Part shown: positions 1 through 40,155 of the stretch, piece after piece
Layout of the letters: each line of letters starts with the position of its first letter
How positions within the stretch are numbered: position 1 is the first letter of the stretch
Sequence record: NC_019767.1
Direction: 5' to 3' (one strand)
Length of the DNA stretch: 40,155 nt
DNA from: Escherichia phage HK544
Notes under the pieces: generated by a model
Databases searched by the model: none
The model's input: only the letters and a program-made list of their open reading frames with translations
Told to the model about the DNA's origin: nothing
Program-made: the position numbers and the translations under genes

Positions 1-486
1 ATGGCAGATAAACGAATCCGTTCCGACAGTTCGGCGGCAGCGGTTCAGGCCATGAAAAATGCAGCTGTGGACACCATCGATCCGCCGTCCCATGCAGGTT
101 TGGAGAAAAAAGCCGAACCATTCTGGCATGACAATATCAGATCGAAAGCTCTGGACAGCTGGACGCCTGCCGACCTTCTAGCCGCCGTAGAACTTGCTAA
201 TAATCAGCTCTATATCACCGTTTTACGCAAGGATTTACGCAAAGAAGAGCGCATACGCGGGGAGGAGCGAGACGAAGGCCTTATAAAAGACCTCCGCAAG
301 CAAATTGTTGAGCTACAACGAACTATCCTGGCTCAGCGCCGCGACCTCCAGATCCACTCCCACGCAACCAACGGCGAAAGTCGCGACCAGAAGAAACGTA
401 ATCAGAACGATCGTGATGCACGGAATACCAAAAACGAGCATCATGACCAGGACGATAACCTGATCGCCTTTCCCAAGCACGGATAA
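1..486 (+). CDS. terminase small subunit (P27-family-like); complete only if the contig is circularly permuted
   Basis: 161-aa ORF immediately upstream of the large terminase; charged coiled-coil C-terminus typical of small terminases. ATG is at nt 1, and the window end reads AAGGTG-TTGACAT, which would be an SD if joined to nt 1. Confidence 0.55.
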   Translation: MADKRIRSDSSAAAVQAMKNAAVDTIDPPSHAGLEKKAEPFWHDNIRSKALDSWTPADLLAAVELANNQLYITVLRKDLRKEERIRGEERDEGLIKDLRKQIVELQRTILAQRRDLQIHSHATNGESRDQKKRNQNDRDARNTKNEHHDQDDNLIAFPKHG

Positions 487-492
487 AAGACT

Positions 493-2007
493 ATGACGCG
501 AGGTGAGCGTGTAATAGCGTTCATTGAGCGCTTTTGCATCGTGCCAGAAGGCAAGCTTATCGGCCAACCTATGCGGTTGGACCCCTTTCAGAAAGATTTC
601 ATCCTGGCGGTTTACGACAATCCAGCCGGAACGGATATGGCGATCCTCTCCATCGCCCGAAAAAATGGTAAGACTGGCCTGATTGCCGGAATTCTGCTGG
701 CTCACCTGGTGGGGCCTGAAGCGGTGCAGAACACGCAGATTGTCAGCGGTGCACTCAGCCGGGAACAGGCGGCCATCGTTTTTAACCTCGCGGTGAAGAT
801 GGTTAACCTGAACCCCAAGCTGCAGGAGATTGTGCACATTACGCCCAGCGGCAAAAAGCTGATCGGCCTGCCGTGTAACGTCGAATACAAGGCTTTATCC
901 GCAGAAGGTAAGACGACGCACGGCCTTTCCCCCATTCTGGCCATTCTCGATGAAACAGGGCAGGTTAGGGGCCCGCAGGATGATTTTATCGATGCAATAA
1001 CTACGGCGCAGGGGGCTCATGAAAACCCGCTGCTAATCGTTATCAGTACGCAGGCAGCAAACGATGCTGACCTGCTTAGCATCTGGGTTGATGATGCGGT
1101 CAAATCGAAAGATCCGCACATCGTGTGCCACGTTTATGAAGCGCCAAAAGACGCTGATATCAGTAAACGCGAGTCCTGGCTGGCTGCGAACCCGGCACTG
1201 GGAACATTCAGGTCAGAAAAAGACATGGCGCGCCAGGCTGAGAAAGCTGGCCGAATGCCAAGCTTCGAAAACACCTTCCGAAACCTCAACCTCAATCAGC
1301 GCGTGTCTACCGTATCGCCGTTTATCTCCCGCAGCGTGTGGGAGCTTTGCGGAGAGATGCCGATTAACACCCCGAGGAAGTGGTACGCGGGGCTGGATCT
1401 GTCAGCCAGGAACGACTTAACGGCGCTGGTTATCGCTGGTGAAGCAGATGATGGTGTCTGGGATGTTTTCCCCTTCTTCTGGACACCGCAAAAGACTCTT
1501 GAAGAGCGAACCAAAACGGACCGAGCACCCTATGACGTTTGGGTGAGGGAGGGGCTGCTGCGCACCACGCCAGGAGCTTCGGTGGATTACTCATTCGTCG
1601 TTGCGGATATCGCTGAAATTATCGGTGATTTCGACCTTACCTCGATGGCTTTTGACCGCTGGCGCATTGACCAGTTCAGGAAGGATGCCGATGCCATTGG
1701 GCTGAGCCTCCCGCTGGTCGAGTTCGGCCAGGGCTTTAAGGATATGGGGCCAGCTGTAGACACGCTGGAGTCTCTGATGCTTAACGGGCGCGTGAGGCAT
1801 GGCATGCACCCTGTATTAACGATGTGTGCTGTGAATGCGGTGGTGGTGAAAGATGCTGCTGGCAACCGCAAGCTCGATAAATCCAAAGCAACGGGCCGTA
1901 TTGATGGCATGGTCGCAATGACAATGTCCGTTGGTGCTGCTAATGGGGAAGTTACCGAACAGGGTGGTGACTTCGACGACTTCATTTTCCGACCGCTGAG
2001 CATGTGA
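493..2007 (+). CDS. terminase large subunit
   Basis: 504-aa ORF with N-terminal ATPase P-loop-like ARKNGKTG and the conserved position TerS-TerL-portal; ends in an ATGTGATG overlap with the portal start. Confidence 0.75.
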   Translation: MTRGERVIAFIERFCIVPEGKLIGQPMRLDPFQKDFILAVYDNPAGTDMAILSIARKNGKTGLIAGILLAHLVGPEAVQNTQIVSGALSREQAAIVFNLAVKMVNLNPKLQEIVHITPSGKKLIGLPCNVEYKALSAEGKTTHGLSPILAILDETGQVRGPQDDFIDAITTAQGAHENPLLIVISTQAANDADLLSIWVDDAVKSKDPHIVCHVYEAPKDADISKRESWLAANPALGTFRSEKDMARQAEKAGRMPSFENTFRNLNLNQRVSTVSPFISRSVWELCGEMPINTPRKWYAGLDLSARNDLTALVIAGEADDGVWDVFPFFWTPQKTLEERTKTDRAPYDVWVREGLLRTTPGASVDYSFVVADIAEIIGDFDLTSMAFDRWRIDQFRKDADAIGLSLPLVEFGQGFKDMGPAVDTLESLMLNGRVRHGMHPVLTMCAVNAVVVKDAAGNRKLDKSKATGRIDGMVAMTMSVGAANGEVTEQGGDFDDFIFRPLSM

Positions 2008-3281
2008 TGGAAGAACCTAAATACACGATTGACCTGCGAACCAATAACGGCTGGTGGGCAAGGCTGCAGTCCTGGTTTGTCGGCGGGCGTTTAGTCACCC
2101 CAAATCAGGGCTCACAGACGGGGCCTGTTTCGGCCCACGGACACCTGGGCGATTCATCCATTAACGATGAACGGATACTGCAAATTTCGACTGTGTGGCG
2201 CTGCGTGAGCCTGATTTCAACGCTCACGGCATGCTTACCGCTTGATGTCTTCGAAACAGACCAGAATGACAACCGTAAAAAAGTGGATTTGAGCAATCCA
2301 CTGGCGCGACTGCTGCGCTACTCACCGAATCAGTACATGACCGCCCAAGAATTCAGGGAGGCCATGACGATGCAGCTCTGTTTCTACGGTAACGCATATG
2401 CACTTGTGGACCGCAACAGCGCAGGTGACGTGATCAGCCTACTCCCGCTTCAGTCTGCCAATATGGATGTGAAACTCGTCGGAAAAAAAGTGGTTTATCG
2501 CTATCAACGCGACAGCGAATACGCCGACTTTTCGCAGAAAGAGATTTTTCACCTTAAAGGCTTCGGATTCACCGGGCTTGTAGGCCTGTCACCCATTGCT
2601 TTTGCCTGTAAATCGGCAGGTGTGGCAGTTGCTATGGAGGACCAGCAGCGAGATTTCTTTGCCAACGGCGCCAAGTCTCCGCAAATCCTCTCAACTGGCG
2701 AAAAAGTGCTAACTGAACAGCAGCGCTCCCAGGTCGAAGAGAACTTCAAAGAGATCGCCGGCGGCCCGGTAAAAAAACGCCTCTGGATTCTGGAAGCGGG
2801 TTTTTCTACATCGGCAATTGGCGTAACTCCGCAGGATGCCGAAATGATGGCGTCCCGAAAATTTCAGGTAAGTGAACTGGCGCGATTCTTTGGCGTACCG
2901 CCTCACCTTGTCGGCGACGTCGAGAAATCAACGAGCTGGGGATCGGGCATCGAGCAGCAGAATCTCGGCTTCCTGCAGTACACCCTGCAGCCCTATATCT
3001 CCAGGTGGGAAAACAGCATTCAGCGGTGGCTTATTCCTGCTAAGGATGTTGGCCGCATTCATGCTGAGCACAACCTCGACGGCCTGCTGAGGGGCGATTC
3101 GGCATCCCGCGCTGCCTTTATGAAGGCAATGGGAGAGGCAGGGCTACGCACCATCAACGAGATGCGACGAACGGACAACCTCCCGCCATTGCCGGGTGGC
3201 GATGTGGCAATGCGCCAGTCGCAATACGTGCCGATCACCGATTTAGGAACCAACAAAGAGCCCCGTAATAACGGGGCTTAA
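2007..3281 (+). CDS. portal protein (HK97-family-like)
   Basis: About 424 aa, directly after TerL and before protease and capsid; start overlaps the TerL stop (GTG at 2004 or ATG at 2007). Confidence 0.7.
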   Translation: MEEPKYTIDLRTNNGWWARLQSWFVGGRLVTPNQGSQTGPVSAHGHLGDSSINDERILQISTVWRCVSLISTLTACLPLDVFETDQNDNRKKVDLSNPLARLLRYSPNQYMTAQEFREAMTMQLCFYGNAYALVDRNSAGDVISLLPLQSANMDVKLVGKKVVYRYQRDSEYADFSQKEIFHLKGFGFTGLVGLSPIAFACKSAGVAVAMEDQQRDFFANGAKSPQILSTGEKVLTEQQRSQVEENFKEIAGGPVKKRLWILEAGFSTSAIGVTPQDAEMMASRKFQVSELARFFGVPPHLVGDVEKSTSWGSGIEQQNLGFLQYTLQPYISRWENSIQRWLIPAKDVGRIHAEHNLDGLLRGDSASRAAFMKAMGEAGLRTINEMRRTDNLPPLPGGDVAMRQSQYVPITDLGTNKEPRNNGA

Positions 3282-3286
3282 TTTTT

Positions 3287-3976
3287 ATGGGGGCCGTAAT
3301 GCCTGAAATCGTAAAAACGCTGTCCTTCGACGAGACAGAAATCAAATTCACCGGTGACGGTAAACAGGGGATTTTTGAAGGCTACGCCTCTGTTTTTAAT
3401 AACACCGATTCCGATGGCGACATCATTCTGCCCGGGGCGTTTAAAAACGCGCTGGCGAACCAGACCCGAAAAGTGGCGATGTTTTTTAACCACAGGACGT
3501 GGGAACTGCCGGTTGGCAAATGGGACAGCCTGGCTGAAGACGAAAAAGGCCTGTATGTGCGCGGTCAACTTACCCCAGGACACAGCGGCGCCGCTGACCT
3601 GAAAGCGGCAATGCAGCACGGTACGGTTGAAGGTATGTCGGTTGGCTTTTCCGTTTCGAAAGACGATTACACCATCATTCCAACAGGCCGCATTTTTAAG
3701 AATATCCAGGCTCTGCGCGAAATCAGCGTCTGCACTTTCCCCGCCAACGAACAGGCTGGCATCGCAGCCATGAAAAGTGTCGATGGCATTGAAACGATTC
3801 GTGATGTGGAGAACTGGCTGAGGGATTCAGTCGGCCTCACCAAATCACAGGCAGTTGGGCTAATTGCCCGGTTTAAGTCAGCGATTCGGAGCGAGTCCGA
3901 GGGCGACGGAAACGAAGCACAAATAAACGCTCTGCTTCAGAGCATCAAATCTTTCCCTTCTAACTTAGGTAAATAA
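3287..3976 (+). CDS. prohead maturation protease (HK97 gp4-like)
   Basis: 229-aa ORF between portal and major capsid; this position and size are typical of the HK97-type head protease. Confidence 0.65.
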   Translation: MGAVMPEIVKTLSFDETEIKFTGDGKQGIFEGYASVFNNTDSDGDIILPGAFKNALANQTRKVAMFFNHRTWELPVGKWDSLAEDEKGLYVRGQLTPGHSGAADLKAAMQHGTVEGMSVGFSVSKDDYTIIPTGRIFKNIQALREISVCTFPANEQAGIAAMKSVDGIETIRDVENWLRDSVGLTKSQAVGLIARFKSAIRSESEGDGNEAQINALLQSIKSFPSNLGK

Positions 3977-3978
3977 TT

Positions 3979-5136
3979 ATGTCTGAACTCGCTCTCATTC
4001 AAAAAGCTATCGAAGAATCCCAGCAGAAAATGACCCAGCTTTTCGATGCGCAGAAAGCAGAAATCGAAAGCACAGGCCAGGTTTCCAAACAGTTGCAGTC
4101 CGACCTGATGAAAGTACAGGAAGAGCTGACCAAATCCGGCACTCGCCTCTTCGATCTGGAACAGAAACTGGCATCCGGCGCTGAGAATCCTGGTGAGAAG
4201 AAATCCTTCTCTGAACGGGCTGCTGAAGAGCTTATTAAGTCATGGGACGGTAAACAGGGCACCTTTGGCGCTAAAACGTTTAACAAGTCACTAGGCAGTG
4301 ACGCTGATTCGGCTGGCTCACTGATCCAGCCTATGCAGATCCCAGGCATCATCATGCCAGGCCTGCGCCGTCTTACCATTCGTGATCTGCTGGCTCAGGG
4401 CCGCACTTCCAGTAACGCTCTGGAATATGTGCGTGAAGAGGTGTTTACCAATAACGCCGACGTGGTGGCAGAGAAAGCACTGAAGCCAGAATCGGATATC
4501 ACCTTCAGCAAACAAACCGCGAACGTGAAGACCATCGCGCACTGGGTGCAGGCATCACGTCAGGTGATGGATGATGCGCCAATGCTTCAGTCCTACATTA
4601 ACAACCGCCTCATGTACGGCCTGGCACTGAAGGAAGAGGGCCAGCTGCTGAACGGCGACGGTACCGGGGATAACCTGGAAGGGCTGAACAAAGTGGCAAC
4701 CGCCTATGACACCTCGCTGAATGCCACCGGCGACACCCGCGCTGACATTATCGCTCACGCTATTTATCAGGTGACCGAGTCTGAGTTCAGCGCTTCCGGT
4801 ATCGTCCTGAACCCGCGCGACTGGCACAACATCGCGTTGCTGAAAGACAATGAAGGCCGCTATATCTTCGGTGGTCCTCAGGCATTCACCAGTAACATCA
4901 TGTGGGGCTTGCCAGTGGTTCCGACTAAGGCGCAGGCCGCCGGCACCTTTACCGTAGGCGGTTTCGATATGGCCTCACAGGTCTGGGATCGCATGGATGC
5001 CACCGTGGAAGTTAGCCGTGAAGACCGCGATAACTTCGTGAAAAACATGCTGACCATCCTGTGCGAAGAGCGTCTGGCGCTGGCGCATTATCGCCCGACA
5101 GCAATCATCAAGGGCACCTTCTCTTCTGGCTCATGA
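3979..5136 (+). CDS. major capsid protein (HK97 fold) with N-terminal coiled-coil delta/scaffold domain
   Basis: 385 aa; N-terminal roughly 100 aa is strongly coiled-coil (QKAIEESQQKMTQLFDAQKAEIES...), followed by a capsid-like body; followed by a strong intrinsic terminator. Confidence 0.8.
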   Translation: MSELALIQKAIEESQQKMTQLFDAQKAEIESTGQVSKQLQSDLMKVQEELTKSGTRLFDLEQKLASGAENPGEKKSFSERAAEELIKSWDGKQGTFGAKTFNKSLGSDADSAGSLIQPMQIPGIIMPGLRRLTIRDLLAQGRTSSNALEYVREEVFTNNADVVAEKALKPESDITFSKQTANVKTIAHWVQASRQVMDDAPMLQSYINNRLMYGLALKEEGQLLNGDGTGDNLEGLNKVATAYDTSLNATGDTRADIIAHAIYQVTESEFSASGIVLNPRDWHNIALLKDNEGRYIFGGPQAFTSNIMWGLPVVPTKAQAAGTFTVGGFDMASQVWDRMDATVEVSREDRDNFVKNMLTILCEERLALAHYRPTAIIKGTFSSGS

Positions 5137-5141
5137 TGGAG

Positions 5142-5165
5142 GGGGCGGGGAAACCCGCCCTTTTA
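5142..5165 (+). terminator. rho-independent terminator after the major capsid gene
   Basis: GGGCGGG-GAAA-CCCGCCC hairpin followed by TTTTAA. Confidence 0.55.
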
Positions 5166-5169
5166 ACGT

Positions 5170-5496
5170 ATGGCGATAGATGTTCTGGATGTAATTTCCC
5201 TCAGTCTGTTTAAGCAGCAGATTGAGTTTGAGGAAGACGACAGGGACGAGCTGATCACGCTGTACGCCCAGGCCGCTTTTGACTACTGCATGCGCTGGTG
5301 CGATGAACCAGCATGGAAGGTTGCGGCTGATATTCCTGCCGCCGTTAAGGGCGCCGTTCTGCTTGTCTTTGCTGACATGTTTGAACACCGGACGGCACAA
5401 AGCGAAGTGCAGCTTTATGAGAATGCAGCCGCCGAACGCATGATGTTCATTCATCGCAACTGGCGCGGTAAAGCCGAATCAGAGGAGGGCTCCTGA
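5170..5496 (+). CDS. head-tail connector protein (gp6-like)
   Basis: 108-aa ORF immediately after capsid; conserved order of head completion genes. Confidence 0.5.
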   Translation: MAIDVLDVISLSLFKQQIEFEEDDRDELITLYAQAAFDYCMRWCDEPAWKVAADIPAAVKGAVLLVFADMFEHRTAQSEVQLYENAAAERMMFIHRNWRGKAESEEGS

Positions 5497-5834
5497 TGGA
5501 ACCAGGACGATTCAGGCACCGGGTAAAAATTCTCACCTTCACGACTTCGCGCGATCCATCTGGTCAGCCGGTTGAATCGTGGACAGGTGGCAACCCGGTC
5601 CCGGCTGAGGTAAAGGGGATCAGCGGCAGAGAGCAGCTTTCAGGCGGCGCGGAAACGGCGCAGGCAACGATTCGCGTCTGGATGCGCTTCAGGTCAGAGC
5701 TGAATGCCTCTTCTCGTCTGGAAGTGCTCAGCGGCCCGTATAAAGGTCAGGTGCTAAATATCATCGGTCCTCCTGTAGCAAATGCGACTGGCACTCGCCT
5801 GGAAATTCTTTGCAAAACGGGAGCTGAAAAATGA
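5496..5834 (+). CDS. head closure / head-tail joining protein
   Basis: 112-aa ORF, start overlaps the previous stop (TGATGG); position in the head-tail joining cluster. Confidence 0.5.
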   Translation: MEPGRFRHRVKILTFTTSRDPSGQPVESWTGGNPVPAEVKGISGREQLSGGAETAQATIRVWMRFRSELNASSRLEVLSGPYKGQVLNIIGPPVANATGTRLEILCKTGAEK

Positions 5835-6280
5835 TTGAGACGAGCCTCGATTTTTCCGGGTTAAATGACATCGCAAAGGATCTGGAGGCGCTTAGCCGCG
5901 CTGAAAACAATAAGGTTCTTCGTGATGCCACCCGCGCCGGCGCGGAAGTGCTTAAGGAAGAAGTGATCGCCCGCGCTCCGGTGCGTACCGGGAAACTGAA
6001 AAAAAACGTGGTGGTGGTGACCCAAAAAAGCCGTCGCCGCGGGGAAATTTCTTCCGGCGTCCATATTCGTGGCGTTAACCCGCGCACCGGAAACAGCGAT
6101 AACACGATGAAGGCTAATAACCCGAGAAACGCCTTTTACTGGCGATTCGTTGAGCTGGGTACCGCGAACATGCCTGCACATCCGTTTGTGCGACCCGCTT
6201 ACGATACTCGCGAGGAAGAGGCCGCCAGCGTCGCCATTGCCAGGATGAATCAGGCTATTGATGAGGTATTGAGCAAGTGA
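5831..6280 (+). CDS. HK97 gp10-like tail component
   Basis: 149-aa ORF with ATGA overlap to the upstream gene; position and size. Confidence 0.5.
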   Translation: MIETSLDFSGLNDIAKDLEALSRAENNKVLRDATRAGAEVLKEEVIARAPVRTGKLKKNVVVVTQKSRRRGEISSGVHIRGVNPRTGNSDNTMKANNPRNAFYWRFVELGTANMPAHPFVRPAYDTREEEAASVAIARMNQAIDEVLSK

Positions 6281-6624
6281 ATGAAGATAATATCTACGCC
6301 TTGCTTTCTCCCCTGGCAGAAGGACGGGTATATCCCTATGTTGCGCCATTAGGTAGTGACGGTAAACCGTCTGTCTCTCCACCCTGGATTATCTTTTCCA
6401 TCGTCGATGATGTTTCCGCTGACGTGCTGTGTGGTCAGGCAGAGAGCAGGGTTTCCGTTCAGGTCGATGTGTATTCCACTTCGATCGCTGAATCACGATC
6501 CCTGAGAGATTTGGTGCTCGCTTCGCTTGAGCCGTTAACCCCTACAGAGGTGGTAAAAATCCCCGGGTACGAGCCAGATTATCGGCTCTACCGTGCCACC
6601 CTGGATTTTAAAGTTACCCCCTGA
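6277..6624 (+). CDS. tail completion / tail terminator-like protein
   Basis: 115-aa ORF with GTGAATG overlap, immediately upstream of the major tail protein. Confidence 0.4.
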   Translation: MNEDNIYALLSPLAEGRVYPYVAPLGSDGKPSVSPPWIIFSIVDDVSADVLCGQAESRVSVQVDVYSTSIAESRSLRDLVLASLEPLTPTEVVKIPGYEPDYRLYRATLDFKVTP

Positions 6625-6644
6625 CAATTAATTCACCCAACGAA

Positions 6645-6670
6645 CCCGCCAGATGGCGGGTTTTCTTTTT
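6645..6670 (+). terminator. rho-independent terminator / attenuator before the major tail gene
   Basis: CCCGCC-AGAT-GGCGGG hairpin followed by TTTTCTTTTT. Confidence 0.5.
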
Positions 6671-6683
6671 CCAGGAGACAGCT

Positions 6684-7388
6684 ATGTCTGCACTTTATGA
6701 AAAATCGCAGCTGACGAAGATCCTTATTTCCTCCCTGCCGTCCACCAAAGAAACGATGGATTCCGCCACCTTTCTCGATCTGAGTTGCACCATCAAAGAA
6801 ATTCAGTTCACTGGTGGCCAGAAGCAGGATATCGACGTAACAACACTTTGCTCTACCGAGCAGGAGAACATCAACGGCCTGCCTTCTCCGTCAGAAATCT
6901 CTCTGTCCGGCAACTTCTACAATAATCCAGCGCAGGACGCCTTGCGTGATGCGTATGACAACGACACCACTTACGGCTTCCAGATCATCTTCCCGTCAGG
7001 TAATGGTTTTAAGTTCCTGGCCGAAGTTCGCCAGCATACCTGGTCATCTGGTACCAATGGTGTTGTGGCAGCTACATTCTCACTGCGCCTTAAAGGCAAG
7101 CCTGTCCCGATTGACTCTGTACTTAAACTGACCACTGATCTTCCTTCCTCACTGTCTGTAGCGGTGGGGGCTGCGATCAGCATGGCTGTAGTAGCTGCCG
7201 GTGGTAAGCCTCCGTATGCCTACACCTGGAAGAAGGCAGGTAGCACCGTCAGCGGGCAGACATCCGATACCTTTAATAAAGCCACCGCAGTTTCAGGTGA
7301 TGCAGGTGATTACACCTGTGTGGTTACGGATTCTTCTTCTCCGGTCAAAACGGTTACCTCAGCTGCCTGCACCCTTACTATCAGTTAA
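6684..7388 (+). CDS. major tail protein with C-terminal Ig-like domain
   Basis: 234 aa, SD GGAGA upstream; C-terminal segment PPYAYTWKKAGS...GDAGDYTCVVTD resembles Ig-like decoration domains fused to lambda-V-type tail tube proteins. Confidence 0.7.
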   Translation: MSALYEKSQLTKILISSLPSTKETMDSATFLDLSCTIKEIQFTGGQKQDIDVTTLCSTEQENINGLPSPSEISLSGNFYNNPAQDALRDAYDNDTTYGFQIIFPSGNGFKFLAEVRQHTWSSGTNGVVAATFSLRLKGKPVPIDSVLKLTTDLPSSLSVAVGAAISMAVVAAGGKPPYAYTWKKAGSTVSGQTSDTFNKATAVSGDAGDYTCVVTDSSSPVKTVTSAACTLTIS

Positions 7389-7422
7389 TGGAGATGCCGG
7401 GTTGTCCCGGCATGGATAAGCG

Positions 7423-7809
7423 ATGTCGCAAACTTTAAAACAATTAGCCATGGCGAAAATGGCTGGCTTTCGCCATAAGACGGTCGTTGTCCCTGAGTGG
7501 GAAGGTGTCAAAGTGGTTCTCCGTGAGCCGTCAGGTGAAGCCTGGCTGCGCTGGCAGGAGGTGGTGAAAGGGGGGGGCGACGATGAAAATGTGTCGGTAT
7601 CGGAAAAGGCGCACCGTAATCTTTGCGCTGACGTGGTGCTCTTCATTGACGTTCTGTGTGACACCGATAAGCAACCGGTATTCAGCGTAGACGAAGAAGA
7701 GCAGGTGCGTGAAATTTACGGGCCAGTGCACTCACGTCTGCTCAAACAGGCGCTTGACCTGATCAACAATGCGGACGAAGCGCGGGAAAAGTCTCAACCC
7801 CCGGCGTAA
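7423..7809 (+). CDS. tail assembly chaperone (lambda G-like)
   Basis: 128-aa ORF between major tail protein and tape measure; acidic; followed by an overlapping -1-frame ORF (G/G-T arrangement). Confidence 0.65.
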   Translation: MSQTLKQLAMAKMAGFRHKTVVVPEWEGVKVVLREPSGEAWLRWQEVVKGGGDDENVSVSEKAHRNLCADVVLFIDVLCDTDKQPVFSVDEEEQVREIYGPVHSRLLKQALDLINNADEAREKSQPPA

Positions 7810-8096
7810 AGTTTCTGATGTCGCTTGCGCTCCGGATGGGGCGCACGCTCTCAGAGCTTCGGCAGAATATGACGGCAAGCGAGCTTCTGATGTGGATTGA
7901 GTACGACAGGCAAAGCCCGGTTGGCGATATTCGCGGTGATATCCATGCAGCGCAGATTGTCTCTGCCATCTACGGCTCGCAGGGGGCAAAAGTACCGCTG
8001 GACGATGCGATCCTGCGCTGGGGTGGTGATGAGCAATCAGAACCGAAGGACCCGTTTGCAGGGCTTGAGGCGGCACTTACAGCTGCGACACAATAA
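7758..8096 (+). CDS. tail assembly chaperone frameshift extension (lambda T-like), expected as a G-T fusion via -1 frameshift
   Basis: The -1 frame relative to G is open from 7758 to 8096 with no need for its own start; G ends at 7809; GGGAAAAG at 7784-7791 resembles the lambda G-T slippery site. Confidence 0.5.
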   Translation, partial: PDQQCGRSAGKVSTPGVKFLMSLALRMGRTLSELRQNMTASELLMWIEYDRQSPVGDIRGDIHAAQIVSAIYGSQGAKVPLDDAILRWGGDEQSEPKDPFAGLEAALTAATQ

Positions 8097-8153
8097 TTGC
8101 TTCACATGCCTTCAATGTAGCGATACGCTCTTTCCTTAAGTAAAGGAGGCGTT

Positions 8154-8342
8154 ATGGAACCACTGGTAGTAGTGTTTGGAATATTCGGCTGGCTGATAAA
8201 TCTAATTGTGATTTTTTATTTATTACGGTTTAGCACAAGGGCAAATGAACAAGTTGAAGCCCTTAAAGAGATAAATAAAAAGCAAGATGCGCAAATAGAT
8301 TTATTAATACAAGTCGCTCACCAAAGAAAAGACAGTTTATAA
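8154..8342 (+). CDS. small membrane protein (moron), N-terminal TM helix plus short coiled-coil
   Basis: 62 aa; strong SD AAGGAGG; hydrophobic N-terminus VVVFGIFGWLINLIVIFYLL; visibly AT-rich compared with flanking tail genes; own terminator downstream; paralogue of 13498..13722. Confidence 0.5.
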   Translation: MEPLVVVFGIFGWLINLIVIFYLLRFSTRANEQVEALKEINKKQDAQIDLLIQVAHQRKDSL

Positions 8343-8348
8343 CTCACG

Positions 8349-8372
8349 ACCCGCTATCAAGCGGGTTTTTTT
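8349..8372 (+). terminator. rho-independent terminator after the moron
   Basis: ACCCGC-TATCAA-GCGGGT hairpin followed by TTTTTTT. Confidence 0.55.
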
Positions 8373-8384
8373 ATGGGTGAAAAT

Positions 8385-11300
8385 ATGGCTACGTTGCGCG
8401 AACTGATCATCAAAATATCTGCAAACTCTCAGTCATTCCAGTCTGAAATTTCTCGTGCTTCAAGAATGGGGAATGACTATTACCGGGTAATGCAGACTGG
8501 AGGACGCCAATCGGCCGCAGCTTCGCGTGAAACTCAGCGTGCCTTGGCTGAGGTAACTAGTCAAATAAACACCGCGAAGGCCTCAGCACTGGGAATGGCT
8601 GGTGCATTTGCTGGAGCATTTGCCACTGGACATCTTATATCTCTTGCGGATGAATGGAGCTCAGTAAATGCCCGTCTGAAGCAGGCCACGCAGTCCAGCG
8701 ATGATTTCCAGGCATCACAGCGCGAATTAATGGCGATCAGCCAGAGAACGGGTACTGCTTTTGCTGATAACGCCAGTCTTTTTGCACGTTCGGCTTCTTC
8801 CATGCGGGAATATGGTTACAGGTCTGAGGAAGTACTGAAAGTTACCGAGGCCATTTCTACAGGATTGAAATTGTCCGGAGCCAGTTCTGCGGAAGCCAGC
8901 TCGGTGATCACTCAGTTCAGCCAGGCACTGGCGCAAGGGGTTCTGCGCGGTGAAGAGTTTAATTCAGTAAATGAAAGCGGTGATCGTGTTATTCGTGCTC
9001 TGGCTGCAGGAATGGGGGTTGCCCGTAAAGATCTGAAGGCAATGGCGGATGATGGAAAGCTGACCGCCGATAAGGTTGTTCCTGCACTGATTAGTCAGCT
9101 TGGTACGCTGCGGGATGAATATGCAGCCATGCCTGATACCGTATCATCCTCTGCAACCAAAGTTGAAAACGCCTTTATGGCCTGGGTTGGTGGTGCGAAT
9201 GATGCCAGCGGTGCAACAAAAACGCTTACCGGAATAATGAATGGTGTTGCGAATAATATTGATACGGTTGCCACGGCGGCGGGAGCTCTGGTTGCAATTG
9301 GTGTAGCCCGATATTTTGGCAATATGGCGTCTTCTGCGGGCTCTGCAACTGCCGGGTTAATCACTGCTGCCAGAAACGAAGTGGCTCTTGCTGAGGCACA
9401 GCTCAGAGGGACACAGATAGCAACAGCCAGAGCGCGGGCGGCATTGTATCGTGCGCAGCAGGCGGTTATGGCTGCCCGTGGTACAGAAAAACAGGCTGCA
9501 GCAGAAGCGAAACTGGCAACCGCACAGGCTTCACTTACCCGTAATATTGCTGCCAGAACAGCGGCACAGGCAACGCTGAATAACGTTACGTCAGTTAGTA
9601 GTCGGTTGTTAAGCGGTGCTCTGGGGCTGGTTGGTGGTGTGCCTGGACTTGTCATGCTGGGGGCGGCGGCCTGGTACACAATGTATCAGAACCAGGAGCA
9701 GGCCAGAGAATCAGCGCGTCAGTATGCCGCAACAATCGACGAAATTCGCCAGAAAACGTCTGCAATGTCACTTCCTGAAGCGGCAGATAATGAAGAAAAG
9801 ACGCGGCAGGCACTGGAGGAACAAAATCGCCTGATTAGAGAACAGGAAGGAAAAATTCGCGGACTGAAAAATCAAATTGCTGATTATCAACGTTGGCTTG
9901 ATGAAAGTTCGCAGAGTGGTTCGGGTGCTGAAATCATCCTTAAAGGGCTTGCCGAAGCAACAAATCAACTGGCAGTTGAACAGTCTCGCCTCACTCAAAT
10001 GCAGGGCAAAGCGCAATCCATTCAGGATGTGCTTGCCGGGCTGGAGGAGCGACGAGTGGCGTTGATCCGTCAACAGGCAGCGGAACAAAACAAAGCGTAT
10101 CAGTCCCTGTTGATCATGAATGGGCAGCATACCGAGTTTAATCGCCTTCTCGGGCTTGGTAATGAATTACTTCAGCAGCGACAGGGGCTGGTGAATGTAC
10201 CATTACGGCTGCCACAGGCAACCCTGGATGATAAACAGCAGACCGCACTGAATAACAGCAAGCGCGAACTGGCTCTGTCCCGCCTTAAGGGGGAAGCGCG
10301 TGAGCGTGCCCGACTGGGCTATGCTGCGGATGATCTCGGCTTTGTGGGGGAGGCATATCAGACAGCCAGACAGAATTATATCAATAACTCACTGGATGCC
10401 TGGCGAAATAACCAGGCAAATAAACCCAAAGCGCATAAAAAGACCGAAGCGGAAAAAACAGAAGATATTTATAAACGGCTGATTAAACAGCAAAAAGAAC
10501 AGATAGCACTGGCAGGGCAGAATACTGAACTGGCTAAGATGAAATATCAGGTCAGTCAGGGCGAACTTGCTTCTCTGACAGAAGCCCAGAAAAAGACGGT
10601 ATTGCAGAATGCTGCGCTGATTGACCAGGTTAAATTGCGTGAGCAACTGCGAAATTACGAAGCCAACCTTGCTGACAGTAACGCCAGCGCCCGCGCAGCC
10701 AATGAAGCGCAACTGCTGGGCTACGGGCAGGGAACCAGGTTCCGTGAAAGACTTCAGGAGCAGTTCAATCTGCGTAAGGAGTTTGAGCAGAAGAATACCG
10801 ATCTTCTCCGCCAGCGTCAGGCTGGTGAAATCGACGAGACGTTCTATCAGCAGGGGCTGGCACTTAATAAGCGCTACCTCGAAGAGCGCCTGCGCGACCA
10901 GGAGGGATATTACGCAGCTTCTGATGCGCAGCGTGACGACTGGATGACGGGACTGTCTGAGGGTTATGCGAACTGGGTGGACGAAGCTACTGATTATTCT
11001 TCCATGGCCGCTGACGGCATGAAGCAGGCCATGGGTGGCGCGGTCACCACGATCACCGACATGCTCAATGGCAACGTTGACAGCTGGAAGGACTGGGGCG
11101 TGAGCGTACTGAAGATCATCCAGAACGTTCTGGTGAACATGGCTGTTGCTAACGGCGTCAGTTCAATTGGTTCTCTCTTCAGCTTTGGCGCATCTTCCGC
11201 CGCTGCCGCCAGTAGCGGTACTGCAATTCAGAACGCTGGCGCGAACTTCACCTTTAACGCGAAGGGTAATGTTTACGACTCTCCGTCCCTGAGCGCATAC

Positions 11301-11642
11301 AGCAATGGCGTGTTTCAGACCCCTCAGCTTTTTGCTTTTGCCAAAGGAGCGGGTGTGTTTGCAGAGGCTGGACCTGAAGCCATTATGCCGCTTACCCGTG
11401 CTGCTGATGGTTCGCTTGGCGTTCGGGCTGTTGGCACTGGTGGTGGTCAGGCTGTATCTTCGGCTCCACAGGTTTACATCACCATCGATGGCAACGGAAA
11501 TACTTCCACGCAGACTTCACCCGGCCTTGAGCAATTTGGTGCTGATGTCGGTAAATATATTGATCAGCGATATAAGCAGAACATCATGCGAGATATTCGC
11601 CCTGGCGGTGACATCTGGAACGCAATGAAAGGAACCCGATAA
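8385..11642 (+). CDS. tail tape measure protein (lambda H-like)
   Basis: About 1085 aa, largest ORF of the tail cluster, Ala/Gln-rich coiled-coil with hydrophobic segments; follows G/G-T. Start taken at ATG 8385 (SD GGGTGA); in-frame ATG at 8373 lies inside the terminator T-run. Confidence 0.85.
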   Translation: MATLRELIIKISANSQSFQSEISRASRMGNDYYRVMQTGGRQSAAASRETQRALAEVTSQINTAKASALGMAGAFAGAFATGHLISLADEWSSVNARLKQATQSSDDFQASQRELMAISQRTGTAFADNASLFARSASSMREYGYRSEEVLKVTEAISTGLKLSGASSAEASSVITQFSQALAQGVLRGEEFNSVNESGDRVIRALAAGMGVARKDLKAMADDGKLTADKVVPALISQLGTLRDEYAAMPDTVSSSATKVENAFMAWVGGANDASGATKTLTGIMNGVANNIDTVATAAGALVAIGVARYFGNMASSAGSATAGLITAARNEVALAEAQLRGTQIATARARAALYRAQQAVMAARGTEKQAAAEAKLATAQASLTRNIAARTAAQATLNNVTSVSSRLLSGALGLVGGVPGLVMLGAAAWYTMYQNQEQARESARQYAATIDEIRQKTSAMSLPEAADNEEKTRQALEEQNRLIREQEGKIRGLKNQIADYQRWLDESSQSGSGAEIILKGLAEATNQLAVEQSRLTQMQGKAQSIQDVLAGLEERRVALIRQQAAEQNKAYQSLLIMNGQHTEFNRLLGLGNELLQQRQGLVNVPLRLPQATLDDKQQTALNNSKRELALSRLKGEARERARLGYAADDLGFVGEAYQTARQNYINNSLDAWRNNQANKPKAHKKTEAEKTEDIYKRLIKQQKEQIALAGQNTELAKMKYQVSQGELASLTEAQKKTVLQNAALIDQVKLREQLRNYEANLADSNASARAANEAQLLGYGQGTRFRERLQEQFNLRKEFEQKNTDLLRQRQAGEIDETFYQQGLALNKRYLEERLRDQEGYYAASDAQRDDWMTGLSEGYANWVDEATDYSSMAADGMKQAMGGAVTTITDMLNGNVDSWKDWGVSVLKIIQNVLVNMAVANGVSSIGSLFSFGASSAAAASSGTAIQNAGANFTFNAKGNVYDSPSLSAYSNGVFQTPQLFAFAKGAGVFAEAGPEAIMPLTRAADGSLGVRAVGTGGGQAVSSAPQVYITIDGNGNTSTQTSPGLEQFGADVGKYIDQRYKQNIMRDIRPGGDIWNAMKGTR

Positions 11643-11644
11643 AA

Positions 11645-11983
11645 ATGGCTATCGAAACTTTCACCTGGTGCCCACGACTTAACGCTGAGGCAGATATAAA
11701 TTTCCGCGTCAGGAAAGCACAGTTTGGCGATGGATATGAGCAGGTTTCAGGGGATGGATTGAACACCAGAATCCAGCAATGGACGCTCAACTTCACTGGC
11801 AACGAAACCTACATTTCTGCCATTAAATCTTTTCTCGACAGGCATGAAGGAACGAAAGCCTTTCAATGGAAGCCGCCGCTCGAGCCTTTGGGTTTGTATC
11901 GTTGCGAAACGTATAAACCCACCGGGCTGGGTGCGGGAAAATTCAACCTTGAAGCAACATTCATCCAGGCATTTAAACCATGA
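11645..11983 (+). CDS. minor tail protein (lambda M-like)
   Basis: 112 aa directly after tape measure; contains FGDGY motif as in lambda gpM; conserved order H-M-L-K-I-J. Confidence 0.65.
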   Translation: MAIETFTWCPRLNAEADINFRVRKAQFGDGYEQVSGDGLNTRIQQWTLNFTGNETYISAIKSFLDRHEGTKAFQWKPPLEPLGLYRCETYKPTGLGAGKFNLEATFIQAFKP

Positions 11984-12738
11984 GCTTAAACGCAGACTAT
12001 CAGAAGCTTGAATCCGGAAACGATGTTCGTCTGATTGAGGTGGACGGTTCTTCCTTTGGGCTAACGGACGTTCTCCGCTTTCACAATTACCGCATTCCCC
12101 ACACGGAAGCGGAAATCATCGCCGCTGGTGGGGATGAGTCCAAGCTTCCGGCGAAACCAATCTGGTGGCAGGGAAATGAATACGCCGCCTGGCCGTATCA
12201 GCTGGAAGGCCTGGAAAAATCAACCAGTGGGAGCAATGCAACGCCATCACTGACGGTTGCGAACATCGAAAGCTCTATTTCTGCCATGTGTCTTGCGTAT
12301 GACGATCTGCTGCAGGCGAAAGTCACTATTCACGACACAAAAGAGAAATATCTCGATGCCAGAAATTTCGCGGACGGCAACCCCACAGCAGACCCGACTC
12401 AGGAAAAGCTGCAGGTCTGGTATATCGACGGGAAAACTGGCGAGCTTGCCGGTGAAACCGTTGAATTTGTTCTGTCCAGCCCGATGGACCTGCAGGGGCA
12501 AATGATCCCGACGCGACAGCTTCATTCCCTGTGTACCTGGTGCATCCGGAATAAATATCGTACCGGCGACGGCTGCGACTATGCCGGCACCCGCAATTTC
12601 GATAAAAACAACAACCCGGTAAGCGATCCGTCGCTGGATGAATGCAATGGCACGCTGACGGCCTGCAAACTCCGATTCGGCGAAAATAACGAACTCTCGT
12701 TTGGTGGCTTCCCGGGCACGTCTTTGATCAGGAGTTGA
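11980..12738 (+). CDS. minor tail protein (lambda L-like)
   Basis: 252 aa, ATGA overlap with M; Cys-rich C-terminus (CTWC...C...C) as in lambda gpL. Confidence 0.65.
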   Translation: MSLNADYQKLESGNDVRLIEVDGSSFGLTDVLRFHNYRIPHTEAEIIAAGGDESKLPAKPIWWQGNEYAAWPYQLEGLEKSTSGSNATPSLTVANIESSISAMCLAYDDLLQAKVTIHDTKEKYLDARNFADGNPTADPTQEKLQVWYIDGKTGELAGETVEFVLSSPMDLQGQMIPTRQLHSLCTWCIRNKYRTGDGCDYAGTRNFDKNNNPVSDPSLDECNGTLTACKLRFGENNELSFGGFPGTSLIRS

Positions 12739-12739
12739 T

Positions 12740-13450
12740 ATGCGTCAGAAAACCATAGATGCGATTATGGCGCATGCTGCAGCTGAATATCCTCTTGAGT
12801 GTTGCGGCGTGGTGGCGCAGAAAAGCCGCGTTGAACGTTATTTCCCGTGCCGGAATCTTGCCGCGGCGCCGGAGGACAATTTTGTCCTTTGCCCCGAAGA
12901 CTACGCAGCTGCTGAGGACTGGGGAACGGTGATCGCCATCGTTCACAGTCACCCTGACGCCACAACGCAGCCGAGCGAACTGGATAAAGCGCAATGCGAC
13001 GCAACGCTTTTACCCTGGCATATTGTGAGCTGGCCGGAGGGGGATTTACGCACCATCCAGCCGCGCGGAGAACTGCCACTGCTGGAGCGTCCGTTTGTGC
13101 TTGGACACTTCGACTGCTGGGGGCTGGTAATGAGCTATTTCCGGCAAACGCATGGTATCGAGCTCCACGATTACCGGGTGGATTATCCCTGGTGGGAAAA
13201 CGCCTATCCGGACAATTTTTATCAGGATTGCTGGTATGAATGCGGATTCAGGGAGTTTGACGGCCCGCCTCAGGAAGGGGACCTCGTCATCATGCAGGTG
13301 CAGGCCGATAAGTGGAATCATGCCGGGATTTTACTGGAGGGTAACATGCTGCTGCACCACCTGTACGGACATCTGAGCCAGCGCGTGCCGTATGGTGGCT
13401 ACTGGCAGGAAAGGACGATGAAGATTCTTAGACATCAGAATTTTATTTAA
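12740..13450 (+). CDS. tail assembly protein K (MPN/JAB plus NlpC/P60-like domains)
   Basis: 236 aa; N-terminal ECCGVV...HSHP (JAB/MPN-like) and a C-terminal Cys/His segment; position after L. Confidence 0.7.
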   Translation: MRQKTIDAIMAHAAAEYPLECCGVVAQKSRVERYFPCRNLAAAPEDNFVLCPEDYAAAEDWGTVIAIVHSHPDATTQPSELDKAQCDATLLPWHIVSWPEGDLRTIQPRGELPLLERPFVLGHFDCWGLVMSYFRQTHGIELHDYRVDYPWWENAYPDNFYQDCWYECGFREFDGPPQEGDLVIMQVQADKWNHAGILLEGNMLLHHLYGHLSQRVPYGGYWQERTMKILRHQNFI

Positions 13451-13497
13451 CAAACTGTCACTGATACTATCGTGTAGTACACAGCAAGGAGAACGAT

Positions 13498-13722
13498 ATG
13501 TATACAGTTGGGTTTGGTTGGATCTTCGTCGGTATTTTTATTGGGTTAATTCTCTGGTTTTTCATCAACCGCGCCAGCGTCAGAGCGAACAGGCAGGTTG
13601 AATTACTTGAGTCTATCGACCAGAAATTATCAAAAATAGTAGATCCAAACTTCGAGGCAAATAACAAAGACCAGTCGAAAGAAAACTACCTTGAAGAAGC
13701 AAGGAAAAAAGCTGGGCTTTGA
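13498..13722 (+). CDS. small membrane protein (moron), paralogue of 8154..8342
   Basis: 74 aa; SD AAGGAGA; N-terminal TM helix FGWIFVGIFIGLILWFFI then RANRQVELLESIDQK, matching RANEQVEALKEINKK in the 8154 ORF; own terminator downstream. Confidence 0.5.
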   Translation: MYTVGFGWIFVGIFIGLILWFFINRASVRANRQVELLESIDQKLSKIVDPNFEANNKDQSKENYLEEARKKAGL

Positions 13723-13737
13723 GAGCGTAAATTAACA

Positions 13738-13760
13738 AACCACCTACGGGTGGTTTTTTT
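13738..13760 (+). terminator. rho-independent terminator after the second moron
   Basis: AACCACC-TACG-GGTGGTT hairpin followed by TTTTTTT. Confidence 0.55.
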
Positions 13761-13771
13761 ATGGGGGCAGC

Positions 13772-14380
13772 ATGCAAGAGGTAATGACAAGAATTGAGCT
13801 AAGTGGCGTGCTAGCTAAGACATATGGAAGGGTTCATCACCGTCTGGTTCGCACTACTGCTGAAGCCATTAATGCACTCGCGAAAACCATCAATGGATTC
13901 GAGAAATTCTTAAACACAAGCAAGGCCCGAGGGCTGACGTATGCCGTTTATAGAGATAAAAAGAATATTGGCGTTGATGATCTCGGCTTTCCCGTCACCG
14001 GCGAAGTGATCCGGATTGTCCCTGTAGTAATAGGGAGTAAAAAGGCTGGTCTTTTGCAGACGATCCTGGGGGCCGTGCTTATTACTGCTGCTGTGTTGAC
14101 TGGCCCCGGCGGTATTGGCGCTGCTTTCGCTGCTGGTGGATTGACGGGGTTTGCTGCTGCCACTGGTGCCTCGTTGGTCCTCGGTGGGGTTATTCAGCTG
14201 CTTTCACCGCAGCCATCAGGCATAGCCAGTAAACAAAGCGCAGATAACCGTGCATCGTATGCGTTTGGCGGGGTAACCAACACTGCAGAGCAAGGCTACC
14301 CAGTGCCTCTGCTTTATGGTAAGCGTCGAATCGGCGGAGCGATTATTTCTGCCGGAATTTATGTCGAAGATCAGCAGTAG
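13772..14380 (+). CDS. tail assembly protein (lambda I-like)
   Basis: 202 aa with Gly/Ala-rich hydrophobic C-terminal half, between K and J as in lambda. Confidence 0.6.
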   Translation: MQEVMTRIELSGVLAKTYGRVHHRLVRTTAEAINALAKTINGFEKFLNTSKARGLTYAVYRDKKNIGVDDLGFPVTGEVIRIVPVVIGSKKAGLLQTILGAVLITAAVLTGPGGIGAAFAAGGLTGFAAATGASLVLGGVIQLLSPQPSGIASKQSADNRASYAFGGVTNTAEQGYPVPLLYGKRRIGGAIISAGIYVEDQQ

Positions 14381-14432
14381 ATAACAAACCTTTTTACAAG
14401 CCACCTCCGGGGGGCTTTTTTATGGACGCAAT

Positions 14433-17400
14433 ATGGCAACTGCAACCGCGATTAAAGGCCGCAAAGGCGGTAGTTCAAAGACACGCACTCCAACTGAACA
14501 GCCCGATGATCTGCAGTCAGTTGCGAAGGCGAAAATTTTAATCGCCCTTGGCGAGGGCGAGTTCTCCGGGCAATTAACCGGCAAAGATATCTACCTGGAC
14601 GGAACAGCGCTGGAGAACGCCGACGGCTCCCAAAACTTCAGCGGCGTTACGTGGGAATTTCGCGCGGGAACGCAGGCGCAAAAATATATTCAGGGTATTC
14701 CCGGTACCGAAAACGAGATCAGCGTAGGAACTGAGGTATCAAGTGCCACAGCCTGGACGCGCACGTTTACCAATACGCAGCTTTCAGCAGTTCGCCTGCG
14801 TCTTAAATGGCCCTCGCTTTTCAAACAGGAAGACGACGGCGATCTGGTGGGTTACTCGGTCAATTATGCGATTGACCTGCAGACTGACGGCGGCACATGG
14901 CAGACGGTACTCAATACCAGCGTGACCGGCAAAACGACGTCTGGTTATGAGCGCAGCCACCGTATCGATTTACCGCAGGCTGGCAGCACCTGGACAATAC
15001 GTCTGCGTAAGATTACCTCTGACGCCAACAGCGCGAAGATCGGCGACACGATGATGCTGCAGAGCTTCACCGAGGTGATTGACGCCAAACTGCGCTACCC
15101 GAACACCGCGCTGCTCTACGTCGAATTCGACTCAAGCCAGTTCAACGGCTCTATTCCTCAAATTTCATGCGAACCGCGCGGCCGCGTTATCCGCGTTCCA
15201 GATACCTACGACCCTGAAACCCGCACTTATAGCGGTACATGGACCGGTGCGTTTAAGTGGGCATGGACGGATAACCCTGCGTGGATTTTTTACGACCTGG
15301 TTGTTTCTGACCGGTTCGGCCTTGGGCACCGTTTGACCGCTGCGAATATTGATAAATGGACGCTTTATCAGGTTGCTCAGTATTGTGATCAGATGGTGCC
15401 AGACGGCAAAGGGGGCAACGGTACAGAACCACGTTATACCTGCAACGTGTACATCCAGGATCGGAACGACGCCTACACAGTCCTGCGTGATTTTGCCGCT
15501 ATCTTCCGTGGCATGACCTACTGGGGCGGGGATCAGATTGTGGCCCTGGCTGACATGCCGCGCGATGTTGATTACAGCTATACGCGCGCTAACGTTGTTG
15601 GCGGTCGCTTCACCTATTCGAGCAGCACCACGAAAAGCCGCTACACCACAGCGCTGGTTTCATGGTCAGACCCGGGTAACGCTTATGCCGACGCGATGGA
15701 GCCGGTATTTGAGCAGGCGCTGGTGGCGCGGTACGGCTTCAATCAGCTGGAAATGACAGCCATCGGCTGCACCAGGCAGTCAGAGGCGAACCGAAAGGGG
15801 CGCTGGGGTATTCTCACCAATAACAAGGATCGCGTTGTTTCGTTTGATGTCGGGCTGGACGGAAACATTCCGCAGCCGGGCTACATCATCGCCGTGGCAG
15901 ACGAGCTGCTTTCCGGAAAGGTTATGGGCGGCCGCATCAGCGCCGTTAACGGTCGCGTTATCAAACTTGACCGCGTAGCTGATGCAACACCAGGTGATCG
16001 CCTTATTCTCAACCTTCCCTCCGGAGCGTCGCAGAGCAGGACCATTCAGGCCGTGAACGGGGAATCAGTCACAGTCACCACGGCATACAGTGAGACGCCA
16101 CAGGCCGAAGCTGTTTGGGTGGTTGAATCTGACGAGCTCTACGCGCAGCAGTATCGAGTTGTCAGCGTTTCCGATAACAATGATGGCACTTTCTCGATTA
16201 CCGGCGCATGGCACGACCCGGATAAATATGCCCGTATCGATACCGGAGCCATCATTGACCAACGGCCGGTGAGCGTGATCCCGCCGGGCAACCAGTCGCC
16301 GCCTACGAATATCGTGATCAGCTCGTTTTCCGTGGTTCAGCAAAATATCAGCGTCGAAACAATGCGCGTGAGCTGGTACCAGGCGCAGAACGCTATCGCC
16401 TATGAAGCACAATGGCGCCGCAACGACGGGAACTGGGTTAACGTGCCGCGCACCTCCACCACGTCATTCGACGTCCCGGGGATTTATGCCGGGCGCTACC
16501 TGGTGCGGGTGCGCGCAATCAATGCCGCAGAAATTTCATCCGGATGGGGCTATTCAGAAGAGAAAACGCTGACGGGTAAAGTGGGCAATCCACCGAAGCC
16601 GGTTGGCTTTATCGCCTCTGAAAACGTGGTGTTCGGTATCGAGCTGAACTGGGGATTCCCGGCGAATACCGACGACACGCTGAAGACGGAAATTCAGTAC
16701 AGCCTGACCGGGAGCGAAGATGATGCCATTCTTCTGAGCGATGTTCCCTATCCGCAGCGCAAGTATCAGCAGATGGGCCTGAAGGCGGGGCAAATTTTCT
16801 GGTACCGGGCGCAGCTGGTGGACAGGACAGGCAATGAGTCGGGTTATACCGACTGGGTACGTGGACAGGCCAGTATCGATGTGTCGGATATCACCGATGT
16901 TATCCTGGAGGACATTAAAGAATCGGACACGTTCAAGGAACTGATCGAAAGCGCAGTAGACAGCAACGAAAAAATTGCTGGTATGGCTGACGATATCAGA
17001 CAGAACGCTGACGATCTGGAGCAACAGGCGCTGGCCATCAAGGAAAACGCCGATGGGCTCGCCCAGGCCGAGGTGAAGATTGACGAAATCTCTGTCTCGA
17101 TGGATGGCATGACGGGAGGCGTTAAAAACTCCTCTATCGCGGTTATTCAGAACAGCCTCGCGCAGGTCACCAGCCGTCGATCCCAGACAGCCACCAACGC
17201 CGGGAACAGCGCCAGCATCGACCGTATCGATACCACCATTGCAGATACCAGCCAGGCGGTTGCCCGTGCGCTGGTTACGCTTGATGCTTCTGCCGGTGGT
17301 AATGTCTCAAACGCGACCGATCTCACCGAAACCCTTGCTGATTTCACGCAGGCCTCGGCCACGAAAATCAACTCCCTGACGGTTACGGTAAACGGCCAGA

Positions 17401-17888
17401 CAGCGGCTATTAACCAGACCGCGCAGGCGGTGGCTGATGTGAACGGTAACCTCAGCGCGATGTACAACATCAAGGTTGGTGTCTCCAGCAACGGGCAGTA
17501 TTACGCCGCGGGGATGGGTATCGGCGTGGAGAATACGCCATCCGGCATGCAGTCGCAGGTTATCTTCCTGGCTGATCGCTTCGCCGTCACCACGGCAGCC
17601 GGAAATAGCGTGGCTTTGCCGTTTGTGATCCAGAATGGACAGACATTCATCCGGGCCAGTTTCATCCAGGACGGCACTATCAGCAACGCAAAGATTGGTA
17701 ATTTTATCCAGTCGAACAATTATGTTGCTGGTTCTGCTGGCTGGAAGCTTGATAAAGGGGGGACGTTTGAGAACTACGGTTCGACTGCTGGTGAGGGAGC
17801 CATGAAACTGACAAATCAGACGATCAGCGTCAAAGATGGCAGTAATGTTCTTAGGGTGCAGGTTGGCCGATTAACGGGAGTATTCTGA
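14433..17888 (+). CDS. J: central tail fibre / host specificity protein J
   Basis: 1151 aa; blocks such as KTTSGYERSHRIDL and GTEPRYTCNVYIQ resemble lambda J as recalled; C-terminal region appears divergent. Confidence 0.85.
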   Translation: MATATAIKGRKGGSSKTRTPTEQPDDLQSVAKAKILIALGEGEFSGQLTGKDIYLDGTALENADGSQNFSGVTWEFRAGTQAQKYIQGIPGTENEISVGTEVSSATAWTRTFTNTQLSAVRLRLKWPSLFKQEDDGDLVGYSVNYAIDLQTDGGTWQTVLNTSVTGKTTSGYERSHRIDLPQAGSTWTIRLRKITSDANSAKIGDTMMLQSFTEVIDAKLRYPNTALLYVEFDSSQFNGSIPQISCEPRGRVIRVPDTYDPETRTYSGTWTGAFKWAWTDNPAWIFYDLVVSDRFGLGHRLTAANIDKWTLYQVAQYCDQMVPDGKGGNGTEPRYTCNVYIQDRNDAYTVLRDFAAIFRGMTYWGGDQIVALADMPRDVDYSYTRANVVGGRFTYSSSTTKSRYTTALVSWSDPGNAYADAMEPVFEQALVARYGFNQLEMTAIGCTRQSEANRKGRWGILTNNKDRVVSFDVGLDGNIPQPGYIIAVADELLSGKVMGGRISAVNGRVIKLDRVADATPGDRLILNLPSGASQSRTIQAVNGESVTVTTAYSETPQAEAVWVVESDELYAQQYRVVSVSDNNDGTFSITGAWHDPDKYARIDTGAIIDQRPVSVIPPGNQSPPTNIVISSFSVVQQNISVETMRVSWYQAQNAIAYEAQWRRNDGNWVNVPRTSTTSFDVPGIYAGRYLVRVRAINAAEISSGWGYSEEKTLTGKVGNPPKPVGFIASENVVFGIELNWGFPANTDDTLKTEIQYSLTGSEDDAILLSDVPYPQRKYQQMGLKAGQIFWYRAQLVDRTGNESGYTDWVRGQASIDVSDITDVILEDIKESDTFKELIESAVDSNEKIAGMADDIRQNADDLEQQALAIKENADGLAQAEVKIDEISVSMDGMTGGVKNSSIAVIQNSLAQVTSRRSQTATNAGNSASIDRIDTTIADTSQAVARALVTLDASAGGNVSNATDLTETLADFTQASATKINSLTVTVNGQTAAINQTAQAVADVNGNLSAMYNIKVGVSSNGQYYAAGMGIGVENTPSGMQSQVIFLADRFAVTTAAGNSVALPFVIQNGQTFIRASFIQDGTISNAKIGNFIQSNNYVAGSAGWKLDKGGTFENYGSTAGEGAMKLTNQTISVKDGSNVLRVQVGRLTGVF

Positions 17889-17889
17889 A

Positions 17890-18192
17890 ATGGCTTATGG
17901 AATACAGACCTGGGATGCTTCAGGAAAACCCAACAACTATGGCATCAAACCCGTTTCCGTCGTTGGGCGAATACAGCTGGCTGCCGGGCAAACCTCCGGC
18001 AGCTGGTCTTTTACGGTGCCCTCAGGAATGAAAGTTGGTTTTGTTCTTTCACTTGATGAAGGAGGTAACAGCGTAGGGCGGCGCATTGTCGCGTCAGGGA
18101 GCACAATAACCGTAAGCGCTGCATCTTCTGTAGGTCTGGGTAATTATCCGGCCTCAAAGTGTGAAGTGGTCGTTTTCATGGAGAAAGCATAA
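17890..18192 (+). CDS. hypothetical protein downstream of J (likely tail-associated)
   Basis: 100 aa, start 2 nt after J stop; shares a WD(A/S)SGK motif with the next ORF. Confidence 0.4.
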   Translation: MAYGIQTWDASGKPNNYGIKPVSVVGRIQLAAGQTSGSWSFTVPSGMKVGFVLSLDEGGNSVGRRIVASGSTITVSAASSVGLGNYPASKCEVVVFMEKA

Positions 18193-18830
18193 TGGCCGAA
18201 TTTGGCGCGATGATATTAATGGACAACGGGAACCCATTTGTAACGCCCCAGTCAACGCCTTTTTGTCTTTACGGCAAGTACACTTTCAACTCCTCTGCTA
18301 ATGGCAGTTCGCAGCAGGTTGCTCAGAATATTGCATTAAATGCTGACTACCCTGTGATGGTATTTATCAGGACCACAAATACCGCCCAGCCCACGCCAGT
18401 AATATCTTACCGGAACGGCGGAAATATATATGTCGCGGGGGTTAATCCCTATAACCAGAGCTTCACGTTAACCGCATATATTTTTGCCATATTTCCCCAG
18501 ATGTTACCGAAATGGGGGATGGCCATCTGGGATTCGAGCGGGAAGCTGGTACTCACTAATGAGTCCCGCGTGCTGTCAGACTTGCAGACAATCGGAACGC
18601 CTGGAGCAAACGGCGGGATTAACATTGACCAGACGCTTGATGGTTCATGGGCAGTGGCTCCATCAAGGCTGGGGCAAGTGAACAGAAACGACGCTTACTC
18701 ATCTTGTAGGTATTCAGGCACAAGTACAAGAATAAACGCCGGTACAGCCGCAAATACACCTGGCGGTGCTGGAGGGGTGATAAATAATGGAATTATCCTG
18801 ACAGCAATTAAAACAGACGCCTATGATTGA
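18192..18830 (+). CDS. hypothetical protein downstream of J (likely tail-associated)
   Basis: 212 aa, TAATG overlap with the previous ORF; AIWDSSGK motif; Gly/Asn-rich C-terminus. Confidence 0.4.
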   Translation: MAEFGAMILMDNGNPFVTPQSTPFCLYGKYTFNSSANGSSQQVAQNIALNADYPVMVFIRTTNTAQPTPVISYRNGGNIYVAGVNPYNQSFTLTAYIFAIFPQMLPKWGMAIWDSSGKLVLTNESRVLSDLQTIGTPGANGGINIDQTLDGSWAVAPSRLGQVNRNDAYSSCRYSGTSTRINAGTAANTPGGAGGVINNGIILTAIKTDAYD

Positions 18831-18937
18831 TTATTTTGAGCGATCAATAACAAATAATTTATCTATCTAATCAATTATACCCATCGATTATGTATTGGTA
18901 TCTTCGAAGCTACTGAATACCTCTGGATACTATCAAA

Positions 18938-19171
18938 ATGAAAAGGCTAATTATCTGCATAGCGGGCGCTTTAATGCTGTCTGGTTGCGCTGGTGTACTT
19001 GAGAAACAGAAACCGATTTGCAGCGGCACGGCATATATGGGTGGCCATGAGAATACCGTTATGATTTACGCCGTTCGAAAGCAAAACAACCAGACGCAAT
19101 ACCGGGCCGGATATCCCTTTAACTGGCGCTGGGTAAGTGCGAACACATTCACAAGCACGACATGTAAATAA
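18938..19171 (+). CDS. small lipoprotein moron, possibly a Cor-like exclusion protein
   Basis: 77 aa with signal peptide and lipobox LSGC (Cys17); AT-rich promoter-like leader 18831-18937; own terminator; location next to tail fibre genes is where cor-type genes are found. Confidence 0.45.
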   Translation: MKRLIICIAGALMLSGCAGVLEKQKPICSGTAYMGGHENTVMIYAVRKQNNQTQYRAGYPFNWRWVSANTFTSTTCK

Positions 19172-19185
19172 CTCATGATTTTCAA

Positions 19186-19217
19186 TGCAAACCTCGCCTC
19201 GGCGGGGTTTTTTATTG
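19186..19217 (+). terminator. rho-independent terminator after the lipoprotein gene
   Basis: CCTCGCC-TCGG-CGGGG hairpin followed by TTTTTTATT. Confidence 0.45.
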
Positions 19218-19229
19218 CCTGGAGAAAAT

Positions 19230-20504
19230 ATGCTTTATAACACTGGAACCATCGCCATTAACGGAAACAGCGCCACCGGCACGGGCACGAACTGGACGGC
19301 ACCCGCCAGCCAGGTTCGCGCTGGTCAGACGATTATCGTGATGTCTAACCCGGTGCAGCTGTTTCAGATTTCATCCGTGAACAGCGCCACGTCAATGACG
19401 GTTACTCCAGCTGCTTCCCCGGCGCTGAGCGGCCAGAAGTACGGCATTCTGGTATCAGACATTATCTCGGTTGATGGACTGGCACAGGCCATGTCTCAGC
19501 TCATCAATGAGTATGACGAGAATATCGGTGCGTGGGAAACGTTCGCCAGTACCTCAGCGAACCAACTGGTCACTGTGACAATCAACGGCACCAGCCTCAG
19601 CATTCCTGCCATCGGTGGTCTCGCCCGGAAAGGGGCAAATAGCGATATCACAGAGCTGAAAGGGCTAAGTACAGCATTGAGTATTGACCAGGGTGGGACC
19701 GGCGCAAAAACCAAAGAAGCCGCTCGCACAAACCTCGGTTTAGGAAGTAGTGCCACTCGTGACGCGTATAGCACTTCTGGTTCAATGCTCGCAGTCGGAG
19801 ATTTCGGGGTCGGCAGCAATAGTATGAATAGGATTACTCAGGATGACCGCGTAGGGGCTGGGTTCTATCGATCATTAATGTTACTTGGTGGCTTAGGCGA
19901 TAACGTTTCGTTGATCGAAGTGCCGTATGATGCCAACACCATGTATCAGTTAATCATCCCAACTATTATCGCCACAAAGCCTAAGTTGTACTTAAGAACG
20001 TTGAGTAGTGATGAGACTTATAACGGGCAACTTGTCGAATTTTACAGCACAGGAAATACTACAAAGGCCAGTGACGGCACACTAAAAGTAGCATCGCCAG
20101 TCGTCAAAATATTTAGCGATGGTTCATTCCATTTGAATGATGAGTCAGCAGGATGCACTGTAACCCGTATTAATACCGGAGCATATCTCATTGAAGGCTG
20201 TATGGGGCTTAATGCTGATGCCGCGTGGGGAGGCATAGACGGCGGTTTTGATATCCCCACTGACCGCAACAAGCAGCCGCTGATTTGGCTCGATTATGAA
20301 GTTAATGCGGACGGTTCCATTTTGGTTAGAACTTATCATCGCACATATCCAACCGCCCCAGTATTCGCCAGAAATGAACGAGACGGAATCGAAGAGGGGG
20401 AGCCGGTAGATATCCCTGCCGATCAGTTCGTTTCCGTGCGCGTAGAAATGCCGGCTGACTCTGTTTACAGCCGGAGCTTGCATGAGCGCGGGAATGAGAG
20501 CTAA
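19230..20504 (+). CDS. tail fibre protein
   Basis: About 424 aa from ATG 19230 (SD GGAG); the ORF-track start at 19185 lies inside the terminator. Contains a QGGTGAKT...ARTNLGLGS motif typical of tail fibres. Confidence 0.55.
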   Translation: MLYNTGTIAINGNSATGTGTNWTAPASQVRAGQTIIVMSNPVQLFQISSVNSATSMTVTPAASPALSGQKYGILVSDIISVDGLAQAMSQLINEYDENIGAWETFASTSANQLVTVTINGTSLSIPAIGGLARKGANSDITELKGLSTALSIDQGGTGAKTKEAARTNLGLGSSATRDAYSTSGSMLAVGDFGVGSNSMNRITQDDRVGAGFYRSLMLLGGLGDNVSLIEVPYDANTMYQLIIPTIIATKPKLYLRTLSSDETYNGQLVEFYSTGNTTKASDGTLKVASPVVKIFSDGSFHLNDESAGCTVTRINTGAYLIEGCMGLNADAAWGGIDGGFDIPTDRNKQPLIWLDYEVNADGSILVRTYHRTYPTAPVFARNERDGIEEGEPVDIPADQFVSVRVEMPADSVYSRSLHERGNES

Positions 20505-20570
20505 TCATGATTTTGTCCATTTTTTTTTGATAAGCTTGGTGCAAATCAGCCAGAAAAAAAAGTACACAAC

Positions 20571-20969
20571 ATGAGCCAGTTAACGTTACATGAATTCGCA
20601 TCGATAAATTGTAAACTGAAAGATATCAGCGACACATGGTCAGATTTATGGGTTCTTCTGCATATCTTACCGGTCGGCATTGGTAGGGTGGTCAGTCTGC
20701 GTTACGGTAACCTTATAGGCGACTCCCTTGTCGTGGAGGCGAACGGAAGATTTGAAGAGAAAATCCTATCTGTACCAGCCGTTGTTCGCCACATTGTACA
20801 GAGGCGCAGGGACAAATATCCCCACGATGTTTACGTTTTTCAGAGTCACTCCAACCGGGTCAAATTTCAGCAAAGGCCAGTAACAGTTATTGCATTCAAC
20901 CAGGCATTGAAGATTGCCTCCAAAGGAGTGACGGATAAGGTGGTGAGCAGCAAAAGTGCTCGATGGTAG
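20571..20969 (+). CDS. hypothetical protein (cargo in the tail-fibre to int interval)
   Basis: 132-aa ORF; no confident family assignment; faint resemblance to the region between box I and box II of tyrosine recombinases but without the catalytic residues. Confidence 0.3.
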   Translation: MSQLTLHEFASINCKLKDISDTWSDLWVLLHILPVGIGRVVSLRYGNLIGDSLVVEANGRFEEKILSVPAVVRHIVQRRRDKYPHDVYVFQSHSNRVKFQQRPVTVIAFNQALKIASKGVTDKVVSSKSARW

Positions 20970-21059
20970 TTCGCCATCAAGAGGTGTTTTCGGGGTGATC
21001 ACGTACATCATCAATGATGCACGTTATGGTGAGTTTGATGACTACCCGCTGAAGTGAAA

Positions 21060-21370
21060 ATTGTGTTGTGTACCAAATTGCGTACCAAACTAAAATCACA
21101 AATCATGAAACCCTTGTTCATGGCGGTTCTCAGGGGTGTTTCGCGTAATCGTGAAAGAGGAAGGTAGGTTGTTTATCTGTGTCTGTCATTGTCTAGCATT
21201 GTCCACTGTAGTTAATTAACTGTCTGTTATAACTCGAAAAACAACCATTTTTTCACCTGAGTATGTCTACGAACGTCAAATATAGTTGTTTACTGTGCGC
21301 TGTTGTCCATGTGATATTGTGTACCAGATGTGTACCAACCCATTATTTCTGAGCGTACCAAATACTATTT
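21060..21370. other. candidate attP region with integrase arm-type repeats
   Basis: Five copies of (T/C)GTACCA(A/G) at 21070, 21082, 21321, 21332 and 21355; 12-bp perfect palindrome AGTTAATTAACT at 21210-21221; CATTGTC direct repeat at 21187 and 21197; noncoding, immediately upstream of int. Confidence 0.35.
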
Positions 21371-22549
21371 ATGGCTATAAGCGACACAAAACTGCGTACT
21401 ATTTATGGTAAACCATATTCGGGCCCACAAGAAGTGGCTGATGCCGATGGCCTCAGCGTACGAATTTCACCTAAGGGGGTCATCCAGTTCCAGTACCGCT
21501 ATCGCTGGCATGGCAAGCCTAATCGACTTGGGCTTGGTCGATACCCATCCCTGTCTTTGAAGGATGCCAGACAGATCACTGCTGACTTGCGAAAGCTCTA
21601 TTTCTCAGGAACGGATCCACGCACTTATTTTGAAGAGAAGGTGGAGAACTCCATGACGGTCGCCCAGTGTCTCGACTACTGGTTCGACAACTACGTCTCT
21701 ACAACTCTCAGAGAAAAGACCCAGGCACTTTACCGATCAACGGTTATGAAGCGCATGCATGACGCCTTTCCTAATCGTCCGGCATCTTCTATCACGGTTA
21801 AGCAATGGGTTGACCTGCTTACCGAAGAAGAAAGAGATAATCCACGCCGAGCAAGGCAGGTGCTAAGTCAACTAAGATCAGCAATAAGTTGGTGCATGCG
21901 GCGTCAGTTGATAGATAGTTGCGCAATTATGAGCATCCAACCAAGGGACTTCGGCTCCCGCGCTGAGGTAGGGGAGCGGGTACTGTCGTATCACGAACTG
22001 GCTAAGATTTGGCTTGCTATTGAAAGAAGCCGTGCGTCTACGTCAAATAAGCTCCTTCATCAGATGCTTATGCTGTGGGGGTCGAGGCTCTCAGAGCTTA
22101 GGCTGGCAACAAAGACAGAATTTGACCTGCTGGACAACGTATGGACCGTACCGAAAGAGCATAGCAAGATGGGTAATGTTATCCGCCGTCCAATCTTCGA
22201 ACAAATTAAGCCTTTTCTCGAAAAGGCCATGACAACATACAATGATGTTCTTTTCCCTGGAGAAGACATAAACAAACCGATCAGCATCGCTGCAGCCAAC
22301 CGATTCGTAAATAGAATAAGGGGAGGGATGGACATAGGTTACTGGCGAACACATGATTTCAGAAGAACGCTTGTTACACGGCTGTCCGAGATGAATGTCG
22401 AGCCCCATGTTACTGAGCGAATGCTCGGTCATGAACTTGGCGGGATAATGTCCGTGTACAATAAACACGACTGGATAGAGGCTCAGCGCAAAGCGTATGA
22501 GCTTCACGCTGATAAATTGTTCTGGCACATCAGGAACATTTCTGGTTAA
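21371..22549 (+). CDS. int: tyrosine site-specific integrase
   Basis: 392 aa; box II HDFRRT, MLGH and probable catalytic Tyr in SVYNKHDW near the C-terminus. Confidence 0.85.
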   Translation: MAISDTKLRTIYGKPYSGPQEVADADGLSVRISPKGVIQFQYRYRWHGKPNRLGLGRYPSLSLKDARQITADLRKLYFSGTDPRTYFEEKVENSMTVAQCLDYWFDNYVSTTLREKTQALYRSTVMKRMHDAFPNRPASSITVKQWVDLLTEEERDNPRRARQVLSQLRSAISWCMRRQLIDSCAIMSIQPRDFGSRAEVGERVLSYHELAKIWLAIERSRASTSNKLLHQMLMLWGSRLSELRLATKTEFDLLDNVWTVPKEHSKMGNVIRRPIFEQIKPFLEKAMTTYNDVLFPGEDINKPISIAAANRFVNRIRGGMDIGYWRTHDFRRTLVTRLSEMNVEPHVTERMLGHELGGIMSVYNKHDWIEAQRKAYELHADKLFWHIRNISG

Positions 22550-22721
22550 CGCCACCGTTAAGAATCCACCCTTCAACAGCTTCACGAAGGTATGATTTGG
22601 GGTGGGTTCTGACTGGCTTCGGAAATCCGTGCCGTTTGGTATAGTTCCAGATTGTCTGACGTGATGAAACACCGAGCTTGTTCATCACTTCTTTCTCAGG
22701 AATCAGGCTGGTATCGGTCAT
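22530..22721 (-). CDS. xis: AlpA-family DNA-binding protein / putative excisionase
   Basis: 63 aa with winged-helix-like segment KEVMNKLGVSSRQTIWNYTKRHGFPKP; convergent with int and overlapping its 3' end by 20 nt. Confidence 0.6.
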   Translation of the reverse strand: MTDTSLIPEKEVMNKLGVSSRQTIWNYTKRHGFPKPVRTHPKSYLREAVEGWILNGGVNQKCS

Positions 22722-22764
22722 CTTAATTCTCCAGGCAAAAAGAAACCGCCATATAGCGGCTCTA

Positions 22765-22884
22765 TCAGATATGTACAGGCCTCATCGAGTGTGAGGCGTT
22801 AGTCATTGCGTAGCTCGCTGATTCTTCTGTAAGTCTGTGGTGCTTTGCTATCTCACGCAGTGCCTGATAGTCAATCTTGCTCAC
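22765..22884 (-). CDS. small ORF (39 aa), GTG start
   Basis: SD GGAGG, GTG start overlapping the stop of the upstream 160-aa gene; below the ORF-track size cutoff. Confidence 0.25.
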   Translation of the reverse strand: MSKIDYQALREIAKHHRLTEESASYAMTNASHSMRPVHI

Positions 22885-23363
22885 TGGTTGCCTCCTTTGC
22901 GAAGCTGGGCGGCGAACAAACGTACACTAGACGCTTCACTGTGTAGAAACTTAACGGCATAATCAAAACCACATCGTTCTGCGTCGTCTGCTGCGTTGTC
23001 GAGGTTATCTGCGTACATCTCTACCCCCTGCGCCCGTACTTCAGCCAGGAAAGCATCGGTGGCTGGGGTTTCAGTAACATCACCTTCCCATTCGCTAAAC
23101 TCCTCACGACAAAAGTCATTAAATTCCTTCTCAGATTGCTTAAGCGAGGTATTTTCAGCAGCCATCTTCGCGCACTTGGCCTCAAGGTTATCAATCGTGA
23201 TTCCAGCAGAACGACACTCCCGCAACGCCGTTTCCAGTTTTGATTCAAGTTCACCGAACTTACGGACAAGATATTCAGCGTTTGTTTCGTTAACATTTAA
23301 ATCTCGGGGGATGCATTTACCTTTCAGAAAACCATCCATCTCAATTAGTGACATTTGTTTCAT
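22881..23363 (-). CDS. hypothetical early-left protein
   Basis: 160 aa from the ATG that forms an ATGA overlap with the upstream gene stop; acidic; no family recognised. Confidence 0.4.
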
Positions 23364-23539
23364 TTCTTCCCACTCCGCCACATCGCATTCAGATATTTGT
23401 TGTCATTAACAGAACCGAAACTATTTCTCTTAAGCAATTCCTCTCTCGATGGCATTGGCTTTACGCGTTGGCGAATAATCATTTCTGCCGGAAGAATGCC
23501 GGGATTGTATGCAAGTCCTCTCATGGTAAATTCCTCAGT
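23360..23539 (-). CDS. hypothetical small protein (59 aa)
   Basis: Internal ATG of the 23360..23674 ORF overlapping the stop of the upstream 97-aa gene by 1 nt (translational coupling). Confidence 0.3.
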
Positions 23540-23828
23540 CATTACTGATAGCGCCATAGCGTGAGCGGTAATTACGCAGGCGCGGGTCAATTTCAGGGAA
23601 GTGGGTATATGTGGCTTTGCGGAATGGTCGGATTGATGTCTGGTAAATTCGCTCGCGTTCTTCTTTCTCTGCAAGCCATATACAATGGCGAAATTCCTTT
23701 TCCTTTTTCGTTTCCTGCGGTAGCGACATTATCCGATCGTAGTTTTTCCTGAATTTATCCAGCACCTCCGATACGGAATTGCCGGAACAGCGGCGTGGGT
23801 CATCCGCACCATACAGAGGCGCTGGCAT
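23535..23828 (-). CDS. hypothetical protein (97 aa)
   Basis: ORF in the leftward operon between SSB-like gene and downstream small genes; basic, Arg-rich. Confidence 0.35.
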
Positions 23829-23851
23829 AATGGAATCCTTATGTTGCTACT

Positions 23852-24235
23852 TTAGAAGGGAATTGAATTGTCGTATTCAGGATGATTTTGATGATTGCTA
23901 CTTTGCTGCTGTTGGCTGTTTCCTGAGGTTGCAAATCCAATCTTTGCATTCAGTAATTCAAGAGTGATTGATTGACCATTTTGCCCCTGATAAACATCAA
24001 CCCTGATGTTTTCTCCGGTAATTTCTACAATGCCACCTTCAACAAGAACACTACGGTAGTAATCCGCTTGCGCTCCCGGCTTGGCAAATACAACGGCGCT
24101 GTAGTTTGTCCATTCTTTCTTTTTTGTCTGGCGATCGTAATACTGAACGCCAGCACGGATGTTGAATCCGATATTTTCCCCGGCCTGAAACTCTCTTGCG
24201 GGCTTGTTTAGTCTTACAGTAATCGAATGTGCCAT
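23852..24235 (-). CDS. ssb: ssDNA-binding protein-like (OB fold with C-terminal IPF tail)
   Basis: 127 aa from MAHSITV...; C-terminus ...EYDNSIPF resembles the acidic DDDIPF tail of bacterial SSB; TAATG overlap with erf stop. Confidence 0.5.
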   Translation of the reverse strand: MAHSITVRLNKPAREFQAGENIGFNIRAGVQYYDRQTKKKEWTNYSAVVFAKPGAQADYYRSVLVEGGIVEITGENIRVDVYQGQNGQSITLELLNAKIGFATSGNSQQQQSSNHQNHPEYDNSIPF

Positions 24236-24840
24236 TAAGCAGCCGCTCCTTCTAATTCGTCTCGTCTGATGTTGTAAACGTCCTGCGCTTTGTGCTGCTC
24301 CGGTGTGCCTTCGAGCATCTTCCACGCTTTGGCGAACGCCTGTTTAAGCTCTTCTACGGTGTTTTTCTGCATTGCTGCGTCAGTGAATGCTTTTAGAACC
24401 TGTTCAGGTGTAGGTGATGGTTTTGATTGCTTTGCTGCTGCGTTCTGCTGATGTTTATGCTCGTCTGTATCTGCATCTTTCGCATCATCAATGCCGAATA
24501 AACCATTGAGGCAATACTTGCGTGCATAAGAGCTTGTAGCTCCCGTAACTTGTGCAGAATCCATTCCTTTCTTGCTTTCTTCCTCTCGTGCAAGAGCGGT
24601 TGCCGTATGACTGTTTTCGCCATCGGTAATAGTTGCCGTGGCTTTCACGTAATACCGATCACCAATCAACACAACTTCATCGCTGATTGATAAAAACAGG
24701 CCATTCAGTAACGGCTTAACACCCTCAAGAATGTCTTCGCAGCTTCTGTATTTATATTTGCCGAATGAGTTATATTGATTCTTTGGCGCGTTCAGATTCT
24801 CCTGAATAGCTGCCAGTCTTGCGTAAAATTCTTTGCTCAT
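24235..24840 (-). CDS. erf: Erf-family ssDNA annealing recombinase
   Basis: 201 aa from MSKEFYARL; motif ATSSYARKYCLNGLFGIDD resembles P22 Erf-type proteins; paired with SSB-like gene. Confidence 0.65.
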   Translation of the reverse strand: MSKEFYARLAAIQENLNAPKNQYNSFGKYKYRSCEDILEGVKPLLNGLFLSISDEVVLIGDRYYVKATATITDGENSHTATALAREEESKKGMDSAQVTGATSSYARKYCLNGLFGIDDAKDADTDEHKHQQNAAAKQSKPSPTPEQVLKAFTDAAMQKNTVEELKQAFAKAWKMLEGTPEQHKAQDVYNIRRDELEGAAA

Positions 24841-24929
24841 ATGATTGTTCTCAGAATGGACATGGCCCAAGTAAATAACGCTGATTTAATACTTCAGTCT
24901 TTGCCGCATTTAAAAATACGCGAACACCT

Positions 24930-25100
24930 TCACGATCTCCCTTCTGGCGATACATTAACGCCTGCTGCGTGTACATGCGTCTCTGTAACTTGCTCTCCTT
25001 CACTGTGGTTGCAAGTGGCATGAATATCTCCTTCGTTACCGATTAATTCTTTCATCTGAAGAATGAATTCTTCGTCTGACCAGTTATCTGTAAAACTCAT
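24930..25100 (-). CDS. small ORF (56 aa), acidic
   Basis: ATG with SD AGGAA, ATGA overlap with the stop of the upstream 50-aa ORF; a competing 56-aa ORF (24851..25021, other frame, SD AAGGAGAT) overlaps it. Confidence 0.3.
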   Translation of the reverse strand: MSFTDNWSDEEFILQMKELIGNEGDIHATCNHSEGEQVTETHVHAAGVNVSPEGRS

Positions 25101-25249
25101 TTCCTGCGATACCACGGAATGTTGATCGCTGATTTCATCGCTTTATTTGCTTCAAGCCACATTTTTGAATCACCAATAAATCTGGCTATTACTGCTTTGT
25201 TTTGTGCAGCACGAAGCATCTGATGATTTATGGCTATTTCATTGCGCAT
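25097..25249 (-). CDS. small ORF (50 aa)
   Basis: ATG with GAGG SD; stop overlaps the next start (ATGA); below ORF-track cutoff. Confidence 0.3.
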   Translation of the reverse strand: MRNEIAINHQMLRAAQNKAVIARFIGDSKMWLEANKAMKSAINIPWYRRK

Positions 25250-25365
25250 AATAAGACCTCAACTCTTTTCCATCCGTCACGTAATTTACGGGTGATTCGT
25301 TCAAGTAAAGATTCATTTAGTTGGAAGGCACCCATGCGAGCGCCTCCCGCGATTGCGTAAATCAT
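25234..25365 (-). CDS. small ORF (43 aa)
   Basis: ATG with AAGGAA SD 24 nt downstream of the coiled-coil gene stop; below ORF-track cutoff. Confidence 0.3.
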   Translation of the reverse strand: MIYAIAGGARMGAFQLNESLLERITRKLRDGWKRVEVLLCAMK

Positions 25366-25389
25366 GGGTGGTTCCTTATGTTGGTTTTA

Positions 25390-26358
25390 TTAGTAGGTTA
25401 TTTTTGTTGCGAATACTTCGCCTTTTACGATGGCTGTTATGATATTTTTAGCAACATCTTCTGATGCACCAACCTTGATAAGGTCAGCAAGTATTTTGTT
25501 ATTTACTTCTTTCCGGTGCGCTTTATCCTTTGCTCTACGCTCTTCTTCTTCCTTGATTCTTTTTTCTTCTGCTATTCTGGCTTGCTCTTTTGCTTCAGCA
25601 TCGCGACGGATTCGTTCAGCCTCCTCCTGTGCTTTTCTGCGTTCTGCTTCAATTGCTGCCTGCTTTTCTCTTTCAGCTCGTTCTGCTGCCTCTTTTGCTT
25701 CGCGCTGTGCTCGCTGCTCGGCTTCAATGCGTTCACGCTCTGCACGTTCCGCTGCGGCCTTAGCTTCTGCTTCTCGCCTTGCTGCTGCTTCAATTTCGGC
25801 TTTTGCCTTTGCTTCGGCTTCTGCTCTGGCTTTCTCTTCAGCTTCTCTTTTTAAGCGTTCTTCATGCTCTCGCTTTTCCTGCTCCGCTTTGAGTCTTGCC
25901 TCTTCTCTTTTGCGGTCAAATTCGCGATCCATCAAAATAGCTATTTCATGGTCAGACTCAATTTGCTTTGCGAGAGCTTCAGCTGCTGCCTTAGCTTCTT
26001 CTTCGGCTTTAATCCGCGCCTGTTCTTCCTCATAATCAGTAAGAGGCTGGCGCGCCTTGGCTTTCAGTTCATCAAGGCGATCACGCACTGTCTTGCGGTT
26101 GGCATCAATTAGCTTTGGAATTTCCTTCAGTTCAGCAACAAGGTCTTTGCCAAGACCATCGAGATATGTTTTCGTCTGCGCAACTTTATACGCCAGAGAA
26201 GCGATCTCCTTTCTGCCCTTTGCCGTTGTGATATCAGGCACAAAGGACATAACTTCACGTTCAACCTTTTGAAGGATTTCTTCAATCTGGTCTGCAGACT
26301 GAAATACAGTCATTGCATTTGCTTTTTCAATAACAACTAAATCTGTTACTTCACTCAT
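25390..26358 (-). CDS. coiled-coil protein with long low-complexity Ala/Glu/Lys/Arg repeat region
   Basis: 322 aa from MSEVTDLV (SD GGAGGA); central roughly 150 aa is (A/E/K/R)-rich repetitive coiled-coil; function unknown. Confidence 0.5.
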   Translation of the reverse strand: MSEVTDLVVIEKANAMTVFQSADQIEEILQKVEREVMSFVPDITTAKGRKEIASLAYKVAQTKTYLDGLGKDLVAELKEIPKLIDANRKTVRDRLDELKAKARQPLTDYEEEQARIKAEEEAKAAAEALAKQIESDHEIAILMDREFDRKREEARLKAEQEKREHEERLKREAEEKARAEAEAKAKAEIEAAARREAEAKAAAERAERERIEAEQRAQREAKEAAERAEREKQAAIEAERRKAQEEAERIRRDAEAKEQARIAEEKRIKEEEERRAKDKAHRKEVNNKILADLIKVGASEDVAKNIITAIVKGEVFATKITY

Positions 26359-26370
26359 ATATCCTCCGTC

Positions 26371-26398
26371 AAAAAAAACTGCCCTCACACTGGAGGGC
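26371..26398 (-). terminator. intrinsic terminator in the leftward operon (tL-like)
   Basis: On the - strand: GCCCTCCAGTGTGAGGGC hairpin followed by TTTTTTTT, directly upstream of the coiled-coil gene SD. Confidence 0.45.
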
Positions 26399-26534
26399 AA
26401 AGAAGATTTCCAATAATCAGAACAAGTCGGCTCCTGTTTAGTTACGAGCGACATTGCTCCGTGTATTCACTCGTTGGAATGAATACACAGTGCAGTGTTT
26501 ATTCTGTTGTTTATGCCAAAAATGAAGGCCACCA

Positions 26535-26735
26535 TCAGGCAGCCTTGTTGTTCTGTTTACCAAGTTCTCTGGCAATCATTGCCGTCGTTCGTATTGCCCA
26601 TTTATCGACATATTTCCCATCTTCCATTACAGGAAACATTTCTTCAGGCTTAACCATGCATTCCGATTGCAGCTTGCATCCATTGCATCGTTTGAATTGT
26701 CCACACCATTGATTTTTATCAATAGTCGTAGTCAT
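26535..26735 (-). CDS. ral: restriction alleviation protein Ral
   Basis: 66 aa, MTTTIDKNQWCGQFKRCNGCKLQSEC...; matches lambda Ral as I recall it; position just downstream of N. Confidence 0.65.
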   Translation of the reverse strand: MTTTIDKNQWCGQFKRCNGCKLQSECMVKPEEMFPVMEDGKYVDKWAIRTTAMIARELGKQNNKAA

Positions 26736-26813
26736 ACGGATAGTCCTGGTATTGTTCCATCACATCCTGAGGATGCTCTTCGAACTCTTCAAATTCTTCT
26801 TCCATATATCACC

Positions 26814-27140
26814 TCAAATAAGTGGTTTGCTGCCTAATTTCATTTTCTGGCGACCAACACAAGTCACACCCATTTCACTGCGTGGCTTGCTGTACCATGT
26901 GCGCTGATTCTTGCGCTCAATACGCTGCAGGTTGCTTTCAATCTGTTCGTGGTATTCAGCCAGCACCGTAAGGTCTATCGGATTCAGTGCGCTTTCTACT
27001 CGTGATTTCGGTTTGCGATTCAGCGAGAGAATAGGGCGGTTAACTGGCTTTGCGCTTACCCCAACCAACAGGGGATTTGCTGCTTTCCATTGAGCCTGTT
27101 TCTCTGCGCGACGTTCGCGGCGGCGTGTTTGTGCATCCAT
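26814..27140 (-). CDS. N: antitermination protein N
   Basis: 108 aa, MDAQTRRRERRAEKQAQWKAANPLL... Arg-rich motif; near-identical to lambda N as recalled. Confidence 0.9.
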   Translation of the reverse strand: MDAQTRRRERRAEKQAQWKAANPLLVGVSAKPVNRPILSLNRKPKSRVESALNPIDLTVLAEYHEQIESNLQRIERKNQRTWYSKPRSEMGVTCVGRQKMKLGSKPLI

Positions 27141-27408
27141 CTGGATTCTCCTGTCAGTTAGCTTTGGTGGTGTGGTGGCTGGTAGTCTAGCTCCAGCTTG
27201 TTGAGTCTCATTCGGAGGGGTATAACCGGCACCCCAGCGATTTTTCCATGCGACAACGTGCGCGTTATGGCGGCCTTATCGCCCGCGGCTCCCCATCTCG
27301 TCCACGCTATTGCTAGCGTTGGGAGCGCTTCACCGCTCAACAGTAGGTAAGCACTTGCCAGTGACTAGCTGGCTTCACCACACCCCAAAGCCTTCTGCTT
27401 TGAATGCT

Positions 27409-27438
27409 GCCCTTCTTCAGGGCTAAATTTTTAAGAGC
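27409..27438 (-). promoter_or_regulatory. nutL (boxA plus boxB)
   Basis: On the - strand: GCTCTTAAAAATTTA followed by GCCCTGAAGAAGGGC (boxB hairpin), between pL and N. Confidence 0.75.
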
Positions 27439-27479
27439 CTCACCTTCAATGGTGGTTAGTGCGTCCTGCTGATGTGCTC

Positions 27480-27543
27480 AGTATCACCGCCAGTGGTATT
27501 TATGTCAACACCGCCAGAGATAATTTATCACCGCAGATGGTTA
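27480..27543 (-). promoter_or_regulatory. pL promoter with operators OL1-OL3
   Basis: 17-bp operator-like sites TATCACCGCCAGTGGTA, CAACACCGCCAGAGATA and TATCACCGCAGATGGTTA; -35 TTGACA and -10 GATACT on the - strand. Confidence 0.8.
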
Positions 27544-27690
27544 TCTGTATGTTTTTTATATGAATTTATTTTTTGCAGGGGGGCATTGTTTGGTAGGTGA
27601 GAGATCTGAATTGCTATGTTTAGTGAGTTGTATCTATTAATTTTTCAATAAATACAATTGGTTATGTGTTTTGGGGGCGATCGTGAGGCA

Positions 27691-27714
27691 AAGAAAACCC
27701 GGCTCTGTGGCCGG
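27691..27714 (-). terminator. immunity-region terminator (tImm-like) ending the cI operon
   Basis: On the - strand: CCGGC-CACAGA-GCCGG hairpin followed by GTTTTCTT, 11 nt downstream of the 183-aa gene stop. Confidence 0.5.
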
Positions 27715-27724
27715 ATTTGCTAAA

Positions 27725-28276
27725 TTACTGACCTTTCTTAAGGTACAAGTTTATTAGGAAAAATATAGTTGGCATAGCAAGCGAGGCCAGGAGAACCCCG
27801 AGCATCCATACTTTTACATCTGCTATCTTGGTTTCCAAAGCGGAAAATTTAGCTTCAAAGTAGTCAACCGATGGTTTCTTAGATAATGAAGCATCAAAAT
27901 CCAGGCTCTTCTGTAAAAGTACAGCGGTGTCTCTTTTGGCGTCAGTAGAATCAGAAGATATTTTCCGGGTATCCTCTTTAATTCCTGCCATGCTGCTCTT
28001 GATGTGCGCAACTTCAGCTTCAAGAACTGCTAATCGCTTATCCATGTCGTCGCCTCCATCATCACTTGTTGTTTGAATGATCTCAGTATCATCCATCACA
28101 ACCGATGTGACAATCCGTTTTTCTTTATCTGAAGCAGCAACAGAACAAGCTTTCATCAAGAGCGTTGCTTGGCTTGATGCTACAGAAGAAAATTCCAGCC
28201 CTACTGTAGAGCCATTCTTATCAGAGTAAGCAATTACTAGCTTTCCCTCATCCAAAGATGATTGAGCTGCATTCAT
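27725..28276 (-). CDS. novel tail-anchored membrane protein in the rexB position (coiled-coil plus C-terminal TM helix)
   Basis: 183 aa; ATG 6 nt after upstream gene stop; central coiled-coil (KRLAVLEAEVAHIKSSMAGIKEDTRK); C-terminal hydrophobic helix VWMLGVLLASLAMPTIFFLINLYL then KKGQ; not RexB-like in size or topology. Confidence 0.55.
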   Translation of the reverse strand: MNAAQSSLDEGKLVIAYSDKNGSTVGLEFSSVASSQATLLMKACSVAASDKEKRIVTSVVMDDTEIIQTTSDDGGDDMDKRLAVLEAEVAHIKSSMAGIKEDTRKISSDSTDAKRDTAVLLQKSLDFDASLSKKPSVDYFEAKFSALETKIADVKVWMLGVLLASLAMPTIFFLINLYLKKGQ

Positions 28277-28282
28277 CAGCTT

Positions 28283-28564
28283 TTATTCCTCGAACATGCT
28301 TTTCAAGGACTGATAGAAATCGAAGGCCTTCTGTTTACTTAAAGTCACGGACGCAACCTTAGTGCGCTGCATTCCTGCCACTGCGATTTCGCCATTCATA
28401 TGGCCGATGACAGGGGTGCTATTGAGAAAAACGAAGTTAAAAACTTCGTAGCCATTGTTATCCGTTCCGATGGTTACAACCCCATCAGCATTAGTTTCAA
28501 TATAATTTTTGGACTCCAGCACATCATTGATATGTGCTAAGGAAACTTCTTGTTTATCGCTCAC
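28283..28564 (-). CDS. novel small soluble protein in the rexA position
   Basis: 93 aa; GTG start with SD GGAGAA 122 nt downstream of cI; motif GVVTIGTDNNGYEV resembles KLVIAYSDKNGSTV at the N-terminus of the downstream gene. Confidence 0.5.
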   Translation of the reverse strand: MSDKQEVSLAHINDVLESKNYIETNADGVVTIGTDNNGYEVFNFVFLNSTPVIGHMNGEIAVAGMQRTKVASVTLSKQKAFDFYQSLKSMFEE

Positions 28565-28686
28565 TTATGTTCTCCTGAACCAACAAAATAGGTAAAAATC
28601 TTTTCAATTTCATTAGATTAATTTGCATAAAAAGAACAGGGAAAAGTTGGATTACCAGCTATGCGCCGACCAGAACACCTTGCCGA

Positions 28687-29403
<717 letters not shown>

Positions 29404-29410
29404 TTAAATC

Positions 29411-29474
29411 TATCACCGCAAGGGATAAATATCTAACACCGTGCGTGTTGACTATTTTACCTCTGGCGGTGATA
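29411..29474. promoter_or_regulatory. OR3-OR2-OR1 operators with divergent pRM and pR
   Basis: TATCACCGCAAGGGATA (OR3, 29411-29427), TAACACCGTGCGTGTTG (OR2, 29434-29450), TACCTCTGGCGGTGATA (OR1, 29458-29474); pR -35 TTGACT and -10 GATAAT. Confidence 0.85.
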
Positions 29475-29491
29475 ATGGTTGCATGTACTAA

Positions 29492-29701
<210 letters not shown>

Positions 29702-29708
29702 ATAACCC

Positions 29709-29740
29709 CGCTCTTACACATTCCAGCCCTGAAAAAGGGC
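29709..29740 (+). promoter_or_regulatory. nutR (boxA CGCTCTTAC plus boxB GCCCTGAAAAAGGGC)
   Basis: Canonical boxA at 29709-29717 and boxB hairpin at 29726-29740 immediately downstream of cro. Confidence 0.8.
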
Positions 29741-29819
29741 ATCAAATTAAACCACACCTATGGTGTATGCATTTATTTGCATACATTCAATCAATTGTTA
29801 TCTAAGGAAATACTTACAT

Positions 29820-30098
29820 ATGCAACTTACAAGTACTCGCAAGAAAGCGAATGCAATTACAAGCAACATCCTGAATCGAATTGCTGTACGTGGTCAGCGA
29901 AAGGTTGCCGACGCGTTAGGGATTAATGAATCGCAAATTTCTCGATGGAAAGATAGCTTCATCCCAAAAATGGGAATGCTTCTGGCTGTTCTTGAATGGG
30001 GTGTTGAAGACGAGGAGTTGGCAGAACCGGCTAAGAAAGTAGCCAGAATGCTGACAAAAGAAAAAGCCCCGAAGAACGGCGAATTCTTCGAGGCCTGA
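29820..30098 (+). CDS. cII: CII-like transcriptional activator (non-lambda allele)
   Basis: 92 aa from ATG 29820 (SD TAAGGAAA); HTH region SQISRWK...MLLAVLEWGV resembles lambda cII, but N- and C-terminal sequences differ. Confidence 0.7.
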   Translation: MQLTSTRKKANAITSNILNRIAVRGQRKVADALGINESQISRWKDSFIPKMGMLLAVLEWGVEDEELAEPAKKVARMLTKEKAPKNGEFFEA

Positions 30099-30132
30099 TG
30101 TAGAAAGACTGGATCAATCCACAGGAGTAATT

Positions 30133-30294
30133 ATGACAAAACGTCGTAAGAAATACCAGGAAAAAGAAGAGATTCGACACCCTGATTCACCTGAGGGATT
30201 AGTGGTAGCCGCAGCAAATAACAGGGCGTTCGCAGAGCGCCTTGTTGGTGTTTACAGACTAGCCAAAGCAGGAGTGAAACATGGGCGTCGTTAA
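30133..30294 (+). CDS. small basic ORF (53 aa) between cII and the replication gene
   Basis: ATG 30133 with SD CAGGAG; Lys/Arg-rich N-terminus; 3' end overlaps the O-like gene start; below ORF-track cutoff. Confidence 0.3.
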   Translation: MTKRRKKYQEKEEIRHPDSPEGLVVAAANNRAFAERLVGVYRLAKAGVKHGRR

Positions 30295-31102
30295 GTTAGC
30301 TGATTACAGACCTCAACTGGAGGTCGTGGAGCATCGCGTGGCAGATACCGAAGATGGTTTCATGCGCGTTGCTAACGAGATTACCGACAGTCTGCTGATG
30401 GCTGATTTAACCGTCCGGCAGATGAAGGTGATGCTCGCTATCATGCGCAAGACATACGGATTCAATAAGCCGATGGATCGACTCACAAACACGCAGATAG
30501 CAGCCATGACAGGTATTCATCACACTCATGTTTGCGCTGCCAAGCGCCAGCTTATTGAGCGTAAATTCCTCATTGCTGATGGCGTGAAAATCGGAGTGAA
30601 CAAGGTGGTTTCTCAGTGGATTAGCCATGACAGCTTAACATTAGCTAAAACAGCTAATAAAACATTAGCCAAGTCGGCTAATGGGTATAAGCCAAGTCAG
30701 CTAAACACAAAAGACAATATACAAAAGACAATAAATACAAATACCCCCTTACCCCCTAGCGGGGGCGGCGATGGGCAGGTTAAACCTGAACGTCGCAAGG
30801 CAGAACGCATCGACTACGAATCCTTCCTGAACGCCTACAACACCGAAGTCGGTGACAGACTGCCACACGCTGTTGCGGTCAACGAGAAACGCAAACGCCG
30901 CCTGAAGAAAATCATCCCGCAACTGAAAACGCCAAACGTGGACGGTTTCAGAGCGTATGTCAGGGCGTTTGTACATCAGGCCAAGCCGTTTTACTTCGGA
31001 GACAACGACACGGGCTGGACGGCAGATTTTGATTACCTGCTGAGGGAAGACTCGTTAACGGGAGTTCGGGAAGGGAAGTTTGCAGACAGGGGGATTGCAT
31101 GA
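30281..31102 (+). CDS. replication initiator (lambda O-like N-terminal domain)
   Basis: 273 aa; segment [33 protein letters not shown] resembles the lambda O N-terminal region as recalled; internal iteron array; C-terminal half differs from lambda O. Confidence 0.7.
30621..30745. repeat. candidate replication origin: four palindromic 17-18 bp iterons plus AT-rich tract inside the O-like gene
   Basis: TTAGCCATGACAGCTTAA, TTAGCTAAAACAGCTAA, TTAGCCAAGTCGGCTAA and TAAGCCAAGTCAGCTAA at about 20-24 bp spacing, then ACACAAAAGACAATATACAAAAGACAATAAATACAAATAC. Confidence 0.5.
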
Positions 31103-32475
31103 AACAGGATATCGAAGCGAGCGTTATCGGTGGCCTGCTGATTGGTGGATTAACACCAACCGCCAGCGACGTTCTGGCAACGCTGGAGCCGGAAGCGTTT
31201 TCAATTCCGCTCTACCGGAAAGCCTTCGAGGTTATCCGCAAGCAGGCGAGAAACAGAAACCTAATCGACGCGCTGATGGTTGCCGAGGCGTGCGGAGAGG
31301 AGCATTTCACGTCAATCCTGATGACCAGCAAAAACTGCCCGAGTGCCGCAAACCTGAAGGGATATGCCGGAATGGTCGCGGATAACTATCACCGTCGTCT
31401 GGTGCTGGAAATCATGGATGAAATGCGTGAACCAATTCAGAGCGGAACCATCGATACATCGAGTCAGGCGATGGACGAGCTTGTAAAGCGTCTCTCAGCC
31501 ATCAGAAAGCCCCGTGACGAGGTTAAACCTGTACGGTTAGGGGAAATCATCACCGACTACACTGACACGCTTGACAGGCGTCTGAGGAACGGAGAAGAGT
31601 CAGATACCCTGAAGACCGGAATCGAAGAACTTGACGCTATCACCGGAGGGATGAACGCGGAAGACCTGGTGATTATCGCCGCTCGTCCTGGTATGGGGAA
31701 AACCGAACTGGCGCTGAAGATTGCCGAAGGTGTTGCAAGCCGTGTTATTCCTGGTTCTGACGTCCGGCGCGGAGTATTGATTTTCTCAATGGAAATGAGC
31801 GCATTGCAGATTGCAGAGCGAAGCATTGCCAACGCCGGGAGGATGTCGGTTAGCGTACTGCGAAATCCTGCATCGATGGATGACGAAGGCTGGGCGCGCG
31901 TTGCTAACGGCATGAATCAGCTTGCGGATTTGGATGTATGGGTAGTCGATGCATCGCGGTTATCGGTCGAAGAAATACGCTCAATCGCAGAACGGCACAA
32001 ACAGGAAAATCCAAACCTGTCACTCATCATGGCGGATTATCTTGGCCTGATTGAGAAGCCGAAAGCAGACCGCAACGACCTCGCAATTGCTCACATCTCA
32101 GGAAGCCTGAAGGCGATGGCGAAAGACCTGAAAACGCCTGTTATCTCCCTGAGTCAGCTTTCACGCGATGTTGAGAAGCGACCAAACAAACGCCCGACAA
32201 ACGCAGATTTGCGTGATTCAGGAAGCATTGAACAGGACGCAGACTCAATCATCATGCTCTATCGGGAAGCGGTATATGACGAGAACAGTAGCGCCGCGCC
32301 ATTTGCTGAAATCATCGTGACGAAAAACCGTTTTGGCTCGCTTGGTACGGTTTACCAGCGGTTCTGTAACGGACACTTTGTTGCATGTGACCAGGATGAA
32401 GCCAGACTGATTTGCACAGCATCAAATGCACCTGCTGCGCGTGGCAGACGATATGCGCAAGGGGCTGACGTATGA
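31099..32475 (+). CDS. replicative DNA helicase (DnaB family)
   Basis: 458 aa; Walker [15 protein letters not shown]; ATGA overlap with the O-like gene; P22-type replication arrangement. Confidence 0.85.
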
Positions 32476-32502
32476 CCATCTACATCACTGAGTTAATAAC
32501 AG

Positions 32503-32530
32503 GGGCTATTTACACAGTAGCCCTTTTTTA
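32503..32530 (+). terminator. intrinsic terminator after the helicase gene
   Basis: GGGCTA-TTTACACAG-TAGCCC hairpin followed by TTTTTTATT. Confidence 0.45.
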
Positions 32531-32556
32531 TTGGATTAAGAACGAGGGGAATCCTG

Positions 32557-32769
32557 ATGGACACCGTTAACGGAATGTGTTCAGACGCACCGCGTGCCAA
32601 GAAATGTAAATGCGGAAAATCACCGACAATATTCGACATGGAGAACGGGTGCCAAATCTACTGCGCTAACCACGCTGCTGTGGCGGCCGCGAATTATCGC
32701 AGTGCGGTAACGGAGTGGAATAACCTGAAATCTGTTAGAGAGGGAAGTCATGAAAAAACTAACCTTTGA
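32557..32769 (+). CDS. small Cys-rich protein (possible zinc-binding), hypothetical
   Basis: 70 aa with a CxC...C...C pattern; located between the helicase and ninB. Confidence 0.35.
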   Translation: MDTVNGMCSDAPRAKKCKCGKSPTIFDMENGCQIYCANHAAVAAANYRSAVTEWNNLKSVREGSHEKTNL

Positions 32770-33190
32770 AATTCGATCCCCAGCACATCAGCAAAACGCT
32801 ATTCACGCGGTACAGAAAATTCTTCCAGACCCAACCAAACCAATCGTAGTAACCATTCAGGAACGCAACCGCAGCTTAGACCAGAATCGAAAGCTTTGGG
32901 CTTGCCTTGGTGACGTCTCTCGTCAGGTTGAATGGCATGGTCGCTGGCTGGATGCAGAAAGCTGGAAGTGTGTGTTTACCGCAGCATTAAAGCAGCAGGA
33001 TGTTGTTCCTAACCTTGCCGGGAATGGCTTTGTTGTAATAGGCCAGTCAACCAGCAGGATGCGTGTAAACGAATTTGCGGAGCTATTAGAGCTTATACAG
33101 GCATTCGGTACAGAGCGTGGCGTTAAGTGGTCAGACGAAGCGAGACTGGCTCTGGAGTGGAAAGCGAGATGGGGAGATCGGGCTGCATGA
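32750..33190 (+). CDS. ninB: NinB recombination protein
   Basis: 146 aa, MKKLTFEIRSPAHQQNAIHAVQ.ILPDPTKPIVVTIQERNRSLDQNRKLWA...; near-identical to lambda NinB as recalled. Confidence 0.9.
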   Translation: MKKLTFEIRSPAHQQNAIHAVQKILPDPTKPIVVTIQERNRSLDQNRKLWACLGDVSRQVEWHGRWLDAESWKCVFTAALKQQDVVPNLAGNGFVVIGQSTSRMRVNEFAELLELIQAFGTERGVKWSDEARLALEWKARWGDRAA

Positions 33191-33714
33191 CTATCAAATC
33201 AAATACGCCAGCACACGACAAGGACTGCTGGCAAACGCCGCTTTGGCTTTTTGATGCACTGGATATTGAGTTTGGATTCTGGCTGGATTCGGCAGCGAGC
33301 GACAAAAATGCTCTGTGTGCTCACTGGCTAACTGAGGCCGACGACGCGCTCAATTCTGAGTGGGTAAGCCACGGTGCAATCTGGAATAACCCACCGTACA
33401 GCAATATTAGGCCGTGGGTGGAAAAAGCCGCTGAGCAGTGCATACAACAGCGACAGACGGTAGTTATGCTTGTGCCAGAGGATATGTCAGTCGGATGGTT
33501 CAGCAAGGCTCTGGAGAGTGTCGACGAAGTTCGCATTATCACTGATGGACGGATTAATTTTATCGAACCATCGACAGGGTTGGAGAAGAAGGGAAACAGC
33601 AAAGGCTCCATGCTGCTGATTTGGCGACCGTTCATCAGTCCTCGACGGATGTTTACTACCGTATCCAAAGCGGCATTGATGGCGATCGGGCAGGGCGTCA
33701 GGAGGGCGGCATGA
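33187..33714 (+). CDS. phage Dam-family DNA N6-adenine methyltransferase
   Basis: 175 aa from ATG 33187 (ATGA overlap with ninB); NPPY catalytic motif in [10 protein letters not shown]. Confidence 0.7.
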
Positions 33715-33887
33715 GGCGACAGCGACGAAGTTTCACCGACATCATCTGCGAAAACTGCAAATACCTTCCAACGAAACGCACCAGAAATAAACCCAAGCCA
33801 ATCCCAAAAGAATCTGACGTAAAAACCTTCAACTACACGGCTCACCTGTGGGATATCCGGTGGCTAAGACATCGTGCGAGGAAATGA
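33711..33887 (+). CDS. ninE: NinE
   Basis: 58 aa, [53 protein letters not shown]...; matches lambda NinE as recalled; ATGA overlap with the methyltransferase stop. Confidence 0.8.
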
Positions 33888-34252
33888 CAATGGATTATTC
33901 ACAGTTAAGTGATTTTGAAATTAACAAGCGAGTGGCAATTTGCTGTGGATTTGCTCCCGAAGATTGCGAAATCGCAAAGTTGGGAACATCAATCGTTGGT
34001 GTTGAGTGGGATGACGAAACTGGTTATGCAATAAAAACGGTTGATTACTGTAAAAGACCATCAGACGCATGGCCGATTATCACTGAAAACAACATCAGCA
34101 TAATTTTAGACAATCCCTCAATGCCGTGCGCTACAGACAACGCAAGGGACTTGTTTGATGATGCCGGACCGAATGTTGGTGTCGCATATGACAATCCACT
34201 CCGTGCCGCCATGATTGTCTTTCTCATGATTCAGGACGCCAATAATGCTTAG
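33884..34252 (+). CDS. nin-region hypothetical protein
   Basis: 122 aa from the ATG overlapping ninE stop; no family recognised. Confidence 0.45.
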
Positions 34253-34421
34253 CCCATCCCAATCCCTTCAATACCAGAAAGAAAGCGTCGAGCGGGCATT
34301 AACGTGCGCTAACTGCGGTCAGAAGCTGCATGTGCTGGAAGTTCACGTGTGTGAGCACTGCTGCGCAGAACTGATGAGCGATCCGAATAGTTCAATGTAC
34401 GAGGAAGAAGACGATGGCTAA
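34245..34421 (+). CDS. ninF: NinF
   Basis: 58 aa, [58 protein letters not shown]; matches lambda NinF as recalled; below ORF-track cutoff; overlaps ninG start. Confidence 0.75.
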
Positions 34422-35025
34422 ACCAGCGCGAAGACGATGTAAAAACGATGAATGTCGGGAATGGTTTCACCCTGCATTCGCCAATCAGTGGTGGTGCTCT
34501 CCAGAGTGTGGAACCAAGATAGCACTCGAACGACGAAGTAAAGAACGCGAAAAAGCGGAAAAAGCAGCAGAGAAGAAACGACGACGAGAGGAGCAGAAAC
34601 AGAAAGATAAACTTAAGATTCGAAAACTCGCCTTAAAGCCCCGCAGTTACTGGATTAAACAAGCCCAACAAGCCGTAAACGCCTTCATCAGAGAAAGAGA
34701 CCGCGACTTACCATGTATCTCGTGCGGAACGCTCACGTCTGCTCAGTGGGATGCCGGACATTACCGGACAACTGCTGCGGCACCTCAACTCCGATTTGAT
34801 GAACGCAATATTCACAAGCAATGCGTGGTGTGCAACCAGCACAAAAGCGGAAATCTCGTTCCGTATCGCGTCGAACTGATTAATCGCATCGGGCAGGAAG
34901 CAGTAGACGAAATCGAATCAAACCATAACCGCCATCGCTGGACTGTCGAAGAGTGCAGGGCCATCAAGGCGGAGTATCAGCAGAAACTCAAAGACCTGCG
35001 AAATAGCAGAAGTGAGGCCGCATGA
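34414..35025 (+). CDS. ninG: NinG (Rap) recombination endonuclease
   Basis: 203 aa, [33 protein letters not shown]...; near-identical to lambda NinG as recalled. Confidence 0.9.
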
Positions 35026-35228
35026 CGTTCTCAGTAAAAACCATTCCAGACATGCTCGTTGAAGCATACGGAAACCAGACAGAAGTAGCACGCAGACTGA
35101 AATGTAGTCGCGGTACGGTCAGAAAATACGTTGATGATAAAGACGGGAAAATGCACGCCATCGTCAACGACGTTCTCATGGTTCATCGCGGATGGAGTGA
35201 AAGAGATGCGCTATTACGAAAAAATTGA
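35022..35228 (+). CDS. ninH: NinH
   Basis: 68 aa, [37 protein letters not shown]...; matches lambda NinH as recalled. Confidence 0.85.
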
Positions 35229-35871
35229 TGGCAGCAAATACCGAAATATTTGGGTAGTTGGCGATCTGCACGGATGCTACACGAACCTGATGAAAAAACT
35301 GGAGACGATAGGATTCGACACCAAAAAAGACCTGCTTATCTCGGTTGGCGATTTGGTCGATCGCGGTACAGAGAACGTCGAATGCCTGGAATTAATCACA
35401 TTCCCCTGGTTCAGAGCTGTACGTGGAAACCATGAGCAAATGATGATTGATGGCTTATCAGAGCGCGGAAACGTCAATCACTGGATGCTTAATGGCGGTG
35501 GCTGGTTCTTTAATCTCGATTACGACAAAGAAATTCTGGCTAAAGCTCTTGCCCATAAAGCAGATGAACTTCCGTTAATCATCGAACTGGTGAGCAAAGA
35601 TAAAAAATATGTCATCTGCCACGCCGATTATCCTTGTGACGAATACGAGTTTGGAAAGCCAGTTGATCATCAGCAGGTAATCTGGAACCGCGAACGAATC
35701 AGCAACTCACAAGACGGGATCGTGAAAGAAATCAAAGGCGCGGACACGTTCATCTTTGGTCATACGCCAGCAGTGAAACCACTCAAGTTTGCCAACCAGA
35801 TGTATATCGATACCGGCGCAGTGTTCTGCGGAAACCTCACATTGATTCAAGTACAGGGAGAAGGCGCATGA
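35206..35871 (+). CDS. ninI: Ser/Thr protein phosphatase NinI (lambda PPase)
   Basis: 221 aa from MRYYEKIDG; metallophosphatase motifs GDLHG, GDLVDRG, GNHE. Confidence 0.9.
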
Positions 35872-36491
35872 GACTCGAAAGCGTGGCTAAATTTCATTCG
35901 CCAAAAAGCCCGATGATGAGTGACTCACCACGGGCCACGGCTTCTGACTCTCTTTCTGGTACTGATGTGATGGCTGCTATGGGGATGGCGCAATCACAAG
36001 CCGGATTCGGAATGGCTGCATTCTGCGGTAAGCACGAACTCAGCCAGAACGACAAACAAAAGGCTATCAACTATCTGATGCAATTTGCACACAAGGTATC
36101 GGGGAAATACCGTGGTGTGGCAAAGCTTGAAGGAAATACTAAGGCAAAGGTACTGCAAGTGCTTGCAACATTCGCTTATGCGGATTATTGCCGTAGTGCC
36201 GCGACGCCGGGCGCAAGATGCAGAGATTGTCACGGTACAGGCCGTGCGGTTGATATAGCAAAAACAGAGCAGTGGGGGAGAGTTGTTGAGAAAGAATGCG
36301 GAAGATGCAAAGGCGTCGGCTATTCAAGGATGCCAGCAAGCGCCGCATATCGCGCTGTAACGATGCTAATCCCAAATCTTACTCAACCCACCTGGTCACG
36401 CACTGTTAAGCCGCTGTATGACGCTCTGGTGGTGCAATGCCACAAAGAAGAGTCAATCGCAGACAACATTTTGAATGCGGTCACACGTTAG
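35868..36491 (+). CDS. Q: late antiterminator Q
   Basis: 207 aa, [34 protein letters not shown]...; matches lambda Q as recalled; ATGA overlap with ninI. Confidence 0.95.
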
Positions 36492-36534
36492 CAGCATGAT
36501 TGCCACGGATGGCAACATATTAACGGCATGATAT

Positions 36535-36626
36535 TGACTTTTTGAATAAAGTTGGGTAAATTTGACTCAACGATGGATAAATGCACTCGTTAAATAAAGC
36601 CCTGAGTTAATAGCTCGGGGCTTTTT
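36535..36626 (+). promoter_or_regulatory. late promoter pR' with qut region and tR'-like terminator
   Basis: -35 TTGACT (36535-36540), 17-bp spacer, -10 TAAATT (36557-36562); hairpin GCCCTGAG-TTAATAG-CTCGGGGC followed by TTTTT (36599-36626). Confidence 0.7.
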
Positions 36627-36924
36627 GCGTTTTAAGCACGGCCTTTCTGAAAGCACATCAAACCAAATACCAGACAGACCAAAATAATCACCTTATCCGC
36701 TGTGGCTACGGTGCGGTGTGCTTTGCATAAAAGAAAACCAGCTCAATGGCTGGCTTCGTGAAATCGGGTGGCAGGAGGTTGCGCTAACAACCTCATGCCG
36801 TTTTGCCCGTGCATATCGGTCACGAACAAATCTGATTACTAAACACAGTAGCCTGGATTTGTTCTATCAGTAATCGACCTTATTCCTAATTAAATAGAGC
36901 AAATCCCCTTATTGGGGGTAAGAC

Positions 36925-37248
36925 ATGAAGATGCCAGAAAAACATGACCTGTTAGCCGCCATTCTCGCGGCAAAGGAACAAGGCATCGGGGCAATCCTTG
37001 CGTTTGCAATGGCGTACCTTCGCGGCAGATATAATGGCGGTGCGTTTACAAAAACAGTAATCGACGCAACGATGTGCGCCATTATCGCCTGGTTCATTCG
37101 TGACCTTCTCGACTTCGCCGGACTAAGTAGCAATCTCGCTTATATAACGAGCGTGTTCATCGGCTACATCGGTACTGACTCGATTGGTTCGCTTATCAAA
37201 CGCTTCGCTGCTAAAAAAGCCGGAGTAGAAGATGGTGGAAATCAATAA
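36925..37248 (+). CDS. S: holin S (dual-start S107/S105)
   Basis: 107 aa, [32 protein letters not shown]...; Met1-Lys2-Met3 dual-start motif; matches lambda S as recalled. Confidence 0.95.
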
Positions 37249-37708
37249 TCAACGTAAGGCGTTCCTCGATATGCTGGCGTGGTCGGAGGGAACTGATAAC
37301 GGACGTCAGAAAACCAGAAATCATGGTTATGACGTCATTGTAGGCGGAGAGCTATTCACTGATTACTCCGATCACCCTCGCAAACTTGTCACGCTAAACC
37401 CAAAACTCAAATCAACAGCAGCCGGACGTTACCAGCTTCTTTCCCGTTGGTGGGATGCCTACCGCAAGCAACTTGGCCTGAAAGACTTCTCTCCCAAAAG
37501 CCAGGACGCAGTGGCATTGCAGCAGATTAAAGAGCGTGGCGCTTTACCGATGATTGATCGCGGTGATATTCGTCAGGCTATCGACCGTTGCAGCAATATC
37601 TGGGCTTCACTGCCGGGTGCTGGTTATGGCCAGTTCGAGCATAAGGCTGACAGCCTGATTGCAAAATTCAAAGAGGCTGGCGGAGCTGTCAGAGAGATTG
37701 AGGTATGA
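37232..37708 (+). CDS. R: endolysin R (lytic transglycosylase)
   Basis: 158 aa, [39 protein letters not shown]...; matches lambda R as recalled. Confidence 0.95.
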
Positions 37709-38142
37709 GCAGAGTAACCGCGATTATCTCCGCTCTGGTTATCTGCATCATCGTTTGCCTGTCATGGGCTGTTAATCATTACCGTGATAACGCCATCTCC
37801 TACAAAGAGCAGCGCGATAAAGCCACATCCATCATCGCTGATATGCAGAAGCGTCAACGTGATGTAGCAGAACTCGACGCCAGATACACAAAGGAGCTTG
37901 CTGATGCTAACGCGACTATCGAAAGTCTCCGTGCTGATGTTTCTGCTGGTCGTAAGCGCCTGCAAGTCGCCGCCACCTGTGCAAAGTCAACGACCGGAGC
38001 CAGCGGCATGGGCGATGGAGAAAGCCCAAGACTTACAGCAGATGCTGAACTCAATTATTACCGTCTCAGAAGTGGAATCGACAAGATAACCGCGCAGGTT
38101 AACTACCTGCAGGAGTACATCAGGACGCAATGCCTGAAGTAA
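37705..38142 (+). CDS. Rz: i-spanin Rz
   Basis: 145 aa; N-terminal [28 protein letters not shown] as in lambda Rz, remainder divergent coiled-coil; Rz1 embedded in the +1 frame. Confidence 0.8.
37898..38089 (+). CDS. Rz1: o-spanin Rz1 (lipoprotein embedded in Rz)
   Basis: 63 aa wholly inside Rz in another frame; signal peptide with lipobox VVSAC (Cys22); Pro-rich mature part. Confidence 0.75.
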
Positions 38143-38174
38143 TTTTTTTGCAAATCACAAAGTCCATTTAATGA

Positions 38175-38197
38175 GCCTCGCGATGCGGGGCTTTTTT
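38175..38197 (+). terminator. intrinsic terminator after the lysis cassette
   Basis: GCCTCGC-GAT-GCGGGGC hairpin followed by TTTTTT. Confidence 0.45.
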
Positions 38198-38344
38198 GCA
38201 ATAAATGCGTACCGCAACGCATGTTTTTTACACCGAACCTGACCCTTTGGAATGGGCCTTTGAGGATACCAGTTAGTGCTGGCGAGCCTCGGTGGGCTGG
38301 TTTCCTGTGCGGCAAAGGTTCATTTCAAATGGTAGGTAAACGTT

Positions 38345-38866
38345 ATGAATATCGTGCCACTTAATTACAAAGGTGAAATTGTCAGTTTCAACACTGATGG
38401 TTGGATCAACGTCACAGGTGTTGCTGAGAGATTTGGGAAACGCATTGATAACTGGATGCGTTTGGCAGAAACGCTTGAATACGTTCGTGCTTTAGACGAA
38501 GCGTTGACCGGGAAAGAATCTCAAATTTTACATCCCTCACAATCGAGGTATGTAAAAACCAGCAAGGCACGAAAGGACAGGGGTGGTGGTACGTGGCTAC
38601 ATCCAAAACTTTCAGTTGCATTTGCCCGTTGGTGTGATGCTCGTTTTGCTGTGTGGTGCGACCTGCACATTGATAGTCTGCTTCGCGGTGAACTGACTGA
38701 GCAGCAGAAATATGAGCAAGCATGTCGCATTCGCGATGACCGGAAATCAAAAGCCAGCAATGGGGCAAGAGAGATGGCTCGCTGGCGATGGGATAAGCCG
38801 GTTATTGAAGCAAATGTCGAGTACTGGCGCGAGCAACTGCAGTTGACTCTCGATATCGCTTGCTGA
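38345..38866 (+). CDS. KilA-N domain protein
   Basis: 173 aa; N-terminal segment with WLHPKLSVAFARWCDARFAVW typical of KilA-N/APSES-type domains. Confidence 0.5.
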   Translation: MNIVPLNYKGEIVSFNTDGWINVTGVAERFGKRIDNWMRLAETLEYVRALDEALTGKESQILHPSQSRYVKTSKARKDRGGGTWLHPKLSVAFARWCDARFAVWCDLHIDSLLRGELTEQQKYEQACRIRDDRKSKASNGAREMARWRWDKPVIEANVEYWREQLQLTLDIAC

Positions 38867-39414
38867 TGGCAAACGCAAAACTGCGTTATCGGAAAAATCA
38901 AAGCATTACGAGAACTGAGCAACAGCTATCCATTACAAAGCCCATCTACGGGTGGGCTTGATAATGAAACCGGAATTTATTCTGGGCAACCAGTTACGGC
39001 AGTACAGCGAAACAACCCAAGCCAGTAAGTGGGGAAATAACACTGGCAGCCACTGAAAGATGAACCTCCAGCCTTATGGCAAAAAAGATTCTTTGTGGTG
39101 GCGGACTGATGGAAAGACATCCTAATTTCAGCCAAACATTGAAGGAGTTGTTATGTCAGCAGAAGGTTTCAATAACCCATCAAAATTCCGGGATGAGTGG
39201 GATAGCAGCGTAAAGAGTAAGTGATGCCATCACAAAAGCCATTCCCTACAGAGTGGCTTTGATAATGGCTTATACCCTACACGGGATAACTTAACTGATA
39301 TCCCTTTTAACGGATAAACGGAGCCAACAATGGCAGAGATTATTCCCATGACTGAAGAACAGAAATTCCAGTTAGAGATTTACAAACTGGTCATGAACCA
39401 GAACGCCGCCGTGC

Positions 39415-39768
39415 ATGGAGACTGGCATGAACAAAGAGCCCCGCGTATATGGCAGCCGATGGGATAAGGCCCGTCTGCGTTTTCTCCAGCAGCACCCACT
39501 GTGTGTGATGTGCGAGCAGCAGGGGCGCATAACACCAGCAACGGTGGTCGACCATATCGTGCCCCACAAACTGAAAGATGCGCTTAAGTCAGGTAACCCT
39601 CTGGCCATATCGAAAGCACAGCTCCTGTTCTGGAGTAAAGAGAACTGGCAGCCACTGTGCAAAGCGCATCATGACTCAACGAAACAGAGAATGGAGAAGA
39701 GCGGCGCGGTAATAGGTTGTGATGCCAACGGCTACCCGCTCGATCCTGCGTCTCACTGGAGCACGTAA
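39415..39768 (+). CDS. HNH endonuclease (terminase-associated)
   Basis: HNH motif DHIVPH...NWQPLCKAHH with Cys pairs CVMC; located just upstream of the terminase genes; start may be 39415 or 39427. Confidence 0.7.
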   Translation: METGMNKEPRVYGSRWDKARLRFLQQHPLCVMCEQQGRITPATVVDHIVPHKLKDALKSGNPLAISKAQLLFWSKENWQPLCKAHHDSTKQRMEKSGAVIGCDANGYPLDPASHWST

Positions 39769-39971
39769 TGAAAGACCTCATCATTGAATACCGAGACGGT
39801 AAGTTTGTTCAGCTGGCGATTGATGGCGTGGAGATGAAGCGCGTAACGTCTATCCAGTTCTCCCACACCGTAGGCGAGGACGTACCGACATTGACCGTCT
39901 CAGGACATGTGTGGTCCGAGTATGGGAAAGGCGATCACAAACTCGAACAGGTAGACAAACATTCGGCATAG
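39768..39971 (+). CDS. hypothetical small protein between HNH and the terminase
   Basis: 67-aa ORF, TAATG overlap with the HNH stop. Confidence 0.35.
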   Translation: MKDLIIEYRDGKFVQLAIDGVEMKRVTSIQFSHTVGEDVPTLTVSGHVWSEYGKGDHKLEQVDKHSA

Positions 39972-40155
39972 CGCGGCGGCGGCAAGTCGATTATCTATCA
40001 TGTGAAATCATTTCAAATGCAACGATATCAAATGAGAATGAATCGCATTCATGGCAGGGGGGGGATCAAATCTTCAAAACCTTTGCCCTAAATGACCGCC
40101 GCCAAAGTTTGAATTTAACGCTAACCCGATTTTTTTAGTTTTAAGGTGTTGACAT

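Follow-up and report, generated by a model that had tools for sequence, protein, structure and literature searches.

Alignment of Escherichia phage HK544 (record NC_019767.1; the 40,155 nucleotides analysed here are called the window) with its lambdoid relatives reveals an abrupt change of module at the start codon of cII: identity to phage lambda runs through the final G of the cII ATG (position 29822) and stops there, and the gene that follows is the cII allele of HK620 and P22 C1 type. We are confident that this feature is a module boundary of a known lambdoid phage, located in a regulatory patch that the alternative modules have in common. It is an ordinary, recurrent lambdoid boundary; the phage is published, its modular mosaicism is already known and of the textbook kind, and nothing that we found departs from known biology. 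Around the junction, the window resolves into five blocks:

28652–29706: cI, OR and cro, lambda allele (also in HK97, HK542, HK244 and others)
29707–29802: nutR/tR1 leader, a separate module
29803–29822: shared patch TAAGGAAATACTTACATATG, common to lambda-type and HK620-type contexts
29823–30107: cII, HK620 type
30108–33884: orf53, O-like gene, DnaB-like gene and early nin genes, HK97 (97.7% nucleotide identity)

The lambda-like block, from 28652 to 29822 (cI, OR, cro, nutR, tR1, the cII leader and the ATG), corresponds to lambda 37192–38362 at 99.15% over 1171 nt, ungapped (blastn). All of its 10 mismatches lie within cI, with a single amino-acid change (P7L), and the part from 29382 to 29822 (OR, PR, cro, nutR, tR1, cII leader, ATG) is identical to lambda at 441 positions out of 441. 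Over the 100 bases after 29822, identity is 46/100, the 20-nt bins falling from 20/20 to 7–13/20. A preliminary description, made from the letters of the DNA, had proposed a mosaic junction at the cII start, preceded by lambda-like OR, cro, nutR and leader up to GTTATCTAAGGAAATACTTACAT-ATG (29797–29822, with the ATG at 29820). These claims are borne out; its wording that the sequence diverges within the first codons of cII is right as to the divergence, but the switch is sharper than that and coincides with the last base of the start codon. The features of this part of the window are as follows:

28687–29400, minus strand: cI repressor (Pfam HTH_3 and Peptidase_S24; 236/237 aa shared with lambda CI, the exception being P7L; EF120455 annotation)
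29411–29476: OR3, OR2 and OR1 with PRM and PR (EF120455 annotation shifted by +26543; same as in lambda)
29501–29701, plus strand: cro (Pfam Cro, E 6e-35; 66/66 aa shared with lambda Cro)
29707–29802, plus strand: lambda-type nutR/tR1 leader (alignment, nut motifs and partial matches covering query positions 108–223 only)
29803–29822: crossover interval (alignment; partial matches in E. coli end at 29822 or start at 29803)
29820–30098, plus strand: cII, HK620/P22-C1 allele, 92 aa (Pfam Phage_CII, PF05269, E 1.5e-41, residues 1–91)
29829–29842, minus strand: predicted CII box at the pRE -35, TTGCGAGTACTTGT, of the form TTGC-N6-TTGT (motif scan and EF120455 annotation)
30064–30096, minus strand: predicted intrinsic terminator, for an antisense RNA like oop; overlaps the cII 3' end (stem of 14 bp, then a T run)
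30108–30141: second shared patch, GACTGGATCAATCCACAGGAGTAATTATGACAAAAC (alignment; HK97 identity starts at 30108, HK620 identity ends at about 30141)

PR reads TTGACT-17-GATAAT at 29448–29476, and the stop codon of cro occupies 29699–29701. With cI, cro and OR1–3 all of the lambda kind, the phage would be classified as imm-lambda on sequence grounds. HK97 has cI and cro of the same type (97.3% over 28691–29715), as do several HK97-like phages, so that a direct lambda parent is not needed.

The drop at 29822 is so sharp that it rules out gradual divergence. A conserved upstream region followed by a cII gene that diverged in place through fast point mutation, with no exchange at all, would accord with the homology of the CII proteins (49% aa identity between HK544 and lambda, both Pfam Phage_CII), but not with a one-base step at which identity falls from 441/441 to 46/100. 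Moreover, in HK620, HK446, ECP1 and Stx phages, the HK544 cII allele, at 98–99% nucleotide identity, is preceded by unrelated leaders and unrelated immunity regions, and lambda-type cII is also found behind an HK620-type leader. This allele distribution effectively refutes in-place divergence, to which we attach practically no probability.

In the multiple alignment, the last base that differs from HK620 is 29802, the first that differs from lambda is 29823 and identity to 434 likewise extends to 29822, so that an exchange would have been resolved somewhere within 29803–29822. These 20 bp contain two signals of cII, the Shine-Dalgarno sequence AAGGA and the ATG, as well as the -10 of pRE, AAGTAT, read from the minus strand (29810–29815, EF120455 annotation). 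They are identical in lambda, 434, HK446, HK542 and HK620, and HK542 and HK446 align through the entire junction. The patch precedes both cII alleles and ends both alternative leaders. Linkers are short conserved sequences at module borders, common to alternative modules, where alleles reassort; the patch answers to this definition, being a short sequence common to alternative modules exactly at the switch. Since P22 and HK97 have other sequences at its position in the alignment, the patch is not universally required, and its identity elsewhere could be a relic.

The recurrence of the junction was examined by searching 5,426 complete E. coli genomes (megablast) with a 200-nt query centred on it (29723–29922), the whole junction being scored from 80% coverage of the query upwards, on uncurated alignments. 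This query matched 1,049 genomes, and the partial matches end at its base 100 (29822) or start at its base 81 (29803). As a reciprocal query, we used a synthetic chimera composed of the HK620 leader, the 20-mer and lambda cII. Scored in this way, the leader and cII types combine as follows:

lambda leader with lambda cII: 642/5,426 genomes
HK620 leader with HK620 cII: 317/5,426 genomes
lambda leader with HK620 cII, i.e., the HK544 junction: 80/5,426 genomes
HK620 leader with lambda cII, i.e., the reciprocal junction: 186/5,426 genomes

All four combinations are thus found and about 22% of such junctions are recombinant, although the genome counts are phylogenetically non-independent, with many clonal genomes, and a few ancient events could yield the same 2x2 table. 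Among phages, the reciprocal query is fully covered in CUS-3 and Gally, which have an HK620-type leader, the same 20-mer and lambda-type cII. In contigs representing one genome per species, the exact 56-nt junction was found in a single E. coli contig, from a draft assembly, and in none of the representatives of other species.

These occurrences also dispose of the idea that assembly or cloning created the junction as a chimera in the record. No point in favour of an artefact was found, and it is refuted by independent occurrences of the junction: the separate GenBank record EF120455 spans it at 100%, and the same junction is present in HK542 (99.0%), in the 80 complete E. coli genomes and in the E. 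coli draft contig. Its probability is, in our opinion, close to nil.

What is observed is the division into blocks, the common patch, the recurrent junction and the co-variation of N with boxB; the recombination mechanism is something that we infer. Homologous recombination inside 29803–29822, mediated by host RecA or by a Rad52-like annealing protein, e.g., the Erf that HK544 itself encodes, would be the most likely origin of the boundary, and we lean towards such a homologous exchange, albeit with reserve. The principal competitor is illegitimate recombination at an arbitrary site, the product being kept since a break at a gene boundary spares both genes and pRE, with a 20-mer that is incidental and conserved for its function. 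Such random joining followed by selection is a model reportedly proposed for the mosaicism of HK97 and HK022. It predicts a junction exactly at a gene start, as seen here; other boundaries share very little sequence, e.g., about 9 bp at boxA (29707–29715); both N and the O-like gene contain intragenic junctions; P22 and HK97 differ at the position of the patch, and 20 bp is short. Nevertheless, the junction has no gap and the 20 bp in which it falls are perfectly identical, the two reciprocal products are both found in nature, and more than 1,000 genomes show partial matches at the two edges of one patch; these three observations (ungapped junction, reciprocal products, repeated use of the same edges) are also those that count for homologous exchange. 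In experiments, moreover, mosaics form chiefly through homology-dependent exchange carried out by phage recombinases; those of Rad52-like type, an Erf among them, drive mosaic formation on short or diverged homology (PMC3945230). Altogether, arbitrary joining appears unlikely to us.

Two considerations weigh on the side opposed to exchange within the patch: functional constraint, or an exchange of older date, may account for the 20-bp identity, and 20 bp is short for RecA, the crossovers being placed in the patch from aligned sequences. One could go further and suppose that boxA, the 20-mer with its Shine-Dalgarno, pRE -10 and ATG signals, and the patch carrying the oop promoter and the start of the next gene are fixed, recurrent crossover points through which the nutR leader and cII swap independently among E. 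coli prophages, the 20-mer being kept partly as an annealing substrate for Erf or Red-beta and not for its signals alone. We put this forward as a conjecture that may be correct but is rather doubtful.

Why the boundary is tolerated can be approached from both of its sides, beginning with the leader. The nutR boxA (CGCTCTTA, 29709–29716) and boxB (GCCCTGAAAAAGGGC, 29726–29740) are the same as in lambda. The lambda-type leader as a whole occurs in identical or near-identical form in lambda, 434, lambda imm434, HK446, mEp213 and Louie, whichever cro precedes it, and is absent from HK97, HK620 and P22, each of which has another leader. Similarity to 434 and HK446 begins at 29707 and that to HK97 ends at 29715, with about 9 bp shared at boxA (29707–29715), which places the left edge of the leader at boxA, a universally conserved element.

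The leader type goes with the N protein, through the specificity of N for boxB, and not with cII. The specificity of N for boxB is established. The window, lambda and HK446 combine boxB GCCCTGAAAAAGGGC with an N that has the arginine-rich motif MDAQTRRRERRAEKQAQW, whereas HK620 and CUS-3 have the N motif NARNRRRARRQAQ, a different boxB and the other leader. Residues 1–22 of the HK544 N are the same as in lambda N, and the nutL boxB, GCCCTGAAGAAGGGC, is as in lambda, the nutL boxA reading GGCTCTTA. With the boxA and boxB of nutR and the lambda arginine-rich motif in N, the N/nut system is of lambda type. The boundary would thus be tolerated in so far as boxB in the leader must match an N encoded beyond the immunity region; because the leader is tied to N in this way and cII is free, a nutR/cII boundary would be viable in either combination.

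On the other side, the cII product shares 98% of its amino acids with HK620, 85% with P22 C1, 49% with lambda CII and 26% with HK97 cII. The predicted CII box (29829–29842) lies within cII codons 4–8, and the lambda box (38369–38382) has an equal ungapped offset from the ATG. As expected for the CII family, a TTGC-N6-TTGY box straddles the predicted pRE -35, with its -10 in the leader and in the lambda register. A crossover in the patch, being ungapped, would keep this geometry and produce a hybrid pRE, its -10 coming from the leader and its CII box with the cII allele. A TTGC-N6-TTGC box is also found inside Q (36155–36168, minus strand), where lambda has paQ and where a C1 site (a23) is annotated in P22. 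Since boxes are present at both pRE and paQ, the foreign cII allele would still find its targets; cII would need only TTGC-N6-TTGY boxes, and these would be available at the two promoters whichever allele is present. A further TTGC-N6-TTGC sequence, at 29853–29866, was not retained as an additional CII site, because boxes of this kind number 7 in the window vs. about 5 expected by chance and one of its half-sites is not conserved in P22.

The oop-like terminator lies at the 3' end of cII, in allele-specific sequence; its predicted fold has an energy of -27.9 kcal/mol (z -4.3), and its position matches the annotation of the P22 oop terminator. Beyond the cII stop, even lambda and P22 retain the second patch, GACTGGATCAATCCACAGGAGTAATTATGACAAAAC, which carries the ribosome-binding site and the start codon of the next gene. 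The predicted oop promoter also falls in this patch, the P22 oop promoter annotation mapping to 30130–30158. With shared patches on both sides, cII qualifies as an exchangeable cassette, the patch after the stop being what would allow its right-hand exchange. Three closely spaced boundaries set this cassette off: boxA (about 29707–29715), the cII start (29803–29822) and the post-stop patch (30108–30141).

Downstream of the cassette lies the replication module:

30133–30294, plus strand: small ORF, homologue of HK97 gp53 (PHROG 1331, E 1e-37; within the 97.7% HK97 block)
30281–31102, plus strand: O-like replication initiator of HK97 gp54 type (Pfam Phage_rep_O, E 4e-33)
30620–30704: four 18-nt iterons, consensus ATTAGCCAAGTCGGCTAA (repeat search; spacing 20/24/23 nt)
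31099–32475, plus strand: DnaB-type helicase, 458 aa, at the position of lambda P (Pfam DnaB_C, E 7e-78; DnaB N-terminal domain, E 4e-13)

The preliminary description had announced an O-like initiator with non-lambda iterons and a DnaB helicase in place of lambda P, and both are found. The iterons match those of lambda (39034, 39054, 39078 and 39101) in number (4), length (18 nt) and spacing (20/24/23), but differ in sequence. They are those of HK97 and are different from the P22 iterons, TTTACCAGATCGGTAAAA. An AT-rich stretch that follows them (30705–30734) is common with P22. The O-like protein is 99% identical in amino acids to HK97 gp54, 49% to P22 gp18 and 32% to lambda O, and the helicase is 99% identical to HK97 gp55 and 90% to P22 gp12; at the nucleotide level, P22 is about 80% identical, from 30697 onward only. 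Calling this a P22-type replication module is thus apt for its kind, as a DnaB-family helicase replaces a loader of lambda P type, but not for its nearest relative, which is HK97. The helicase is P22-like, as is the O-like gene in its C-terminal half; in the comparison with P22, neither a gp18-type origin-binding domain nor P22 iterons were found, and the O-like protein has the N-terminal domain of HK97, not that of P22.

At the scale of the genome, the window is a cos-to-cos HK97-like genome, aligned from base 1 with mEp234, HK446 and HK97, and its last 49 nt equal HK97 1–49. In the phage collection searched, its best whole-genome relatives are mEp234, HK446, HK633 and HK97 (96–98% over 52–85% of each query half). 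Identity of at least 90% (blastn) extends over 27,126 nt for HK97 (about 68% of the window) and over 6,544 nt for lambda (about 16%; vs. J02459). The head genes, earlier described as HK97-like, are so at 97.2% over 1–9319. Outside the junction region, the lambda-like blocks (blastn) comprise ral (96.8%), N (92.6%), OL/PL (97.6%), ninB (96.2%), a nin-region segment at 33718–33884 (98.2%), nin from about 34279 through Q (97.4%) and S-R-Rz (93.0%). Had the lambda-like blocks, that of the junction region included, not been near-identical to lambda, their earlier identification would have been mistaken, but they range from 92.6 to 99.1% when aligned. Of the Erf/SSB recombination genes proposed earlier, Erf is confirmed (Pfam ERF, E 2e-44), as is Abc2, whereas the adjoining 'SSB' matches PHROG 44 (E 1e-28) without any Pfam match. 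The ORFs in the rex position and in the early-left region gave no match with PADLOC or Pfam, and an Rfam scan of 26000–31500, at E up to 1, returned no curated nut, oop or tR1 family. The block map of lambda, HK97 and HK620/P22-type segments obtained with blastn agrees with the earlier view of a clear modular recombinant. Judged from its genes, HK544 combines a virion, recombination and replication backbone of HK97 type with a lambda immunity set (N, nutL, OL, cI, OR, cro, nutR) and a cII of HK620/P22-C1 type.

Much of this is known ground. The immunity region of HK544, including the junction, has been in GenBank since 2007 (EF120455); all 3564 nt of that record equal positions 26544–30107 of the window at 100% without a gap (blastn), and its annotated features (cI, OR1–3, cro, nutR boxA and boxB, pRE, the CII binding site and cII) agree in position with ours. 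The region is said to have been reported by Degnan et al. in 2007 (Mol Microbiol 64:232). The modular theory reportedly goes back to Susskind and Botstein in 1978, and boundary or linker sequences of lambdoid phages were reportedly described by Clark et al. in 2001 for HK620. The CUS-3 record contains annotated 'bsq' features, with no boundary sequence annotated at cro–cII in the stretch of the record inspected. HK544 (Kwaitsingvirus HK544) is in present laboratory use (PMC11364771). In a paper from 2022 that deals with co-transfer among lambdoid phages (PMC9836094), there is no mention of cII, nutR or breakpoints. The 2x2 table of leader and cII frequencies is our own count, and a published equivalent was not found.

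To this, the analysis adds three modest elements: a base-resolution boundary of cII, i.e., a 20-bp patch of overlapping Shine-Dalgarno, pRE -10 and ATG signals; the segregation of the nutR leader with N and not with cII; and a population count in which all four combinations of leader and cII occur in natural E. coli prophages. The cro–cII interval thereby offers a handy natural test of homologous exchange at short linkers vs. random joining and selection.

Compared with known systems, HK544 resembles HK97 (NC_002167) in its virion genes (97.2%), its erf region (95.4%) and its cI/cro of lambda type (97.3%), but HK97 has its own nutR leader, its own N and its own cII (26% aa identity), and similarity to it ends at 29715, inside boxA, to resume at 30108. 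Lambda (J02459) shares cI, OR, cro, nutR, the cII leader, N, OL/PL, ninB, nin through Q and S/R, whereas its cII is another allele (49% aa identity) and its rexAB, Red/Gam, O/P and virion genes are absent from HK544. P22 has the same form of CII box, TTGC-N6-TTGT. HK620, whose cII is of the same type, differs from HK544 in having a leader (boxB) and an N of another type, and O and P that are unrelated alleles (29% and 34% aa identity). CUS-3 is a P22-like podovirus with the reciprocal junction. Finally, HK542 has the same junction, with lambda immunity and leader and an HK620-type cII (98.6–99% across 28686–30309), its O-like gene changing to another allele after about 28 nt.

The final 49 nt of the window (40107-40155) are those of HK97 positions 1-49, which implies that the window is a complete genome, with position 1 of the record lying 49 nt downstream of the left cohesive end of HK97. 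At the cII start, an in-frame ATG at 29760 would lengthen the reading frame to 112 aa (29760-30098), and it is from this upstream codon that cII is annotated in the genome records of HK446 and HK542. In EF120455 (the GenBank record of the HK544 immunity region) and in lambda, cII starts at the ATG corresponding to 29820, the one equipped with a Shine-Dalgarno sequence; the 112-aa call is probably an annotation artefact. Beyond cII, six further features are of note:

within 21189-22549, plus strand: integrase of 392 aa, with Arm-DNA-bind_3 and Phage_integrase domains
25390-26454, minus strand: ORF of 354 aa, assigned to PHROG 1376, a family without assigned function
26814-27140, minus strand: N gene, a mosaic with parts matching lambda N and CUS-3 N
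27409-27439, minus strand: nutL, with boxA and boxB
27725-28564, minus strand: two ORFs of 183 aa and 93 aa, between cI and OL
30620-30760: junction inside the O-like gene, at the boundary of the iterons and the AT-rich stretch

None of lambda, HK97 and P22 shows similarity to the integrase region, and the int genes of lambda and HK97 lie in the opposite orientation. A TTGT-N6-TTGT box is found at 21189-21202 (plus strand), 170 nt upstream of the integrase; this may mark a promoter from which CII activates int, or the match may be due to chance. The segment holding the 354-aa ORF is likewise not present in lambda, HK97 and P22. This ORF, which has no Pfam match, contains a long, repetitive, coiled-coil-like segment rich in Ala, Glu, Lys and Arg, and a relative is annotated as “TolA” in one mEp234 record.

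Between cI and OL, where lambda carries rexA/rexB, the window has two unrelated ORFs, which yielded zero matches in Pfam and PADLOC and fall in PHROG families 12602 and 12039, both without assigned function; the 183-aa ORF has a hydrophobic C-terminus. Their place in the cI operon suggests a role in exclusion or defence, with expression in the lysogen.

The N gene is itself a mosaic: the greater part of its product, with the arginine-rich motif, is lambda N, and the final ~25 residues (SKPRSEMGVTCVGRQKMKLGSKPLI) match the end of CUS-3 N exactly. At its N-terminus, CUS-3 N is of the HK620 type. In nutL, boxB (GCCCTGAAGAAGGGC) is common to the window and lambda, while boxA reads GGCTCTTA in the window and CGCTCTTA in lambda. 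Finally, within the O-like gene, the iterons are HK97-specific; lambda also has four iterons of 18 nt, spaced 20/24/23, but with different sequences. The AT-rich stretch (ACACAAAAGACAATATACAAAAGACAATAAATAC...) is identical to that of P22 and similar to that of lambda.

Follow-up and report, generated by a model that had tools for sequence, protein, structure and literature searches.

How does Escherichia phage HK544 begin the replication of its DNA, and is the site at which it would do so an origin of a new kind? The sequence analysed here is the record NC_019767.1 with a length of 40,155 nt; this whole stretch of DNA is called the window in the following, and all coordinates refer to it. HK544 belongs to the HK97-like lambdoid phages or prophages and its early region is mosaic; in this region an array of palindromic repeats and an adjoining A-rich tract are found inside the gene of an O-like replication initiator. 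Comparison with related sequences suggests, with a probability that we put at roughly 90%, that this element is the vegetative, theta-mode origin of an HK97-type lambdoid phage, located inside its own initiator gene. The early region comprises the following features.

28687-29400, minus strand: cI gene, lambda-like
29448-29476, plus strand: pR-type promoter TTGACT-17-GATAAT, assigned from a promoter scan and from its location, with the cI-like ORF on one side and the cro-like ORF on the other
29501-29701, plus strand: cro gene
29760-30098, plus strand: cII-family gene
30133-30294: ORF of 53 aa, PHROG 1331 (unknown function)
30281-31102, plus strand: O-like replication initiator gene, 273 aa, with the proposed origin inside (ORF, Pfam Phage_rep_O, PHROG 345)
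31099-32475, plus strand: DnaB-type replicative helicase gene, 458 aa (Pfam DnaB domains)

From the promoter at 29448-29476, the cro, cII, initiator and helicase genes would be transcribed, and this transcription would pass across the origin. By analogy with lambda, transcription from pR may also activate the HK544 origin (PMC7466680, PMC3349717). Two smaller features lie to the left of the array. The 53-aa ORF overlaps the start of the initiator gene by 14 nt, and a small ORF is present at the equivalent position in HK97 (gp53), P22 (orf48), Eho49 and PSTCR7lys. A minus-strand hairpin of 14 pairs followed by a T-run is found at 30064-30096, within the 3' end of the cII-family gene, where in P22 the terminator of the oop antisense RNA is annotated. 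A simple scan picked up no minus-strand promoter for this hairpin and Rfam gave no match to it; no Rfam family reached its gathering score anywhere in the 40,155-nt window.

The initiator matches Pfam Phage_rep_O (PF04492) over aa 19-113 with an E value of 4e-33 and PHROG 345, 'replication initiation O-like', with an E value of 1e-104. The start of the helicase gene (31099) overlaps the stop of the initiator gene, and its product matches DnaB_C (E 7e-78) and the DnaB N-terminal domain (E 4e-13); for both proteins the PHROGs search agrees with Pfam. The original prediction had assigned a DnaB-type helicase in place of lambda P as the partner of the initiator, and this was borne out, as the product of the next gene belongs to the DnaB family, is 90% identical in amino acid sequence to P22 gp12 and is not a homologue of lambda P. 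The initiator gene shows 98.8% nucleotide identity to gene O of HK97, and also to the corresponding gene of HK446, mEp213, Nil2, a number of Stx phages and P22-like phages of Salmonella, e.g. SPN9CC. The amino acid identity of the initiator to P22 gp18 is 51% overall, with a higher value for the C-domain (59%) than for the N-domain (42%). Two parts of the protein may serve in origin recognition.

30335-30619, plus strand: predicted N-terminal origin-binding domain, aa 19-113 of the initiator (Pfam match)
aa 76-85 of the initiator: putative recognition segment, from its invariance with HK97-type iterons

A structural model of the initiator was calculated with AlphaFold2 from an alignment of 26 sequences. 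The model is poor, with a mean pLDDT of 52.7, a pTM of 0.32 and pLDDT values below 50 for aa 108-175. It contains, at low confidence, helices at aa 70-77 and 81-93 and then a beta hairpin, which could correspond to a winged helix-turn-helix, but at this quality the model cannot be relied upon. Neither a sequence search nor a profile search returned a solved structure of a relative of the initiator. Because of the poor model and the lack of a solved relative, aa 76-85 are no more than a putative recognition helix. Two database proteins of 446-474 aa (P0006 and P0007) contain the initiator at 96-100% identity together with an extra domain, PF16532; these may be fusions or gene-call artefacts.

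Directly after the Phage_rep_O domain, the repeat finder detected a single family of four 18-nt copies (30620-30637, 30640-30657, 30664-30681 and 30687-30704), the consensus arms of which are TTAGCC-N5-GGCTAA. The iterons, defined below as 17-nt sites, encode aa 114-142 of the initiator, and iterons and A-rich tract together aa 114-155. The features of the proposed origin are unstranded and are listed from left to right.

30621-30637, no strand: iteron 1, TTAGCCATGACAGCTTA, arms complementary at 4/6 positions
30641-30657, no strand: iteron 2, TTAGCTAAAACAGCTAA, perfect 6-bp arms
30665-30681, no strand: iteron 3, TTAGCCAAGTCGGCTAA, perfect 6-bp arms
30688-30704, no strand: iteron 4, TAAGCCAAGTCAGCTAA, adjoining the A-rich tract, arms complementary at 4/6 positions
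30705-30743, no strand: A-rich tract, putative DNA unwinding element, ACACAAAAGACAATATACAAAAGACAATAAATACAAATA (low GC, homology to P22, HK97 and lambda)
30744-30765, no strand: C5/G5 inverted repeat CCCCCTTACCCCCTAGCGGGGG, proposed right border of the origin (a single-strand fold pairs CCCCC with GGGGG)

The original prediction, made from the sequence, had described four internally palindromic sites of 17-18 bp about 20-24 bp apart, followed by an AT-rich run of about 40 bp, all inside the O-like gene. Each of these points was confirmed. The starts of the iterons are spaced by 20, 24 and 23 bp; the arms are perfect at sites 2 and 3 and complementary at four of six positions at sites 1 and 4, which is comparable to lambda (6, 4, 5 and 3 of six). 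The run at 30705-30744 has a GC content of 22.5%, and array and tract both lie within the ORF 30281-31102. Iteron 4 is the most conserved of the four sites among the relatives.

The repeats are specific to this position. With up to three mismatches allowed, the 17-nt consensus TTAGCCAAGTCAGCTAA matches the four iteron sites alone in the 40,155 bases; in shuffled sequences, used as a control, 0.09 matches were obtained on average, and four matches were not reached in any of 100 shuffles. A search with the arms alone (TTAGC-N7-GCTAA, up to one mismatch) returned the four iterons and one outlier at 30018, with 1.09 matches expected and none of 100 shuffles reaching five. The outlier (30018-30034, TTGGCAGAACCGGCTAA, one mismatch) lies inside the cII-family gene about 600 bp to the left of the origin and, with about one match expected, is compatible with chance. 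DnaA boxes were not found near the origin, the nearest being located at 33895.

The GC content of 22.5% in the A-rich run compares with 49.8% for the whole window and places the run in the lowest 0.3% of all 40-nt windows. With 26 A residues it is also the most A-rich 40-mer of the whole window, and it holds a 14-nt tandem repeat (ACAAAAGACAATAT/ACAAAAGACAATAA, 30707-30734). The tract is 100% identical to that of P22 and HK97, and it shares ACACAAAAGAC...ACAAAAGA with lambda in register. The C5/G5 inverted repeat to the right of the tract has a P22 counterpart, which forms the final part of the rep_origin annotated there. As the P22 origin spans its iteron 1 to the last G of CCCCC..GGGGG, we infer by homology that the HK544 origin runs from 30621 to 30765 with the C5/G5 repeat as its border.

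An organisation like that of lambdoid origins had been predicted, with iterons differing from those of lambda, and a comparison with the origin in P22 gene 18 had been proposed. To compare the origins position by position, HK544, HK97, PSTCR7lys, Erwinia phage Eho49, P22, a Ferrimonas prophage, lambda and Salmonella phage S.Kent 1-2-1 were stacked without gaps, anchored on CACAAAAGA. In all of these sequences the sites start at -85, -65, -41 and -18, i.e. with a spacing of 20/24/23, and are adjoined by the A-rich tract. The offset of -85 of iteron 1 is that of lambda iteron 1 and also that of the start of the P22 rep_origin. The HK544 array therefore aligns gap-free and iteron for iteron with the ori iterons annotated in the lambda record (39034, 39054, 39078 and 39101, the last one extending to 39118) and with the rep_origin in P22 gene 18, which the RefSeq record NC_002371 places at 32840-32984, starting at iteron 1, and which is annotated as 'similar to phage lambda', i.e. 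by similarity. The stacked origins also have some spacer bases in common, e.g. TAAAACAT between sites 2 and 3, and the layout with the origin after the Phage_rep_O domain is common to HK544, lambda, P22, Eho49 and PSTCR7lys. The iteron arms fall into types: TTAGCC/GGCTAA in HK544 and HK97, TTTACC/GGTAAA in P22 and Ferrimonas, and TCCCTC/GAGGGA in lambda and S.Kent. The iterons of HK544 are thus indeed unlike those of lambda, and P22 has the same register and an identical A-rich tract with different arms. For P22 gene 18, four repeats of about 20 bp unlike those of lambda have been described (PMC8022706).

The type of the arms goes together with the type of the initiator. The segment aa 76-85 is invariant in all loci with HK97-type iterons and differs in P22-type and lambda-type loci. 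The HK544 segment is found with TTAGCC..GGCTAA sites even in an Arsenophonus prophage at 42% identity; LTGMAPTKCS of P22 and ATGLPETRCS of Ferrimonas go with TTTACC..GGTAAA sites, and ITKLPVKRCN of lambda and S.Kent goes with TCCCTC..GAGGGA sites. Across the sequences compared, which include few independent non-HK97 lineages, the N-domain of the initiator is therefore seen to co-vary with the iteron type. HK544 has the HK97-type origin specificity, as both its N-domain and its iterons are those of HK97. The Arsenophonus nasoniae prophage (L029, ~1770-1990) carries at least eight HK97-type iterons along with the same aa 76-85 segment; the anchor CACAAAAGA was not seen in the 220 bases inspected there.

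N-domain and iterons are also found in other combinations with the remainder of the module. In JEP4 (L005, 1003-1890) and many Stx2a phages (H68-H74), the Phage_rep_O N-domain is divergent and comes with CCGCACATGA-type repeats of its own; its junction to a C-domain and a helicase 95-99% identical to those of HK544 lies at aa 144, the border of iteron 4 and the A-rich tract. Conversely, two Photorhabdus prophages (L022 and L024) combine N-domain and iterons of the HK97 type with another C-domain and, in place of the DnaB-type helicase, a loader 49% identical to lambda P. These sequence comparisons indicate that N-domain and iterons are exchanged as one unit against a second unit consisting of the C-domain and the helicase or loader. 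Such a modular exchange agrees with the two-domain organisation published for lambda O, in which origin binding resides in the N-terminal 162 aa; in the same work, 'HK97' appears as a predicted replication-specificity type in Table 1 (PMC2629481).

The position of the mosaic junction raises the question of whether the A-rich tract, and perhaps the repeats, are retained chiefly because they provide, at the boundary of two modules, a homology 'linker' that promotes the exchange of initiator halves between lambdoid phages by recombination, rather than as an origin. The JEP4/Stx2a junction at exactly this border would fit such a role, as would the complete identity of the tract between P22 and the HK97-type genes at an N-domain identity of 42%. 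However, four palindromes in fixed helical register and their co-variation with the N-domain would be left unexplained, and experiments have shown the homologous tract of lambda to be a required unwinding element (PMC7466680). If a conserved origin core is a place of recombination, this is moreover to be expected as a consequence of origin function and is not an alternative to it. We therefore regard a role mainly as a recombination linker as very improbable.

The conservation of the array was analysed in a wider set of loci. A scan of one genome per species yielded 21 prophage loci with related N-domains. All four sites are retained in the 18 prophage loci that differ from HK544 and in Providencia phage PSTCR7lys (N-domain 52-92% identical, and 53-92% for the 18 loci taken alone), and in these 18 loci, a near-identical MAG contig and PSTCR7lys the sites are located exactly 84, 64, 40 and 17 nt upstream of ACACAAAAGA. 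The consensus derived from 76 sites of 19 loci is cATTAGCCAAgTCAGCTAAt, in which T1, G4/C5, G13/C14 and A17 are nearly invariant and the centre is variable. In a protein-guided codon alignment of 19 loci (HK544 and the 18 diverged loci), the pairwise identity of third codon positions averages 0.78 for the iterons and 0.89 for the first 22 nt of the A-rich tract, compared to 0.44 (range 0.40-0.49) for 84-nt windows of the N-domain. Purifying selection acts on the DNA of the sites, beyond what the protein requires. The O-like protein of PSTCR7lys (L006, 1001-2173) has 390 aa, about 120 of which form an insertion that separates the A-rich tract from the conserved C-domain; its four HK97-type iterons are all retained despite this insertion.

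These data also bear on the possibility that the iterons are a by-product of a repeated linker peptide (LAKTAN/LAKSAN) and have no role at the DNA level. Iterons 2 and 3 do share a reading frame and encode the similar peptides LAKTAN and LAKSAN, and the region has pLDDT values below 50 in the model, as would be expected for a linker. Iterons 1 and 4, however, are read in two other frames as ISHDSL and YKPSQL, and the use of three reading frames for one motif argues for selection on the DNA and not on a peptide repeat. The third-codon-position identity of 0.78, against 0.44 in the folded N-domain, points in the same direction, as does a spacing that is exact to the nucleotide in 20 loci and equal to that of lambda; a DNA palindrome at each site is likewise not needed for a peptide repeat. 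The peptide explanation is largely refuted by these findings and is in our view scarcely credible. That the palindromes are RNA or transcription regulatory sites, e.g. for autoregulation of the initiator or for leftward antisense termination at iteron 3, has next to no probability, since the terminator-like score of iteron 3 and its T-run on the minus strand is a by-product of the palindrome and the T-run, so that this candidate terminator was rejected, a T-run follows only one of the four sites, four terminator-like sites in the region compare with 2.6 expected, the folding of the single strand far better than shuffles (z = -5.0) is a trivial result of palindromic repeats, and neither an Rfam match nor, in the scan, a downstream minus-strand promoter-like site was found.

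Returning to the vegetative origin as the preferred reading, a course of events can be proposed from homology with ori lambda (PMC7466680, PMC3349717) and P22 (PMC8022706); initiator binding, unwinding, helicase recruitment and origin firing in HK544 are all drawn from these analogies. Rightward transcription from pR would lead to synthesis of the O-like initiator. Each palindromic iteron, TTAGCC-N5-GGCTAA, would be occupied by one dimer of the N-terminal Phage_rep_O domain, and four dimers at the fixed spacing of 20/24/23 bp may form an O-some-like complex that strains and opens the A-rich tract at 30705-30743. The C-terminal domain of the initiator would then bring in the phage DnaB-type helicase, as in the case of P22 genes 18 and 12, in place of lambda P and host DnaB, while the C5/G5 inverted repeat at 30744-30765 would form the right border of the origin. 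Rightward transcription from pR would supply the proteins and probably also activate the origin. In the Stx phages the iterons are not all bound equally (PMC7466680), and occupancy of all four sites in HK544 is for this reason not guaranteed. The fragment 30281-30760, which had been suggested for a plasmid replication assay, is devoid of the C-terminal domain of the initiator, the helicase gene and the promoter and so could not replicate alone. Our literature search found no experiments on HK97-type origins.

A more far-reaching reading can be formulated on this basis, namely that the HK97-type pair of the segment containing GIHHTH and TTAGCC-N5-GGCTAA sites represents an origin specificity so far uncharacterised by experiment, which uses exactly the rigid 20/24/23 scaffold of lambda and P22, and that the inverted repeat at the right border is a functional element selected at the DNA level rather than an accident of the coding sequence. 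In 9 of 25 loci the right border carries a perfect inverted repeat, the arms of which measure 7 bp or more, compared to 0-2 of 25 in nine control segments, although the 25 loci are related and neither count is made up of independent cases. The sequence of the repeat differs by lineage: besides C5/G5, GTCATC/GATGAC, GTCAGAG/CTCTGAC (lambda) and GTCCGAA/TTCGGAC (S.Kent) are found. We consider this combined proposal speculative and, taken as a whole, rather unlikely. If true, the origins of the HK97 type, lambda and P22 would represent a natural specificity-swap series for the recognition code between initiator and DNA, and the right-border repeat could be, e.g., a helicase-loading or boundary signal.

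The replication module of HK544 is very common in prophages, including Shiga-toxin phages and Salmonella P22-like phages. The same origin is present in 441 of 5,426 complete E. coli genomes (~8%), in 155 phage records and in 413 IMG/VR stretches, and a search with the initiator protein returned 1,570 database proteins at E <= 1e-5. In the open-access literature, no paper was found that prints the HK97 iteron strings or the string of the A-rich tract. The gain for annotation is a small one and consists in placing the origin at 30621-30765 and in the iteron consensus, which are unmarked in public records such as that of HK97. With respect to the diversification of lambdoid origins, geometry and unwinding tract are constant, iteron arms and N-domain vary jointly, and the unit of N-domain and iterons is swapped against different helicase or loader partners. 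The current understanding of such origins is left unchanged by HK544.

How, then, does the HK544 origin relate to known replication systems? With theta plasmids such as pSC101, R6K, RK2 and P1 it shares repeated initiator sites, an AT-rich unwinding element and an initiator encoded by the same replicon. The iterons of such plasmids are usually direct, asymmetric repeats that are bound by Rep monomers and lie outside the rep gene together with DnaA boxes, whereas the sites of HK544 are palindromic and located inside the initiator gene, with no DnaA box nearby. Closer to HK544 are the Stx phages 933W and P27, in which the origin is likewise situated in the O gene, is bound by initiator dimers and is followed by an AT-rich tract, but which have six iterons of the lambda type and an O/P pair of the lambda type (PMC7466680). 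Lambda itself has an initiator of the same Pfam family, four dyad-symmetric sites of about 18 bp with equal spacing, the adjoining ACACAAAAGAC...ACAAAAGA tract and an inverted repeat on the right. It differs from HK544 in the arms (TCCCTC/GAGGGA), in an unrelated C-terminal domain, in the sequence of the right-hand palindrome and in its partner protein, the loader P, which captures host DnaB, in place of a phage DnaB-type helicase.

The module type of HK544 is that of P22 genes 18 and 12: the four sites lie at the same place in the gene with the spacing 20/24/23, the A-rich tract and the C-run are 100% identical, and a gp18-type C-domain (59%) is followed by a DnaB-type helicase (90% identical to gp12). 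P22 differs in its arms (TTTACC/GGTAAA), in its N-domain (42% identity) and in the putative recognition segment (LTGMAPTKCS), so that HK544 does not have the identical iteron sequence that would define the P22 specificity. As both iteron arms and N-domain differ, a different origin specificity is expected; judged by sequence, the HK544 origin should work like that of P22 but should not be interchangeable with it.

The closest of these systems is that of HK97 (NC_002167, 29868-32062, gene O gp54 and gene P gp55), which has the same DnaB-type helicase gene and the same small upstream ORF. Over the 241 aligned bases at 30560-30800, HK97 and HK544 differ by two single bases: position 30628, central in iteron 1, is T in HK544 and G in HK97, and position 30759, part of the loop of the C/G inverted repeat, is G in HK544 and A in HK97. 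Apart from this central base in site 1 the iterons are identical, and the origin is essentially unchanged, although HK544 has a lambda-like cI/cro region where HK97 has its own. The HK97 record carries no annotated rep_origin feature. With an initiator gene 98.8% identical to gene O of HK97, the HK544 origin is not a novelty; it is an HK97-type member of the lambda/P22 origin family and not an origin of a new kind.
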